The notes: generated from the sequence alone by a model not told the origin. A stretch of 64,000 nucleotides of DNA from Candidatus Kapaibacterium sp. (GCA_028284775.1 JANQRB010000176.1:2922-66921); one strand, 5' to 3'; shown: positions 1 through 64,000, counted from the stretch's first letter. A program made the numbers and translations.

Positions 1-362
1 TGGAACGACTGCGCAACGAGGCTGATGTACAAACGGGCATCATTACAGGCGAGACATCCGGCTCGGTCGTCAAACGCGCCGAAAAGCTGCGAATTAGCGA
101 GCTGCATCTCGGAATCAAAGACAAGATGGCGGTTTTCAGAGATATCATCCAACGTCACGGTCTGAAAGCCGAGGAAGTAGCCTATATCGGCGATGACGTC
201 AATGACCTGGATGTACTGAACGTCGCGGGCCTCTCGGCCTGTCCGAATGACGCGATATCATTCGTTCGCAACAGTGTTCATTATGTCTGTCGCGAGCGTG
301 GGGGCAACGGCGCTTTTCGCGAGCTTGCGGAGCTTATTATCGATGCCAGAAGAGAAGAATAG
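1..362 (+). CDS. HAD-superfamily phosphatase, KdsC family (3-deoxy-manno-octulosonate-8-P / nonulosonate-9-P phosphatase-like); 5'-truncated by window edge
   Basis: The reading frame is open from nt 3. The translation is ...ITGETSGSVVKRAEKLRISELHLGIKDKMAVFRDIIQRHGLKAEEVAYIGDDVNDLDVLNVAGLSACPNDA... This matches the KdsC/YrbI-type HAD motif III (GDDxNDL) and conserved tail. The stop is at 360-362. Confidence 0.75.
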   Translation, partial: ERLRNEADVQTGIITGETSGSVVKRAEKLRISELHLGIKDKMAVFRDIIQRHGLKAEEVAYIGDDVNDLDVLNVAGLSACPNDAISFVRNSVHYVCRERGGNGAFRELAELIIDARREE

Positions 363-425
363 CAATAGATTGAAAATTTTGAATGTCTCTCCCGGGCTTT
401 CAACGAACAAACCATCGAGTTTCAC

Positions 426-1331
426 TTGCTGGAGTATCAGTTAATGTTCACGAAAAAATCGAACGACATCAATGTAGGTGAGAGAATTGTCGGCGAAGGG
501 CATCCGGTCTTTATCATCGGTGAAATAGGGATTAACCATAATGGCTCGATGGAAACCGCTAAGAAGATGATCGACGGCGCTCTCTTCGCGGGTTGCGACG
601 CGGTGAAGTTCCAGAAACGGACGCCGGAAATCTGCGTGCCGCGCAGCCAGTGGGAAATCGAGCGCGACACTCCCTGGGGTCGCATGACCTACATCGAATA
701 CAAGCATCGGATCGAATTTGACGCCGATCAATACGCGGAAATTGCCCGCTACTGTAAAGAACGCGGTATTGCATGGAGCGCCTCCTGTTGGGATGAAGAG
801 GCAGTCGATTTCATTGAGCGCTTCGAGCCGCCATTTTACAAGGCGGCATCGGCAAGCCTGACGGACCATAACCTGCTGCGTAAAATGAAGGATACCGGCC
901 GCCCGCTGATGATATCGACCGGTATGTCGACAAGCGAAGAAATCGACAGCGCCGTGGAACTGCTGGGACGCGACAATCTGATGATCGCTCATTCAACTTC
1001 GGCCTACCCCTGCGGTCCCGAAGAGCTTAACCTGCGGATGATCGACACGCTGCGCGAGCAATACTCGCCCGCGCCGATCGGATACTCGGGTCACGAGACA
1101 GGACTGGCGCCGACCTATGCGGCCGTCGCGCTCGGCGCTACTTTTGTGGAGCGTCATATTACGCTCGACCGCGCCATGTGGGGCACCGACCAGGCCGCAT
1201 CCGTGGAAATAATGGGTCTGCATCAACTGGTCCGCAATATTCGCGACATTGAAAAGTCATTGGGTGATGGTGTCAAACGAGTGTACGATAGCGAACTAGG
1301 AGCACGCAAGAAACTACGCCGCGTTCAATAA
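426..1331 (+). CDS. neuB: N-acetylneuraminate synthase family enzyme (NeuB/SpsE-like; possibly Kdn-9-P or Neu5Ac-9-P synthase)
   Basis: The 301-aa ORF contains the NeuB-family core (HPVFIIGEIGINHNGS...AKKMIDGALFAGCDAVKFQK...YSGHETG...ERHITLD). The true start is possibly ATG 444 (MFTKK), which has GGAG about 10 nt upstream. The gene lies 60 nt downstream of the KdsC-like phosphatase gene. Confidence 0.85.
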   Translation: MLEYQLMFTKKSNDINVGERIVGEGHPVFIIGEIGINHNGSMETAKKMIDGALFAGCDAVKFQKRTPEICVPRSQWEIERDTPWGRMTYIEYKHRIEFDADQYAEIARYCKERGIAWSASCWDEEAVDFIERFEPPFYKAASASLTDHNLLRKMKDTGRPLMISTGMSTSEEIDSAVELLGRDNLMIAHSTSAYPCGPEELNLRMIDTLREQYSPAPIGYSGHETGLAPTYAAVALGATFVERHITLDRAMWGTDQAASVEIMGLHQLVRNIRDIEKSLGDGVKRVYDSELGARKKLRRVQ

Positions 1332-1349
1332 CTACAGGTTCTTGCCGCT

Positions 1350-2264
1350 ATGAGTGACACAGCGATAATTGCAGCCGCCTCGATCATCGGGGCGGCCGTC
1401 TTTTTTATTAGTCTCGAACGGTTCTTCCCCTACAACAAGGGCCAGAAATTTTTTCGCCCTGGCTTCTGGACCGACCTGTTTTTTTACACGATCTTTCAGA
1501 GTAAGATACTGGACATCATCATATTCACCGGTATCATTGCCTGGATCGATTCCTCTACCTCGCTCTCCCGCCTGCAGATCGTAACGGATTGGCCGATCTG
1601 GCTGCAGCTTGTATTCTTTACGCTTAGCCACGATCTGTACATTTACTGGTTTCATCGCTGGCAACATAAAAACCGCATCCTGTGGCGCTCGCACGAGGCG
1701 CATCATTCGCCGGAAGATGTCGACTGGCTGGCGGGCTCCCGTTCGCATCCGCTCGAGATCCTGATCAATCAGACCGTGGAGTTCGCTCCGATCGTCTTGC
1801 TTGGCGCGCCCCCCGAGATGATCCTCTACAAAGGAATGGTCAGCGCAATCTGGGGAATGTGGATCCATTCAAATATTAACGTGAATACCGGCCGCCTGCA
1901 GCTCGTTATCAATGGTCCCGAGATGCACCGCTGGCATCACGCGGATCAACCGGCCGAAGCGCTCGACAAAAACTTCAGCACCAAGCTGGCCGTCTGGGAC
2001 TGGCTATTCGGCACGGCCTACCTTCCGCCGGCCAAAGCCGAAAAATACGGCCTCGTCAACTCACGCATGCCGATGCAGCAACCGGGTCCCTATCAATGGC
2101 TGCTGATTCTGGTCGGCTGGGAATGGTTGAAACAAATCGCTTTTGCCTTTCGGCCCTTCGGCACGCAGCCTCCGGCAGCGACAACAACAGCGGATAAAGA
2201 AAGCGATACGACAAACGCAACCGGCGAATCACAGACGCAGGCGGAATTGCTGAACCAATCCTGA
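1350..2264 (+). CDS. Fatty acid hydroxylase / sterol desaturase superfamily integral membrane protein
   Basis: The protein has hydrophobic N-terminal helices. It carries histidine-box motifs (HRWQH, HEAHH, HRWHH) in the order and spacing typical of the di-iron membrane hydroxylase/desaturase family. Confidence 0.75.
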   Translation: MSDTAIIAAASIIGAAVFFISLERFFPYNKGQKFFRPGFWTDLFFYTIFQSKILDIIIFTGIIAWIDSSTSLSRLQIVTDWPIWLQLVFFTLSHDLYIYWFHRWQHKNRILWRSHEAHHSPEDVDWLAGSRSHPLEILINQTVEFAPIVLLGAPPEMILYKGMVSAIWGMWIHSNINVNTGRLQLVINGPEMHRWHHADQPAEALDKNFSTKLAVWDWLFGTAYLPPAKAEKYGLVNSRMPMQQPGPYQWLLILVGWEWLKQIAFAFRPFGTQPPAATTTADKESDTTNATGESQTQAELLNQS

Positions 2265-2585
2265 TTCACGTAGGCATTCCCGATTCAAGCTTACACTGGC
2301 TTTTCGATTCAGGCAGCGGTTCGAACTGGTAGAGGTGGCAGAATATGTGATGCCTACATCAGGCGCACCCGGCAACCCGAAGATCCGTGGCGGAGCTCCC
2401 TTCAATTCAATCATTGCTTAGTACATGTGAAGACACAAAAACGACAAATCGGGCTATTGCGCCGGGCTTGCGAGCGCGCTGCACGGATTGGACGGTTCGT
2501 GCCGGGAAGCATTTCCCGCTCGCAAATTCCGGTCAGCAGCCCGACCTGTACGATTTGCCCGATCGGCAGCATTTGATTCTACGCG

Positions 2586-3083
2586 TCAATCCGCTATGCG
2601 CCGAAAGGCGTAGTCGACCCGCCGCACACTGCCGTCCTCCGCGTCGCCTTCGATTCGCGCATTCAAAATGCCGGCATCTGCAGACTTTTCATAAATGATG
2701 CGCTGCGGAAAGTCATGGTCGGGGTTGGCGAAGACAAAGCTGTCATCCTTCGACGCTTGGAAGGCAAAATGCACCGCTTCCTCGTTGTGAGCTACATTGG
2801 CGATGTAAGTGACGACATCTTTCTCGACGACGATAGCCACCTGTTCGGTAAGCAGTGTATCGCCGTCGGCGCGTACGATATAGCCGCGGCCGTCCATTCG
2901 GTCCGGAGCGGTCAGACGCCACTCTTCGTACAGTCGTTGTCCCCGAAATTCGGCCTGCCAGCTGCCCAACAAAAAACTAAAGGGCGCGAGGCGAGGATGG
3001 ATTTGTTCCGCATCGCGTCCGGGCACATCGCTGAAAATAGTGCCGGCAAGACAAAACGCTACTATCAATGCCGTGAAAACCAT
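2586..3083 (-). CDS. Hypothetical secreted protein (signal peptide; lipocalin/DUF-like fold suspected)
   Basis: The 165-aa ORF starts with a hydrophobic signal-like sequence (MVFTALIVAFCLAGTIFS). It has a conserved-looking FSFLLGSWQ...HDFPQRIIY region. I can assign no catalytic motif. Confidence 0.5.
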   Translation of the reverse strand: MVFTALIVAFCLAGTIFSDVPGRDAEQIHPRLAPFSFLLGSWQAEFRGQRLYEEWRLTAPDRMDGRGYIVRADGDTLLTEQVAIVVEKDVVTYIANVAHNEEAVHFAFQASKDDSFVFANPDHDFPQRIIYEKSADAGILNARIEGDAEDGSVRRVDYAFRRIAD

Positions 3084-3148
3084 TGAGCATTCCTTCGCTA
3101 TGAGATTGCAGATCGCAATTGCAAAGCGTCGAAAATAATCTGCCGCAA

Positions 3149-3994
3149 TCAGAGAAAATTGTAAAATTCCGACAAACGGTTGTGGAGCAGAAACACGTCG
3201 GTCAATTCGTGTCGGTCGGCCAGGAAGGCCTTGGGATTGATGCCGGTAAATGCCTTGAATTCCTTGATAAAATGCGCCTGATCATAGAAACCGCATTCCA
3301 GCGCAATGCCGGTCAGCGCGCGTGGGCTGCCCTGACGCATTGCCTGCATCAATACCTGAAAACGGGTAATCCGCGCAAAGGCTTTCGGATTGATGCCTAC
3401 CTGTTCGCGAAACTTGCGTTCCAACTGGCGTTCGGAGACGGCCAACCTGGCAGCTAGGGCATCGATGCCCTCACGGCCTTGCCGCTGTCGCAAGCTCGCC
3501 ACCGCCCTCCCGATCAGCGGCTCAGGAGGCCCTCCGGCCTTTGCCCGTCGCAGCAGCAGCTGTTCTAAGAGATGAATACGCTCGGCCGTCGTCGACAACG
3601 CGGGAAGTTGATCGCGGGCGGCCCGATAGAGATCGGCCGCGCAAAGATCCAGGGAGGTTGTTGCCTGGCAATTGAATTCCTGCAGCGAATGCCCGAAGAG
3701 AGGCCAGGCGCCGCCGGGTTTGAATCTGAGGCCAAGGATGTCGACCGCCCCCGTCGCTGCGATGCGCTTGGATTGCGAGAGCTCGCCCACGAAGAAATGC
3801 TGCGGCTGCAACACACTGCCTTCCGACCGGAATTCGCGAAACCGGTCGCCAAAATTAAGTACCAGCTCCAGGGTGCCGTCGGGCAAGAGAGTTTCCGGCG
3901 GCGGCGGCTCGGGCGGAGGCCCGGCCCGCAGCGTCCAGAAACATTCCAGGTAGGACGCCAGCAGGGGCGTCGGTAGATACTCGCGGTAATCCAT
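3149..3994 (-). CDS. AraC-family transcriptional regulator
   Basis: The C-terminus has a double helix-turn-helix with the AraC signature (IALECGFYDQAHFIKEFKAFTGINPKAF). An N-terminal effector domain is present. Confidence 0.8.
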   Translation of the reverse strand: MDYREYLPTPLLASYLECFWTLRAGPPPEPPPPETLLPDGTLELVLNFGDRFREFRSEGSVLQPQHFFVGELSQSKRIAATGAVDILGLRFKPGGAWPLFGHSLQEFNCQATTSLDLCAADLYRAARDQLPALSTTAERIHLLEQLLLRRAKAGGPPEPLIGRAVASLRQRQGREGIDALAARLAVSERQLERKFREQVGINPKAFARITRFQVLMQAMRQGSPRALTGIALECGFYDQAHFIKEFKAFTGINPKAFLADRHELTDVFLLHNRLSEFYNFL

Positions 3995-4114
3995 ATTCCT
4001 GATGTACTAGAGTCCGGACCCGACCGATCGAAAAGGCTGCCAGCGCGATGAGCCGGCCTGGAAGGCTCCTGCGCGGAGACAGATAGGGACCGAAGCCATT
4101 GTGAGCGGCTGCCT

Positions 4115-4828
4115 TCAGTCGGCGCTCTCGCATTCAGCGCAAAAGCGCTGCATCGACGCCGTCAGCGCGGCCGGCGCTGATTCGGCCACTTCATGGCTGG
4201 AGTCCGGCAGTACTTCGATCCGGATTCCTTCAATCACCCGCCGGTAGAAATCGATTTCTCCTTCGCGGAGTAAAGCCTCGGACTCGGCGGCCAGCACCAG
4301 AAGTCGTCCCTTGAAGTCGCGGAGCTGCGGGACCAGCAGCTCCTGATTGCTTTCGGCCTGCAGGGCTGTAACTACCCTGCTTCGTTCTTCGGCATCGTCT
4401 TCTTCCGCCAGCCGCGCCAGGATGTCGTCGCGCCACCGCGGCGGAAACTGGGGATAAACCGGGGGATAGTCGATCAGCAGCAGACCGCGAACCAGCTCGC
4501 CTCGCTCGTGAGCCGCCCAGACAGCAAAAGCGACGCCCACCGAATGCGCAACGAGAACGCAGGGCCGATTATAGTGGTCGATCACTGCCAATACATCGCT
4601 CCCCTGCTGCGTAAAGGAATAAGAACCCGCCGCCGGCGCCTGGCTACGTCCCCGTCCCCGCAGACTTAGCGCAAGGCGCGGTCCCTGCATCTGTTCGAGC
4701 ACTTCCAGATACGAATCGGCGTCGCCCAGCATTCCGGGCACGACAATACACAATACTCCCTCTTTATCAAGATCGCCGGATAAAACGTGAATGCGAACTC
4801 CATCATTCTCTAGCCATTGAGATTGCAC
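4115..4828 (-). CDS. Alpha/beta-fold hydrolase
   Basis: The protein has the nucleophile elbow VAHSVG (GxSxG-like). A second, catalytic-looking motif (DSSHE) follows. The overall length and organisation fit small alpha/beta hydrolases. Confidence 0.65.
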   Translation of the reverse strand: MQSQWLENDGVRIHVLSGDLDKEGVLCIVVPGMLGDADSYLEVLEQMQGPRLALSLRGRGRSQAPAAGSYSFTQQGSDVLAVIDHYNRPCVLVAHSVGVAFAVWAAHERGELVRGLLLIDYPPVYPQFPPRWRDDILARLAEEDDAEERSRVVTALQAESNQELLVPQLRDFKGRLLVLAAESEALLREGEIDFYRRVIEGIRIEVLPDSSHEVAESAPAALTASMQRFCAECESAD

Positions 4829-7226
4829 TATTCAGACCCTCTTGATTAGAGCTGTGCAGCGGGGCTGCAAGCGTATGATACTTGTTTAATGCGGGAGCAT
4901 CGAGCAGGGCGCGCCGACCGTCCAGCCAGGTAACGACTAGCGAATCCACGCTACCGTGGCTGCCAAGACCGAAGTGCCGGATGAGCGGATGCTGCGCCGC
5001 GAAGGAGTCGCCATTAACGATCATCGCAGTCTGGAGCCGGCCCGTTGCGTAGAGCTTGAGGCGAGCTCCGATCGATGAGCCTCCGGCCCCCGTCTTCAGT
5101 CGCAGGCCGATCCAGTTGTTCGACGTGGACAGTGTATTGCGCAGCAAATGCAGCTTGTCGGCTCCATTGTTGCTGAGACTCAGGACGATCAGGTCCATTC
5201 GTCCGTCACCGTCGAGATCGTCACTGACCACCGAGCGGCTGTCTGCTTCGATTGCAGTTCCCATCAGGAAGCTGACATTGACGAAGCTGCGGCCGTCGCA
5301 ATTGAGGAAGAGGTGATTTTTCTCGAAAGGATTCCAGGAGATTCCTTCACGACGACGGGTCTTGATAATATTCCTGTAGATGTGCTTCATCACCGGCTGC
5401 TCGTTCGAATTGCTGCGATAAATGTCATCACGCCAGAAATGCGTGCAGTAATCGCGAGCGCTTTCTTTGCTGTCATGGCCGTTCGCGACATAAATATCGA
5501 GGTCGCCGTCATTGTCGAAGTCGAAGGAAGTGCTGCCCCAGGACCAGCCGGTGCGGGCAAGATCGTCCCTGAAAGGCGGCTCGGCATAGCGGCCGTCAGC
5601 CGTGGCGACGAGTATGCGATTGCCGAAGGCCATTACGGATCGCAATCGATTGTGTGCATCGTAGGCCGGCATGATGGCCTGCATGTTGTCGAGCCTGCGC
5701 GCCGTTGTTGAACTCATTCCAAGGATAAACATATCGATGGCGCCGTCCAGGTTATAGTCGCCGAAGGTGTGTGACATTCCAAAGGCTTTATTCTCAGCCA
5801 CGACCGTCGCTGTCTGATCGCGAAAGCGGCCCTTGCCGTCGTTGTAATAAACATCCAGGCCCGCAAAATCACTAACGACAACGAGATCCAGGTCCCGGTC
5901 TTCGTCGAGATCGACTAATGAGGAGCTATAGGTGCGACGATATCGTTTCGTGTCCAGGCCGGCTTCGGCGGTGGCATCGACAAAGAGCCGCCCCCTTTGC
6001 TTGTTTAACAGCAGAAAGGATGGATAACCGTCGTTCGCTTCGTAGTAGGGAGTCGGCATCTGACCGCCTTCATAGGGCGGCTTGTACTGGCTCAACCACA
6101 AATCCGGCGCCCCGTCGGAATTGACGTCGCCGGCGGTCAGGCCGCTGGGGTTAACGAGCCGGTCGTGCAGAAACAGAATCCGCGGGTTGGAATTGAAGTG
6201 TCCCGTCGCGTCAATCGAATAGGCGACAACGAGCGACTGCGTACCCTTGCCCGCCTGGGGCATGCGTGCTTTGTCGAGATGACCGGCACAGATCAGTTCA
6301 GGCAGGCCATCGAGGTTGATATCGGCCAACAAGGCGCTGCTCACCACATCGATCATCGATTTCGACACGCGACTGACTTCGAAGCGGCCGCCAAGATTTT
6401 TGAAATACAGATTAACATTCGGCAACAGAATTTCCGAGAGGCCGTCATCATCGAGGTCATAGACAAGGAGCGGCGCAATGTCCTTCAAATGTTCCAGGCC
6501 GGCTTCTTCCGGTAAAGGCAACGGCTGAAAAGCTACACTGCCGGTCCGCGAATACACTTCCATATCGAAAGGGCGAACCTGTGTCGCCACCAGGTCTGCG
6601 GAAGTTTCAGCGGCACTCCATTCAATTGCCAGCTTGCCGCGTACTATGTCGCGTTGCTTCTTGAGCGCATTAACAATATGCAGCTCCATGGTGAAAATCG
6701 ACTCATAGTTTCCGGCCTGCCCGCGGCGAAAATCCTGGTGATGCCATTCGCCCTGCACGATGCGATAGCCCTCAGCGGCATAGGAATCCAGCAGACGCCG
6801 CCATTCGGCAGTGTTTAAATTGCGATCGCCCTCCGACATTGTCTGCAGCCGAATATTGTGATCCAGCTTCTGAACCGCAGCAGGAAGAAGAGTGGAAATG
6901 TTGCGGAGTGGAAAATTCTTGAGCGCTTCGAATTTGTCACGACGCCCTCGCAGATCGTCCCACATTGCAATAATCGGCGACTCGAACTTTTGCGCCAACA
7001 CTTCCAAGCGCCAAAAGCTTTGATCCAGATCGGCGCGATTGGCGCGGTATTCTTCCAACGACGCGACCGCCTCGACAGATGGCTGCTTTTGTGTGGATAC
7101 TGCAATCCAGACAAAAAGCGCCAGGCTCAATACAATTGCACACAAGAAGATTATACGAACTCTCGTCCAGCCCCGAACGATTCGGCGTGGACTGGGAGTG
7201 GATGTCGTCACCATAGCCCCCGGCAA
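4803..7226 (-). CDS. CRTAC1-family protein: FG-GAP repeat beta-propeller with ASPIC/UnbV C-terminal domain, N-terminal membrane anchor
   Basis: The N-terminus has one TM segment (IIFLCAIVLSLALFVWIAV). FG-GAP-like Ca-binding repeats recur (VNSDGAPDL, DLDEDRDLDLVV, FDNDGDLDIYV, DLDGDGRMDLIV). The C-terminus has an ASPIC/UnbV-like block (HFGLGSHGSVDSLVVTWLDG). Confidence 0.8.
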   Translation of the reverse strand: MPGAMVTTSTPSPRRIVRGWTRVRIIFLCAIVLSLALFVWIAVSTQKQPSVEAVASLEEYRANRADLDQSFWRLEVLAQKFESPIIAMWDDLRGRRDKFEALKNFPLRNISTLLPAAVQKLDHNIRLQTMSEGDRNLNTAEWRRLLDSYAAEGYRIVQGEWHHQDFRRGQAGNYESIFTMELHIVNALKKQRDIVRGKLAIEWSAAETSADLVATQVRPFDMEVYSRTGSVAFQPLPLPEEAGLEHLKDIAPLLVYDLDDDGLSEILLPNVNLYFKNLGGRFEVSRVSKSMIDVVSSALLADINLDGLPELICAGHLDKARMPQAGKGTQSLVVAYSIDATGHFNSNPRILFLHDRLVNPSGLTAGDVNSDGAPDLWLSQYKPPYEGGQMPTPYYEANDGYPSFLLLNKQRGRLFVDATAEAGLDTKRYRRTYSSSLVDLDEDRDLDLVVVSDFAGLDVYYNDGKGRFRDQTATVVAENKAFGMSHTFGDYNLDGAIDMFILGMSSTTARRLDNMQAIMPAYDAHNRLRSVMAFGNRILVATADGRYAEPPFRDDLARTGWSWGSTSFDFDNDGDLDIYVANGHDSKESARDYCTHFWRDDIYRSNSNEQPVMKHIYRNIIKTRRREGISWNPFEKNHLFLNCDGRSFVNVSFLMGTAIEADSRSVVSDDLDGDGRMDLIVLSLSNNGADKLHLLRNTLSTSNNWIGLRLKTGAGGSSIGARLKLYATGRLQTAMIVNGDSFAAQHPLIRHFGLGSHGSVDSLVVTWLDGRRALLDAPALNKYHTLAAPLHSSNQEGLNSAISMARE

Positions 7227-7304
7227 ACAATCTAAGACACGTTTGCCGGAAAGTACGAAATTTCAGCGATTGAAGCCCAAAATGACAGCTGACTGGCCGC
7301 AGAA

Positions 7305-8708
7305 TCACGAAGCGGGGTCGTCCGCCAGAGCGCCGCTCCAGAGTTCAAAAGGCCGACCGCCGCGTTCATCCCCGCGATAGAAGGCCAGGTATGTCATTAC
7401 CTTCCAGCCCAGAAAGGCCGTGGCGTCGTCATGATCGGCGGTACGTTCGTGGACCTGCCGCCAGGTGCCCGTATTAAAATACAATTGGCGCTGCACAGTG
7501 CTGTGATTACCGCTGCGTCTCAGCGCTACCGTCTCGTGGTGATGAGTATGACCGTACACGATGTAGTTCGCCCGTCCGCTGCGAAAGGCCTCTTCGGTCA
7601 TAGCGTGCTCTCGATAGCTTTCTTTACCGGAACCGAATTTGTCGTAGAACCAGGCTGCAACGGAGCTGATGGTACGAATCGAAAAGTGATCGCCGATCTT
7701 GAGCACCAGCTGCAATTTGTCGACATTGTCAAAAGGATTCCAGACCGAGTCGCGCGCGCGAACGAAATCGAGCTTGAGAAAATCGTCTGCGATAGCATTC
7801 CAGGTATCCTTCACCTGGGCCTGCAATATCGTGTCGGTACAGGTATGAACCAGGACATCCTCGATCCAGGTGGGCGCGAGAATCAGGGGTCGCACATTGT
7901 CCAGTTCACGCAGTCCGTTGAGCGTCGCCGCCGGAAGACGCCCTTCGAAATCGCGCCGGACCTGTAGATAGAATTTGTTTAACAGCTCCACGACAACTGC
8001 ATCACCCAGCGAGGAAGCATTGCGATCGCCTTCATAATTCATGCCGTCAAAGATGTCGCCGTGACGCGCCAAGACGCTGTGATCGCGATAGATTTGGGAC
8101 AGGACGGAGCTGGCATCGGGATTATGCGGAAAGGCTTCGTTGGGATTGTTGGCGAGCCCCATGGCATCCACGATTTTCTGCCGGACGGCATTATGGGCGG
8201 CGCCCGGCAGATGATAGAACCAGTCGTGATTGCCCACCATGTAGTGGAGGTGAATCCTGACGGGGACCCTTCCTTCGGCCGCGAGGTCATGACCGACATC
8301 CGCGACCTTTCCGGCGGCGGTTGCCGGAGGAATCGTAACGGCATTTCCCTGTGTGATCTGTTTAAGAATCGCCATCGACTCGCTATTGGCCGCCAGGATA
8401 CGATCGGTGATCGTGCCGACCGTTCGTACGAAGTCCGGCGAGCTGCTGTCATCCCAGGGTTTAACTGTCTCCCAGCCATCGGAGCGGATTACGTCAAGGA
8501 TATCGCCGAGCATCAATACGTGCATTTCCTCCAGCGGGCGATAGCTGCCGTCGCTGCGATGTGATGCGTCGTAGGCCATGTCGCTCAGCCGATACTTAAG
8601 AATATTGAAGGCGCGGCTGCTGATAGTGATGCCGGACACGCTTCGGTCGGTCAGATGCAGATCGCTGAGGATAACCAGCATTGTTGTACTCCTGATATTG
8701 CCTGGCAA
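7305..8708 (-). CDS. Calcineurin-like metallophosphoesterase
   Basis: The N-terminal motif is MLVILSDLHLTD. GDILD, GNHD and VYGHTHHHE motifs occur in canonical order for the MPP superfamily. Confidence 0.75.
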   Translation of the reverse strand: MPGNIRSTTMLVILSDLHLTDRSVSGITISSRAFNILKYRLSDMAYDASHRSDGSYRPLEEMHVLMLGDILDVIRSDGWETVKPWDDSSSPDFVRTVGTITDRILAANSESMAILKQITQGNAVTIPPATAAGKVADVGHDLAAEGRVPVRIHLHYMVGNHDWFYHLPGAAHNAVRQKIVDAMGLANNPNEAFPHNPDASSVLSQIYRDHSVLARHGDIFDGMNYEGDRNASSLGDAVVVELLNKFYLQVRRDFEGRLPAATLNGLRELDNVRPLILAPTWIEDVLVHTCTDTILQAQVKDTWNAIADDFLKLDFVRARDSVWNPFDNVDKLQLVLKIGDHFSIRTISSVAAWFYDKFGSGKESYREHAMTEEAFRSGRANYIVYGHTHHHETVALRRSGNHSTVQRQLYFNTGTWRQVHERTADHDDATAFLGWKVMTYLAFYRGDERGGRPFELWSGALADDPAS

Positions 8709-8722
8709 GATTTGTTTATTGT

Positions 8723-10285
8723 TTAATCATACGCGACAACAGCTTCGGCTATTCGTTCGGCTACCGCGGAAATCGTCATTACGGGATGAAAGCCGATTGA
8801 ACTCGGAATCACCGAGCCATCCGCGACAAACAAGCCCGGATAGCCGTGTACTTCGCCGTCGAGCGAGACCACTCCCCTGTCGGGCGACTCGCTCAGGTGG
8901 CAGCCGCCCAGAGGATGAACCGTCAGGATACGCTTAAACAGATTCCATGAGGCGAGCGGCGCTACTGTTCCGCCATAGTAATCGTTAACGTCTTCCATTG
9001 CACGGGTCATTTTGTTAACCAGTTCTTCATTCTCGGCAGCATAGTTCCAATCGATGTCCAGCCCACCTTTGCCCAGACGAATCTTGCCGTTGGCATTGTC
9101 GCGACCGATGGCGAAGAGATTTGTCATCCGGGCGGGGTTGCCTGCCTTGGGTCCGGGGAAGCGCAGCGGTTTGCTTAGCAGTCCGCGCCGAAATGCCCAG
9201 ACGAGCAGGCCGCCGGTTTTAGGCCACAACCAGTCGGCGAGCAGGCGCGGCAGGCCCAGGCTACCCTGTCCCAGCGAAGCCAGCACTTCCATCGCCGCCT
9301 TGTTGAAGGTCGGCGCGGCCATCGTAAAATGCGGCGCTTCGTCGAAGTAGCGGATAACCGACGTCACGTCCGGTCCGTTCCAGGGTTCCAGTTCCTGTTG
9401 GCTGCTTTGAATCGACCCCAGGAAATCGCCATTGCCGGAGAATCCGAAGCCAAGGCGGTGACTCAGCGCGGGCAGGCTCTGAAAGCTATCCCGGCTGCTT
9501 AACAGGATCAGATTAGTCCCCAGGGTTCCGGCGGCGAGCACGACGCGGCGGCCCGCAACGCTGCAACTGTCGCCGCTAGCCAGGTCCGTATAGTGGACGC
9601 GATAGCCGTCGCCGTCCGGCTCGATGTGTGTAACATTGGACCCGCTGCGCAGTTCGGCGCCCTGTGATTCCGCCCGCGCGAGATAAGTAAAGTCGAGCGA
9701 GTTTTTAGCGCCGAAGTTACAGCCGAATTCGCACTCGGCGACATACTGGCAGGCGCGCCGGCCGGGCTGGTCGGGATCATCCCAACTCACCGCCTGATCC
9801 GGATCGAAGACAGAGCGTTTATTCTGGACGGCCGCGCTGCGATAGACATCCCGTTTATCCATGACAACATCGTCCGGGACCGGGGCGATGCCCATGGTCT
9901 CTGCGACTTTGTCGTAGTATGGATCCAGATTCCGGCGCGTGAACCAGTCCGGCCAGCGCGGATCGTCGAAAACAATCTCGTCGGGCCGAATGTGAATATT
10001 GGCGTAGACAAGCGAACCGCCGCCGACGCCGCTGGCGCTGACGACGCCGATGCCGGAAAAAAAATTCAGCTCGTAAAGGCCGCGATCCGCCGCGTGCCGT
10101 GGATATCGCCAGAACAGCTCACGCGTGGCGCGGACATCGCGCGGAAACTCGCCGGGTCGATAGCGCCGGCCGCGCTCCAGCACCAGCACCGACTTTCCGG
10201 CTTCAGCCAACCGCCGTGCATTTATTGCGCCGCCGAAGCCGGATCCAATGACGACGGCGTCGAAACGTTCGCCTTGTGCGCTCAA
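8723..10285 (-). CDS. GMC-family FAD oxidoreductase (cholesterol-oxidase-like)
   Basis: The N-terminus has the Rossmann FAD-binding motif (DAVVIGSGFGGAINARRLAEAGKSVLVLERG). The C-terminus has the GMC active-site region (HPLGGCHLS...GLFVADGSVIPSSIGFHPVMTISAVAER). The start codon overlaps the stop of the upstream gene as ATGA at 10282-10285. Confidence 0.8.
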   Translation of the reverse strand: MSAQGERFDAVVIGSGFGGAINARRLAEAGKSVLVLERGRRYRPGEFPRDVRATRELFWRYPRHAADRGLYELNFFSGIGVVSASGVGGGSLVYANIHIRPDEIVFDDPRWPDWFTRRNLDPYYDKVAETMGIAPVPDDVVMDKRDVYRSAAVQNKRSVFDPDQAVSWDDPDQPGRRACQYVAECEFGCNFGAKNSLDFTYLARAESQGAELRSGSNVTHIEPDGDGYRVHYTDLASGDSCSVAGRRVVLAAGTLGTNLILLSSRDSFQSLPALSHRLGFGFSGNGDFLGSIQSSQQELEPWNGPDVTSVIRYFDEAPHFTMAAPTFNKAAMEVLASLGQGSLGLPRLLADWLWPKTGGLLVWAFRRGLLSKPLRFPGPKAGNPARMTNLFAIGRDNANGKIRLGKGGLDIDWNYAAENEELVNKMTRAMEDVNDYYGGTVAPLASWNLFKRILTVHPLGGCHLSESPDRGVVSLDGEVHGYPGLFVADGSVIPSSIGFHPVMTISAVAERIAEAVVAYD

Positions 10286-13200
10286 TGATTCGTCTCCTCC
10301 AGGTGTTGCAGAATCGTGGGATATACGTCGCGCACAGCGTGTTTACCGAAGATGCAGTCGATATGACCGTAGGCCGGCACGACATAACGTTTATAAAGCG
10401 ATTTGCCGTTGTGTTCGCGCAGCCAATCATAGCTGCGTTGGGTGCTCGACGGCAGAAAACACTCGTTCTCGCCGCCGGAGATTATCGTCATCGGTAGTGC
10501 CAGACGTTCCACATGAGGCAAGTAATCATTTGCCCCGTCGAGGCTGCGCAGCTCGGCCTTGCGCGCCAGCAGCGCCAGATGCTGAAAGGATTCGATGTTG
10601 GCGACGCCGAACAATTCGTGCAGAGCGTCGAAGGTGGCTTGGTTTAACTGATCCAGTTCGTAGAGCGTGCCGTACAAAAAGGCGATCCTGTTGTGCACGG
10701 GATTGGCGGCGCGTTCTTCGGAGTCCATCGGCCATAGCCTGAGCGCCTTGTCGAAGAGTTTCGCTTCCCAGTCCGAGCGTTCATCCACATAGGCCGTTAA
10801 GCTGTCCACGCCGAGTTTTTCCAGTATCGACGGTACGTGCAGACCTGTTTTAAGCTTGGTTAACAAAGGCACATCAAAGTGCGCCACTACCTGTGAGCAA
10901 ACAGCGGAACGTACTCCCTGCAGCCAGCCGCCCAGCATTGACATCGTCCAGGACGTTGAGCCAAAGCAATGGACGACCATCTGGACGCTCTCGGCACCGG
11001 TCAGGGCACGAACTTTGGCGACGGCGGCCGGGTAGTCATAGCGGGCGATGTCATCGGCGGAGAACTGCGTGGCGGCGGCCGGAAGCTCGATACTGGCGCG
11101 GTAGTCGAGCAGCCAGACGTCGTAGCGATGAGCAAAAAGATACTCCAGCAGGTTGCACTCGATGGTGTCGATACTGAAAATCCGACTGGAAACGCCCAGG
11201 CCGTGCGAGAGTATTACCGGTCCCTTGTCCCCGCCCCGGTAGCGTGTCAGGCGCAGGCCGACTTTGTCTTCGGTACGCAGTTCATGAACTTCAGGCGGCG
11301 TGACGCGCAGGGGACGTTGTTTGCGCGGAGCGGCCGAGGGATCGAAGTAACGACTGCCGGCGACGATCCCGCCGTAGGTGTTAAACAGCACGCCGGCGAA
11401 GAATTCCCCGAATCGCGCCTGGTATTTCAATCGCTCGCCCAGTCCCGAGACATTAGTGACCGACAGAGTCGTCAATTGCTTGGCAAAATCCGCCGGACGA
11501 ATTTTCAGCATTCCCCGGCCGAGTATCGGGCTTTGCGCATTGGGCCCCTCGTACAGCGTTATATACAGAGTTGTCGTATCGGACCAGATGTCGAATCCTT
11601 CATCATCGTGAATGATCTTATCTCCGTGGAAAAAATACGTCGTGCCTTCTTCGCTCGTAAGCCGCATCCAGTAGCGCATCAGCCGGGTGTTAACTTCGTC
11701 CGGGTGCTTGACGAACAAGTTAAACAAACCATCGCTGACGGTCAGCGGGTCACGCGAAAGCGTCGGCGCGTCGACGGTACCGGTCATACGGGCCTGATGC
11801 TGCGGCGAATTAAGCATTTGCTCCAGATCATCGGAGATCACCGTCAGGGTAAAACTGAAGGGCGACATCTCGATCCGCCCCCGCTCATAGGCCCTAGCGA
11901 AATCTTCCTTCTCATTCGTGGAAAAGTAACCGGTCATTTTTTCGGTGAAACGAATGCCGGGTTTGGCAGCCTTCACCTGACGCGTCGGGCGCGACGGCAG
12001 GTCATAACTGATATCCCAGTTATGTTCCCGGGCAATCAGAGCGGCATTGCGTTCGGCCAGCGCCGAGATGGTGAAGAATGGATTAGTACCGACAGGCGTC
12101 GGAATGATGGCTCCATCAGCCACGTACAGGCCCTCGTGCACGGCGCTTCCCGCCTTGCCGCTGAATACCTGGCCTTTGTGATTCGTGACGCCTTCTTCCG
12201 CGGCGTCGGCGATGCAGCAGCCGCCGAGCGGATGCACGGTGATCAGATCATGTCCGAAGAGCTCGGTCCAGATCGGATTACGGATAAAGGTTCCCCCGAG
12301 GGCCTTGGTCGCTTCCTGCAAACGCGCCCGGGCCTGCTCGAAGATCGGCTCGCTGCCGACGCCGGGCCAGCTGATGCGAAGGCGATCTTCGTCGAGGTAC
12401 ATTTCACCGTCACCGCTGTCATAGGTCATTATCAGATAAATCTGCGTATTGTCCATTGCGCCGTGATACGAGCCGCGCACAAGACTTTCAAGTTCGCGTT
12501 TCTTTTCACCCAGGTAGTCGATGACGCCTTCATCCGTGTCGCGGCCCAGCAGCTTCGCCAGGGCGCTAAAAGAGAGGGGCAGGATTGCCGATAGTGCGCC
12601 GGGAAAAGAACCTTCTTCAATCGACATACCCTGGCGGTAATCCTCCGCGCTCGCACGCGTATCGATAATCCCCGTAATGCAAGGGCCAACAGGTTTTTCG
12701 GGGTCGGGAGCGCGGTTGCCCCATCCGACACCGTTGATCGGCTGGTCGCAATTATAGCCGAAGCCGAGCACATCGCCATTGCCGCTGAAGTGTTTACCGA
12801 GCTTATCCGATAGGGCCAGCCCCTCCGCCCGTGAGCGCAGCAGGATTTCGGTGCTACCCAGGGTGCCCGCGGCCAGGATCACAATATCGGCGCTGACAAA
12901 CTGCTCCGGCGCGTCGAAGGCCTCGCGACCGGCGCCCAGCAGTTCGAAGTGCACCAACCACTTGTCATCCTTCTTTTCAATGTAGCGGACCTTTGTTTCG
13001 GTAAAAATCTCCGCACCGTGATTCCAGGCGTCAGGCAGATAATTCATCTGCACGGTGTTTTTCGACGTGTGATTACAGCCCGTGACGCAATCGCCGCACA
13101 AAACACAGGGCGTTTGGCTGACACCTACGTGGTTGAGGTCTTCGTCAAATTCATCAAAAGTAACGGCAATCGGCGGCTTGTAAAACTTCTCATACATGTA

Positions 13201-13701
13201 TTTGCCGGACTCGGCATGGGCAGCTGTTTTGCGCAGCTCCGGGAAGTTGTCGGGATAGGGATTCGGACGCAGCATAGCGCACGCGCGATCATAGCCCTGT
13301 TTAAGTCCGTCAGCAAGATCGTCCCGGATTGCCTGCGGCCAGCGCGGATCGTTAAAGACCCGCGGGTCGGGCTCCAGCGCTACATTGGCATTGATCAGCG
13401 AGGTACCGCCCAGGCCGCAGCCCACCAGAACGTTAATTTCGGAATTGACGTGAAAATTAAACAAGCCGGTGTCGGAGCCGATCTTGCCGGCGGCGGTGTC
13501 GAACTGCATTTCTTCATTGGCCTCGAGCAGGGTATCCGGAAACTCGCCCGGCAGTATCTCCTTCCCGCGTTCCAGCACGCAAACCTTCTGGCCGGCCCGC
13601 GCCATCCGCGATGCGGAGATTCCGCCTCCATAGCCCGATCCGATGACAACCACCGTATAGTGTTCTTTGATTGTAGCGATAGGTGATGCAAGTCGTCGCA
13701 T
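10282..13701 (-). CDS. Fusion protein: N-terminal GMC (cholesterol-oxidase-like) FAD oxidoreductase + C-terminal alpha/beta hydrolase domain (1,139 aa)
   Basis: Residues 1-~570 carry the FAD motif (VVVIGSGYGGGISASRMARAGQKVCVLERG) and the GMC C-terminal block (HPLGGCCIA...GLYVADGAIIPTPVGTNPFFTISALAER). The C-terminal third has alpha/beta hydrolase features (HGLGVSS..., nucleophile elbow HCFGSTS, late His in PAYGHIDCIFG). Confidence 0.8.
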   Translation of the reverse strand: MRRLASPIATIKEHYTVVVIGSGYGGGISASRMARAGQKVCVLERGKEILPGEFPDTLLEANEEMQFDTAAGKIGSDTGLFNFHVNSEINVLVGCGLGGTSLINANVALEPDPRVFNDPRWPQAIRDDLADGLKQGYDRACAMLRPNPYPDNFPELRKTAAHAESGKYMYEKFYKPPIAVTFDEFDEDLNHVGVSQTPCVLCGDCVTGCNHTSKNTVQMNYLPDAWNHGAEIFTETKVRYIEKKDDKWLVHFELLGAGREAFDAPEQFVSADIVILAAGTLGSTEILLRSRAEGLALSDKLGKHFSGNGDVLGFGYNCDQPINGVGWGNRAPDPEKPVGPCITGIIDTRASAEDYRQGMSIEEGSFPGALSAILPLSFSALAKLLGRDTDEGVIDYLGEKKRELESLVRGSYHGAMDNTQIYLIMTYDSGDGEMYLDEDRLRISWPGVGSEPIFEQARARLQEATKALGGTFIRNPIWTELFGHDLITVHPLGGCCIADAAEEGVTNHKGQVFSGKAGSAVHEGLYVADGAIIPTPVGTNPFFTISALAERNAALIAREHNWDISYDLPSRPTRQVKAAKPGIRFTEKMTGYFSTNEKEDFARAYERGRIEMSPFSFTLTVISDDLEQMLNSPQHQARMTGTVDAPTLSRDPLTVSDGLFNLFVKHPDEVNTRLMRYWMRLTSEEGTTYFFHGDKIIHDDEGFDIWSDTTTLYITLYEGPNAQSPILGRGMLKIRPADFAKQLTTLSVTNVSGLGERLKYQARFGEFFAGVLFNTYGGIVAGSRYFDPSAAPRKQRPLRVTPPEVHELRTEDKVGLRLTRYRGGDKGPVILSHGLGVSSRIFSIDTIECNLLEYLFAHRYDVWLLDYRASIELPAAATQFSADDIARYDYPAAVAKVRALTGAESVQMVVHCFGSTSWTMSMLGGWLQGVRSAVCSQVVAHFDVPLLTKLKTGLHVPSILEKLGVDSLTAYVDERSDWEAKLFDKALRLWPMDSEERAANPVHNRIAFLYGTLYELDQLNQATFDALHELFGVANIESFQHLALLARKAELRSLDGANDYLPHVERLALPMTIISGGENECFLPSSTQRSYDWLREHNGKSLYKRYVVPAYGHIDCIFGKHAVRDVYPTILQHLEETNH

Positions 13702-14193
13702 TGATTGTTGTCTCCTTTGTCCATGTAAACTTTAGCCTCGACGCGGCCACAGTGATTAGGGGCTTTGTAATTTGCCGTTTTTCAGCCTCAGCCAAAACCT
13801 GCCGGCACAGCGTCGCGCATAAGCCGCCTTTGCGTTACCGTTTCGTAACAAGGGCCGAAACGCCGAAACAATTCACCGCCCATCTCGCGGCATTTGCCAA
13901 CGGTCAATCTTCGGGTCGGGCGATGTCAATTGCCACAGGGACGGTCTGAGTAGTCGGCAGATGGGACTGCCGTTTTAGCGATCGCGCATAATAACAGACC
14001 GTACACTAAATCACAAATTTCGAGGCGAATAGACAGCTCTTCGGCCGGGAGCATGTGTGGCTTTTTTAGCGATCATGAGTTTTCGCAAAGACAAACAACG
14101 CGTGCCCTCAGCGCGCGCAAAGCAAAGTCGGCAATGTCCTCGAGATCCGGCGCTGCGATTTATTATGCTCTCAACTCTTTGCGCTGAGGCCCC

Positions 14194-14748
14194 TCATTGT
14201 CTTGATCCGGCGGCCGAATTGCGCCCGGCCGACTTATGAATATCATCGATGATCAACAGATGGTGAGCTGTGTGAATCCGCGCAAAACGCAGCCATTGAC
14301 GGCCATCGAGCTGACCGAAAATATAATGCTTATGACGGCCCGGGCTTTGCGCCAAATCCTGCAGCAGCGCTTCCAGCGATTGAACAGTCTGATAACTTTG
14401 TTGCCATTCATCTGCCAAAAAATCTCGGTCGACACGCTCCGGCGGACGCAGACGGATATCGGCCCTGGCCCGGCGGCGCGGAATGCGGCCATACAACAGC
14501 AACATGCTGCCGAGAAAGGTGGCCCGCCCTCCGGAGTTTTCGCTATCTCCGGCCGCAAGCTTTGTGATGATTTCGACAATCGTTTCGTTGGTTTTGGCGA
14601 TATGTATCAGATGCTGGGCCGGCGACCATGCCGAACAGTCGGGAGCAGCTTCCGACAGCTGCGCATCCGGCCACTGCAGCATAGCGTCGGCGTCCCGGTA
14701 CAAGCCAAGCAGTGCCTGATAACTCTTCCCGGCGTTAAATGCGAACAT
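14194..14748 (-). CDS. DinB/YfiT-like (DinB_2 / DUF1569-type) four-helix-bundle protein
   Basis: The 184-aa ORF has His-containing motifs spaced as in the DinB_2 family (WSPAQHLIHIAKTNE...ARIHTAHHLLIIDDI). I recognise no other domain. Confidence 0.5.
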   Translation of the reverse strand: MFAFNAGKSYQALLGLYRDADAMLQWPDAQLSEAAPDCSAWSPAQHLIHIAKTNETIVEIITKLAAGDSENSGGRATFLGSMLLLYGRIPRRRARADIRLRPPERVDRDFLADEWQQSYQTVQSLEALLQDLAQSPGRHKHYIFGQLDGRQWLRFARIHTAHHLLIIDDIHKSAGRNSAAGSRQ

Positions 14749-14840
14749 AAGGATTAGCCCGTAGGATATTGATGAGCATATTTCATCGGTCTTCAGGTGT
14801 TGATCTGTAGACGGGCTGTCATGAAACGCGGCTAAGATAC

Positions 14841-14876
14841 AAAAAAGCGCCGATCCCTTTCAGCAAAGATCAGCGC
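14841..14876 (-). terminator. Rho-independent terminator candidate downstream of the tail-specific protease gene
   Basis: The minus strand reads GCGCTGATC-(12 nt loop)-GATCGGCGC followed by TTTTTT. The stem is imperfect (9 bp, one mismatch). It lies about 90 nt 3' of the prc-like stop. Confidence 0.5.
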
Positions 14877-14967
14877 TTTCAGATTGTCGATCCGGCCGGA
14901 TTCCGCTCCAAGCTCGCCGCGTGGAGCCAGCCGCCCTTCATCACGCTGCGAAGGGCCGGCTTATCAA

Positions 14968-17079
14968 TCAGGAAGTTATCATGTCATGCAGTATGAAGAC
15001 GGCCTCCTGAATGAACACGTCTTTGCGAATTTGTTTATACCATTTGCCGGCTTCTTTTTTCTTGTCCTCATCGCTGTCGATGCGTTCCTTATCGGCCTTC
15101 AGGGTATAAACGGTCAGATCAGGATGCTCGCGGTCGATTTCTTTATACTGCTTGGACTGCTCTTTGAATTCTTCTTCTTCGCGCTGTACCGTCGCCGCGT
15201 TGAGGCTCTGCCGCGTCTGGTCGCGGCGTTTCTTCAGTCGGTCGATATTCTCGTGTAGCAGAGCAAAGGTTTCGTTTTGCTCGACTCGTTCAGCGCTTTT
15301 GCTGCGCAGATCATTCACATAATAAGTAGCGCCCTGCCAGCGACGATAGGATAAGGCATCGGTGGCGCGCCAGGGCAGGGCATGGTCCAGCGAACGCTCG
15401 CCGATCTCGATATAACTGTAGGGATCGGGCAGCAGGACGTCGGGCGTTACGCCTTTGAACTGCGTGGACTCGCCATTGATCCGGTAGAATTGCTGAATCG
15501 TCAGTTTCAGCGAGCCGAAGGGCTGGTCCGACGTTAACTCGGCCGGAATGAATCGATTCATATCGGCAAAGGTCTGCACCGTTCCCTTCCCGAAAGTCGG
15601 CGAGGTGCCGACAATAACGGCCCGGCCGTAATCCTTGAGAGCGCCGGCAACGATTTCAGAGGCCGATGCGCTGTAGGTATTCACCAGCACGACCAGCGGT
15701 CCGTCATAGGTAACGCCCGGATTTTCATCGGTCAGGACGCGCGGCCGTTTCTCCTTGCCGCGCACCTGTACAATCGGTCCGGTCTCGATAAACAGCCCGG
15801 CCATCTTGACCGCGTCCTGCAAAGCGCCGCCGCCGTTATTGCGCAGGTCGAGAATCACGCCGTTCACTTTGTCGCGACGAAGCTTCATAAGTTCGCGCCG
15901 CACGTCTTCGGATGATGTCCGCCCACCTTCGTTGCGGAAATCGGAGTAGAACTTCGGCAGGTAGATATAGCCGATCTTTTCTTCATTTTTGTTTTCGATG
16001 ATGGCGGACTTCGCGTAGGTTTCTTCCAGCACGACCACATCGCGGATGATGGGCACAACAATAATGTCGCCGGCGGGTTTTTTCACGGTCAGACGCACCT
16101 CGGAGCCTTTCGGCCCGCGAATCAGCCGCACGGCATCGTCGATGTCGACATCGACAACGTCTTCCGGCTCGGCATCGCCCTGCGCAACTTTCAGTATGAT
16201 ATCTTCCGCTTCCAGATCGCCCTGCCGCCAGGAAGCGCTGCCCGGCACGATGCGTGTCACCTTAATATAGCCGTTGTCGTCCATCAGTTGCGCGCCGATA
16301 CCTTCCAGCTTGCCGGTCATTGAGATATCAAAATTATCTTTTTCGGCCGGCGGGAAGTATTCCGTGTGAGGACCATAAGCGCGCGCCATGGCGTTAACAT
16401 AAGCGGCGAAGCGGTCGTCTTCGTCTTCATTGCCGACATTGTGAAAAAAGCGCTCCATATTTTCGGCCACTTTGGCGCGGGCGCTTGCCTCAAACTCCGC
16501 CTCAGTTTTCACTTCGACTTCCTCGCCGCTCTCGGCGGCATCCCGGAGCTTGTCCTCCCGCTTGTCGATCATGTTCAGATAGCGATTCAAGGCCGAATAC
16601 TTCAGCACCTTGCGCCAGCGATCTTTGAGCTCGGCCGAACTTTGACAGTATGGGCGCTTGTCGCGGTCGGTTTCCAGGTACTCATCGACGGTGAAATCAA
16701 AGGGAGCGGCCAGAATCTCATCGACGTAAGCCTTAACTTCAGTCCGGCGCTTCGCCACAATCGCCGTCGCGCGCTCATAGAGATTGAAGGTGCCGGCCTG
16801 CAATTCATCATCGATCGTTAAGCGGAACTGGCTGAGGGCGTCAATGTCGCTCTGCAGCAGGAAACGCTTCTGGTAATCGAGACGGTCGACATAAAGGTCG
16901 TAAGCACGTTCGGAGAGTTTATCGTCGAGAGGCAGGGGGTGATAATGACCTGAGTTGAGTACCTGAATCAGGGCCTTGCTCAGTATTGTTTCCTTGTCGA
17001 TGTCCGCGCCGACGAGCGTGTAGCCGGCGATACCCAGCACAAGCAGCGGCAAGACCAGCGTCAAAGTCCATTTCTTCAT
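14968..17079 (-). CDS. prc: Tail-specific (C-terminal processing) protease, S41 family, Prc-like
   Basis: The 703-aa protein has a signal peptide (MKKWTLTLVLPLLVLGIAG). A PDZ region is present. The S41 catalytic core is recognisable (GYIYLPKFY...LDLRNNGGG...LVVLVNTYSASASEIVAGALKDYGRAVIVGTSPTFGKGTVQ). The long N- and C-terminal extensions are typical of Prc. Confidence 0.85.
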   Translation of the reverse strand: MKKWTLTLVLPLLVLGIAGYTLVGADIDKETILSKALIQVLNSGHYHPLPLDDKLSERAYDLYVDRLDYQKRFLLQSDIDALSQFRLTIDDELQAGTFNLYERATAIVAKRRTEVKAYVDEILAAPFDFTVDEYLETDRDKRPYCQSSAELKDRWRKVLKYSALNRYLNMIDKREDKLRDAAESGEEVEVKTEAEFEASARAKVAENMERFFHNVGNEDEDDRFAAYVNAMARAYGPHTEYFPPAEKDNFDISMTGKLEGIGAQLMDDNGYIKVTRIVPGSASWRQGDLEAEDIILKVAQGDAEPEDVVDVDIDDAVRLIRGPKGSEVRLTVKKPAGDIIVVPIIRDVVVLEETYAKSAIIENKNEEKIGYIYLPKFYSDFRNEGGRTSSEDVRRELMKLRRDKVNGVILDLRNNGGGALQDAVKMAGLFIETGPIVQVRGKEKRPRVLTDENPGVTYDGPLVVLVNTYSASASEIVAGALKDYGRAVIVGTSPTFGKGTVQTFADMNRFIPAELTSDQPFGSLKLTIQQFYRINGESTQFKGVTPDVLLPDPYSYIEIGERSLDHALPWRATDALSYRRWQGATYYVNDLRSKSAERVEQNETFALLHENIDRLKKRRDQTRQSLNAATVQREEEEFKEQSKQYKEIDREHPDLTVYTLKADKERIDSDEDKKKEAGKWYKQIRKDVFIQEAVFILHDMITS

Positions 17080-17560
17080 TCATCAATCCAAATAAATTAG
17101 CGTTCGGTATCTCAAACCCATTCCGGCTTGTATCGCTCGCACCGACAGCGCCGGGCATTAGCAACTAATTTCTCATTCTTTAGCCAGCTTTGCAAACAGG
17201 CAAACGATTTTAGTATTCGCCTGGTTTCCGTGAACAAAAAAAGAAACACGGTCTACGGCGCGATAGCCGATAAATCGGCTTGGTCCAAACGTGATGCACG
17301 CTGTTTACGACCTGAGATCAAAAATGTTGTGGTATGAGATTGGGCTTGCGTGCGAAGAGAAATTGCCGGTGCTACTTGGTGTCAATGACCGGAAAATTTT
17401 TCGCACATTCAACAGAAATTCTTTTGCACCCTGTTTTAGCCGTCGCTGTAATGGAACTTGCCAGGTATTCAATGAGTCAATATTTCAAAAATACAGACAC
17501 AATGTTATATTAAAAATTCAGCATACATACGTAGTTAAGCTCACTTGGAGGACTGTTCGT

Positions 17561-19552
17561 GTGAAATCTCCTACCGACAGCAAGAGTGACAATCAAGATG
17601 GCGCCAACCAACCAGGGCTCCGGCAGATGGAAATAGAAGAATTTCTGCGCCGGATTTATGACGGACAAAATGACCAGAAGCGCTTCGCCTTCTTCCTCGG
17701 CGCGGGCTGCTCGTCAAGCTCTGGGATTCCAACCGCCGGCGAACTGGTAAAAAATCATTGGCTTCCGCGCCTGCGTAAATTACTGGCGCCTGATCGTTCC
17801 GACCTCGATCAATGGGCCCGCGAAACAATAAAAGCCTATGATCCTGGGAATCCCGCTCAGTCCTATGGTGCGCTGATTGAACGACTGTTCCTGACCCCCG
17901 AAGAACGACAACAAGAGATCGAAAACCTTTGCGACGGCAAAACGCCTTCCTTCGGCTATGCCGTGCTGGCTCAACTCGTCGCCAGCAATCGTAATCGTTT
18001 TAATATAGTACTGACTACAAACTTCGATGATCTCATTGCCGACGCACTGTACCTCTACACGGAGGCAAGACCGCTCGTCATTCATCACGAGTCGTTGGCC
18101 GCATTCATCCGGCCGACGCGCAGCCGCCCGCTGGTCGTCAAACTTCACGGCGATCATCGTTTGTCGCCGCGCAACACTGCCCTCGAAACCAAGTCGATTG
18201 AACAGGAGATTCGCAAAAACACGGCGATGGTGCTCAACGATCGCGGCCTGATATTCATGGGCTACGGCGGGGCGGATCGCGGCATTATCGAGATGCTAAA
18301 TGGCCTGCCCACACATGCGCTGCCGTTTGGCGTTTTCTGGATTCACCCTAACGAACCTCTGGGTGCGATTCGAAGCTGGCTGGCCGATCGCGGTGGTTAT
18401 TGGGTTAAGAGCGGTCCATTTGATGAAGTCATGCTGCTCGCTCAAAGCGAATTCGAGCTTCCTCATCCGGACCAGGAACGTTTCAATCGTATTTTTGACG
18501 ACTACCATCGAAAGTTCCAGTTACTCTCGGCTTCGATCCAGGACAAGCCCGTAGGCGAAGCGGGAACAGAAGCACTGACTAGGGCGCGTGACGAGGCGGA
18601 AGCGCGATTCCCGGATTACTGGAAAGTAATAAGTGAAGCCGACCGCTATAGAAGTTCCAACCCTGATCGCGCCGACGAGTTATACAAACAAGGCGTAGAA
18701 CAGTTTCCAGACGCAGCTCCTCTCCTCGGCAGCTACGCAAGCTTCCTAATAGATCACCGCAAAGACTCCGACCGCGCTGAGTCAATGTTCAAACGGGCAC
18801 TGTTAGCAAATGCAAAAGACGCCATAAATCTCGGCAACTATGCAAACTTTCTCAAAAATTACCGCGAAGACTTCGACGGTGCTGAAACAAGGTACAAACA
18901 GGCGATGGAAGCAAATCCAAACAACGCCATAAACCTCGGAAACTACGCAACCTTCCTTTGGAAGAATCGCAGGGACTTCGACGGAGCTGAAGCAATGTAC
19001 AAACAGGCGATGGAAGCAAACCCTAAAGACGCCACAAACCTCGGTAACTACGCTGATTTCCTCGCGCACATCCGAACAGACTTGGACGGCGCTGAAACAA
19101 TGTACAAAAGGGCGATGGAAGTAGATCCAAATCTCACCATTTATCTCGCAAATCTGAGCGGACTTATGCTGGCGCGTGGCAAAGAAGAAGGCTTGACTCA
19201 TCTTCAGCGAGCGCTTGAACAATTGCAAAGCAAGCCCTATCCAACTGTCGAGCTCGAGTGTGCATTTTATCTCTATGCTCACGGACCCGCGGAGCAGCGC
19301 ACGAAAGCGTTGGAAACCGCAAGACGGCTGATAGAGTCAGGCGTTCGCTCGCCGGGATGGGATATGTCTCGTAATGTCCAACGAGCGCAAGAGGACAAGC
19401 ACCCGGAATCCCAGTGGTTGGAGAAATTGGCAAAGGTGATCGGCGATGAAGCTGAAGTTGAAGTACTGAACAATTGGAGCGCCTGGGCGAACATCAAATT
19501 CGAGAACAATTCGGACAATGAAGCAGGTAAAGAGCCACCGGCGGCAGGTTAG
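17561..19552 (+). CDS. SIR2-like (SIR2_2/ThsA-type) NAD-binding domain fused to a C-terminal TPR array; candidate NADase-type antiphage defence protein
   Basis: The SIR2_2 signature elements are FFLGAGCSSSSGIPTAGELVKNHW, NIVLTTNFDDLIADAL, VVKLHGDH and IFMGYGGAD. A C-terminal array of four or more 34-aa TPRs is present (xxNLGNYAxFLxxxRxDFDGAExxYKQAMEANPxx). I place the start at in-frame GTG 17561 because GGAGG lies at 17547-17551. The ORF track start at 17291 runs through AT-rich, unconserved-looking leader. Confidence 0.8.
   Translation: MKSPTDSKSDNQDGANQPGLRQMEIEEFLRRIYDGQNDQKRFAFFLGAGCSSSSGIPTAGELVKNHWLPRLRKLLAPDRSDLDQWARETIKAYDPGNPAQSYGALIERLFLTPEERQQEIENLCDGKTPSFGYAVLAQLVASNRNRFNIVLTTNFDDLIADALYLYTEARPLVIHHESLAAFIRPTRSRPLVVKLHGDHRLSPRNTALETKSIEQEIRKNTAMVLNDRGLIFMGYGGADRGIIEMLNGLPTHALPFGVFWIHPNEPLGAIRSWLADRGGYWVKSGPFDEVMLLAQSEFELPHPDQERFNRIFDDYHRKFQLLSASIQDKPVGEAGTEALTRARDEAEARFPDYWKVISEADRYRSSNPDRADELYKQGVEQFPDAAPLLGSYASFLIDHRKDSDRAESMFKRALLANAKDAINLGNYANFLKNYREDFDGAETRYKQAMEANPNNAINLGNYATFLWKNRRDFDGAEAMYKQAMEANPKDATNLGNYADFLAHIRTDLDGAETMYKRAMEVDPNLTIYLANLSGLMLARGKEEGLTHLQRALEQLQSKPYPTVELECAFYLYAHGPAEQRTKALETARRLIESGVRSPGWDMSRNVQRAQEDKHPESQWLEKLAKVIGDEAEVEVLNNWSAWANIKFENNSDNEAGKEPPAAG
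18727..19140 (+). repeat. Intragenic tandem repeats (period 102 nt = one TPR unit), about 4 copies with long near-identical stretches
   Basis: Units begin near 18829, 18931 and 19033. Blocks such as GTACAAACAGGCGATGGAAGCAAA recur at 18893 and 18996. A diverged copy lies near 19099. Confidence 0.7.
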
Positions 19553-19586
19553 TGCTTTTTCAAATAAGTTATTTGCATACTTTCTT

Positions 19587-19693
19587 CCCCTTAAGGTAAG
19601 GGGGTGAGGCGCGGGCTGAGCGCCGAACGAGGAGGGGTTATGAGTATTCAAGGACTTTCTAACTCCCCTACCCCCTCTTTCAAAAAGAGGGGG
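19587..19693. other. Two GC-rich perfect hairpins in the intergenic region after the SIR2-TPR gene (terminator-like / insertion-boundary-like)
   Basis: Hairpin 1 is CCCCTTA-agg-TAAGGGG at 19587-19603. Hairpin 2 is CCCCCTCTTT-caa-AAAGAGGGGG at 19671-19693, followed by an A7 run. GGCGC-N7-GCGCC lies at 19609-19625. Neither hairpin is followed by a canonical T-tract on its own strand. Confidence 0.4.
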
Positions 19694-19840
19694 ACTTAAA
19701 AAAACTAATTTGAAAGAGTACCAGTGAGGATGCTGCGCCGCAAACTCCGGAAGAGCAGCAAAACCGGTTCCAACAAAAATCAGTTAACACACGGCGGCCA
19801 AGACTTCAAGTGAATACAGACGGCACAGTAGCGCGTCCGC

Positions 19841-21148
19841 TCACAAAAGCATAAAGCACAAGCCGGCAACGATCGTAAAGGGAATCGCAAACAGCGCCAG
19901 CTTGAGGGGGCTGAGGCCATTGTCAAAATATTTCTTGAGGATCGCGTTGCCGGCCGGATTCGGGGCATTGGCGATAATGGTCAGGCCGCCGCCTGTGACC
20001 GCGCCCGCGACGATGGCGTATTTCTTTTGTCCGATGGCCGAGAATGGTTCGGAGAATCCCGGTTCAAGCGCCAATGTCGAGAGATAGGTTATCGCGGCAT
20101 TATCGTTGAAGGCGGTCAGGATAGTCGAGCCGAGAAAAAGGGGAACCTCGTCGAGGCTGGCGATGATCGGCGCGATCCACCACTCCTGCAGCGAGCCGTG
20201 GGTAACGAGGCCTGCCAGGAAAAAGCCGACCAGCAAGGCCGGTTTGATATTGATATCATCCTGGTACTCGCCGGAGATCGCGCACCAGCCCAGAAAAAAC
20301 AGGAAGCCCAGCATCAGGAGCACGGCGTGGTGGGCGGTGAAGACAGCCCAGCCGAGCGAGAGAATATGGACGCCTATCACCCAGGCCGGAATTCGCTGCA
20401 CCTTCTCTTCCGCCACGGGCAGGACATCCATCCGCTTAAATTCGCGAAAGAAAAGCGCCGCCGCGCCAAAGGTACAGATCACAATCGAGAGGGCGGCTTT
20501 CCAGCCGAAATGCGTGAACATATAAGTGAAGTTTTCCGCCCAGCCCCATTTGGCGGCAACCATAAGGACCGGCGGCGCGGCAAAGTGCGTCAGCGTCCCT
20601 CCGATTGAGACATTAACAAATAGCAGCGCAATTGTGGTGTATTTCAGGACGTTGCTCGGATTACGCTCGAAAAAGTAGCGCGCCAGCAGCATGGCCGAGA
20701 TCGTCATGGCCGCCGGTTCGGTAATGAAAGACCCCAGGATCGGCGTGATGATCAACACTGCAACGTAGAACTTGGCCGTTTGTCCCGGTATTGGAATGAA
20801 GCGACTGAGGCTAAGGACAATTTTGCGGGTGATATATAATACCGGCCGGGTAGCCGCCATCACCATGATTACGATGACAAAGAGCGGTTCCATCATCTTG
20901 GGCGTCACTTTGTCGAAATAGTCCAGGGTCCAGTTGAGGTCGTAGAACCACCAGGAAAGATAAAACAGCGGCACCAACCACAATCCGAAAACAACTTCGA
21001 TTTCGCCGAGAAAATGAAATATGTTCTCGCGCATCGATCCCTCGGGATAGCGGGAAGCGAGCTTGTTGAAATAACTGGCGCTAAAGGTATGCAGAACGGC
21101 CAGGGCAAAAACGCCGGTCGCGATGTAATCAAAAGAGACTTCGGGCAT
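19841..21148 (-). CDS. Polytopic membrane protein, probable ion transporter (resembles the 'putative Na+/H+ antiporter' DUF1504-type family)
   Basis: The 435-aa protein has about 11-12 predicted hydrophobic helices. It has no ATP-binding motifs. The family assignment is from memory and is weak. Confidence 0.5.
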   Translation of the reverse strand: MPEVSFDYIATGVFALAVLHTFSASYFNKLASRYPEGSMRENIFHFLGEIEVVFGLWLVPLFYLSWWFYDLNWTLDYFDKVTPKMMEPLFVIVIMVMAATRPVLYITRKIVLSLSRFIPIPGQTAKFYVAVLIITPILGSFITEPAAMTISAMLLARYFFERNPSNVLKYTTIALLFVNVSIGGTLTHFAAPPVLMVAAKWGWAENFTYMFTHFGWKAALSIVICTFGAAALFFREFKRMDVLPVAEEKVQRIPAWVIGVHILSLGWAVFTAHHAVLLMLGFLFFLGWCAISGEYQDDINIKPALLVGFFLAGLVTHGSLQEWWIAPIIASLDEVPLFLGSTILTAFNDNAAITYLSTLALEPGFSEPFSAIGQKKYAIVAGAVTGGGLTIIANAPNPAGNAILKKYFDNGLSPLKLALFAIPFTIVAGLCFMLL

Positions 21149-21330
21149 ACAGGAGGTCCAATCGGGATTTTGGTGTCGGAGCTACGCTGGGTCGCAGCCA
21201 AATTATCGAAACGAGCCTAAATACGAAAATCTCGTCGGATGAGTGTTTACCGGTAAAATTCGGCGTGATTTTTTGCCCGCACTCCACGGATGGCAAGCTA
21301 AATTCAGCGGACAATCATTCAGGCTTTACT

Positions 21331-21349
21331 TAGTGTCAAAATAACACTA
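21331..21349. promoter_or_regulatory. Candidate NrtR operator upstream of nrtR: TAGTGT-N7-ACACTA palindrome
   Basis: The site is cTTAGTGTcaaaataACACTAtat, ending 11 nt before the nrtR ATG. A near-identical site sits at the nadV promoter. Confidence 0.5.
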
Positions 21350-21359
21350 TATTTGCCCA

Positions 21360-22025
21360 ATGAAAAAGCCGAACAATCCGATCGCAGCCGTCGACATGGG
21401 CATCTTCCGCTTCGATGGTGAAAGACTAAGCGTCTTTCTCGTGGAGTTGCTTCACGGCTCCTTCCGCGGACGACTGGCGCTCCCCGGCGCCCGCCTGGCC
21501 GCCGAAGAAAGCATGGAAGATGCGGCACTCCGCGTGTACCGGGAAGCAGGCGGCGATACGCCATGCTTCATCGAACAGGTTTATACATTCTCAGCTGTCG
21601 ACCGCGATCCGCGCAGCCGCGCGATCGCAACGGCCTATATGGCTTTTCCGCCGGACGGCTGCCCGCCATTTCAGCCTTGCAGTAAGTATGCCCGCGGCGC
21701 CTGGTACGATGTTTTCACGGTCCGGGACCTGGCCTACGATCATGAGCAGATTTCGCGGGTCTGCCGGCAGCGAATTGCCGCCAAGCTGAACTATACGACG
21801 ATTGCGCTGCTCTTGCTGCCGGAGGAATTTACGCTGACGGAAATGCAGACTCTCTATGAACTGTGCAGCGGCGAACAATTCGATAAACGCAACTTTCGCA
21901 AAAAGATCAAATCGATGAACATCATTGTGGAAACCGGTCGTCAACGAAGCGGTCGCAAAGCCCGTCCCGCAATGCTTTATCGCGCCAAACGGCGAAGCAT
22001 GGAGCTCGTTTCGCTCTTCCGCTAA
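21360..22025 (+). CDS. nrtR: NrtR-type Nudix-related transcriptional regulator of NAD metabolism (Nudix domain + C-terminal winged-helix)
   Basis: The N-terminal Nudix-like fold has a degenerate Nudix box (GRLALPGARLAAEESMEDAALRVYREAGG). The C-terminal ~90 aa match the NrtR DNA-binding domain pattern (ISRVCRQRIAAKLNYTTIALLLLPEEFTLTEMQTLYE...). The gene sits directly upstream of nadV, as in described NrtR regulons. Confidence 0.75.
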   Translation: MKKPNNPIAAVDMGIFRFDGERLSVFLVELLHGSFRGRLALPGARLAAEESMEDAALRVYREAGGDTPCFIEQVYTFSAVDRDPRSRAIATAYMAFPPDGCPPFQPCSKYARGAWYDVFTVRDLAYDHEQISRVCRQRIAAKLNYTTIALLLLPEEFTLTEMQTLYELCSGEQFDKRNFRKKIKSMNIIVETGRQRSGRKARPAMLYRAKRRSMELVSLFR

Positions 22026-22044
22026 AAATTTTTTTTGCCTCACT

Positions 22045-22063
22045 TAGTGTATTTTTTACACTT
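22045..22063. promoter_or_regulatory. Second candidate NrtR operator, immediately upstream of nadV: TAGTGT-N7-ACACTt
   Basis: The site is cacTTAGTGTattttttACACTTaaa, ending 3 nt before the annotated nadV ATG (22067). It shares both half-sites and the AT-rich 7-nt spacer with the site at 21331-21349. Confidence 0.5.
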
Positions 22064-22066
22064 AAA

Positions 22067-23737
22067 ATGCCGGTCCCATTGCTGGCAATGGAGTCCGGAG
22101 AAAGCGAGTCCCTCATGAGTCCGAAACAAGGTAATCCGCAACAGGTATTCCTGCCCCAGCGCAAAACCCACAGAACTCCGCGTCTATTGATGGCCGATGC
22201 CTACACCCTGGGCAGCGGCAAATTCCAGGCGCCCGTCGCACAGGAAAAATCGATATACTATCTCGCCTTTCGCCGCGCCCTGAACGATGTCGACCCAGAG
22301 TTGTATGCCGGGGATGACGAACGCATCGTATTCTGCGGCCTGCAGCGCATACTCGAAAGGCTGTTCTACGAGCCTGTCAGTCATGCCGAGATTGATGAAA
22401 CGCTGCGATTTCTGGCCCGCTTCAAAGCCACGTCGCAGGGCTTGCGGCGCTATCATTTCGACGAAACATTATGGCGCCGCGTCGTGGATGAATTTCAGGG
22501 CCGGCCGCCAATACGCATCGAAGCACTGCCGGAGGGCAGCGTGGCTTATCCCCACGAACCGGTCATACAGGTTAGCTCGCTTGTAGCGGGAATGGGTGAA
22601 TTGGCGGCGTGGTTCGAAAGCAAGATTGTCCAGGTCTGGAGCACGACCGAACGAGCGACCAGGGGACGCCACTGGTTCAAGTATCTGACGGAAATGATTG
22701 CCGAGGTCGATCCTGCCCTGGATCGCGAGGAGCGCTATTTTCTGGCGGCAACACTCACGCACGATTTCGGCGATCGCGGTGGAATCTGCGCGCAGGAATC
22801 CGAAGAGCTGGGAATGACGCACCTGTATTCATTCAGCGGCAGCGACACACTGGCGGGCGCCTACCAGGCCTGGAAAAACAGCGGCGAGCAGGCCGGCGCC
22901 GCAAGCTCGGTGGCAGCCCTGGCGCATCGCAGCGTGCAGCCCTGGCTCCGGGAAGGCGACAGCTACCGCAGCATCTATGACGCGGCCGACAATGGCGACT
23001 TCATTTCGATGGTCGCCGACTGTTATGACTACTTCGCTGCCGTGGATAATTATCTGCTGCCCCTGGCGCTCGAATCGGCCGCCGCCAGCAACGGTAAAAT
23101 TGTGGTTGCGCGGCCTGACAGCGGCGATCCGCTTGACTGCGTGCTCTACGTCTGCAATCTGGCTATTGCGCATGGTTTGTATACCGAATACCATGGCTAC
23201 AAGTATCCGACGACTCTCAAGTGTATCCAGGGCGACGGCATGTCCTTCGCCGTGATGAAACACATCTTCGAAGAACTTAAACAACGGCGATTAGCGCCCC
23301 ACGCCTGGCTGCTCTTCGGTGTCGGCGGCGGCTTGCGCAATCATCTGCAGCGTGATCACCTGGGCGCCAAATATGCCCTCTGCGCTGTCGGCAAGCAAGA
23401 CCGGCCGGTCATTAAATTGTCGGAGACGCCAGGTAAGTCGACACTCCCGGGACCTTTCAAGCTACGCCGCGGTGAAAGTTATCTGCGTTCAGCCACTACG
23501 ATCGCCCTGGCCGCTGAAGCCGGCGACAATGCGCTGATTGAATACTTTAACGGCGCGCGGGTCGAACGACCCTTTGGCCCGGGTCAGGATGATGATTTTG
23601 GCATCATTAGGCAACGCATTCAGGACGGCTTTGACGCGATGCCGCCCAGGATGCCACTGCCCGAGAAAGCATATCCGGCATCAGAGCTGGTGCTGCGGCA
23701 GAGGAAAGCAGAAGAAGAAGCTCGGAGACATAGTTAA
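22067..23737 (+). CDS. nadV: Nicotinamide phosphoribosyltransferase (NAMPT/NadV family)
   Basis: The NAMPT-family signatures present are RIEALPEGSVAYPHEPVIQV, LTHDFGDRG, SFSGSDTLAG and VARPDSGDP. The true start may be a downstream ATG (MESGES at ~22091 or MSPKQ at ~22115), since the operator abuts 22067. Confidence 0.85.
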   Translation: MPVPLLAMESGESESLMSPKQGNPQQVFLPQRKTHRTPRLLMADAYTLGSGKFQAPVAQEKSIYYLAFRRALNDVDPELYAGDDERIVFCGLQRILERLFYEPVSHAEIDETLRFLARFKATSQGLRRYHFDETLWRRVVDEFQGRPPIRIEALPEGSVAYPHEPVIQVSSLVAGMGELAAWFESKIVQVWSTTERATRGRHWFKYLTEMIAEVDPALDREERYFLAATLTHDFGDRGGICAQESEELGMTHLYSFSGSDTLAGAYQAWKNSGEQAGAASSVAALAHRSVQPWLREGDSYRSIYDAADNGDFISMVADCYDYFAAVDNYLLPLALESAAASNGKIVVARPDSGDPLDCVLYVCNLAIAHGLYTEYHGYKYPTTLKCIQGDGMSFAVMKHIFEELKQRRLAPHAWLLFGVGGGLRNHLQRDHLGAKYALCAVGKQDRPVIKLSETPGKSTLPGPFKLRRGESYLRSATTIALAAEAGDNALIEYFNGARVERPFGPGQDDDFGIIRQRIQDGFDAMPPRMPLPEKAYPASELVLRQRKAEEEARRHS

Positions 23738-24070
23738 ACAATTCCGATCGATGCAACATTTTCGTTAACCGGCCACGAAAACGGTTACTGAAGAAAGTCC
23801 TGATATCCGTGGAGCAGAGCTCCGCCAGCAGAAGCAAACACATGTAGCCGGCACCCGGTGCAGATGAAGAAACCTGCCTTTTCCAGTTCGTCTGGCGGTA
23901 GGTTTCTTCGCCTCTTTCAACGGTCCGGAGGAAGAGACAGGAATGCAAGGAGTGGTCGCAAGAAGAATGATTCCGACGAACGTGCCACAAAAAGACAGTT
24001 TACATCGGCAAGCGGCTCCGGGCTGTGCACCGACAGGCTGCAGGGGTTAGCAGTGGAATTGCTAAACCTA

Positions 24071-27000
24071 TCACTGAATTCGCTGAAAGCCCGCCACTGA
24101 TCTACGGCCGTCCCTGTGTACAAACTGAATGAAATACATGCCGGGCGCCAGTCCCGCCGTTGAAATGTTAAATTCCCGGGTATCGGTCAGCTCACGTGAA
24201 AAATGGATAGCACCGTGCAGCGACAAGATTCTGGCGACACCGCTGACGTTTTCGTCGAAGCGCAGCCTAAGTTCGCCGGTCGTTGGGTTGGGAAAACTTG
24301 CTATACCAATCGAGGCGCTGCCGTCGGGCGGATTAACAATCCCGGTGCCGATAACAACTGTGACATCGTTTGACGTCAAGACAGGATAGGTGCCGCTGAA
24401 CATCCGTACTTTTGTGTTAAACACTTCGTCCAATGCGCTTCCGGACTTTATCGGCATAGCAAAGACAAACTCCAGTCTGTCATCCGGAACTACACTCTGT
24501 GGTTCGAAACTCGCGCGGGGAATGTTTAATCGATAGTGCCCCCCGGAACGATGTTCGACGAATCGGTCCTGGCGGTTGAAGTCGACAAGTGTCGGTCCCG
24601 CTGTCGAATATGACGTATCATAATCAATCCAGAACTCGAGCCGGCCCTTGTGACGCAGGTGGCCGCGATTGAGAGCTTCCAGGCGGAAATACACGGTGTC
24701 GCCGCCAGTTACGGCTGTCTGGCGGACAGGAGTGCCTTCATCGAGGATGTCGAGTTGTATGTTTCTCTCTTGCAAGGGCCAGGCAAAACATTGCTCCGTC
24801 AGCGGGTCATTTGGCTGGTCGGACTTTGCAAGCAGATCGAAGCAGACTTCATCGCGGCTCGTTTCCGTCGCTATCGCCACTGTAAGGTTTACTGTCCTTT
24901 CCTCCCAGGGCAGCAGGTCTGAAAATTTCTGTAAAATGATCGTCCCGTCCTCTCGTAATTCGCTTGCGCCATAGTCGCTCGATGAAGCGACAATCTCCAT
25001 AGTTGCACCGCCGGCGCTTAGCCAAACAGCACGGAAACGAGCGTCATTGGCACTCAAATTGCGGAATGTCAGTTCAATGCTGAAAAGGCCGGTTTCAATT
25101 AACGGTTCGACGACAAGTTCGGCAGCAGGCCTTGGAGTCGGCGGCGAGGGAATCGGCAATTCGATGTAGGCATTGTGGCCGGCGCTGTCCTCCAGGTCGA
25201 CCCAAAGGGCATTGTCGGCCCGACCGCAGGGCGGCAACCATTGTTGGCTTGCCTGGAGCCGGATTTTGTGTCGATATCCACTCAAGGGAACAGTGGCTTT
25301 GAAGGATCCGTCCGCAGCGGTGACGACGACATTATCGTCTTGCGAGACCACGACGGCTTCATTTGCCACTGCCGGTTCACCCGGATCGCGTATGCAATCG
25401 TTATCGAGGTCTTCGAACACCAGGCCGCGCAGTGTGAAATTTTCAACACTGCCGGGTTCGCAAATTTCGAAGCGCTCGATAATTCCCTCGCCGGATAGCG
25501 TCAGATACCCGTCTCCCTGCGGTGCAAACACCACATCGGTAAAATTTCGACCCAGGGTCGGACATTCCGATACGATCGAGCCTGTCTCCGTATCGAGCAC
25601 GTAAACATTTTTCGTCACTTTGTCCGCAGCCAGCAAATGACGCGAGTCAGGCATGAAGGCCACTTTGAATGCTCTGACATCGAAACGGCGATAGTTGCTT
25701 AGATTGACCTCCGGCCATGCCTGCGTTTCCCATACAGCGATGTAGTCACCCCGCGCAACCGCAAGCAATTGATCGTCAGGCGCAAAGACAGGCAGGACAC
25801 TCTGGTCCTGTTCCGCATCCGAAAGATTAGTGTTAATTTTCTTAAACTCGTCGGAGTTAAATGAGGCCAAACCTTTCTCATCGAATTTTAATCGTCTGTT
25901 GCCGGCATACTGAACGCTTTCAGGGTTGCCCGGACCTGTTTTTTGTGTTAGCAGATAGCCAAAATTACCATAGGCCAGGGCTGCGTTGTGCGCTGTTGCG
26001 AGACTTACCGTAAGGCCGATCTCCGTCGTGCTGAGCACCGACCGACTGTTCGCATCCAGCAAACTAAGCCACCCGACGGGATCAAGATCGTTGCCGCGAA
26101 AGTGGCCGAAGGCAAGCAGTAAAAAACGGCCGTCGCCGGTATAGGCAATCGCCTGCCTATCCACGTGGTCTGCATCGCTGGTCAGAGGGACTTCCTGCTC
26201 AGCGATCATTGCCCCCGAATAGACATCCCAGGTCTGCAAAACTATCACAGCCCGTTTGTGATCAGAGGCCAGGGTTAAACGGCGGCCATCAGCGGTAAAA
26301 TCAAGATTGCTGCCTCGATAGGGCGACAGCTCGATGCGATGACGCACTGTTCCATCGGCCTCGAGAATTCCGACAAGCGCCGCATTATCCGGCGATGTGA
26401 TATTGCTTTTGCGGGCTTTGTAGACGATCGATCCCCCGTCCGGCGCGAAGTCAAGATAGTCGACATGCCTATAGTCTGCCTGCCGCAGCCAACTAGCCCG
26501 GGCAAAATGTTTACTGAAGTCGCCGTCCACTTTCAGGGATTCGTTGTAAAAAGTTCCAGCTTCGGTATATATTTTCAAGGTCACAGTCTTCCGCCCGGCG
26601 GCATTGGCTGTAATACTAAGCGGAAGGTCTATGCAGGATGCCACTGCTAATGACAGGGGAAAAATGTTGTCGGTAAAGCTAAGGGCGGGCATGCCATCGC
26701 CCGGCATAACCTCGATGCCGAAGATCGTCAGGCTGACAGTGTTTGTGGAGCTATTGCATATTCGCAAAGTTTCGTTCAACGGCAGCCCCGGCTCCGCCTG
26801 ATAGATCGGCTCGGCGGGAGAATCATCCTTTAGGCGAAAAATCCTGATCTGTTTTCCCGGGTCGGACAACTCGATGATGGCGCGTTGCGATGGATACCAA
26901 TCCGTATCCACCACAATCTCGACCATGTCATCACTCTTGCGGGGACCATTAAACTGGAACTCGACTGTCTGTGATTGGCCGGATTCCAGGAAGACATCAT

Positions 27001-27643
27001 CATAACTCTCGGGAATGTCTATCGGCGAGAAAGCGCCGCGCGCCGGCCGGATTGCCTTGATGGGCAGGGGTAGCTGACCGGTGTTAATCAGACGAAAAGT
27101 TCCGATTGTCTTTTCGCTCAGATCATCATAGCGAATATCGATCCGATCAATCTTAATACCGGTTTCCCGATACTCGACACTCAGCTTGATCTCCTCGGAA
27201 TGATTTCCCCAACGAGTCCGAAGAAAGGTAAAAGGGCGCCCGAACATGGCTGTCGTCAATTTGAGCGGAATGGTAATGGTATCCGATTGCTCGGTCTGAA
27301 AGGGTGTCTGCGGCGCGCCTGCGGCAAATTCGAATCCCGCCTCGTCGGAAGCAAAACTCAAATCCGAAATCAACAATGGCGTGTGCGTCACCATTCGCAA
27401 ATTCACGATCGTGTCGACGCCCCGCGGCAATGACGGCCGTTCATAGATAAAACTCAGGCTTTGGCTGAGCAGCTGATCCCTGGACTCGTGGGCTTTGCCG
27501 TAGCTTTGCGGCTCAGGAATTTGCGGATATCCATACAGTCCGCTTATTGAACCCGACGACATCAGAGCAATCAAACAGAGTAACTGCCAACGAAACACCG
27601 ACATAGTATTGCCCTGCAAGTTTTTTGTGACTGTCATATTCAT
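24071..27643 (-). CDS. Large secreted multidomain protein (1,190 aa) with T9SS C-terminal sorting domain; beta-propeller-like and CarboxypepD_reg/SdrD-B-like modules
   Basis: The N-terminus has a signal peptide (RWQLLCLIALMSSGSISG). An internal module fits the Cna-B/CarboxypepD_reg pattern (RGLVFEDLDNDCIRDPGEPAVANEAVVV...TAADGSFKA). The C-terminal ~80 aa fit the T9SS CTD pattern (SFPNPTTGELRLRF...GMYFIQF...). Confidence 0.75.
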   Translation of the reverse strand: MNMTVTKNLQGNTMSVFRWQLLCLIALMSSGSISGLYGYPQIPEPQSYGKAHESRDQLLSQSLSFIYERPSLPRGVDTIVNLRMVTHTPLLISDLSFASDEAGFEFAAGAPQTPFQTEQSDTITIPLKLTTAMFGRPFTFLRTRWGNHSEEIKLSVEYRETGIKIDRIDIRYDDLSEKTIGTFRLINTGQLPLPIKAIRPARGAFSPIDIPESYDDVFLESGQSQTVEFQFNGPRKSDDMVEIVVDTDWYPSQRAIIELSDPGKQIRIFRLKDDSPAEPIYQAEPGLPLNETLRICNSSTNTVSLTIFGIEVMPGDGMPALSFTDNIFPLSLAVASCIDLPLSITANAAGRKTVTLKIYTEAGTFYNESLKVDGDFSKHFARASWLRQADYRHVDYLDFAPDGGSIVYKARKSNITSPDNAALVGILEADGTVRHRIELSPYRGSNLDFTADGRRLTLASDHKRAVIVLQTWDVYSGAMIAEQEVPLTSDADHVDRQAIAYTGDGRFLLLAFGHFRGNDLDPVGWLSLLDANSRSVLSTTEIGLTVSLATAHNAALAYGNFGYLLTQKTGPGNPESVQYAGNRRLKFDEKGLASFNSDEFKKINTNLSDAEQDQSVLPVFAPDDQLLAVARGDYIAVWETQAWPEVNLSNYRRFDVRAFKVAFMPDSRHLLAADKVTKNVYVLDTETGSIVSECPTLGRNFTDVVFAPQGDGYLTLSGEGIIERFEICEPGSVENFTLRGLVFEDLDNDCIRDPGEPAVANEAVVVSQDDNVVVTAADGSFKATVPLSGYRHKIRLQASQQWLPPCGRADNALWVDLEDSAGHNAYIELPIPSPPTPRPAAELVVEPLIETGLFSIELTFRNLSANDARFRAVWLSAGGATMEIVASSSDYGASELREDGTIILQKFSDLLPWEERTVNLTVAIATETSRDEVCFDLLAKSDQPNDPLTEQCFAWPLQERNIQLDILDEGTPVRQTAVTGGDTVYFRLEALNRGHLRHKGRLEFWIDYDTSYSTAGPTLVDFNRQDRFVEHRSGGHYRLNIPRASFEPQSVVPDDRLEFVFAMPIKSGSALDEVFNTKVRMFSGTYPVLTSNDVTVVIGTGIVNPPDGSASIGIASFPNPTTGELRLRFDENVSGVARILSLHGAIHFSRELTDTREFNISTAGLAPGMYFIQFVHRDGRRSVAGFQRIQ

Positions 27644-28413
27644 TCGATGTATCAGCCCGATTCCAATATCGCCAAATTGCGGCCAGGCTCGACTACTGTA
27701 TTTCTACAACAGCGTATTTCGAATTCCCGATTGCGGATTTTCTGCTGTCCTGTTTTAGAGTTTGCACAAAAAACCACATTTGGCTTTGAAAATGGAACGA
27801 AAGCATTTTCTGGATAAAGTGAATAGTACACGAGATACGGGGTGCTTTAGTCCTGATACACAATTCTCCATTATCGAAAGGTTATGATGATGTCGAGTCA
27901 AAGGTGGGCAAGACAATAGAGAATAAGGTCGCTGCGGACCTTCTTTTGATCAATATTCCTGCTTTTCCCTGCCTTTGACTCTGCGAATCACAATTAAATC
28001 AGACCAAGAGTACAAGTATTTGTGCCTCTGCGCCAGGGTCAAAGGGTAAGCGCGCCACTTTGTCCTGCAAGCGCTGGAGATATTCGAGTATTCGCAACAG
28101 ATTTGCAATGTCGCGCCAGCTTCCCCTCCAACACTGCTGTGCCAGGAATCTTGCCGCACGAAGAATGGTCAAGTGTAAGGAAACATTCAAAAAACCCTGG
28201 CTAATTCAAAGAAAGTGGCTGTAAGCAAAGGAGAGCAAGTATCCGAAGCTCAGGCAATTCACGCGAAGCTCTAAACAGGCTTACACTAGATTGCTGTTTC
28301 GCGATCGACAGTGTATCATCTCGTAATTTTCGATTTACGGCTGCAGGCAAAAAATGCCAGACCACTCCGAACCAAGGTGTTTATGTACTACGATCGGACC
28401 GGATCCAGGCGCG

Positions 28414-31400
28414 TCAGTCTTTTCCATTCTTCAGCGCGCGTTCGATACCCGCGACTCCTTTGTTAAGCGCGCGCATCTGGCGAACAGCTTCATCGAGGGT
28501 ATCGCCGCTATCTCCGCCGCCGAAAAGCTGATTGTCCCGAAAGGTGGTTTTAATGTGTTCCCAACGCTCTTCTTCCTCCGGACTCAACATCCCATTGATC
28601 GCGCGGAATTTAAGCAGGTTGGCTTCAGCATTACCGGCAAGCGTCTGCGACTCATTGACATAATGACTGAGAACAAGGTTTTTCAGTTCTTCGTCATTCA
28701 TCATCGGCAGTACTTTCTCGGCGATTTTGTTCATGTCGCGATACGAGCCCTGCAAGAGAAAGGGGGGCTCCGTGCGGTAGGCGTCGGCTGTAGCGGCCGA
28801 TTCGATGTACTGTTGGTTTACGCGCAGGATGACGTCACGGACCCATATCAGCTTGCGAACGACATTAACATACTCATTCATATCGGCGGCGGAATGATCA
28901 CCGTAAAATTCGATCCCCTCCCGCCGGTCGGAATCCGCCCACTGGATAAAGGCGTAGAGATCTTCCCGATGGCGGGCGGCAAGGCGACTCAGGCTTACAT
29001 TCGAGGTCATACAGTTTTCCAGATAGCTGAGTTTAAAGGCTTCGCCCTCACCGCTGCCGATATCCCCTAAGTTGTAGGTATCGGCTCGGTTCGCGAGCAT
29101 ATCGGGAATAGTGAACTTTTCGCCGCTTTCGGTATAGGGATTGCCGGCCATAACAACCGCAACCTTGCGACCGCGTAAATCGTGCGTTGTGGATTTTCCC
29201 CGGTACACGCCTTCAATTTTACGCTGCGCATCGCAGAGCGAGATAAACTTCTGGAGAAATTCCGGATGACAATGTTGAATGTCATCCACATATATCATGA
29301 CGTTGTCGCCCATTTCAAAAGCCAGGTTGAGCTTTTCCATTTCTTCGCGCGCAGCGGCGTTCGGGGCTTCGCCAGGGTCGAGCGATGTAACGCGATGGCC
29401 GATGGCAGGTCCGTTAATTTTCATGAAGAAAAGACCCAGACGATTGGCTACATATTCCATCAGGGTCGTTTTGCCATAGCCGGGCGGTGATATAAGAAGC
29501 AACAGGCCCATTCGGTCGGTGCGCGTCTCGACGCCGGCCTGCCCCATTTGTTTGGCGAGGTTATCGCCTATCAAGGGCAAATAAACACGGTCGATCAGAC
29601 GATTGCGAACAAATGATGTCAGAACCCGCGGCATAAACTCGCTCAGACGCATTTCTTCACGTGTTTTGTCAGCCAATTCCTTTTTGCCCTGGCTGAATGT
29701 GCGGAACAGGGGTACGACCTCCCTGCAATAATAACTAAGTCTTTGAATGAATTCATTGTAGTCAAGCCTGTACACGCTCTTTGTGATATGCTGATGAACA
29801 CCGTTCATTCCGCTGATTGTTCGTCGGACGGAAATGTCGATCAGGTTTTCGTTAGCCAGCTCGTGCTTGTTAAATATCATTGATGCCGCCTCGTCCAGAT
29901 AGCGTTCTCTGAACTCGTCATTGCCGGTGGTCAGGAAAGCCCGAAGCCAGCTCCGCACTACCTGGTAGCGTCCGATCGCATCGCCGCCGATGCGGTCGAG
30001 AGCTCCGTTGAAGGCGGCAATAAAGTTGTTGGCGTACAGATGATCGGTGAATGCCTGCAGGAGTGCGGCAGCCTCGGGAGCGATGGCAAATCCATTCCCG
30101 CGCGTCAACTCATAAAACAGGTATTCTCCCGCTTCCTCTGTAGTCGACTCGGCGAACAAGGAACTACTTACTGCAAACTCATGCAGCAATTGCTGCAGAT
30201 CCTTCACATAGGTCCGATGGGTACGGGCTGAAGGAAAGAGCTTTAACATTTCACCGATACCGTTGAGACGTCCGGCCAAAAGGTCGCGTTGCTCGCCGTC
30301 GATGAAATTTTGCCAGTAGACGATGGCGCAGGCGCGTGCCGTCGACGAATAGCGCAGTAAACCGATGCGATGATGGAGATCAAGAAGGGCTTTCAACAGG
30401 AGTGCGGCATCACTATCATGCACGCCCTTGATGTATCCTTCGTCATAGCGGCCGGCACAGAATTGCCGTACATAATCCGCAAGCTTGTCAGCCGGAGCAT
30501 CCCGCAACGCTTCGGCTTCCCTGCCATCACCGGCGGTCACTTGCCGAAGAATCGTGTAGGCCAGAAATTCGCCACGATAAACATCATCATTTTCCGACGG
30601 AAGCTGTTGCTGCCAGACAGGGCGTGTCGCCATGAACGAGGCATCCTCGACTTCACGAAAATACTTCGTACCAGTGAGATGATAAAACATCGAATCATCG
30701 CGTCTGACGATTGTCACGTCTAAAACTTCGGTATTAACCGAAAAGTTGTGTTTGCCGAGCCGAATGACATTGCTGCCGTCTACAAACAATTCGGAACGAT
30801 CCTTAAGCTGACGCAGCGCTTCTTCCTTGGCAGTCTTCAGGCGGGTCTGCACGTCATCGGCCTTAACACTATCGCCAATTTCATTGAGCGAATCGATAAT
30901 ATCCCGAACCTTTTCAATCATGAGATCCGCCGCGAAATAGGAGCTGATCTCTTCAGCGCTGGTCATAGTGTCGGAGCGTTTGCTTACACCCGTCAGGATG
31001 CGCTCGGCCGATGCCAATAATGCCAGCGAACGACGATTGCGCGCTTCCACCAGCGCCAGTTTTTTCGATTCAAAGGCATTGTAGACTTCTTCCCGCTTTT
31101 CCACCAGGATTGCTGCGAATTCATCAAATTCCGTAAAACGCGCTTCCAGCTCTTCAAGCTGCACCATCAGCTTCGTCAGGAATTCATCGCAGCGGGCAGG
31201 TGTATCGCACAAGTCGAGATAGTTAATTAAGCCCTGGCTCACCAGTTTGATTTGAGCGGCGAATTCGGCGCGGCCCTCCGCCTCCGCCAGCTGCTGTTTC
31301 CGCCCTCGCAACTGCGCACGAACCTGATTGAGCTTTGCAAAATTGGCAGAGATGTTGTCGATTATCAGCGTTGTTTTACTACTGTCTCCGATTTTGAGGT

Positions 31401-33333
31401 TGCTGACAATTTCGATTAACAACTCCAGATCACCGGCAACAGCGTCGATCGCTGCTTCACATTCAAGTGCGGCTCTCACCTTTTCAAGATCGGCAACAGC
31501 GCTTTCGATTCCATCGACGCGCTCCTTATATGATTGAAGAGCATCCTCCCGCATCAGAAAGTCGATACACTGCGCGGAGAGTTCGTCAGTTTTGCTTTTC
31601 ACTCTTTCATCGAGACCGACAACCAGATCGGTATCAACATAGCGTAGTTCCTGCAAGGCGATAAGCGTCCCTCGGAGCGTTCGCAGAGCCGCCAGGTATT
31701 CCACGAATTCGCGCAGCTCATTCAATGAAGCGAGGCGAATGGCTTTCAAAAGTTCTTCGGTCCTGCCGGCGGCGGCGGCAACCTGCCGGCTTGTATCCTT
31801 CTTAACTGCCTGCACTTTCTCAAATTCGTCAACCGCAGAGCTTGCCGCGGACCTGATGGATGCCAGCGCCAACCCGAGGTTGTGCGCCCGGTCGTCGTTT
31901 ATCCAGAAAAATGTGTCGAGAATATCGCCGCTGCGCTTGACAATGTCCAGGTAGAGATTCGCGTAATTGTCTTCCTTCTGCAGCAAGGAATACAACTCAT
32001 GGCATTCGGCCATACAGCGAACGACATCTTTGTTGCCGAGTTGATAGAGATAACTGTCTTCATGGACCGTCATCTTGAAGTTGGGGCCGACATATGGAGT
32101 TTGCCAGATCTGTAAAACATGATGCTTCTGCGGTTCTAGTTCGGCCTTGAAGTACAGCAGCTTTCCATCTTCGAACAATGAAAATCCATTGCAGATGATG
32201 GGTGTCTGTACGCGCTGCTCGATGAGGTTGTACGACAGCAGAACATACACGCCGGCATCACGATTATAAAAGATGAAAAGGATATCTTCGCCGTTCGGCG
32301 CCGGAATTCGCCGTTCGAAGACCATTTCGTTCAGATTCGTCTCAAAAGCAAAGTATTCACCGGTCGCCAGATAATAGCCCTTGGGAAAGATAAATCCGTG
32401 CCCTTCCGGCAATAGTATTGTCGCTTCATCCAGGGCATCGATGCGCAAAGCGCTGCCCGTCTTTTCATTAAACAACACATACCGGAAGTCTTGCTCGCGA
32501 TAGGGTCGGATTCGTAAGATAATGATATGGCCAAGCAGAGCATACTGAAGTTCAAGATCATCGAGTTGCTGTTCCCGCTCTTGTACCGCTTCAGCGTATA
32601 TGCCTTCGCCCGTATCGGTATTGTCTTCGATTTTCAGAACGAGCTGCCCCTTTTGCAGTCCGACAAACAGGCGGTCGGCAATCGCGATATGCGGAAATTC
32701 GCCTTCGCGCTGCAGGTCACGGCTGCTACGGATCCAGTCGAACTCATGCTGTGGCGGATAACGCAGTTCGTGATCGCTGCGATTGTCGACATACTCGAGC
32801 CTATGATCCCCGTGCATCAACCACTTAAACACCTTGAAATCGTCAATGCTCTTGCCGACGCGGAACTTCATGTACAGATAAGGGCTGCGAAAGGCAAACT
32901 TGACAAAATGGGTCTGCTTATAGTACTTGTACAATCCTTTGAAGTCACGCTTGAAGTTGTCGTCTTGGATGAGCGACGCAGTGATCGGTTTGAAATGATC
33001 ACCGTCAAAACTATAGACTGACAATACATCTTCGACTGTTGTTTCGGATTTGAGGCCGATATGGACATTGTAGCCGAAGATAAAATCTTCGCCGACAGAC
33101 ACCATATCGCGCGGCACGCAATTGTTCACCGTTGTGACGCGTTCGCTGCTTAACAATCCGGTGGCGATGGAGCCGAATACTTCTTTGCGCTCTTTGTTTA
33201 ACAGGTTGAGACGCTGAAGCAAGTCCTTGGCTGCTTTTAGCAGACGTTCGCGAATAAGCTCATAACTGCCGCCGTCGAGCCCCTGGTTGCTTGAATCAGT
33301 TTTATCTTCTGTTGAAAGTGGACTTTCCGCCAT
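28414..33333 (-). CDS. Giant (1,639 aa) AAA+ ATPase of the AAA_5 (dynein/MoxR/McrB-related) type with ~1,200-aa non-catalytic N-terminal region; function unknown
   Basis: A single AAA_5-like module lies near residues ~1230-1400. It has Walker A (LLISPPGYGKTTLMEY), Walker B (MIYVDDIQH), sensor-1 (VAVVMAGNPYTES) and an arginine-finger region (RADTYNL). The N-terminal region is long and mixes coiled-coil and aromatic-rich beta segments. I recognise no nuclease, helicase or peptidase motif. The gene lies 333 bp downstream of the flotillin gene on the same strand. Confidence 0.7.
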   Translation of the reverse strand: MAESPLSTEDKTDSSNQGLDGGSYELIRERLLKAAKDLLQRLNLLNKERKEVFGSIATGLLSSERVTTVNNCVPRDMVSVGEDFIFGYNVHIGLKSETTVEDVLSVYSFDGDHFKPITASLIQDDNFKRDFKGLYKYYKQTHFVKFAFRSPYLYMKFRVGKSIDDFKVFKWLMHGDHRLEYVDNRSDHELRYPPQHEFDWIRSSRDLQREGEFPHIAIADRLFVGLQKGQLVLKIEDNTDTGEGIYAEAVQEREQQLDDLELQYALLGHIIILRIRPYREQDFRYVLFNEKTGSALRIDALDEATILLPEGHGFIFPKGYYLATGEYFAFETNLNEMVFERRIPAPNGEDILFIFYNRDAGVYVLLSYNLIEQRVQTPIICNGFSLFEDGKLLYFKAELEPQKHHVLQIWQTPYVGPNFKMTVHEDSYLYQLGNKDVVRCMAECHELYSLLQKEDNYANLYLDIVKRSGDILDTFFWINDDRAHNLGLALASIRSAASSAVDEFEKVQAVKKDTSRQVAAAAGRTEELLKAIRLASLNELREFVEYLAALRTLRGTLIALQELRYVDTDLVVGLDERVKSKTDELSAQCIDFLMREDALQSYKERVDGIESAVADLEKVRAALECEAAIDAVAGDLELLIEIVSNLKIGDSSKTTLIIDNISANFAKLNQVRAQLRGRKQQLAEAEGRAEFAAQIKLVSQGLINYLDLCDTPARCDEFLTKLMVQLEELEARFTEFDEFAAILVEKREEVYNAFESKKLALVEARNRRSLALLASAERILTGVSKRSDTMTSAEEISSYFAADLMIEKVRDIIDSLNEIGDSVKADDVQTRLKTAKEEALRQLKDRSELFVDGSNVIRLGKHNFSVNTEVLDVTIVRRDDSMFYHLTGTKYFREVEDASFMATRPVWQQQLPSENDDVYRGEFLAYTILRQVTAGDGREAEALRDAPADKLADYVRQFCAGRYDEGYIKGVHDSDAALLLKALLDLHHRIGLLRYSSTARACAIVYWQNFIDGEQRDLLAGRLNGIGEMLKLFPSARTHRTYVKDLQQLLHEFAVSSSLFAESTTEEAGEYLFYELTRGNGFAIAPEAAALLQAFTDHLYANNFIAAFNGALDRIGGDAIGRYQVVRSWLRAFLTTGNDEFRERYLDEAASMIFNKHELANENLIDISVRRTISGMNGVHQHITKSVYRLDYNEFIQRLSYYCREVVPLFRTFSQGKKELADKTREEMRLSEFMPRVLTSFVRNRLIDRVYLPLIGDNLAKQMGQAGVETRTDRMGLLLLISPPGYGKTTLMEYVANRLGLFFMKINGPAIGHRVTSLDPGEAPNAAAREEMEKLNLAFEMGDNVMIYVDDIQHCHPEFLQKFISLCDAQRKIEGVYRGKSTTHDLRGRKVAVVMAGNPYTESGEKFTIPDMLANRADTYNLGDIGSGEGEAFKLSYLENCMTSNVSLSRLAARHREDLYAFIQWADSDRREGIEFYGDHSAADMNEYVNVVRKLIWVRDVILRVNQQYIESAATADAYRTEPPFLLQGSYRDMNKIAEKVLPMMNDEELKNLVLSHYVNESQTLAGNAEANLLKFRAINGMLSPEEEERWEHIKTTFRDNQLFGGGDSGDTLDEAVRQMRALNKGVAGIERALKNGKD

Positions 33334-33516
33334 ACATGCCTCGGTGTTCTGAAATCAATTTTTCTTACCAGAGTCTCTGGCCCATACTTCACGTACTTTG
33401 TACGCGAGCGTGAGAATGCAGCAGCCCGCCTCAAGCCGAAAAAAAATTGTATACGCATCACTGTTGCAATGAAGCTGTGTCGCTTGCATTTGACACTCCG
33501 AGTACTTGGGCAACAA

Positions 33517-33544
33517 GTCTCTCTCTCCAGATTGAGAGAGAGAG
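33517..33544. other. Perfect 11-bp alternating CT/GA hairpin between the flotillin and giant-ATPase genes
   Basis: The sequence is GTCTCTCTCTC-cagatt-GAGAGAGAGAC. It is palindromic, so it forms on either strand. It lies 123 nt 3' of the flotillin stop and about 185 nt 5' of the ATPase start. Confidence 0.5.
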
Positions 33545-33666
33545 ACCGCTACGGTCGGATCAGACTATTCTCATTGGCCAGATCACTGAACAGACTAAAC
33601 ACAGGACCGGTAAAAGTGGACTTGTCTCGGAATGCGGATGCTGTCCCGGGCAGACCTGGCAAGGGG

Positions 33667-35904
33667 CTACTTAAGAATGGACGCCGCCGGTGCATCCGCC
33701 ATACCGCTATCCTGAATCAGACCGTGAAGTTTTTGCAGGACGCCGCGGGTGTCTTCATCCGCCATCGTCATCAGCTTAATCATCAGGGCCGAGATACTGA
33801 GGTTTTTAACATCGTCCGAGCTGAGTCCGAATCTGGCTACAAAGCTCTTGAGCTTGGCCGCAAAGTCCTCGGGACCGCCACCATCGAAGAAAGCGCTTTT
33901 CACATCGCTGAGCACCGTGCTATTGTTTACAAGTCTGTCGACGGATTTACCCTTAGTGATCGAGTTAACTATCTGATCGAAGAACATCGTATCGCCGCCG
34001 ACGATGTCGATCTTTGCGGTTTTGAGCCCTTCCCTGATAATGTCGGCCTGAGCTTCGGCAATATCTTTCTGGATCGTAATCTGCGCCAGTTCGATCTTCT
34101 TTTCTTTTTCAAGACGGAGCTTGAATTCTTCGTGTTCTTTGCCAACGCCATCGAGTCGCTTCATCGCTTCAGCTTTTTCCTCGATACCCTGCGCTTCGGC
34201 GCTGTATTTTTTGTGCATGACACTGGCCTGCGCCATTCCTTCTTTTTCCAGTGCGACTGCTTTGGCCTCCTGACCTTTAGCTTCAGCAAAGGCTTTTTGC
34301 TCCATGACCTGGGCTTCGGCCTCACCTTGCCTGGCCAAGGCTGCAGCGTGCGCTTTCACACCTTCCGCTTCAGCCGCAGCCTTTTTGGCGAGCACCGCTG
34401 CTTCGGCGGCGCCCTGCTGCTCCGTCGCTTCCGCGTGCGCCTTCACACCCTTGGCTTCGGCAAATGCTTTCATTTCGATAACCTGAGCATCGGCGGCACC
34501 TTGTTTCTCGATTGCCAGCGCTTTGGCCTCCAGCACCCGCGCTTCCGACAAGCCCAGCGTCGCTTCTTCCACAGCGCGAGCATCGGCAATCGTCTTCATT
34601 GCCTCGGCCTTTTTCTCCGCCGTCGCCCTGTCGGCATCTGCCTCGATAATTTTCTGTTCGGCCTCTTGCTTGGCGGCATCTTTGCCGGCTTCGGCAGCGG
34701 TTACTTCCTTTATTTTCAGCTTCAGCGCATCCTGTTCGGCCTGTGTTAATGCCACGAGCTTTTCGCGATCGGCGCCGGCGCGTGCGCGCGTGTCTTTAAT
34801 CTTTTCTTCTTCTTCAACCACCGCCTTTTCAACGATGACGCGCTCGCGTATCACTTCCTGAATATTGCGACGTTCTTCCTCCACGGCACGCTCTTTTTCG
34901 ATGGTGGCCAGATCGACAATCTTCTCTTTCTCAGTTAACTCAAGCAAACGATCTTTATCGACCCGCTGGGTTTCTACGGCATCGGTGCGTTCTTTGCTGC
35001 GTTGGGCAATGATGATCTGCCGCTGCTTGTTCTGCTCCGACACCTGAATTTCTTCTTCGGTCTGGATTCGGGACTGCTCCACTTTCAGTTTTTCTTCATA
35101 TTGTACTCGCTCGGCTTCCGACTGTTCACGAGCAGTAATCGTAGCGACTTCCTTGGCTTGTTTCTGCTCGGTTTCCGCGAGCTGCCGCTCCATCTCTAGT
35201 ATCTTTTCGCGCGCCTCAACATCCTGCTGAGTAATGATCTTTTCTTTGTTGCGTTCGATTTCATTTTTAAGGATCGCCTCGCGGGCAGTGATTTCCGTAA
35301 TCTTTTTAATTCCCTCGGCATCAAAAATGTTGCTGGCAATCATATTCGTCAATGGCGTCTGTTCGAGATGATCGATTGCCGCATCCTCCAGCACATAACC
35401 ATTGAGATCGGTGCCGATAGTATTCAGTATTTCCTGCTTGAATCGGTCGCGAGAGTCGTACAGCTCTTCGAAGTCGAATCGTTTACCGATTGTTTTAAGC
35501 GCTTCCGAAAACTTCGCATCGAATAATTCGATAAGGGCTTCCTGCTGCGAGGCACGCGCGCAGCCCAGCGACTCCGCTACCTTGAGAACGTTGTCCGCTG
35601 TTTTATTAACACGTACGAAAAACGCCACCTTTATATCGGCACGGAGATTGTCCTTGCAAATCAGGCCGGCCTGCCCCAGCCGTTCAATCTCGATGCGTTT
35701 CAGCGATATGTCCATCAACTCCGCCCGGTGAACTACCGGCACAACAAACATCCCGGCGAAATCGACTTTCGTCCCCCCCATCCCGTTGCGGACAAGCGCT
35801 TTCCCCTGCTCAACTTTTTTGTACATTTTCACGATCCAGGCAATAGCCCCGGCTACAATAAATGCTACAACAGCGATTGCTACATACGATACGGATTCGA
35901 GCAC
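33667..35904 (-). CDS. Flotillin-family SPFH (band 7) protein, YqiK/FloT-like, with extended coiled-coil
   Basis: The N-terminus has a TM helix (VAIAVVAFIVAGAIAWIV). The SPFH domain is present (…GKALVRNGMGGTKVDF…VVPVVHRAELMDISLKRIEIER…). A long Ala/Glu-rich coiled-coil carries flotillin-type repeats (AEAEGVKAHAEA…). Confidence 0.85.
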   Translation of the reverse strand: MLESVSYVAIAVVAFIVAGAIAWIVKMYKKVEQGKALVRNGMGGTKVDFAGMFVVPVVHRAELMDISLKRIEIERLGQAGLICKDNLRADIKVAFFVRVNKTADNVLKVAESLGCARASQQEALIELFDAKFSEALKTIGKRFDFEELYDSRDRFKQEILNTIGTDLNGYVLEDAAIDHLEQTPLTNMIASNIFDAEGIKKITEITAREAILKNEIERNKEKIITQQDVEAREKILEMERQLAETEQKQAKEVATITAREQSEAERVQYEEKLKVEQSRIQTEEEIQVSEQNKQRQIIIAQRSKERTDAVETQRVDKDRLLELTEKEKIVDLATIEKERAVEEERRNIQEVIRERVIVEKAVVEEEEKIKDTRARAGADREKLVALTQAEQDALKLKIKEVTAAEAGKDAAKQEAEQKIIEADADRATAEKKAEAMKTIADARAVEEATLGLSEARVLEAKALAIEKQGAADAQVIEMKAFAEAKGVKAHAEATEQQGAAEAAVLAKKAAAEAEGVKAHAAALARQGEAEAQVMEQKAFAEAKGQEAKAVALEKEGMAQASVMHKKYSAEAQGIEEKAEAMKRLDGVGKEHEEFKLRLEKEKKIELAQITIQKDIAEAQADIIREGLKTAKIDIVGGDTMFFDQIVNSITKGKSVDRLVNNSTVLSDVKSAFFDGGGPEDFAAKLKSFVARFGLSSDDVKNLSISALMIKLMTMADEDTRGVLQKLHGLIQDSGMADAPAASILK

Positions 35905-36379
35905 TGCATACTCCTTCTTCTATTAACAAGAGTTTTATGGTTATCTGTTTATGTATTATTGACTTTACTATTACCCTGTCTTTCCGGTTTACTGCTAGTC
36001 CAGTATTCCTGAGAAAGAAGCATTGCGTCAATGGGTTTAATATCCCCTTCTCTACGAAGCGCTAAAATGCTCCGATCGCGAGAGCTGTTTTCACTGACTC
36101 TCAGAGAACAAGAATCGGCGCTTCCCGTCATTCCGCTCCGTGTCTGCCCCGGAGAAGAATGACGGTCGGCGAACTGAGGTCAATGGATGAAGCCGCGTTA
36201 ACTCCACCATCGACCGTATTGCAACAGCAGGAATGGCTCTGTTACAAGTTCTGTGTTTGCTCCGGAGGCGGTGCACTGTGCAACCGCAGGCTCTGCGGCG
36301 TACAATTCAGCTTCCGAAAGTTATTTGAGTTTAGTCGGATAAGGGCCGTCTCTCGATAGGGTCGCGCGGCCAGACGCGC

Positions 36380-37066
36380 TTAGCTTTCAAATGGCTGTAT
36401 GTAATACAGGTTTTCAGTTTCGTTGAACTCGACCACGACAGCCTGCTGCCCCTTATTGATAGGTCGGCCGCCGAAAGTCTTGGCATTCAGCAATAGCGGC
36501 GCTCCGGACGTCGGCACCTCGATTTGTCCCAGACGATTTGATTCGACGCTGGTAATGGCAATGCCGACTTTGCCGACAATGACCCGGCGCTCGCGCTCTT
36601 CCTTCTGCATCGACGCAAACATTTTTTTCAGCGGCGCGGTTATCAACTTTGTCGCCAGAAGACTTATGCCAAAGTTGGGCAGGAAGACGAGTAATGCGGT
36701 CCAGCCGGAGTCAGCGGCATTGAAATAGTGATTACCCAGAACCGATCCAACCCAGAGAAAAAGGGCGAAAAAAGAGATGACAATCATGAACGGCACCGTG
36801 CCGAGATTGACAAATGCCAGCAGCGATTGCACCCAACCGAGTTCCGTTCCGCCATCAATGTCGGCACCCGCATCAACATCCGCGTCAAGATTGACATCGG
36901 CGGAAACATCGACATCCGTGTCGAGGTCGGCATCCAAATCAAAGTCCAGGAAGCTGATGTCCAGGGCTCCGAACATCACGATGCTCCAGTAAAGCAGCAC
37001 CAGCAAAAGCAAAAGAGTAAAAGGTAGGTTGAGTATTGAAAAAGAAACCTGTATCAATTCAGCCAT
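36380..37066 (-). CDS. NfeD-like / YqiJ-family membrane protein (flotillin operon partner, OB-fold C-terminus)
   Basis: Two N-terminal TM helices are followed by an acidic D-x-D repeat stretch (DLDADLDTDVDVSADVNLDADVDAGADID). More TM segments follow. The C-terminus is a beta-rich ~70 aa (GKVGIAITSV...GQIEVPTSGAPLLLNAKTF). It sits directly upstream of the flotillin gene in the classic yqiJ-yqiK arrangement. Confidence 0.6.
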   Translation of the reverse strand: MAELIQVSFSILNLPFTLLLLLVLLYWSIVMFGALDISFLDFDLDADLDTDVDVSADVNLDADVDAGADIDGGTELGWVQSLLAFVNLGTVPFMIVISFFALFLWVGSVLGNHYFNAADSGWTALLVFLPNFGISLLATKLITAPLKKMFASMQKEERERRVIVGKVGIAITSVESNRLGQIEVPTSGAPLLLNAKTFGGRPINKGQQAVVVEFNETENLYYIQPFES

Positions 37067-37406
37067 GGAATTCTCCGAAAAAATTTCGTCGGCATTTCAA
37101 CAGGTTATCGGAAACGTGTAGGTTGTTATGCCACATAGCTCAACTACGGAGTAGAACCTTGATTTGGTTCAAAAATCGGTCCGCAACTTTTCAGCGAAGT
37201 CAAGACATGCCTCCTGCGAACGCAAGTAATCGGCGTACGCTAAAATACGATTTCGGAGACAACAAGGGAAGGCAGTTCTCGCTTTCCGGTAACATCGCAT
37301 CAGGATGTTTCGGCGGTGACGTGAAGCGGGCGGAGCTCAGTCCCTCTCCTACTCGCTGACGGATTTTCAGGCGCTCAGGCAGAATACGGCAGCGCAATTA
37401 TTCGAA

Positions 37407-38432
37407 CTAACTCAACAGATAAATCAAAACGCCGAGAGCGGCCAGCCAGAGATTGGTTATGTTGCTCACAATAATATTGAGCAAGGCCGCTTTCGGCATG
37501 TCCTGACGCAGCATTGACAGTGTCGATTTGAATTCGGGCCAGGACGTTAAAGTTGACAAAATGAGAAAACCGATAATGCCCTTGGGTGCGCGAGATGCTT
37601 CGGATGTATATGTCACCATAAAATCAAGCAGAAATCCCGTCAAAATTAATGTCAGCATAGCCGGTAGAAACCAGACACGGGATATTGCCAGTTCGACATC
37701 TTCATCTTCACCTTCGTCATCAGGCCGGGTGATAAACAGGTAGACCGTTATAGCGACAACGAGTACGACCCAATAAAAATAGAGCGCTTCTTCGATGAGG
37801 TAAAATGAGAGTGCCAGGCTGATGGTTATGACAAATACGCACAGTCGGTATATGATATTGAGGCCCCAAACATCCTTCATCCGCCGGGCAAGCATACTTG
37901 CGGCCAGCAGCAGCAGGACATTCATGAGATTGGAGCCCAGCGGCGTAGAAGACGCAAAAATAATATCATTGCTTAACAGACCAATTACCAATACCAGCAA
38001 TTCCGGGCCGTTGGTCAAAAAGCCAACGATCGTGCCGATACCCCGTACGTTGCGCAATGTCGCAATGAGAATTTCAACCGACGTGCCGACCAGATACATC
38101 GCAAGCACAATACCGCAGGCGCCGAGAAAGGCCTGTTCCGCCTGACCGCCGTTTATGAACGCCGTAATGACGAAAAACGGCAGCACGACAGCCCAAACGA
38201 CCAGGTCAATTTTCGAAACCGATTCGCGAAGAAAAGCGCCTAATTCGTTCACAGTATTATCTATTAATCGTACTTTTGTCGGGGGCGAAACCGGGCCAAA
38301 AAAGCGATACCGACCAGCGGAAAGTGACGCAACGGCCCTGAAATTTAATCGAAAGGCAGCCATTGTTGATGAGCAGCCAAGCCAGCCGCAACGCTGACGC
38401 CGTCCGGCAGCATCGCGGTGTATAACGCGCAA
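37407..38432 (-). CDS. CaCA-family (Na+/Ca2+ exchanger-like) membrane transporter; start codon uncertain
   Basis: Two internal repeats carry alpha-repeat-like motifs (TNGPELLVLV / GSNLMNVLLLL and TSWPEFKSTLSML / SNITNLWLAALG). The protein is polytopic. The first ~25 codons of the tracked ORF are Arg-rich and probably not translated, so the likely start is a downstream Met. Confidence 0.55.
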   Translation of the reverse strand: MRVIHRDAAGRRQRCGWLGCSSTMAAFRLNFRAVASLSAGRYRFFGPVSPPTKVRLIDNTVNELGAFLRESVSKIDLVVWAVVLPFFVITAFINGGQAEQAFLGACGIVLAMYLVGTSVEILIATLRNVRGIGTIVGFLTNGPELLVLVIGLLSNDIIFASSTPLGSNLMNVLLLLAASMLARRMKDVWGLNIIYRLCVFVITISLALSFYLIEEALYFYWVVLVVAITVYLFITRPDDEGEDEDVELAISRVWFLPAMLTLILTGFLLDFMVTYTSEASRAPKGIIGFLILSTLTSWPEFKSTLSMLRQDMPKAALLNIIVSNITNLWLAALGVLIYLLS

Positions 38433-38558
38433 AGCCCGGCTTTAGTATTGAAGAATACTCCACACGCCTGCCCGGCAATCGGAATATTCTCCGTCGGGGG
38501 CTGTGCTTCCTGGCCTGTAACAAAAAATTCCCAGATGGATTGCTTGCGGTGAGCGCTT

Positions 38559-39119
38559 ATGAAAATGTCCGACGATCTACGCTCGATGTCTGACGACGAG
38601 GTGTTTGCGCTCGTGCGTCAGGACAACGAGCGCGCCTTCGACGAGATTTACGACCGATACGAAAAACGTTTGTTTGCTTACTGTTTGACGGTGCTGAAGG
38701 ACCGTGAGGCGGCGGCGGATGTATACCAAACGACCATGCTGACGGCCTTCAACAGCCGACATTCGTACAAGGGCGGCAATTTTCCGGCTTGGTTCTTCAC
38801 CATAGCACGCAATTTTTGCCTGAAAGCAAAGCGCAATGTATTGCAGGTCACGTCCATTGACGACTACGCAGAGAGCATTCCCAACGAGCGCGACAGGACA
38901 AACGCCGACTTTCTGCTGGATGAAGCGTTCAGCCGAGCGATCGCCGAGTTGCCCGAGGAATTTCGTCTGCCGATCGAATACAAGTACATGGGCGGCTTTG
39001 CCTACGACGAAATCGCAGAAATGCTCGGTATTAGTCTCTCGCTGGTCAAAGTTCGCATCTTCCGCGGCAAAAAGATCTTACGCAAGGTGCTTCAACCCTA
39101 CATGCAAGAATTGTCATGA
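38559..39119 (+). CDS. ECF-type RNA polymerase sigma-70 factor
   Basis: Region 2 is FDEIYDRYEKRLFAYCLTVLKDREAAADVYQTTMLTAF. Region 4 HTH is LPEEFRLPIEYKYMGGFAYDEIAEMLGISLSLVKVRIFRGKKIL. Confidence 0.85.
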   Translation: MKMSDDLRSMSDDEVFALVRQDNERAFDEIYDRYEKRLFAYCLTVLKDREAAADVYQTTMLTAFNSRHSYKGGNFPAWFFTIARNFCLKAKRNVLQVTSIDDYAESIPNERDRTNADFLLDEAFSRAIAELPEEFRLPIEYKYMGGFAYDEIAEMLGISLSLVKVRIFRGKKILRKVLQPYMQELS

Positions 39120-40201
39120 AAAATGATGAATTGATTGAAGGTCTGCTGGACGGCCGACTCAACGAGAAGGAACGAAAGGAGCTGGAGCGGCGCTCGGCCG
39201 CTTCACAGGAGTTGGCTGATGAAGTAAAGGATTTGCAGCGCGTTGAGCAGCTGCTGTTGCGACGCGCCGATGGTATCCTCGGATCCTCAGGAGCGATGCG
39301 CGATAAGGTCCGCGAACGTTTGCGCGATGAGCTGGGCTTCACGGCGCAGAAGAATGATGTCAGTGCGAACGTACAACAGGCGAATAAAAAGAAACGGCGG
39401 CGAATAATTTTCTTTTTCATCGTTTTTCTGGGCCTGAGCTCCACGATCGCATGGCTGACGCTCGGCGGCAGCTCCGGCGTAGTGCCTTCCGGCAGCGACA
39501 CTGCAGACAATATCGACATCACTCGCCAGACAGAAGCGGATCCCGTAATTTCCGAGCACACTGCAAGCGAAGCAATTGTTGTCGACGCCACTTCTCAGTC
39601 GGAAGACGGCCCAAGCAGTGACGGACAGTTCGATGAGACGGCAACGACAGCGCCTGCGGGCGAAGCCGAAGAAACTGACTTTGCAGACTCGGAAGAGCGT
39701 TCACAGCAAGTGTTGCAGTCACCCCCTGAGTCTAGGCCGGAACAGCCTGGAAACGAAGCTCCCCAGAGTTTAGCTGCCGACACCCCGGAAGGCATGCAGC
39801 CGCAGGAGCGGGAAGAGATTGTCGGCAGCGTCGAGTCTTCGGATGCGCTGCAGCAGCAGCTTCGCAAGGCAATCGCCGGTCTGGAAAGGACGTTTGCGGC
39901 GGGCGGAACGGCAATGGACAGAGCCGTCGCAGCACAACGCATTGCGGCTATGTATACGCGCCTTCAGGAAGCGGAGCAGGCTGCCGGCTATCTGCAAGAG
40001 GCTGTAGATCTTGCGCGCGAAGCGGGGTTAGACGCAATCGAAGCCGACGCACTGGGTCATCTTGCTTTGAACCGCGCCGAGTTGGGCCTGGAAGGCAAAG
40101 CGACTGAGTTGCTGGAACGATGTATCGCGATCCTGCAATCGACCGATTCCAATGAATTGGGACGCTGGCAAATGGAGCTGGAAAAACTGCGGCAGCGTTG
40201 A
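39116..40201 (+). CDS. Putative anti-sigma factor (single-pass membrane protein, TPR-like C-terminal region)
   Basis: The start overlaps the sigma-factor stop as ATGA. One TM helix (IIFFFIVFLGLSSTIAWLTLGG) lies around residue 100, after a charged N-terminal region. The periplasmic part is acidic and low-complexity, followed by helical repeats. Confidence 0.55.
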   Translation: MKNDELIEGLLDGRLNEKERKELERRSAASQELADEVKDLQRVEQLLLRRADGILGSSGAMRDKVRERLRDELGFTAQKNDVSANVQQANKKKRRRIIFFFIVFLGLSSTIAWLTLGGSSGVVPSGSDTADNIDITRQTEADPVISEHTASEAIVVDATSQSEDGPSSDGQFDETATTAPAGEAEETDFADSEERSQQVLQSPPESRPEQPGNEAPQSLAADTPEGMQPQEREEIVGSVESSDALQQQLRKAIAGLERTFAAGGTAMDRAVAAQRIAAMYTRLQEAEQAAGYLQEAVDLAREAGLDAIEADALGHLALNRAELGLEGKATELLERCIAILQSTDSNELGRWQMELEKLRQR

Positions 40202-40369
40202 CAGAAGGGGAATGGAAGCAAAAACATCCTGAAAACTCCTTACTCGCCCAACTGCGCGAGTTAACAATCTCCGCGCAGCGGAGCACAGCCCGGCGAGAGG
40301 TCACACAGCCGTCTTGTATCGTGCGGGCGGCTCAGCAGTAGAGCCCACAGGTGCACCATACCTGTGGGC

Positions 40370-42520
40370 TTAATTTTTTCCGTCCTGATTATGCCAGACC
40401 AAGACGCGAACCCGTCGACCGTACATCCGACCTTCCGGAAGAGTGTCGGGCAGCGGCCCAACAGACGCGCCAAGGCCAAGCGTCTCCGCTTCGGGCAGCC
40501 CCAGTGCCTGTGCCACCGCCTCCGCACGCCGCCGTGACAACTCACGATTCGTCTCCTCCGTACCACTCAGATCGGCCGCGCCGAGGATTCGGACACTATC
40601 GGCATTGCGCACTGATCCGGCAATCGCCGTGATCATCGCTCGATGATGCGGCTTTAACTGCGCGCTATTATGATCGAACCAGGCAAAGGTGAAGACTCTG
40701 ACCGCTGTGTCGAGAATCGCGCGATTCTGACGGCGGATACTGTGGCTAAAGCTTATAGCGCCGGGCGTCGTTATTTTTTGTGAGCCATCGAGATCCCGTA
40801 CGCTCATCGTATGCTCAAAATTCTGCGATAGGCCGGAAATTTTCAGGGCTTCATCGCTTGTGACGAATCGCCAGGATACCTGCCCGGGCGGATCGCCCTT
40901 GCCGCTGAAAGTTTTGACGACGCCTTCGCTGCCGGACACATCAATTCGCCAATCCGCCACGCCCGCCTCGGCATACACTTCCGGATAAAAACGCACTTCC
41001 GGCGGCGTTCCCTCTCGCAGCGTGTCGGCAAGACTCAGAGGCGCTAAAATCCGCGGATCATCTGCTTCAAAGTTCAGCCGGCGTCGCTCCGCCGCCTGCC
41101 GCTCATCGGAAAGCGCGTCTGCCGATTCGCCGGCGACAGCCAGCCGCAATTCGATCCGCTCTTTATCGATCCGCCAAATATCCACCAGATAGTCCCGAAT
41201 CGAGGCAAAACGCGCGGCAGACAATTTCTCGGCCTCAGCCGAATTTGTGGTTTCCTGCCTGATACCGAGCGTGGCGTCGCGATGCAGCTGCATCCGCCTT
41301 CCGATTACATTGAGCAGCTGGTAATACGACTCGCCCTCGCTCTGCTGGTCAAAACGCTCGCGAAACTGCCGCACCTCGCTGCGGCTAAGCTGCACATATC
41401 GCTCCGGCAGTTCTGACGATCCCTCCGCAAAGAAGAGGCAGGGCAGCAGCGGAAAATGCTCTTTCCGGATAAACTCATCGACTTCAATACGTACTTCATC
41501 GGTCTCACTGCCGTCGGGCAAGACGAATCGGACGTCAAGACCGGCCAGCAACAATGCCTCCGGCTTTGGCACTTCGCGCAGCCAGGACTCGTGAATCGTG
41601 GTGCGCCGAAAGCTGATGTTGTCGCGCTCCCAAGAGCTGTCAAGCGGATTACTGCCGATCAATGTCACACGATCCCGTGAAATACCGGCTGTCAGAGTAA
41701 TAACCGTGTCGCGGCGAAAGAGGGTATCAGCGATTATCCTCGGCGGCGGCGATGCAAGGTAACGAAAGCCGAGGCCCACGCTCAGGCGGCTGACATTCCA
41801 GTTGGCGTCGCCGGCAAGTGAGCTGAGGGATTGCTCAATGCCCAGCTCAGCACGCGGCTCCACGCCGCCCAGGCGCAGCACGGGCAAGCCCAGTTGCAGG
41901 GCAGCCCGCAGCGAGGCCGTCACTGTGGCGAGTTGATCGAGCGCGCCGCTCTTGGTGGATCGAGTCCGCGAACCATTGAGAAAGAGAGGCCCCGGCGGAC
42001 TAATGATTGTCTCCGACTGGGCAAAGCTGCTGCTGGTGGGAATATCCAGCCGGATGCCGCTGACAAGATAGAGCTCGTTCATCCACGGCAATACCAGGCG
42101 CGCAAAGGGCGTAATACTCAGAAAAGCAGCATCGACTTCAAGCTGGTGGAGGATGACACCCTCCTCGTTGTTTCCCGCCACGATAAAGGTGGTGTTTTCC
42201 CGGGCTTCCAGTTCAATCGAAGGAAAGGGTTCGTAAGCGAGCCGCAGCCCGAGTCCCAACCAGGGACGCGCGTGGACGAGACCCTCCAGTGCCAGGGAAA
42301 AACCGCTGCCGCTTCCGGTGGAAAAAGGATCGGAAGTGGGCGGCAACTCAATCGGAGCGAGCGTTGAAAAATTAGGGCTGTGATCGCTGAAAGTAAACAA
42401 CAGGAGAGCGCCGAATTCCGGCGCGACCCGGTCCGCGGCCGTCACTGTACCGGCGGTCCCGGCAAATAACAGGCAAATACAGAATCTTGCGAACCACTCC
42501 CGCCGGTGCTGCACTATCAT
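40370..42520 (-). CDS. OmpA-family outer-membrane/peptidoglycan-associated protein (716 aa)
   Basis: A signal peptide is present. The C-terminal OmpA-like domain is recognisable (NSAQLKPHHRAMITAIAGSVRNADSVRILGAADLSGTEETNRELSRRRAEAVAQALG). The N-terminal two-thirds are beta-rich. Confidence 0.75.
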   Translation of the reverse strand: MIVQHRREWFARFCICLLFAGTAGTVTAADRVAPEFGALLLFTFSDHSPNFSTLAPIELPPTSDPFSTGSGSGFSLALEGLVHARPWLGLGLRLAYEPFPSIELEARENTTFIVAGNNEEGVILHQLEVDAAFLSITPFARLVLPWMNELYLVSGIRLDIPTSSSFAQSETIISPPGPLFLNGSRTRSTKSGALDQLATVTASLRAALQLGLPVLRLGGVEPRAELGIEQSLSSLAGDANWNVSRLSVGLGFRYLASPPPRIIADTLFRRDTVITLTAGISRDRVTLIGSNPLDSSWERDNISFRRTTIHESWLREVPKPEALLLAGLDVRFVLPDGSETDEVRIEVDEFIRKEHFPLLPCLFFAEGSSELPERYVQLSRSEVRQFRERFDQQSEGESYYQLLNVIGRRMQLHRDATLGIRQETTNSAEAEKLSAARFASIRDYLVDIWRIDKERIELRLAVAGESADALSDERQAAERRRLNFEADDPRILAPLSLADTLREGTPPEVRFYPEVYAEAGVADWRIDVSGSEGVVKTFSGKGDPPGQVSWRFVTSDEALKISGLSQNFEHTMSVRDLDGSQKITTPGAISFSHSIRRQNRAILDTAVRVFTFAWFDHNSAQLKPHHRAMITAIAGSVRNADSVRILGAADLSGTEETNRELSRRRAEAVAQALGLPEAETLGLGASVGPLPDTLPEGRMYGRRVRVLVWHNQDGKN

Positions 42521-42529
42521 CCGGCAAAT

Positions 42530-45500
42530 TTATTCAAAGCGCACTGTCCGTACCAGAGAAAATGTGCCTGAACGCAGCCGACAGAAATAAATCCCGGAGG
42601 GTAACTCATCGGCGCCAAGGCTGGTGCTGCTTTCCCCCGCCTGACGGTCGATCCGCTCGCTCAGATCGAGCACAAGGCTGCCGGCCATATCGAATATCTC
42701 GAGCGCGACGTCGCCGGCGGGATAACTGACGATAATTTCGGCTTCGCCTTCGCTAAGCGAGCTGGGTGTGATCTGCAAAGTCAGCGGCACCCCGTTTGGG
42801 TTGACAAAACGGAGACTTTCGTCGTAGTCCCAGATATCACTGGTCCGAAACTGGCCGGACTGCAACTCGATGTCGGCTTCGATCACGTTGCCCTCGCCAT
42901 CAAGCCAGGCAAAGTCGTCAAGCCCGAGAGGCGTTGTTTCGGCATCGCCAAGTCCCGCAATCATGGGAATGGCGATCAGGGTCTGCGCGCCGCCCGTCAG
43001 GCCTGCAACGTCGAATGCGCTGTTAACGGTCATCCTTTGCAAGCCATCTTCGACAGGGCCTCGCAGCGCCGGATCGGCAGCAGTGCACATACTGGCGTTG
43101 AAGCTGAGACGAAATCGCAGGGAGGCGACGTCGGCCACTGTTAATGATTCATTATACTCTTCAATAATCAGCGGCAGCAAAAAACGCTCGCCGACCCGGG
43201 CCGTCAGTTCCGCCGGAATACTGAGTCTGGCGAAAGGCGGCGGCCGCTCACCGGTTCCGCTCAGTCTAACGACAAGATCCCAGGGCTCATCGCTAACAAT
43301 TTTGAGTTCAGCCTCAAACAGGCCCTCTTCCTGCGGCTTGAAGCGTAGACGCAACGTTATCGATGCACAGGGAGCCAGCGTGCCGGTCGACGCACTTAAC
43401 AACTCGAAATAGTCATAATCCTGGAGGATGTCGCTAATCTCAAAATTGATGGTTTCGCGCGATTGGTTGCTAATGCGCAGATTTTTGACTCTTTCTTCAC
43501 CGATCATGACGACGCCCATTCCCAATGAGCTTCCGACGGCCAATCCGCGGGGCGCTTCCGGCGTGAAGAGACCCACGAAGGCTTCCCGGGTCGGCAGCTC
43601 GTCTTCCGCTTTCTTAAACCTGGCCTGCGCTGCTTTGCCTCTGATGGGCAGATCGACTGATTCGGTATAGCCGGCAAGGACGATCAATCCCTGGCTATTG
43701 AGCGCCAGATCGTGTCCCGCATCAAAACTGCTTCCGCCGAAAACATCGCTATAGGTAAAGCGGGGCTGCTCTTCCAGCCTCAGGCTTGCCAGGAAGACGT
43801 CGCTGGAATCCACGGCGCCGGTACAGCCTGCATTAATCAGAGGAAAGTTCTTTGAATAGGTGCTGCCGCAGATAAATACATTTTGTTCGCGATCCCAGCT
43901 TAGTGCGTAGGCAGTGTCGACGGTCTCGCCGCCGATGTAGGACGCGAACTCCACCGTACCGCCGTTCGCGGACATCAGGGCCACAAAGGCATCGACATCG
44001 CCTTCCGCCAGGAGGGGGTACGGCGCTTCATCGCTGACAGGGAAATCCTTCGAGTTGGTTGCGCCGGCCAGCACTACGCGACCGTTGTCGACGAGGGCGA
44101 TGTCCATGGCAATTTCATCACCCTCGCCGCCCATCATAGTCGAGGAGATCAATTGACCGCTGAAGCTGAACCTGCTGAGAAAAATGTCGTCTCCATCCAG
44201 ATACTTGACGCCGCCCCCTTCCGTGACGAAGTCATCGGATCGGGTCAAGCCGGTAACGTAAACATCTTCGTCGTCGCCCAGGGTCAAGGCCGTGGCGCGG
44301 TCATTGTTCATGCCGCCCAGAAAAGTCGCATAGCGCAGTTCCCTCAGATTGGGCGTCAGCGCCATGACGAAGGCATCGAATTCGTCGCTCTTGTCTTCAC
44401 TGCGGTTAAGATTAGCCTGAAAAGCTTCTTCCAATGGGAAGTCACCCGAATTCGTCCAGCCCGCCAGATAAACACGACCGTCTTCGCCGACAGATACCGC
44501 GGTGGCGGCTTCGTGCAGATCTCCACCCAGGTAGCTGGCATAGATCAGCTCGGAGGCATCGGCATTAAGACGCGCGACGAAGGCATCGCGTCCGCCATAA
44601 AACTTTTGGCCGACGACGCCTTCACTGATGGGAAAGTCCAGTTGAGATTCGGTCTGGCCGCAAATGATGATGTCGCCTTCAGGGCCGAGAGCAAGGTCCA
44701 GCGCGACATCGCGCTCTTCGCCGCCAAAGTAGGTCGCGCTCTTTACTACGGAGGCATCAGGGCTGAGAATTGCGATGACGGCATCGACATCCTGATTCTG
44801 TTCGCGCTGGTAGGCACCATCCTGCGCCGGGAAATCAGCCGAAGTGCTCTGGCCGACTGCTATGATGTTATCGTTTTCGTCCACAGCAATTGCATGAAAC
44901 TCGTCATTGGCCGTCCCGCCGATAAAGGTCGATGATACCAGGGGATCGATAATCAGTTCACGGCTCTTGTCGTAGGCCGCCAGCTCGAAGTCGACGGTAG
45001 GATGCGTGTCGACGTAAGAAAGCCGGAAGGCACAGGCTACCTCGACCGTATCCTCGCCAAACATCTGGTAGGCGAACAAATTATCCTGCCGCCATTCGTC
45101 CTGTCCGGTTTCCATAATCAAGGCCGCGTCATTGTCGAGCCGGACGTTGCGACAGCCGGTGATCGCAATGCGGATGAGCGAGGGATCGCTGCCCGGCGCC
45201 ACATGCAAATCGTAGCGCGGCTGTCCATTCTGAAATTTCACGACGGCATCGATGCCGGGATACAGATCGCGCATAACAGCGCGCTCGTACTGCGCAACAT
45301 TGCCCACATGCCGGCTCGAACGAATGTAATGGCGGCGGCCGGGCACAGATCCCCATCCTTCGCAGCGTGAATCCGCGCCAATGAAACGCAACGTCACCAC
45401 GGCACCGCGTCGCATTGAATGGTCGCTCGACCTTATCCGGTCGGCAAGAAAGGGGGCGGCTTGCGGTTGATTGTCGGTGCCGGAAGCGGGATTCGGCGAG

Positions 45501-45760
45501 CCATACATATCGATAACGATGCGATCACCACACAGCCACAGATCGGTGCCGGGTGCCTGCGCCTGCATCTGTACGTCCTGCTGCCATTGACCTTCGTTGG
45601 GAACAAAGGCTGCCGGCACCATGACATCAGGCAGAGGCGATCCCGCCTGCAGCTCGCTTCCACAAAATGCAAACGCCTGCAGCAGAAACAGTACCAATGC
45701 TCCTGCCTGCAGGCGTATGCCTGAAGCGATAACTCCGAAAGTCATCGACGAAATATTCAT
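42530..45760 (-). CDS. Large secreted protein (1,076 aa) with SBBP beta-propeller repeats and T9SS C-terminal sorting domain
   Basis: A signal peptide is present. SBBP-type repeats recur (ATYFGGEERDVALDLAL, ASYLGGDLHEAATAV, ATFLGGMNNDRATALTL, ASYIGGETVDTAYAL). The C-terminus fits the T9SS CTD pattern (...ALEIFDMAGSLVLDL...GIYFCRL...). Confidence 0.8.
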   Translation of the reverse strand: MNISSMTFGVIASGIRLQAGALVLFLLQAFAFCGSELQAGSPLPDVMVPAAFVPNEGQWQQDVQMQAQAPGTDLWLCGDRIVIDMYGSPNPASGTDNQPQAAPFLADRIRSSDHSMRRGAVVTLRFIGADSRCEGWGSVPGRRHYIRSSRHVGNVAQYERAVMRDLYPGIDAVVKFQNGQPRYDLHVAPGSDPSLIRIAITGCRNVRLDNDAALIMETGQDEWRQDNLFAYQMFGEDTVEVACAFRLSYVDTHPTVDFELAAYDKSRELIIDPLVSSTFIGGTANDEFHAIAVDENDNIIAVGQSTSADFPAQDGAYQREQNQDVDAVIAILSPDASVVKSATYFGGEERDVALDLALGPEGDIIICGQTESQLDFPISEGVVGQKFYGGRDAFVARLNADASELIYASYLGGDLHEAATAVSVGEDGRVYLAGWTNSGDFPLEEAFQANLNRSEDKSDEFDAFVMALTPNLRELRYATFLGGMNNDRATALTLGDDEDVYVTGLTRSDDFVTEGGGVKYLDGDDIFLSRFSFSGQLISSTMMGGEGDEIAMDIALVDNGRVVLAGATNSKDFPVSDEAPYPLLAEGDVDAFVALMSANGGTVEFASYIGGETVDTAYALSWDREQNVFICGSTYSKNFPLINAGCTGAVDSSDVFLASLRLEEQPRFTYSDVFGGSSFDAGHDLALNSQGLIVLAGYTESVDLPIRGKAAQARFKKAEDELPTREAFVGLFTPEAPRGLAVGSSLGMGVVMIGEERVKNLRISNQSRETINFEISDILQDYDYFELLSASTGTLAPCASITLRLRFKPQEEGLFEAELKIVSDEPWDLVVRLSGTGERPPPFARLSIPAELTARVGERFLLPLIIEEYNESLTVADVASLRFRLSFNASMCTAADPALRGPVEDGLQRMTVNSAFDVAGLTGGAQTLIAIPMIAGLGDAETTPLGLDDFAWLDGEGNVIEADIELQSGQFRTSDIWDYDESLRFVNPNGVPLTLQITPSSLSEGEAEIIVSYPAGDVALEIFDMAGSLVLDLSERIDRQAGESSTSLGADELPSGIYFCRLRSGTFSLVRTVRFE

Positions 45761-46048
45761 AAGTCAGATCTCGGATTTGCGGCCTAGCGCTCTCGGGGCT
45801 TTCGGCGGTACCGGCACGCGCTAAAACACCGCGAATGCTCTTCGTGCATATACCAGGGCATTGCGGAAAGTTACAGAGAGCGCCTCGACTTCGCCAAAGC
45901 AAATCGACGAATTTCGAAGGATTGCGCAGAAGCTGTGATGCGCCGTCGCGGGATCCTTCACAGCCTCTGCTACAAAGCAAAACGGGGATGCCTCAGCACA
46001 CCCCCGTTTACATCGTTCATTCAGTTTTGAAATGCTCGCGACCTAAAG

Positions 46049-46759
46049 TCAATCGTCACCGCCGGCAAAGGCCATGAGCAGGTGCAACACCGACTGGAAG
46101 ATCATAAAGACGCCGGCGAAAAGCATCACCGCACCGATAATCGGACTGTCGATTGTGTCGTTATGCAGCAGTTCCGAGGTTGAAAACACCAGGGACAAGA
46201 CGCCGAAGACGCCGATGCCGACACTGATCAAAAGACCGAATGGTCCGAGCGGAGCGATGAAACTCAGGAGTACCGCGGCGGAGATGCCGATGAAGAGTCC
46301 TGTCATCAGGTTTTTCGGGGCCGAGAATTTCTTGCCGGAGGTCCAGACCACAAAACTCACTGCGCCGAAGACGAGAGCGGTGATTACCAGGGCGTTCATC
46401 AATATGCTTGCGCCGGTGGCCATCATACCGACGACCCAGAGGATGGGGCCAAGGACCGCGCCTGCCACGAAGCCGTAGGCCAGCAGGGAGAGCAGGCCCG
46501 TTGTCGGGTTATTGGCAGTCTTGATTGCCAGACGCGGCAGGAAATTGATCAAGACCATTGCCAGAATCCAGCCAATCCAGCCGGTAAACAAGGAGCGGAT
46601 CGGCTCGACGGAAGCACCGACGTAGCCGCCGAACATTGCCGCGACAACCGCCAGCGACAACATCATGTAGGATTGCTTGACAAGCGCACTGCGTGATTCA
46701 CTGAGCTCCACTTTTTCGCGCATGCGCTCGGTAAACGTTGCTTCTTGTGCATAAGCCAT
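46049..46759 (-). CDS. Bax inhibitor-1/YccA-family membrane protein
   Basis: The protein has 7 TM segments. Its length (236 aa) and the conserved N-terminal region (SALVKQSYMMLSLAVVAAMFGGYVG) fit the BI-1/YccA family. Confidence 0.75.
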   Translation of the reverse strand: MAYAQEATFTERMREKVELSESRSALVKQSYMMLSLAVVAAMFGGYVGASVEPIRSLFTGWIGWILAMVLINFLPRLAIKTANNPTTGLLSLLAYGFVAGAVLGPILWVVGMMATGASILMNALVITALVFGAVSFVVWTSGKKFSAPKNLMTGLFIGISAAVLLSFIAPLGPFGLLISVGIGVFGVLSLVFSTSELLHNDTIDSPIIGAVMLFAGVFMIFQSVLHLLMAFAGGDD

Positions 46760-46891
46760 AACAGAAACCCTTTCTCTATAAGATGGAATAACATGATTTT
46801 CAACACTGTCGCATCAATACGACGAGGGGCGGCTGTTGTTTCTTGCCACAAAATTTACAAATAATCGCCTTAGCGTCCACCGAAATTCGCA

Positions 46892-48226
46892 TCAAATCAA
46901 TCCCCGCGCTTTCAGTTCCAGATAACGGTTGATCGTATTGACGGTCAGTTGCTCCGGCGGCGTCAGAATGGAATGAATGCCGAAACGTTCGAGCTCCTTG
47001 ACAATTTCGCGCTTCTGAAAGGCAAAATGTTCGCCTATCGTTTTGATGTAGATGTCTTCCACCCTTTTCGGCTGCGATTCCAGCAGTTCCCGCAGTTCGG
47101 TGTTCTCAAAAAAAATCGTCACTAACACGTGACGCCGCGCAATGCCGCGCAGGTACGGCAATTGCCGCCTCATAGACGACACAGTTTCGAAATTGGTGAA
47201 GAGGACGATCAGGCTGCGCTGCCGCACCTTGTGCTGCAGCGCCGCATACATGGCCTCGTAGTTGGATTCAAGGTAGCCGGTCTCCTGATTGTACAGAACT
47301 TCCAAAATACGATTCAAATGCGCTTTTTTGCGCTCAGCGGGCAGGACGGTCCCCATCTCGTGGGCAAAGGTCATGAGTCCTGCTTTGTCATACTTCAGCA
47401 TGGCGATGTTGGAAATGACAAGACAGGCATTGATGGCATAATCGAGCAGCGTCAGACCATCGAAGGGCATTTTCATGACACGTCCCATGTCAATGATGCT
47501 GAATACCTGCTGCGAGCGTTCGTCCTGAAACTGATTCACCATCAGGTTGTGGCTGCGGGCCGTCGCTTTCCAGTTGACGGTACGAACATCATCGCCGGGA
47601 ACATACTGGCGTATCTGATCGAACTCCATACTGTGGCCTATGCGACGTATCTTTTTGACGCCCGCCTCGCCGAGCCGGTTTGATATTGCCAGCAATTCAT
47701 AACGGCGCATTTGCATAAACGAAGGATACACGGGCACCATGGCTTCGTCCCGCCCGCGATAGCGTCGTTGAATAAGACCGATGGGCGAAGCAACGAAAAC
47801 ATTAATACAGCCAAAATGATATTCGCCCCGCGCGACTGGCCGCAGCCGATACTCGATCCTTGCGGAAGCACCCGCAGACAGATGGAGGTGAAATGCCTGA
47901 TCCCGTTTCTGAAACTGGACCGGTACTTCATCGATGATGCTGAGTCTGGTAGTGAAGTTGTAAAAGCTTTCAAGATAAATTTCGACAAGATTGTCGTCCC
48001 CATTCGAAAACTTTTCGGCGGTGCCGCGACGCGCAAACAGCCCTTCGCGCATGCGATACAGGATCAGAATGTCGAGAATGACCAATACCAGGAAGAGCAA
48101 TAGAGCGCTTTTCATCACTATAAAGGCCAGCGGCCAAAAGTAACCGAGCACTCCCAAGGCAACGATGGCGGCGCTGCCGTAAAAAAAGCGATCGTCCAGG
48201 TACAGACTGCGAAGCAAGGCCTTCAC
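46892..48226 (-). CDS. DUF58-domain protein (MoxR-associated, vWA-like)
   Basis: Two N-terminal TM helices precede the DUF58 core (GHSMEFDQIRQYVPGDDVRTVNWKATARSHNLMVNQFQDE...IIDMG). The start codon overlaps the stop of the upstream moxR. Confidence 0.8.
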   Translation of the reverse strand: MKALLRSLYLDDRFFYGSAAIVALGVLGYFWPLAFIVMKSALLLFLVLVILDILILYRMREGLFARRGTAEKFSNGDDNLVEIYLESFYNFTTRLSIIDEVPVQFQKRDQAFHLHLSAGASARIEYRLRPVARGEYHFGCINVFVASPIGLIQRRYRGRDEAMVPVYPSFMQMRRYELLAISNRLGEAGVKKIRRIGHSMEFDQIRQYVPGDDVRTVNWKATARSHNLMVNQFQDERSQQVFSIIDMGRVMKMPFDGLTLLDYAINACLVISNIAMLKYDKAGLMTFAHEMGTVLPAERKKAHLNRILEVLYNQETGYLESNYEAMYAALQHKVRQRSLIVLFTNFETVSSMRRQLPYLRGIARRHVLVTIFFENTELRELLESQPKRVEDIYIKTIGEHFAFQKREIVKELERFGIHSILTPPEQLTVNTINRYLELKARGLI

Positions 48227-49206
48227 TAGCGCGGTACCTCGATCTTCCTGATCAGCTCCCTGATGACCTCGTCGGGATTTACCCCTTCCATTTCTTTTTC
48301 CGGCGTGAGCATAATCCGGTGGCGCAGTACCGGGTAGGCCGCGCGCTGGATATCCTCGGGAATCACAAAATCGCGCCCGGCCAGCGCTGCCAGCGCTTTC
48401 GACGCCGCCAATATCGCCAGCGAGGCACGCGGCGAAGCTCCAAGGTACAGGGCCGGACTCGTGCGCGACTGATGCACGATCTGCGCGATGTATTCCAGCA
48501 AACGGGCGTCGGCATGCAACTCCCGCACCTGCGCGCGATAGTGTTCAAGCTCCGCGGCGCTGATGACGGCTTCCGCCAGGGTCCCCGCAGGCTCGGCGGT
48601 CGGCTTGTTGTTGTTCGCCAGGATACGTATTTCGTCCTCCAGCGAGGGATAGGCCACTTCAATCTTAAACAAAAAGCGGTCGAGCTGCGCTTCCGGCAGA
48701 CGATAGGTGCCTTCATGCTCAACGGGGTTTTGGGTCGCTACCACCATAAACGGTGCCTGCAAAGGGTAGGTCTTGCCGTCAACGCTAATCTGGCGTTCCT
48801 CCATTGCCTCGAAGAGCGCCGACTGCGTTTTGGCCGGGGCGCGGTTAATCTCATCCACCAGGACGATATTCGCAAAGACGGGACCATGGCGAAATTCGAA
48901 GTTCCCGGACTGAGGATTAAAAACCGAGGTGCCGATGACGTCGGAAGGCATCAGGTCGGGGGTGAATTGCAGGCGCGCGAAATCAACCGAGACCGTACGG
49001 GCCATCAGGCGCGCGCTGAGTGTTTTGGCGACGCCGGGCACGCCCTCGATCAAAACGTGACCGTCCGACAGCAGGGCCGCAATCAGCAAATCGAGCATTT
49101 CTTCCTGCCCGACAATCGTGCGTCCGATTTCCGCCCGCACTTTATCGGCCGCGCCGCGCAGTCCGTCAAGTTTACCTGACTCCGGTGCTATGTCCCTGTT
49201 TTCCAT
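48226..49206 (-). CDS. MoxR-family AAA+ ATPase
   Basis: Walker A is LIEGVPGVAKT. Walker B is VLVDEINRA. The protein also has FMVVATQNPVEHEGTYRLPEAQLDRF and a C-terminal helical lid. It is 326 aa. Confidence 0.9.
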   Translation of the reverse strand: MENRDIAPESGKLDGLRGAADKVRAEIGRTIVGQEEMLDLLIAALLSDGHVLIEGVPGVAKTLSARLMARTVSVDFARLQFTPDLMPSDVIGTSVFNPQSGNFEFRHGPVFANIVLVDEINRAPAKTQSALFEAMEERQISVDGKTYPLQAPFMVVATQNPVEHEGTYRLPEAQLDRFLFKIEVAYPSLEDEIRILANNNKPTAEPAGTLAEAVISAAELEHYRAQVRELHADARLLEYIAQIVHQSRTSPALYLGASPRASLAILAASKALAALAGRDFVIPEDIQRAAYPVLRHRIMLTPEKEMEGVNPDEVIRELIRKIEVPR

Positions 49207-50537
49207 TAGTAGTTGCTTTCACGATAAAATGAATCAATACGATAGTTTAAGTCGATCAGGCTTCCGGTACTGATGGATCGCTTCCTGCGAAGCGTGCTAA
49301 CACTTGCAATCATGCCGGCAACCCGCTCATGGTCGACACCGGATTTCAGCGCCAGTCTGGCGATAAAGTCTTCGTCCAACTCATTGGTTTTCAGCCGATA
49401 ACGCGCACGAATGTACTCCAGCAGATGTGTTATCTTTTTCCCGGCGACGTTGACGTGATCGTTATGTTGAAAATACAGCCTGCCGATGGTGGTGACAAAA
49501 CTGAGCGTGGCATTTGCCGGCGCCGTCAGCACCGGAACAACTCTCTGACGTCGCCGAGCCTTAAAGACCAGGAAAAGCAGCACCGCGATCAGCGCTGTTC
49601 GCCAGGACCATTTGAGCGATTCTTCGGCCATCAGAACGCGCAATTCAGACCGGTCTTTATAGCGCCCCTCGGCGTCATATTGGTCCCATAAAACATCTTT
49701 CACCGGCAGGTAGGAAAGCGCACTCGCAACGTAGTCGCTGTTCGCGCCGCTCAACAGATTGTAGTTTGTGAACATCAGTGGAATGGTAGATATATAAAAG
49801 CCGCCCTTTCCGTATTCGATGTGAATAAAGTTAATACCGCCGTCAGCGAATTCGCCCAGTGCTGTTGTCCTCAGGCTGTCGAGGAAGGTAAAGGACTTTC
49901 GTATGAGGCTCGTTGTAAATGCGTATGAGCTGTCGGCCCGCAAAGCGGGATTGAGAAAGTTAACAGCTGCGTTAAAAGTACCCGGCAGATTGCGCTCCCC
50001 ATCGGCTTCCGAAAGACTTCCTTTCTCGCTCTCGGGTTCGATGTCAACCGAGTCATTCCCTACAATCTGTTCTGCATCGGCCTCCAAGTCCTTATCACTG
50101 CCGGTCTGACTCTCGCTATCACGGGCTGTGCCGAAATTCCACGTGTCGGCAATCGCAAAGTTCAGCGAGTCGCTGAAGGCCTTGTGGAACTGTGTGGCGG
50201 CGATAAAGATCTGGTTACCGCGGGCCGCGAATTGCAAGAGTGCTTCGATACTTGTCTGATCGGGCGTAAACTTCTCGCCGACAAAGATGTAATTGACGTC
50301 CGCCGTGCTGTCACGGCCCTGCGGCAACTCGAAGAACGTGGTTTCCACGGCGTCGACGGCCGCGCCGGGAAAGAGGCCGGGCAGCATGGTGTACAGCACA
50401 TATGTACCATAGGGAACTTTGTCATCGACACGGTAGGTATGACGCCAGTCGAGCGGCTGCGGACGCTGTAGCTGCGCATACACCGCCGCGATAAAGATCA
50501 GCGCAAGGACAGCGAGATAAACGCGGTACTTCGTCAT
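49206..50537 (-). CDS. DUF4350-like membrane-anchored protein
   Basis: An N-terminal TM helix is followed by an extracytoplasmic domain, then a second TM helix near the C-terminus. The position between the DUF4129 and MoxR genes matches the conserved cluster. The family call is from memory. Confidence 0.55.
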   Translation of the reverse strand: MTKYRVYLAVLALIFIAAVYAQLQRPQPLDWRHTYRVDDKVPYGTYVLYTMLPGLFPGAAVDAVETTFFELPQGRDSTADVNYIFVGEKFTPDQTSIEALLQFAARGNQIFIAATQFHKAFSDSLNFAIADTWNFGTARDSESQTGSDKDLEADAEQIVGNDSVDIEPESEKGSLSEADGERNLPGTFNAAVNFLNPALRADSSYAFTTSLIRKSFTFLDSLRTTALGEFADGGINFIHIEYGKGGFYISTIPLMFTNYNLLSGANSDYVASALSYLPVKDVLWDQYDAEGRYKDRSELRVLMAEESLKWSWRTALIAVLLFLVFKARRRQRVVPVLTAPANATLSFVTTIGRLYFQHNDHVNVAGKKITHLLEYIRARYRLKTNELDEDFIARLALKSGVDHERVAGMIASVSTLRRKRSISTGSLIDLNYRIDSFYRESNY

Positions 50538-51250
50538 GTGCCCTCACTCAGCCTGGCGGAAAACAATTCGAAGTGGGCTTGTAAGCGCTGAAACTGTTCG
50601 GAGCTGATGTTCAATTCGCCATACCAGACAATTTCGAAAAGCCGGCTAACCTCCCTGAAGTCCGACGCAAACGCTGAATGTCGCAGCTCCCTGGCATAAT
50701 CGAGATTCGTTTTCTCCCGCTGCCAGTTAATCAGCTTGCGATCTGTTAACTCGCGCAGGCACTTCAGATACAACAGGCGGACGGCTTTGCGAAAACTGCG
50801 CTCTTCGATGGCTTCCTGAATCAAGGCGTCCAGACTCATTTCGCGAATGTCATCGACGGCGACGCGATAGGCAATCTGCGATTGATCGCTCCTGCCGCTG
50901 AGTAAACCGCTGACACTCGATCTGCTGAGGAGGACAACGACCAGGATAGCCGCCGCGACGACAACGGCGTAGGCCATCAATTCTTCGAAGCTAATCGGTG
51001 CATCATCCGGATAAAACCGGTCGAGGATGTCGCTGAGCCAGTCCCAGAAAGACCAGGAGTCCGCCGCATTCACAAGCCCGGCGCGCGGGTAATTGAACTC
51101 GGTGTCATTAGCCATTGAATGCAGCAGGTCGGCATCGAATTCGCGAAGCTGCAGCAGGCTGCTGTCGCGCCTAATAGTCGACAGCCCGGTATCCGCCGGC
51201 AGGTTGGCGGGCAACAGCAACAGCAATAGCATGAGGCCGATTTTAGGCAT
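50534..51250 (-). CDS. DUF4129-domain protein
   Basis: A signal/TM segment is present, with a central TM helix. The C-terminal region has the DUF4129-like motif (REKTNLDYARELR...FEIVWYG). The gene overlaps the downstream gene by 4 nt. Confidence 0.55.
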   Translation of the reverse strand: MPKIGLMLLLLLLPANLPADTGLSTIRRDSSLLQLREFDADLLHSMANDTEFNYPRAGLVNAADSWSFWDWLSDILDRFYPDDAPISFEELMAYAVVVAAAILVVVLLSRSSVSGLLSGRSDQSQIAYRVAVDDIREMSLDALIQEAIEERSFRKAVRLLYLKCLRELTDRKLINWQREKTNLDYARELRHSAFASDFREVSRLFEIVWYGELNISSEQFQRLQAHFELFSARLSEGT

Positions 51251-51595
51251 TTAATGCAGGCCCCGCTGTAGTTCGAATTTTTAACAGCAACATTATTTTC
51301 AGGCATCCTTGTTGTAGTACATAATCAAACTACATACTCTTAGGCATTCGGAGTCCAGCCGACTGCTCCCTTAAGTCCACTCAAGAGCAAAGCTGTCAGA
51401 TGCAGCATCAGAGACTCGTATTCTGTCTTCGATTGTTTAGGTCCATCACCGACCGACTAAACTTCCGTCGCCGAGCTGAGCGGATGACAGGGGCAATGCG
51501 GGGACTACAGCAATCCCGACGCCTGATCCATCGGCCGGTGGATAGCAGGGTTCAACAATTCCGCCCGAAAGGGTGGCGGGTCGGAAATGAAATGT

Positions 51596-52642
51596 TTATG
51601 ATTTTTGTGAATCCGGGTCGCTATCGTCCGTCCCTCTCCCAGGTTCGGAAGGAGGACGAAATCTATTTGTGTCATCCTGTTCGTCCTGTCCGCCGGCATC
51701 AGCCTGGTCCGGATTCGGCTCCGCCCGGAAAAAGGCGTCCGAAGACGCTGCATCATCCCCTTCGTCGTCGTTGATATCGTCGATACGATTCATCAGGCCG
51801 GTCGCATCTCGCCGCTCGCGCAGATTGTAATAGTGCACGGCAAAGGCCAGTGCTATAACTACGAAGCAGAAGGTCCCCAAGCTGGAAATGGTCGTCAGAA
51901 CCGAAAGGTAAACCGGATCACTGCTTAAGTCGCTGCCGTTAATGCCATCCATCAATGCGACTAGAAAAAGAGGCAATTGAAAAATGAGATTAAGCACATA
52001 GGCTAAAATACCCATGATAATTATGAGGCCAAAGCTAAACCACCAGTTGTCTTTGATGATATTGAAGACAGCGCTCAGCGCGCCTGAAAAATCCAGGTCG
52101 TGACGATCAAGCTTCAATATCGGCAAGAGCAGCATTATAGGCAATAAATAGAGCCCCGGGATGGTGCAACACATGAAGGCAATCGTGAGGACAATCGAGA
52201 TAAAGATCGGTACGAAAACAAGCATTCCAACATTGGCGAACATAGCGCCGGTGATGTCTTCCACGCTTATCCCGCTGCCCTTTTCAACATACAGGTGAGC
52301 ATAGAGATAGCCGATCCACAGCACGACCCAGTAAGCAAGCGTGCTGAAAAACGCCGACAACAAGACCACTGGCATCGTCACAACAGCTGTTGTCCAATAT
52401 GCGAATTCCATCAGCAGATCATTGGGATCGGCATTGACGTCGGGTTCAAAGGCCATTTCCCCAATACTCAGCTGCGCGGCAATACTCACAATGATTGACA
52501 GAAGCACAAAGGGACCGGCTATCAGCAACAGAGCACGCATCAACGGCTTAAATTCCTGTCGCAGCAATTCAAAGGCACCGCTCACGACGGCGCCGAAGTC
52601 ACGCTGTCGGCACAAATCGATCTGAGGCATGCTGTCATACAT
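51596..52642 (-). CDS. Hypothetical polytopic membrane protein with acidic C-terminal tail
   Basis: The protein has 6 or more hydrophobic helices. The C-terminal 60 aa are D/E-rich. The gene overlaps the upstream SpoIIM-like gene by 8 nt. Confidence 0.5.
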   Translation of the reverse strand: MYDSMPQIDLCRQRDFGAVVSGAFELLRQEFKPLMRALLLIAGPFVLLSIIVSIAAQLSIGEMAFEPDVNADPNDLLMEFAYWTTAVVTMPVVLLSAFFSTLAYWVVLWIGYLYAHLYVEKGSGISVEDITGAMFANVGMLVFVPIFISIVLTIAFMCCTIPGLYLLPIMLLLPILKLDRHDLDFSGALSAVFNIIKDNWWFSFGLIIIMGILAYVLNLIFQLPLFLVALMDGINGSDLSSDPVYLSVLTTISSLGTFCFVVIALAFAVHYYNLRERRDATGLMNRIDDINDDEGDDAASSDAFFRAEPNPDQADAGGQDEQDDTNRFRPPSEPGRGTDDSDPDSQKS

Positions 52643-53600
52643 TACTGAAACCCTTTTTGGCTAGTTGGAGAGGAAAGATACATGTATACCAGACTATGAA
52701 AATCAAAGAAGCGCCGATGATTGCAAATGCAGCCTCCTGCGGCATCGAGGTATAGCGGGTCACGAAGCCCTCCAGAAAGGCGGCGAAAATATAAATCGGC
52801 ACCAGGCCGATCGCAATCTTGAGTCCTTTCACCGCGCCGCGCTTCAACGATTCGACACGCGAGTAAGTGCCCGGGAAAAGTATACTTCGGGCCACCACCA
52901 GGCTGGCGCAGCCTGAAATGACAATCGCCGATAATTCAAGCGCCCCGTGAATGTAAATAGTCTGCATCGATTCGAGGCCTACATCGTGCTGGAAGAAAAA
53001 ATACTGAAATGAACCGAGCATGACGCCATTCTTAAAGAGCAGATAGAACGTCAGAATTCCGCCCGCAAAGCCCGCTATGAAAATCAGAATCGACACGCGT
53101 AAGTTGTTCTGTGCGATATAGGCAAACATTCCCAATTCGCCCATCTGTTTATATACGCCCATCGGATCGCCGTTTTCGATGTTGCGAATCGTCTGGTTAA
53201 CATAAGCGTCGCCCAGAATCAAGCGTACGAAAGACTTGTCCTGACTGGCAGAAAAGACGCCGATGCCGCAGGCAAACAGAAACATCAGCATTGCATACAG
53301 CAACTCGCGACGCGATGCACCGAGGATCAGCGGCAATTCGAGCTGCCAGAAGCGCAATATGCGTCCCGTTTCTTCTTTCTTATTGCGGTAGATCCGCTGG
53401 TGCACTTTGGCCGCCAGCGCATTAAGGTAGCTGGTAGTCTTACTTCGCGGGTAAAAAGTCTTGGCGTAGGACAAGTCGTCGGTCAGTTCGATAAACTGAT
53501 CGGCCAGCGTATCGGGGTCGGCTTCCTGCGGATTTGCCAGCACGGCTTCGAAGGACTCCCACTTGGGCTTGTTCTTCTTCAGGAAGGTGATTTCACGCAT
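52635..53600 (-). CDS. Stage II sporulation protein M-like (DUF95) membrane protein
   Basis: The N-terminal cytoplasmic region is followed by 5-6 TM helices. The conserved NN.RVSILIFIAG...GILT...KNGVMLG block is typical of the SpoIIM/DUF95 family. Confidence 0.6.
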   Translation of the reverse strand: MREITFLKKNKPKWESFEAVLANPQEADPDTLADQFIELTDDLSYAKTFYPRSKTTSYLNALAAKVHQRIYRNKKEETGRILRFWQLELPLILGASRRELLYAMLMFLFACGIGVFSASQDKSFVRLILGDAYVNQTIRNIENGDPMGVYKQMGELGMFAYIAQNNLRVSILIFIAGFAGGILTFYLLFKNGVMLGSFQYFFFQHDVGLESMQTIYIHGALELSAIVISGCASLVVARSILFPGTYSRVESLKRGAVKGLKIAIGLVPIYIFAAFLEGFVTRYTSMPQEAAFAIIGASLIFIVWYTCIFPLQLAKKGFSNV

Positions 53601-53646
53601 TGCGTTCCGGGTGAATTGCTTATTTTGACTGCCCTTTCAGCATTCC

Positions 53647-54414
53647 TTGGCAGAAAATAGTAAAAAATTAAGCCGTATGGAAAAGGTCCGTATTGAAACG
53701 GCGCAAAACGTCAGCATCGACTTTGAGATTGCCGGAATCGGCGATCGGCTGGTCGCTGCGATCATCGATGCGGTGATTGTTTGCGGCTACTGTTTCCTCG
53801 GCATGTTTATTCTGCTGCCCAACGGCTTGTCAACGCGATTGAGCGCGATGACCTTCGCCGTCATTTTGTTTTATGCACCGATCGTCTTTTACGATCTTAT
53901 CTGTGAAGTATTCCTCGACGGACAAAGCCTGGGCAAAAAAGTCATGCGTATCAAGGTGGCGCGCCTGGACGGTAGCTCGCCTAGCTTTGGCGGCTATCTG
54001 ATGCGATGGATAATCGGCTTAGCGGAAAAATACGGCACTTGTGGATTCGTTGCGCTCGTGGCCTACCTCATCCGCGGCAACGGTCAACGTCTTGGCGATC
54101 TGCCGGTCGGAACCACCGTCGTCCGCCTTCGGGCACCGGCGGCCCTCAGCGAGACGATACTCGTCGAAACCGCGGACGACTACGAGGTACATTTTGCTGA
54201 AGTCGCCGGACTCAGAGACAATGACATCGACATCATCGTGCAGGTGCTGGACCATTACCGACAGCAAGGTCAATCCTGGCGAAGCGAGCAAATAGTGGTG
54301 AAGACAGCCGAACAAATCGAGCGCAAGATGGGGCTGGAGCTCGACTGGGATCCGCTGGACTTCCTGAAGACCGTCATCAGCGACTATAATCATCTTGCCG
54401 CGAAGGAATCCTAG
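53647..54414 (+). CDS. RDD-family membrane protein
   Basis: The RDD motif region is GDRLVAAIIDAVIV. Two or three TM helices are present. The gene is transcribed divergently from the SpoIIM-like gene. Confidence 0.7.
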   Translation: MAENSKKLSRMEKVRIETAQNVSIDFEIAGIGDRLVAAIIDAVIVCGYCFLGMFILLPNGLSTRLSAMTFAVILFYAPIVFYDLICEVFLDGQSLGKKVMRIKVARLDGSSPSFGGYLMRWIIGLAEKYGTCGFVALVAYLIRGNGQRLGDLPVGTTVVRLRAPAALSETILVETADDYEVHFAEVAGLRDNDIDIIVQVLDHYRQQGQSWRSEQIVVKTAEQIERKMGLELDWDPLDFLKTVISDYNHLAAKES

Positions 54415-54454
54415 GCTCCGGCTCTCCCGGCCTGTCGCGCGCTATCCTCTTTAG

Positions 54455-55543
54455 TCAAATTCGCTGTCCCTGATCGTCAAAAACATAAATGTGATCCGGG
54501 TCGATTGCGATGTCGTAATCGCGGCCTTCGTGCGGCGCATCATGCTTGTGAGGCCGGCGGCCGACTTTCGCACTTCCGCCGCTGTTGAAGTGAAACAGAA
54601 GTTCGTGCCCCAGAAACTCCAGCAGTTCCAGGCGCGCGCGTAGCTGAATCTCATTTGCGCCACCGGTAGGCACAAGCCGCAGATGTTCGGGGCGAACCCC
54701 GACCGATACTCTGGCAGCAGAGGATGGCGGATTGCGCAGGGCAAGCGGAGGAATCCGGAAGGCCGCGCCCCCCTCTTCTTCCTGAAAGCTGCCGTCGCTA
54801 TCCATCAGACCCTGGAAGAAGTTCATACTGGGACTGCCGAGAAAACCGGCCACAAAGCGATTGGCGGGATTAAAGTAGACCTCGTCCGGCGGACCGATCT
54901 GCTGTACTTCGCCCTTGTTCAGGATGACGATACGGTCGCCCATCGTCATCGCCTCGGTCTGATCGTGCGTGACATAGACGGCGGCGCGGCCGACCTGACG
55001 CTGAAGGCGCATAATCTCGGCCCGCATCAGGACGCGCAGCTTGGCGTCGAGGTTGGAAAGCGGTTCGTCAAAAAGAAAAACACGCGGCCGACGGACGATT
55101 GCGCGGCCCAGCGCCACCCGCTGCCGCTGCCCCCCTGAAAGCTGCTTCGGCCTGCGCGCCAGCAATTCGCCCAGCTCCAATGTCGCGGCGACCTCCTGCA
55201 CTCGTTCGGCGATTGCCGCTTTGGACAGGCCCTGGATGCGCAGGGGAAAGGCAATATTCTCTGCCACGCTGAGGTGCGGATACAGGGCATAGTTTTGGAA
55301 CACCATTCCGACATCGCGTTCTTTCGGCGCCTTGTCGTTCATCCGCTCGTCGTCGAAGTACAAATCGCCGGCGCTGATGTCCTCCAGGCCGGCAATCATT
55401 CGCAGGGTCGTTGTCTTACCGCAGCCCGAAGGCCCGAGCAGAACCACGAATTCTCCGTCGGCAATATCGAGCGTCAGCTTCCTGACGGCCTGAAAACCGT
55501 TATCGTAAAGTTTTTCAATGTTGACAAGTCTGATCTCGGACAT
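54455..55543 (-). CDS. ABC transporter ATP-binding protein, MalK/UgpC-type (sugar/glycerol-3-P importer ATPase)
   Basis: Walker A is GPSGCGKTT. The Q-loop and signature (LSGGQRQRVALGRA) are present. Walker B is LFDEPLSNLD. The C-terminus has a TOBE-like regulatory domain. No permease or binding-protein gene is adjacent. Confidence 0.85.
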   Translation of the reverse strand: MSEIRLVNIEKLYDNGFQAVRKLTLDIADGEFVVLLGPSGCGKTTTLRMIAGLEDISAGDLYFDDERMNDKAPKERDVGMVFQNYALYPHLSVAENIAFPLRIQGLSKAAIAERVQEVAATLELGELLARRPKQLSGGQRQRVALGRAIVRRPRVFLFDEPLSNLDAKLRVLMRAEIMRLQRQVGRAAVYVTHDQTEAMTMGDRIVILNKGEVQQIGPPDEVYFNPANRFVAGFLGSPSMNFFQGLMDSDGSFQEEEGGAAFRIPPLALRNPPSSAARVSVGVRPEHLRLVPTGGANEIQLRARLELLEFLGHELLFHFNSGGSAKVGRRPHKHDAPHEGRDYDIAIDPDHIYVFDDQGQRI

Positions 55544-55609
55544 GCGAATTACCGGAAAAATAGTTCCTGCTGCCTGGCGCTTTTCAGCTCGTTCGATGCT
55601 GCGCGGACA

Positions 55610-56395
55610 TCAGAGCTCGTAGTTCATCTTGCGCTTGTGTACCAGCGTCGAGCTGGCCTGATCGCTGGGAAAGATCAGCATGTCGGCGATGTTGACATGC
55701 GCCGGTCTGGTGGCGCAAAACAGAATGGCTTCCGCGACATCGCGGCCCTTCAGCGGTGTATATCCTTCGTAGACCTGACGCGCAAGCTCGCTGTCGCCGC
55801 GAAAACGTACCTGGGAAAACTCCGTTTCAACCAGGCCGGGGTCGATATTGCAGACGCGGACACCCGTTCCGTTGGTGTCGATCATCATGGCCTGTGAAAG
55901 AGCTTTTGCGGCGTGCTTGGTGGCGCAGTAGACATTGCCCCGCGGATAGACTTCACGCCCGGCGATCGAGGCAACGTTGATGACCATTCCGCGGCCGCGC
56001 GCAACCATTCCGGGCAGTACGGCCTTGCTGACATACAACAAGCCCTTGATATTCGTATCGATCATTTCTTCCCAGTCCTGCAGGCGGCCCTCGTGAATTT
56101 TGTCCAGACCGCGTGACAAACCCGCATTGTTGATCAGCAGGTCGATATCGCGCCATGATTCCGGCAGCTTGGCAATCGCGGCGTTCACGGCCGAGACCTC
56201 ACGTACATCGCAGACAAGTATCTGCGTTTCGCAGCCCGTTGAATCTTTCAGTTCGTCCGCCAGACGGCGGAGCAGTTCTTCGCGACGCGCCAGCAAAATC
56301 AAGCGGGCGCCTTCTTCGGCAAAAAGCCGGGCTGTCTCAATGCCGATGCCTGCCGAGGCGCCGGTAATAAGTGCTGTTTGGGTATTCAGACGCAT
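55610..56395 (-). CDS. Short-chain dehydrogenase/reductase (SDR), YdfG-like NADP-dependent
   Basis: The cofactor motif is TALITGASAGIG. A YxxxK catalytic tetrad region (NVYCATKHA) is present. The protein is 261 aa. Confidence 0.85.
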   Translation of the reverse strand: MRLNTQTALITGASAGIGIETARLFAEEGARLILLARREELLRRLADELKDSTGCETQILVCDVREVSAVNAAIAKLPESWRDIDLLINNAGLSRGLDKIHEGRLQDWEEMIDTNIKGLLYVSKAVLPGMVARGRGMVINVASIAGREVYPRGNVYCATKHAAKALSQAMMIDTNGTGVRVCNIDPGLVETEFSQVRFRGDSELARQVYEGYTPLKGRDVAEAILFCATRPAHVNIADMLIFPSDQASSTLVHKRKMNYEL

Positions 56396-56583
56396 GTCGT
56401 AAGCTCCAGGTCCTCAGATTTCAAACTCGATGCCGCGTATTCGCACAAGGCTCAAAATACGCATTTTACTGCAAAGCGGGTCCGGCCGGACAAGTGCGGG
56501 CGCGGCAAGTATGCAATTCAGACAGAAAAAAATCGTAAATTGCGTGTTCTTCGTAGGGCCTTGTTTCGTAAGCGAAGCAGCTG

Positions 56584-57318
56584 GTGCAATGTATCATTCA
56601 GCAAAAAAGTGCTGCGAGTATGGGAAAAGCCAAATTCGTTTCGAATAAAGATGAGACAGTCCGCCTGTTCGAAAATCCGGTGTTGGAATATTTCTCGCAC
56701 ATCCATCCGGCGACGCCGGTCGTTGCCTACGTTCCCGTAATGATCTGGATGCTGGTACTGGCATTCCAGGCCGTATCGGTCCTGAACGTTGTCTGGAGTT
56801 TTGCTCTCGGACTGCTGCTTTGGACGCTGACCGAGTACAGCATTCATCGTTGGGCCTTCCATTATCCTCCGCGCTCCGCCTGGGGTAAACGGATTCATTT
56901 TCTTGTCCACGGCATTCATCATGATTATCCGCGGGACAGCACGCGCCTTGTCATGCCGCTCATGGTAAGCGTTCCGCTGGCTCTTCTTTTCTATTATGCC
57001 TTTGCGGCGGTATTCGGTGATCTGGTCTACTCCGTGTTTGCGGGCTTCATCATCGGTTACGTCGCCTACGACAGTATTCATTACGCCACTCATCACATGC
57101 CGATGCGCGGCAAGATCGGCCGCTTTCTGAAAGAGTATCACATGAAGCATCATTTTGTGGAAGACACGTCCGCTTATGGCGTAAGCAATCCATTGTGGGA
57201 TTTCGTGTTCAAAACCACACCGGAGTATTGGAAAAAGAGCAACGGCAAACATTCACAATCTTCTACACATTCTTCTCACGAGCCCGTCAAAACCGACTCG
57301 GGCGGCGAGCAATCCTAA
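56584..57318 (+). CDS. Fatty acid hydroxylase superfamily membrane protein (FA2H/CrtZ-like)
   Basis: The histidine boxes are HRWAFH, HGIHHDYP, HYATHH and HMKHH. The protein has 4 TM helices. The true start is probably the Met at MGKAKF (~56620). Confidence 0.7.
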   Translation: MQCIIQQKSAASMGKAKFVSNKDETVRLFENPVLEYFSHIHPATPVVAYVPVMIWMLVLAFQAVSVLNVVWSFALGLLLWTLTEYSIHRWAFHYPPRSAWGKRIHFLVHGIHHDYPRDSTRLVMPLMVSVPLALLFYYAFAAVFGDLVYSVFAGFIIGYVAYDSIHYATHHMPMRGKIGRFLKEYHMKHHFVEDTSAYGVSNPLWDFVFKTTPEYWKKSNGKHSQSSTHSSHEPVKTDSGGEQS

Positions 57319-57332
57319 AGCGAGGTAGGGCA

Positions 57333-57857
57333 ATGGGAATCAGTACGACAACCATTCGTGAAATTTTGGCGCCCATCTGCGGCAATACGACCCTGTACGA
57401 GCACCGCGGTGACCGAACTTTCGGCATCGATCGCGATGACATCGTCGACGCCGCCAGAGAGCTGCGCGACAACCCGGACACGCAGTTTACGATGCTGCGC
57501 GACGTTACCGCAGTCGATTGGTATGACCGCCGCAGTCCGCGTTTTGACGTCATTTACATCCTCTATTCGCTGGCATTCAAGGATCGGATTCGCCTGCGCG
57601 TTTCGATTGAAGAAAAAGATCTCATCTGCCCCAGTGTCGTTGAAGTGTGGGAAGCGGCGAACTGGTACGAACGCGAGACCTTCGATATGTATGGTATTGT
57701 CTTCGAGGGCCACCCCGATCTGCGCCGTTTTTATATGCCGGAGGATTTCGTCGATCCCGAAACAGGCGAAGCGCTGTATCCGATGCGCAAAGATTTTCCC
57801 GTCATGGGAGTACCGGGCTCCCTCCCCTTGCCTAGTATGGATCCGAACGACAACTGA
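57333..57857 (+). CDS. nuoC: NADH-quinone oxidoreductase subunit C (complex I 30-kDa subunit) homologue, stand-alone
   Basis: The NuoC signatures present are TMLRDVTAVDWYDRRSPRFDVIYILYS, RLRVSIEEKD...PSVVEVWEAANWYERETFDMYGIVFEGHPDLRRFYMPEDF. The start is ATG 57333, preceded by GAGGTAGG. No other nuo genes are adjacent. Confidence 0.75.
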   Translation: MGISTTTIREILAPICGNTTLYEHRGDRTFGIDRDDIVDAARELRDNPDTQFTMLRDVTAVDWYDRRSPRFDVIYILYSLAFKDRIRLRVSIEEKDLICPSVVEVWEAANWYERETFDMYGIVFEGHPDLRRFYMPEDFVDPETGEALYPMRKDFPVMGVPGSLPLPSMDPNDN

Positions 57858-57932
57858 CGGCAGCCAGCGCCTGTCGATCCGCAATTGGCCGCAGCAGATG
57901 TACCTGCCGGCATCTTCGACACTTCCGGGTAG

Positions 57933-59003
57933 TTGCAGCATTTGGCTCCCTCGATTCTGATACTTCGACTTTCGTCGATGGGCGACGTCTTGCTGACGAC
58001 GCCGTTCATCCGCCAGCTGCGTCACAGTATGCCTTCGGCGCGTATCGACATTATCACCGGTGCGAAGTTTGAGGAGATTCTGCGGCACAACCCGCAGCTC
58101 GACAATGTCCATTCTTATAGACGCGACGCTACACCTGCAGACATTGCTCAATTCCGCTCCGAAATTCTGACCTCCCTTAACAGCGGCAAGTTCGACCTCG
58201 TTATCGATCTGCAGCGCAACCGCCGCTCCGCCCGACTGCGCAGGGCTATGGGCGTATCCCTGGTTAAACTTAACAAATACCGCCTGCCGAAGCTGGCGCT
58301 CGTCTACGCCAAAGCGAAGGCGCTTGGAAACCTCCCCCATGTTGCCGATCGCTATCGCCAGACAGCGACGCAACCTGAGGTCGAGGATGATGGCGATGGA
58401 CTGGAGCTTTGGCTGCCGGAGGAAAGACATCTGACCGAATATCCGCCCCGCAGCCGCATCGTTCCGCCACAGCCAGCGCTCCGGATTGCCCTGGCGCCCG
58501 GCGCGGGTCATGCCACCAAGCGCTGGCTCCCGGAGGGCTTTGCCGCAGCGGCGGCGGAAGTCGCTAAAAAGTACAATGCGACCATCGTGCTGCTTGGCGG
58601 ACCGGAAGAACGCGATCTCTGCGAAGGGATACGGCAGCAGATCGGCGAAGGCACCACGACGATTAACGCGGCGGGCGCCGATTCCGTCTATCAGACGGCA
58701 CGCGAGCTCGACCGCTGTTCCCTCCTATTGACCAACGACTCGGCGGCAGTCCATATCGCCGCGGCCCGGCGCATTCCGGTAGTGTGCATCTATGGTTCTA
58801 CGGTGCCTGCTTTCGGCTTCAGTCCCTATCGGGTGCCGCAGCGCATCGTGGAATTCCAGGAGCTTGGCTGTCGCCCCTGTACTCACATCGGCAGAGCAGC
58901 CTGCCCCAAAGGGCACTTTAGCTGTATGCGGGGAATTGAATCTTCGGACGTCACGACCGCCATTTACTCCTTACTCGACGAACAGGCGGGCGCTGCTCGA
59001 TAA
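57933..59003 (+). CDS. Glycosyltransferase family 9 (ADP-heptose:LPS heptosyltransferase-like)
   Basis: The N-terminus is ILILRLSSMGDVLLTTPFIRQLR. The C-terminal Rossmann region has LLTNDSAAVHIAAA. The 356-aa length is typical of GT9. Confidence 0.8.
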   Translation: MQHLAPSILILRLSSMGDVLLTTPFIRQLRHSMPSARIDIITGAKFEEILRHNPQLDNVHSYRRDATPADIAQFRSEILTSLNSGKFDLVIDLQRNRRSARLRRAMGVSLVKLNKYRLPKLALVYAKAKALGNLPHVADRYRQTATQPEVEDDGDGLELWLPEERHLTEYPPRSRIVPPQPALRIALAPGAGHATKRWLPEGFAAAAAEVAKKYNATIVLLGGPEERDLCEGIRQQIGEGTTTINAAGADSVYQTARELDRCSLLLTNDSAAVHIAAARRIPVVCIYGSTVPAFGFSPYRVPQRIVEFQELGCRPCTHIGRAACPKGHFSCMRGIESSDVTTAIYSLLDEQAGAAR

Positions 59004-59125
59004 AAGCTCTGTTTAACGGTAATAATCGCCGAACAACTGTCAATACTCTTCGCAAAGTATGCCGCTAATTTGCTAAATTGTCCCGCTCAGACAGAGATTA
59101 ACATTTTTGTGCGTGGAGTAAGGTT

Positions 59126-60148
59126 GTGCCGATGAGCAGAGATCGTGTTCGTGTCGCGCTGATAGGAGCCGGTAATATTGCCCAGAATTTTCATCTCCCG
59201 ATCCTGGCCAATCTCCACAATGTTGAACTCGTTGCTATCTGCGACCGCAACAAATCCAAAGCCAAAATCCTGGCGGAGAAATACGGGGTGCCGCATCATT
59301 GCCGTACCCTGGAAGAATTGTTGAAGATTGACGGAATCGATGCGGTTGATGTCTGCACCAGCACCGACGGACACTTCGACATCGCTCAGGCCTGCCTCGA
59401 AAGCGGCAAGGATATTCTGATCGAGAAACCCATCACCCGCACAGCAGCCGAAGCCAAAGCAATTGTCGAACTGGCCGAACGCCTTGATCGCAAGCTCATG
59501 GTCGGAATGAATCATCGCTTTCGACCCGATACGGTCTTCCTGAAAGATCAACTGGAGCGCGACGAGCTGGGCGATGTGTTTTACATGAAGTCGGGCTGGT
59601 TGTCGCAGCGCTCCAATCAACGCAATTGGCTTGAACAGCATGATCGCGCCGGCGGCGGCGTGCTGCTTGATCTCGGTATCGTCCTGCTGGATCTGATGCT
59701 GTGGCTCTATAACTACGAAGAAGTTCATTCGGTGCGGGCGACAATGCATCATCACCATACCAAAAAAGTTGAAGACTTTATCGTAGCCTATATCAACTTT
59801 CGCGATGACAGAGTAGCTACGCTTGAAGCGAGCTGGACACTGATGCGGCCGGAAGAGTTTTATTACTGCAATATATTCGGCGAACGCGGCAGCGCCTTTA
59901 TCAATCCCCTGAAAATTATCAAACGCGTGGGCAAGGAGTTTAGCGAACGCGATGATTTGATCTCGACGCGCGGCCGCACGGAGACCTACCGGAAGTCCTA
60001 CAAAACCGAATTACAACATTTCGTCAACGCCGTCCGCGGTCTGGTGCCCGTGGTCTCAACCGGACGAGAAGCATACCAGCGAATGCGTATTATCGAAGCC
60101 TTGTACTTCTCGGCAAAAGAACGCTCGGAAGTGACCTTGATAGCATGA
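59126..60148 (+). CDS. Gfo/Idh/MocA-family NAD(P)-dependent oxidoreductase
   Basis: The N-terminal Rossmann motif is VRVALIGAGNIAQNFHLPIL. The EKP motif is ILIEKPIT. The C-terminus has the alpha/beta domain. Confidence 0.85.
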   Translation: MPMSRDRVRVALIGAGNIAQNFHLPILANLHNVELVAICDRNKSKAKILAEKYGVPHHCRTLEELLKIDGIDAVDVCTSTDGHFDIAQACLESGKDILIEKPITRTAAEAKAIVELAERLDRKLMVGMNHRFRPDTVFLKDQLERDELGDVFYMKSGWLSQRSNQRNWLEQHDRAGGGVLLDLGIVLLDLMLWLYNYEEVHSVRATMHHHHTKKVEDFIVAYINFRDDRVATLEASWTLMRPEEFYYCNIFGERGSAFINPLKIIKRVGKEFSERDDLISTRGRTETYRKSYKTELQHFVNAVRGLVPVVSTGREAYQRMRIIEALYFSAKERSEVTLIA

Positions 60149-60379
60149 GATCCCGAAGGAATCGCAGACATTTTCCACACCGGCGAGACATCGAGCCTAG
60201 GAAGCCGGGCACCCCGAAATATGCAGCGCTTTTTTGAGTTTCCGCCACGCACTATTAGCGCCTGAATACCGTCTACTGCGTTTTTTACGCGGCACCACGA
60301 AAAAATCGACAAGCTGAAAGTCAGGAATTAAACAATACATTTTTAGTATTCAGACATTTTCTTTGATTCGCGAGGTACC

Positions 60380-61333
60380 ATGAAAACGATTGGATTGCTC
60401 TTCGGAATGGAACAATCTTTTCCTCCTGCGCTGGTTGAACGCATCAACAGTATGGACGTGCCGGGCATTTCGGCTGAGTTCGTCAAAATAGGCGCCGCCA
60501 AAATGGCCGATCTAAGCCGCTACGATGTCATTCTCGACCGAATTTCGCATGACATTCCCTTTTATCGGTCGATGCTGAAAAACGCAATGCTCACCGGCAC
60601 GCGCGTGGTGAATAACCCCTTCTGGTGGAGCGCCGACGACAAATTCTTCAACTACGCGCTGGCCTCGCTGATCGATGTGCCGGTGCCCCGCACTGTGTTG
60701 CTGCCGTCAAAAGAACATCCGGAAGGGACGTCGAGCGAATCCTTTCGCAACCTGCAGTATCCGCTGGATTGGGATGCCATATTCGAATACGTAGGCTTTC
60801 CGGCCTTTCTTAAGCCTCACGATGGCGGCGGCTGGAAACAGGTGTATAAAGTAAATGATCCGCAGGAGTTTTTCGCTGCCTATAACGACTCCGGCGACAG
60901 CACGATGGTCTTGCAGGCAAATGTGGATTTCACGGAGTATTATCGCTGTTATGTGATCGGCCGCAAGCACGTGCATATAATGCCTTACGACCCCCGCAAT
61001 CCCCACCATCTGCGTTACGTCGCGGATTTCAGCCTCAGCCCGGCGCGTAAAAAACAAATCGAGGCGCTCTGTGAAAAGATATGTTCAGCCCTGGGTTACG
61101 ACTTCAATACGGTGGAATTCGCTGTCGAAAATGATATCCCCTACGCGATCGATTATATGAATCCCGCGCCCGACGCCGAGTTGAGTTCCGTGCAGGAGGA
61201 AAATTTCGAATGGGTCGTACAGACTACAGCCAATTTCCTGATCGAACAGGCCAGGCTGGGCCGCGCGGAGCCGAAGGAGTTTACATGGAGTCAGTTTATC
61301 GGTAAAGGTCGGCGCGGCGCACGTAAGAAATAG
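60380..61333 (+). CDS. ATP-grasp-fold protein of unknown substrate
   Basis: The length and organisation (...FPAFLKPHDGGGWKQVYKV..., ...YYRCYVIG..., ...TVEFAV...) suggest an ATP-grasp ligase. Motifs are partly degenerate. Confidence 0.5.
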   Translation: MKTIGLLFGMEQSFPPALVERINSMDVPGISAEFVKIGAAKMADLSRYDVILDRISHDIPFYRSMLKNAMLTGTRVVNNPFWWSADDKFFNYALASLIDVPVPRTVLLPSKEHPEGTSSESFRNLQYPLDWDAIFEYVGFPAFLKPHDGGGWKQVYKVNDPQEFFAAYNDSGDSTMVLQANVDFTEYYRCYVIGRKHVHIMPYDPRNPHHLRYVADFSLSPARKKQIEALCEKICSALGYDFNTVEFAVENDIPYAIDYMNPAPDAELSSVQEENFEWVVQTTANFLIEQARLGRAEPKEFTWSQFIGKGRRGARKK

Positions 61334-61909
61334 TTACTCGGCAGACGAGGGATCCAGCATACGCTGCACGACGGCATGCGCCTCGGCAAGAGCCTGCTCA
61401 AGTCGGTCGTTGGTAATGACGTGGTGAAATTTCTTCTGCTGCGCCAGTTCCGAATGCGCCCGGCTCAGCCGGGTGCTGCGTTGATGAGCGCTTTCGGTAT
61501 TGCGTCCATCGAGACGGCGTTCCAGCTCCGATATGCTGGGCGGCGTGATGAATACCAGGACGCTCTGCTCCGGGTACAAAGTATTCAGATTGAGCGCACC
61601 GCGCACATCGACATCAAAGATCAGGTACTCGCCGGCCTGCAGGGCCTTGTTGATTTCCGATTTGAGCGTTCCATAATAGTTGCCGAAAATCTCCTCGTAT
61701 TCGACCAGGTCGCCCTGGCGAATGCGTCGTTCGAATTCAGCATTGCTCAGGAAAAAATAGTGCTTGCCGTGTACTTCGCCTGTCCGCCTCGGTCTGGTGG
61801 TGGCCGAAACGGAAAATCGCAACTGAGGAAATTGCCGGAGCAAATGTTGTGCAATTGTCGTCTTCCCCGCTCCGCTCGGAGCAGAGATAATAAGTAACTG
61901 TTTCTTCAC
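61334..61909 (-). CDS. gmk: Guanylate kinase
   Basis: The P-loop is ISAPSGAGKTT. The GMP-binding block is SVSATTRPRRTGEVHGKHYFF. The protein is 191 aa. Confidence 0.9.
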   Translation of the reverse strand: MKKQLLIISAPSGAGKTTIAQHLLRQFPQLRFSVSATTRPRRTGEVHGKHYFFLSNAEFERRIRQGDLVEYEEIFGNYYGTLKSEINKALQAGEYLIFDVDVRGALNLNTLYPEQSVLVFITPPSISELERRLDGRNTESAHQRSTRLSRAHSELAQQKKFHHVITNDRLEQALAEAHAVVQRMLDPSSAE

Positions 61910-61975
61910 GCGCTCACTCAGCGGAATTCAGCGTTGGCGCCCAGTGTCGGCGCCGGATCAATGATTGCCCGATCA

Positions 61976-62854
61976 TTATTCAATGTTCTGCACTTGCTCG
62001 CGTATCTTTTCCAGATCTTCCTTGACTGCGACAACGAGATGTGAAATCTCGGCGTCGTTGGCTTTGGCGCCCATGGTATTGATTTCACGATTCATTTCCT
62101 GCAGCAGGAAATTGATCTTGCGACCGGCCTGATCTTTACTCTTCAGCGCTTCATTAAAAAATTTGATGTGGCTGCGGATCCGCACACATTCTTCCGAAAT
62201 GTCGAGTTTGTCGGCCAGAATAACGATCTCCATTTCCAGGCGCTGCTCGTCGATTTCATCGCTTTCAAAGAGCTTCCCGATCCGTTCGCGCAACCGCTGC
62301 CGTTCCTGCGGGACCCGGTCGATCGTCATCTTTTCAATCTTGCCTACGTTAATTTCAATGGACTTTATCCGCTTCAACAGATCGCGGCTAAGTTCCCGGC
62401 CCTCCTTTTTGCGCATCGTGTTCAGCGCTTCCAGGGCTGAATCAATGGCATTGGCAATGATTGTCCATTCTTCATCGGAGGCTTCGCCATTGGTCTCCGC
62501 CGGCTTGAACAACTCCGGGTATTGTAAAAGATGTTCAAACTTTACCGTCTCCTTGATTTTGAGCTGCTTGCGCACTTCCTGCAGCGAGTCGTGGTATTGA
62601 CGCGCAATTTCAAGGTTGACAAGACCACCGGAAACTTCATTGGTGTTTTCGATCGTTAACGCGACGCTGATCTTACCGCGAGCAACTTTCGACTTGATCA
62701 TATCGCGCATATCATTTTCGCGATAATTCAGACGCTTGGGTATGCCGGTGGAGATCTCCAAAAAGCGACTATTGACGCTGCGTACCTCCGCGACAACGGA
62801 AATATTAGCTTGCGATGCTTCGCCGCGGCCAAAGCCTGTCATACTGGTTACCAT
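61976..62854 (-). CDS. yicC: YicC-family protein (YicC N-terminal domain + DUF1732)
   Basis: The N-terminus is MVTSMTGFGRGE. The C-terminal conserved block is NFLLQEMNREINTMGAKAND. The protein is 292 aa. It is adjacent to gmk, as is common. Confidence 0.85.
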   Translation of the reverse strand: MVTSMTGFGRGEASQANISVVAEVRSVNSRFLEISTGIPKRLNYRENDMRDMIKSKVARGKISVALTIENTNEVSGGLVNLEIARQYHDSLQEVRKQLKIKETVKFEHLLQYPELFKPAETNGEASDEEWTIIANAIDSALEALNTMRKKEGRELSRDLLKRIKSIEINVGKIEKMTIDRVPQERQRLRERIGKLFESDEIDEQRLEMEIVILADKLDISEECVRIRSHIKFFNEALKSKDQAGRKINFLLQEMNREINTMGAKANDAEISHLVVAVKEDLEKIREQVQNIE

Positions 62855-63091
62855 TTGCCCTCTTGCGATTTTTGCTCGAAACGGTTTTGCACACTTATGC
62901 GAACTTTCAGCGCCATTGCGCCGAAAAAGCTGTCCTGACGTTCGCCGCTCCTCGGAAAGAATCGGCCGCGCCGATTTGGCAAACCGTTAAAATACGAATC
63001 TTCTCGATTAGAATATTTGCATCCGGTGAATTTTATTTGCTACCTGCAATTATTTTTGAGTTCTTCGGATCACATTAGCCGGTCTGGCGCA

Positions 63092-63589
63092 ATGAAACGC
63101 TATATTTTAGACGCCCATAACATACTGTACGCCAATGCCGAGTGGAGTGAAATGCTCGCGCAGTCTCTCGTCGATGCGCGCGAAGCCCTGGTCGAGGCAG
63201 TCCGCGATGTTGCGGCCAGGCTTCCCGAAGACCGGTTCACCATAGTTTTCGACGGCAGCGATGTCGGCTCGCGTACCTTCGGAGCGGCAATTACGGTACG
63301 AGGAACACGCAGCGGGCAAAAGGCCGACGACGTCATCAAAAATCTCATTCGCAATGACCCTAAGCCGCGTAGCTGCTACGTCGTATCATCAGACGCCGAA
63401 GTAGCCGGATTCGCCCGCCGCTTCGAGTGCAAGAGCCTCAGCGCCAAGGAGTTTGTAGCTTTCCTTCATCGCAAATCAGGCAAAAGGAAACCGACACAGC
63501 CAACGCGGACAGCCGCCGAACGATCGGAAAAGCCAACCGATGTGTCACCCGAGGAAATCGCCACAATGAAACGCCTTTTCGGCCTCTGA
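63092..63589 (+). CDS. NYN-domain (YacP/Rae1-like) putative ribonuclease
   Basis: The N-terminus is MKRYILDAHNILYA (DGYN-like). Later acidic residues (VFDGSD, VVSSDAE) are spaced as in YacP-like NYN nucleases. The start is ATG 63092, in frame within the tracked ORF. Confidence 0.5.
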   Translation: MKRYILDAHNILYANAEWSEMLAQSLVDAREALVEAVRDVAARLPEDRFTIVFDGSDVGSRTFGAAITVRGTRSGQKADDVIKNLIRNDPKPRSCYVVSSDAEVAGFARRFECKSLSAKEFVAFLHRKSGKRKPTQPTRTAAERSEKPTDVSPEEIATMKRLFGL

Positions 63590-63591
63590 TG

Positions 63592-64000
63592 CTAGTCATC
63601 AGCCTGAGGCAGGTCGCGCGGCGACATAGTCTGAACGCGGGGAGCTTCCCCTTCCGGCTCTCCAGACTCCTCTTGGTCGGCAAGATCTTCGCTGTGCGCT
63701 TTTGACGCTTCCGTCTGCTTCGCCGCGCTTTCGTCAGCGCTCTTTTCGGCTTCCGAGGTATCAGCTGGCGGAGGAAGAACTTGTTCCGGCCCGCTTTGCA
63801 GGCTTGCCTCTCCATCAGGATCTTCAAGCGGGCCCGGCTCGGGCTGCGGCTCCGCTTCATCCCTGGTTAGCGGATCGGAGGACGTTGCATCGTCCTGCGG
63901 CTCGGGTACAGTCTGGTCCGGCTTGGCAGCAGCAACATCCTGCGGCGATGCAAGGGCAGATTGATCGCTCTCGTTCGATTCATCGGCGGGGGGCGCGTCG
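63592..64000 (-). CDS. 3' end of a minus-strand gene entering from beyond the window: acidic, Pro/Glu/Asp/Ala-rich low-complexity C-terminal tail
   Basis: The reverse-strand frame is open for all 136 codons from the window edge to a TAG at 63592-63594. Its translation is ...PQDDATSSDPLTRDEAEPQPEPGPLEDPDGEASLQSGPEQVLPPPADTSEAEKSADESAAKQTEASKAHSEDLADQEESGEPEGEAPRVQTMSPRDLPQADD*. An open frame of this length can occur by chance in GC-rich DNA. Confidence 0.35.
   Translation of the reverse strand, partial: DAPPADESNESDQSALASPQDVAAAKPDQTVPEPQDDATSSDPLTRDEAEPQPEPGPLEDPDGEASLQSGPEQVLPPPADTSEAEKSADESAAKQTEASKAHSEDLADQEESGEPEGEAPRVQTMSPRDLPQADD

Follow-up and report, generated by a model that had tools for sequence, protein, structure and literature searches.

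The window analysed here, a stretch of 64,000 nucleotides from Candidatus Kapaibacterium sp., carries a chromosomal copy of a widespread and ancient three-gene module, and the module is a real, conserved operon. Along the minus strand it encodes a YqiJ/NfeD-like transmembrane protein (36380-37066, 228 aa), a flotillin (33667-35904, 745 aa) and a giant AAA+ ATPase (28414-33333, 1,639 aa), in that order. We lean towards the view that the module uses ATP to remodel flotillin/PspA assemblies beneath the membrane and is, on that view, a membrane-maintenance or envelope-stress machine. All three open reading frames, which had been claimed on one strand by an earlier note on this DNA, were confirmed by translation; the flotillin gene starts with GTG, with GGAG 8 nt upstream.

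The linkage of flotillin and ATPase genes is conserved over at least 10 phyla, and in both search directions. Starting from the ATPase, a flotillin gene lay directly upstream in 60/64 genomic loci, on the same strand in 59, and an nfeD-like gene was present in 53/61; starting from the flotillin, the ATPase gene followed downstream in 39/41 metagenomic loci, and an nfeD-like gene was found upstream in 61/67. The neighbourhood check suggested in the earlier note thus shows a linkage extending beyond this genome, and because it holds across at least 10 phyla in both directions, the coupling of the giant ATPase to flotillin and NfeD is meaningful. The trio was found in Proteus mirabilis; on Pseudomonas pQBR103 the order was an unannotated yqiJ-like ORF, the SPFH gene and the ATPase gene, and in Streptomyces a small unassigned ORF preceded flotillin and ATPase. 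The most divergent ATPase clade still has flotillin directly upstream, preceded by a gene for a 210-aa protein with no similarity to the YqiJ-like protein. Planctomycetota and Verrucomicrobiota have many members of the ATPase family, Bacteroidota have it equally often, and it is found in Proteus, Streptomyces and Deinococcus as well. When neighbours were clustered, the only recurrent families were flotillin, nfeD, PspA, CesT-like and S24 repressor.

The ATPase tree groups by phylum, the flanking genes are ordinary chromosomal or housekeeping genes, and the ATPase was present in 13/72,556 plasmid records, most of which were megaplasmids, chromids or mislabelled chromosomes. No phage homologue of the module was found, nor any tRNA, integrase or flanking repeats at the locus. 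These observations speak against the island-like character attributed to the locus earlier. In PADLOC-DB 2.0 the ATPase gave only a chance-level match (0.038, to mad8), and the flotillin and the YqiJ-like protein gave none; the suggested defence machine finds no backing in these results or among phage genomes, and a secretion-associated machine draws no support from them, from the tree or from the flanks.

Genes for CesT_Tir_1 (4e-54) and PspA_IM30 (4e-41) proteins lay just upstream of the module in 17/80 loci, all from Bacteroidota and all with a divergent HTH+S24 repressor gene; the window ATPase is 47-53% identical, over its full length, to the ATPases of these loci. On pQBR103 the module forms a fusion with an operon of the PspA-rhomboid-YjfKLM type, LemA and TPM genes adjoin it in Proteus, and TelA does so in the divergent clade. 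Queries with PspA, CesT-like and S24-repressor proteins by tblastn gave nothing in the 64-kb window, which carries an abbreviated form of the module, without adjacent pspA, cesT-like or repressor genes. The coupling had been thought not assignable to any described system, but the same neighbourhood appears in section 19 and Table S3 of Ravi et al. (mSystems 2024, PMC11237479), with or without CesT/Tir-PspA: a YqiJ/YuaF transmembrane protein, then a Band-7+coiled-coil+flotillin protein, then an ATPase with an N-terminal beta-propeller, a coiled coil and a C-terminal AAA+ domain. The example given is Dokdonia donghaensis ANH61663.1, abbreviated operons without PspA are reported as widespread, and an inference of membrane stress was drawn there independently. 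The window shares with that module the same three core genes, their order and their domain architectures, and the 17 Bacteroidota loci, compared by gene arrangement, reproduce the paper's full form with its divergent HTH+protease gene. The neighbourhood is thus already published from comparative genomics, and the coupling itself is not new. That paper is without structure, AAA+ clade, linkage statistics or experiment; the present work adds the structural class, the linkage statistics and tractable hosts, namely Proteus mirabilis, P. fluorescens pQBR103, Streptomyces and Hymenobacter. A literature search found no physical interaction, ATPase activity or phenotype for any module member, and searches on DUF3686/PF12458, YqiJ, and flotillin with MoxR or DNA repair ATPase returned nothing relevant beyond PMC11237479. 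The P. aeruginosa bac cluster (PMC10948618) was considered as a model and rejected, being the other, CesT(DUF2170)-PspA type of operon; that paper mentions neither an ATPase nor PA3728.

The non-coding gap between the yqiJ-like and flotillin genes (35905-36379, minus strand) is, at 475 bp, unusually long; in the gene maps of most related loci hardly any space separates the two genes. It contained only weak sigma-70-like matches and had no match in Rfam. Flotillin and ATPase genes are separated by 333 bp (33334-33666, minus strand), a spacing that elsewhere ranges over 32-2382 bp across related loci. In several Bacteroidota loci this gap is occupied by inserted genes, which were rejected as system components, being mutually unrelated. 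Promoter- and terminator-like sites at the locus occurred at chance level only. Long plus-strand ORFs within the flotillin gene (e.g., 33469-34749) were dismissed as antisense products of the Ala/Glu-rich repeats; at five related loci (cluster c9) the antisense ORF exceeds the real flotillin gene in length. The AT-rich non-coding DNA of about 770 bp noted earlier after the ATPase gene is real: the 770 bp between the ATPase stop codon and the next gene (27644-28413, no strand assigned) have a GC content of 0.458 versus 0.545 for the window, within the lowest 0.3% of 770-bp windows. Neither an Rfam match nor a tRNA was found in the region, and its RNA fold was not significant (z-score -0.74); it is simply intergenic DNA ahead of the next minus-strand gene. 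That gene (24071-27643) carries a T9SS sorting domain, Por_Secre_tail. Within the window, a defence-type SIR2+TPR gene is situated 9 kb away.

The YqiJ-like protein comprises a first transmembrane segment, an acidic repeat, two or three additional hydrophobic helices and a soluble domain at the C-terminus. The repeat, of (hydrophobic-Asp)n or D-x-D type, spans residues ~40-72 (LDFDLDADLDTDVDVSADVNLDADVDAGADID); an alignment of orthologues showed it to be conserved and variable in length, and E. coli YqiJ and the copies of Proteus and Pseudomonas have a short version. The earlier identification of the gene as YqiJ-like is judged correct; E. coli YqiJ is collinear with the protein over the full length (22% identity, E=8e-4). 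Pfam YqiJ_N matched with E=5e-4 and 20.6 bits, below the curated cut-off of 23, and was found in 16/31 orthologues, at best with 3.6e-8. The soluble domain (residues ~160-228) is putatively of the NfeD/YuaF OB-fold type, judging from its sequence; the top PDB match to residues 163-216 was YuaF 2k14, which was not significant (E=0.6-0.9), and Pfam NfeD matched one of the 31 orthologues. That a C-terminal domain of NfeD type partners an SPFH protein is established.

The flotillin is of the SPFH2/YqiK type. A hydrophobic N-terminal membrane anchor (residues 6-26) is followed by the SPFH domain (about residues 30-180), by a long Ala/Glu-rich coiled-coil region with repeats of ~22 residues (~230-600), and by a conserved C-terminal domain. 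The full-length protein had no match in Pfam; searched with the N-terminal 250 aa, Band_7 matched at 2.1e-12. E. coli YqiK is 30% identical over 469 aa (E=4e-45), an alignment reaching into the coiled coil, and the two results bear out the earlier description as an SPFH/flotillin protein with a long coiled coil. Orthologues adjoining giant-ATPase genes are 47-59% identical to it. Sequence searches of the PDB with the flotillin and with the YqiJ-like protein gave nothing significant.

The giant ATPase belongs to the family DUF3686 (PF12458) / DUF7902 (PF25472), which carries the NCBI product name 'DNA repair ATPase', with scores of 575.9 bits (cut-off 25, E=6e-173) and 82.8 bits (cut-off 26), respectively. 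The earlier note had raised the possibility of an already characterised family; the protein is indeed catalogued, in families that are not themselves characterised. Its homologues number over 4,300, the best 120 of them showing 51-55% identity at 99-100% coverage. No other member exceeds 55% identity to the window protein, which forms its own branch in the tree. The ATPase is under strong constraint: full-length identity between phyla is ~50%, and the architecture is uniform (1,600-1,900 aa) even at 29% identity. Two AF2 models had pLDDT values of 85.4 and 85.9. Neither in the translation nor in these models was a transmembrane segment noted, and the protein is predicted to be cytosolic/soluble.

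About 1,230 residues precede the AAA+ module, in agreement with the ~1,200 counted earlier; they had been called uncharacterised, and the AF2 models resolve them into a propeller, rods and a helical domain. By AF2 secondary structure, an N-terminal helix (residues 21-53) leads into a beta-propeller of ~27 strands (59-411), which is covered by the Pfam DUF3686 match (residues 37-476; 31906-33225, minus strand). Spectrin-repeat-like helical rods and coiled coil follow (428-849; 30787-32052, minus strand), with DUF7902 inside this region (597-680; 31294-31545, minus strand), and then a small beta domain (856-895) and an all-helical domain (together 856-1230; 29644-30768, minus strand), for which Pfam had no match at E<=1. 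Beyond the AAA+ module come a helical lid and C-terminal domain (1441-1639; 28417-29013, minus strand), including the invariant block RTEPPFxLQGSYRxMN at residues 1520-1535. Foldseek matched the propeller to IFT-A, Elp1, prolyl oligopeptidase, the clathrin terminal domain and Vps18 (E about 1e-5, probability up to 1.0), with very low TM-scores (0.07-0.17) and high rmsd; matches of the propeller and rod folds to solved structures are weak and generic. NCBIfam gave P-loop-level matches only, and a PDB sequence search with a 12-sequence ATPase profile gave matches limited to the p97 and RuvB P-loops.

The single AAA+ module is of the MoxR/dynein/midasin (AAA_5) class and occupies residues 1268-1440 (29014-29532, minus strand). 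AAA_5 scored 25.6 bits on the isolated region (cut-off 22; profile positions 2-126 of 139) and 20.5 bits, just under the cut-off, on the full-length protein. Among AAA+ clades, the fold comes closest to MoxR, dynein or midasin, with the MoxR chaperones CbbQ and NorQ as its nearest structural relatives, and the original AAA_5 assignment therefore stands. Walker A is GYGKT (1285-1289), a beta-hairpin precedes sensor 1 (N1398), and R1416 is present; Walker A, sensor 1 and the Arg residues are invariant across homologues. The typical MoxR Walker B motif is DEINR. Here Walker B reads IYVDD-IQH, with D1350 and D1351 ('DDIQH') invariant in 68 sequences and canonical hhhhDE absent; because the catalytic Glu is invariantly Asp, fast ATP hydrolysis is not assured. 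No canonical aromatic pore loop is visible in the module, which makes a threading unfoldase doubtful. ATPases of the MoxR class usually act with a VWA partner; Pfam detected no VWA/MIDAS domain in the three proteins, and no recurrent VWA partner occurred among the clustered neighbours.

SPFH cages are known to pair with AAA+ or protease partners, as in HflK/C-FtsH, prohibitin with the m-AAA protease, and stomatin with the NfeD protease. In a remodelling module, the flotillin would oligomerise at the inner membrane, on its cytoplasmic side, as a cage or microdomain, with the YqiJ-like protein as its membrane partner, presumably in contact through the C-terminal NfeD-type domain. The giant ATPase, probably a ring with long N-terminal arms, would dock on this scaffold via propeller and rods, and would use ATP to build up, take apart or remodel the flotillin lattice or its clients; PspA/ESCRT-III-type polymers may be further targets where pspA is encoded alongside. 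By analogy, the module might be likened to Vps4 acting on ESCRT-III, or to FtsH within the HflK/C cage. Several points count against a remodeller: the flotillins of E. coli and B. subtilis function with no ATPase of this kind; the window is without pspA, cesT-like and S24 repressor genes, and a VWA partner is absent; Walker B is DD, the aromatic pore loop is missing, and the propeller and rod fold matches are weak. A bolder version, offered tentatively, makes the giant ATPase the missing energy-consuming partner of flotillin, a hexameric motor of MoxR/dynein class whose six propeller-on-spectrin-like-rod arms hold on to the flotillin cage, and to any PspA polymers present, driving cycles of assembly and disassembly or membrane repair. 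If true, bacteria would possess an equivalent of Vps4/ESCRT-III, or of a coat that carries its own uncoating ATPase, and one using a combination of folds without a solved relative.

With CbbQ and NorQ nearest in structure, a client-specific chaperone has to be weighed, in which a MoxR-like ATPase (as CbbQ, NorQ and RavA) matures, inserts or extracts one membrane protein or complex, and flotillin and YqiJ merely concentrate the client without the scaffold itself being remodelled. The propeller and rods resemble substrate or adaptor arms, and in the HflK/C-FtsH precedent it is the clients, and not the cage, that undergo quality control. The linked genes include no conserved candidate for a client, however, and flotillin and nfeD alone recur; a VWA/MIDAS adaptor is absent, and the recurrent PspA link points to polymer or membrane remodelling. 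We regard such a chaperone as rather unlikely. It is improbable that the module is a membrane-coat-like machine, in which a lattice of propellers and helical rods bends or buds flotillin-marked membrane and the AAA+ ring is the assembly or uncoating motor. For the N-terminal half, Foldseek's nearest matches were indeed coat and tether proteins made of a propeller plus helices (IFT-A, clathrin terminal domain plus linker, COPI alpha/beta', Vps18 and a nucleoporin), and Planctomycetota and Verrucomicrobiota are rich in the family, but given TM-scores of 0.07-0.17 and high rmsd the propeller fold alone is truly shared, and the helical part is coiled-coil/spectrin-like and not an alpha-solenoid. 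Moreover, the family is just as common in Bacteroidota and is found in Proteus, Streptomyces and Deinococcus, for which internal membranes are not known.

An anti-phage or conflict system, that is, an abortive-infection or membrane-targeting defence module on a genomic island, would be expected to evolve fast and to be patchy, unlike the very high conservation and phylum-grouped tree seen here. None of the three proteins had a PADLOC match, phage homologues, integrase, tRNA and flanking repeats were all absent, the neighbours are housekeeping genes, and the recurrent partners are envelope-stress genes. What speaks for it are the AT-rich 770-bp gap downstream, the variable Bacteroidota inserts between flotillin and ATPase, including a DUF559-like endonuclease and an IS200-like gene, the SIR2+TPR gene 9 kb off and a few copies on megaplasmids, and it appears quite improbable. 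Least credible is a DNA repair ATPase, as in the Pfam and NCBI product names, for which the chances seem very slight. It has the inherited name ('ATPase involved in DNA repair', PF12458) and a weak RuvB similarity around Walker A, but the latter is confined to the P-loop, and the former is without support in the literature searched. No nuclease, helicase or DNA-binding domain was found in the giant ATPase by Pfam, NCBIfam, PDB sequence or fold search, and its invariant neighbours encode membrane proteins, not repair genes. The name, carried by thousands of database entries, is probably misleading.

The module bears on the role, build-up and turnover of bacterial flotillin assemblies, most work on which has been done in E. 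coli and B. subtilis, both without the giant ATPase. Its ATPase, nearly always encoded immediately after one flotillin subfamily and with recurrent links to envelope-stress genes of PspA type, is a testable candidate for the motor of these assemblies.

Among known systems, E. coli yqiJ-yqiK and B. subtilis yuaF-floT are operons of a short NfeD protein and an SPFH2 flotillin (PMC2636767). The E. coli pair, named in the earlier note as a known operon, is homologous to the window genes and in the same order (YqiK 30%, YqiJ 22% and collinear). In E. coli K-12, no ATPase gene follows yqiJ-yqiK, and sibD/ibsD and hldE are found there instead. The window flotillin is ~190 residues longer than YqiK, in the Ala/Glu repeat region, and the long acidic D-x-D insertion of its YqiJ-like partner is missing from E. 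coli YqiJ. The MoxR-class ATPases (CbbQ, NorQ, RavA) and the dynein/midasin modules are ~13% identical to the window AAA+ module; MoxR proteins are about 300 aa, whereas the window module follows its propeller, rods and helical domain, and MoxR systems have a VWA/MIDAS partner, which this one does not. With HflK/C-FtsH and prohibitin/m-AAA the common logic is an SPFH scaffold paired with an AAA+ protein at the membrane, the window pairing being known from genes; FtsH is a membrane-anchored AAA+ protease of the classical clade, whereas the window ATPase is soluble, of MoxR class and without a protease domain. The likeness to ESCRT-III/Vps4, and to PspA with AAA+ ATPases, lies in a membrane-bound polymer with a dedicated AAA+ remodeller, and PspA, a member of the ESCRT-III superfamily, is encoded in the same operon as the module at those 17/80 loci and on pQBR103.

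Three large minus-strand ORFs were found at exactly the positions claimed in the earlier note, and their translations gave a 228-aa YqiJ/NfeD-like protein (36380-37066), a 745-aa flotillin with a GTG start (33667-35904) and a 1,639-aa giant AAA+ ATPase (28414-33333). The YqiJ-like protein has a hydrophobic N-terminus followed by LDFDLDADLDTDVDVSADVNLDADVDAGADID, more hydrophobic helices and a soluble C-terminus, in keeping with its description as a membrane protein with an acidic D-x-D repeat. Beyond its N-terminal anchor and SPFH domain, the flotillin has an Ala/Glu-rich region of great length, which agrees with the proposed SPFH protein carrying a long coiled-coil; the full-length sequence returned no Pfam matches, and residues 1-250 scanned alone matched Band_7 (2.1e-12), supporting the SPFH part. 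The yqiJ-yqiK genes are indeed annotated as a pair in E. coli K-12, and the window proteins are homologous to both members, the flotillin sharing 30% identity with YqiK over 469 aa (E=4e-45) and the YqiJ-like protein 22% identity with YqiJ, to which it is collinear (E=8e-4).

The acidic repeat (alternating hydrophobic-Asp, after TM1, residues ~40-72) was retained in an alignment of YqiJ-like orthologues (A4), at lengths of about 10 to 40 residues; the Proteus and Pseudomonas versions are short, and E. coli YqiJ has almost none of it. Judged from sequence, the repeat may bind cations. Directly upstream of the yqiJ-like gene, on the same strand, is a CaCA-type Na+/Ca2+ exchanger gene (37407-38432), an arrangement seen in the window only. 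The yqiJ-like and flotillin genes are separated by a 475-bp non-coding gap (35905-36379) that measures <100 bp in most orthologous loci; no recognisable element was found within it; an internal promoter may lie there. Antisense to the flotillin gene is a 426-aa ORF (33469-34749, plus strand), which was rejected as a real gene, being an artefact of the Ala/Glu-rich repeat region; the region 34000-35000 has a strong AT skew of -0.4. At five related loci such an antisense ORF exceeds the true flotillin gene in length, and could mislead gene callers.

The giant ATPase is not an orphan with a single AAA_5 domain as its sole recognisable module, since Pfam also matched DUF3686 ('ATPase involved in DNA repair'; residues 37-476, E=6e-173) and DUF7902 (residues 597-680, E=2e-23), the third domain being AAA. 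The AAA_5 assignment itself held, because the AAA region scored alone gave 25.6 bits (profile positions 2-126 of 139) against a gathering score of 22 bits. In a search of 5.8 billion proteins, 8,000 candidates were scored and more than 4,300 of them were homologues, the best 120 of which showed 99-100% query coverage and 51-55% identity and came from Bacteroidota, Planctomycetota, Verrucomicrobiota, Desulfobacterota, Acidobacteriota and others. When the N-terminal 480 residues were run with HMMER against all of 1.84 billion cluster representatives, 697 matched, the complete members of which were nearly all about 1,500-2,000 aa (most 1,600-1,900), down to 29% identity. The Pfam architecture was unchanged in the most divergent clade, and an alignment spread over 12 phyla had a mean column identity of 58% with dense invariant blocks. 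Two homologues of about 1,040 aa each (P0311 and P0312, one of them on an 8.9-Mb contig) carry DUF3686 and DUF7902 and lack the AAA domain; each may be a variant that naturally lacks the ATPase, or the product of a split gene.

Two AlphaFold2 models built on a 68-sequence alignment were confident (mean pLDDT 85.4 and 85.9). They place a helix at residues 21-53, a beta domain of about 27 strands at 59-411, long helices (maximum 58 residues) at 428-849, a small beta domain at 856-895, an all-helical domain at about 920-1155 and one AAA+ module at about 1268-1440, followed by a helical region to the C-terminus. Fold comparison of the AAA+ module gave the highest values for the MoxR proteins CbbQ (17.8) and NorQ (16.5), then dynein (15.3), midasin (14.0), ClpA/ClpB (12.5-13.0), McrB (about 12) and the classical AAA proteins Vps4, p97 and spastin (about 11-12). 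The Walker A motif is GYGKT (residues 1285-1289), and its Lys/Thr, sensor-1 N1398 and R1416 are invariant among homologues, so that ATP binding is very likely. The Walker B of MoxR proteins is usually DEINR; here an Asp-Asp pair ('IYVDDIQH', residues 1345-1354) was invariant in 68 homologues from many phyla and the catalytic Asp-Glu was absent, which suggests slow or regulated hydrolysis. No aromatic pore-loop motif was seen in the conservation analysis.

Linkage of the ATPase to flotillin and NfeD beyond this genome was maintained when examined from either direction. With the ATPase alignment as query, a scan of 185,579 species, each represented by a single genome, gave at least 597 confirmed loci, of which 80 were kept with 10-kb flanks, and tblastn with the three window proteins found a colinear trio in most of these. 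Flotillin lay directly upstream of the ATPase in 60 of the 64 loci whose upstream sequence reached at least 3 kb (same strand in 59), and a yqiJ-like gene was detectable in 53 of 61 with at least 4.2 kb. The reverse scan, from flotillin across metagenome contigs, gave 80 loci (47-57% identity), with the ATPase downstream on the same strand in 39/41 loci having at least 3.5 kb of downstream sequence and a yqiJ-like gene upstream in 61/67. Outside the main phyla (ATPase identity 37-41%) the module occurs in Proteus mirabilis, where the order is yqiJ-like, flotillin, ATPase and LemA and TPM genes lie alongside in divergent orientation, on the P. fluorescens megaplasmid pQBR103, and in Streptomyces, Deinococcus, Halomonas and Vibrio. 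Even the most divergent ATPase clade keeps flotillin as its immediate upstream neighbour (32% identity, E=1e-59), with a TelA gene on the downstream side.

The flotillin-ATPase gap holds unrelated inserted genes in many Bacteroidota loci and a single Desulfobacterota locus (L004, L019, L024, L026, L028, L029, L036-L038, L041, L052, L057 and L072 among the loci compared), where it measures up to 2.4 kb. Among the insertions are genes for lipoproteins, small membrane proteins and a DUF559-like endonuclease (three loci), as are an IS200-like gene and TA-like genes, and the gap resembles a hot spot for insertion within a conserved operon. At two loci an additional SPFH-only paralogue of 183 aa, 23-31% identical to the N-terminus of the flotillin, sits between the yqiJ-like and flotillin genes (L006, 6948-7499, plus strand; L060, 8254-8805, minus strand).

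A neighbour-joining tree of 77 ATPases separated Bacteroidota, Planctomycetota, Verrucomicrobiota and Desulfobacterota into distinct groups, and identity within phyla (53-57%, or 68% among four Desulfobacterota) was barely above that between phyla (48-55%), which together indicate a gene that is ancient, has passed down mostly by vertical inheritance and is under strong constraint. The window ATPase formed its own long branch outside Bacteroidota, although genes near the trio (24071-27643 and 42530-45760) carry T9SS C-terminal sorting domains, which point to a host of the FCB group. As no database protein is more than 55% identical to it, the source lineage is poorly sampled.

Only three other families recurred when the ORFs of all 80 loci were clustered; Pfam identified them as PspA_IM30 (E=4e-41; 17 loci), CesT_Tir_1 (E=4e-54; 13 loci) and a divergent HTH_3+Peptidase_S24 repressor (15 loci), all in Bacteroidota and directly ahead of the yqiJ-like gene. 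On pQBR103 the module is appended to a different operon (L081, 1-4110, plus strand), of PspA, rhomboid, DUF2491, DUF350, DUF1190 and glutathionylspermidine-synthase-like (GspS-like) genes. Membrane-stress genes also flank the trio in distant lineages, namely LemA+TPM_phosphatase in Proteus (L083, 2678-4458, minus strand) and TelA in the divergent clade (L085, 11989-13227, plus strand). None of the PspA, CesT-like or S24 repressor genes occurs in the 64-kb window, and the window locus is therefore the abbreviated form.

What the analysis shows is the identity of the three gene products and their domains, the AAA+ class, a very strong synteny in both directions and a repeated link to PspA and envelope-stress genes. 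SPFH cages (HflK/C-FtsH, stomatin-NfeD, flotillin domes), NfeD C-terminal domains and MoxR/AAA+ remodellers are established precedents, and from these we infer a mechanism in which flotillin would form a cage or microdomain on the cytoplasmic face with YqiJ as its membrane partner, the ATPase would oligomerise via its AAA+ module with the propeller and rod arms reaching the scaffold, and ATP would be spent, in membrane maintenance or under stress, on remodelling assemblies of flotillin and/or PspA, or the clients of these. This specific scheme is tentative, with a little under an even chance of being right. An unlikely alternative is a MoxR-type chaperone dedicated to a particular client, for which flotillin would be no more than a platform; the MoxR proteins CbbQ and NorQ are the nearest folds. 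A coat-like assembly shaping the membrane is improbable. Named homologues among the best 120 carry 'DNA repair ATPase' or 'MoxR-like ATPase', yet searches of Pfam, NCBIfam and PDB sequences found no nuclease, helicase or DNA-binding module anywhere in the giant protein; no basis for the 'DNA repair' name was found, a repair function is barely credible, and the product name is a probable misannotation to correct.

A defence machine on an island-like locus, as the earlier note suggested, is very improbable. The AT-rich non-coding DNA after the ATPase gene is real (770 bp, 27644-28413; GC 0.458 vs 0.545 for the window, in the lowest 0.3% of 770-bp windows), but it simply precedes the next minus-strand gene (24071-27643, for a T9SS-sorted protein) and is probably a long promoter or 5' region of that gene, and no Rfam family, tRNA or significant, stable fold was found in it. 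PADLOC gave no matches for any of the three proteins, no phage-encoded relatives were found, and relatives occurred on only 13 of 72,556 plasmid records, mostly megaplasmids or chromids. The flanking genes are ordinary (Na+/Ca2+ exchanger, ECF sigma/anti-sigma pair, OmpA-like, NAMPT/NrtR, Na+/H+ antiporter, tail-specific protease, GMC oxidoreductases). Elsewhere in the window, a 753-aa SIR2_2 + TPR protein (17291-19552, plus strand) matched the PADLOC models Aga_SIR2 (pAgo-associated SIR2; E=3e-39) and PDC-S65 (E=6.5e-25), so that its gene is a candidate for stand-alone defence by NAD depletion; about 2 kb from it are the NAD-salvage genes NrtR and NAMPT (21360-23737). A separate, ordinary MoxR operon (46892-50537, minus strand), with DUF58 (46892-48226), AAA_3 MoxR (48226-49206; E=6e-64) and DUF4350 (49206-50537) genes, is unrelated to the giant ATPase and of the same AAA+ class.

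The reading in the earlier note is thus partly right: the coupling of the three genes is real, conserved and functionally uncharacterised, and what falls away is its novelty along with its island-like character. The E. coli K-12 locus differs from the window trio in that the ATPase is absent. The neighbourhood thought to fit no described system was already published by Ravi et al. (mSystems 2024; preprint 2020; PMC11237479), who described an operon joining CesT/Tir-PspA with three further genes, reported that abbreviated operons with only the last three genes are widespread, and inferred a role in dynamics beneath the membrane, the same as inferred here. No experimental study of the trio was found in the literature, and the trio is an amenable entry point into what bacterial flotillins do. 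The association is not a new discovery, as both that operon and an entry in their Table S3 match the loci found here: the Dokdonia donghaensis arrangement (<-cHTH+Protease, CesT_Tir -> YqiJ-YuaF -> Band-7+coiled-coil+flotillin -> beta-propeller+coiled-coil+AAA-ATPase) is identical to that of 17 Bacteroidota loci. The window locus very probably belongs to this published conserved trio, and is a divergent member of a known, experimentally untouched kind of system.
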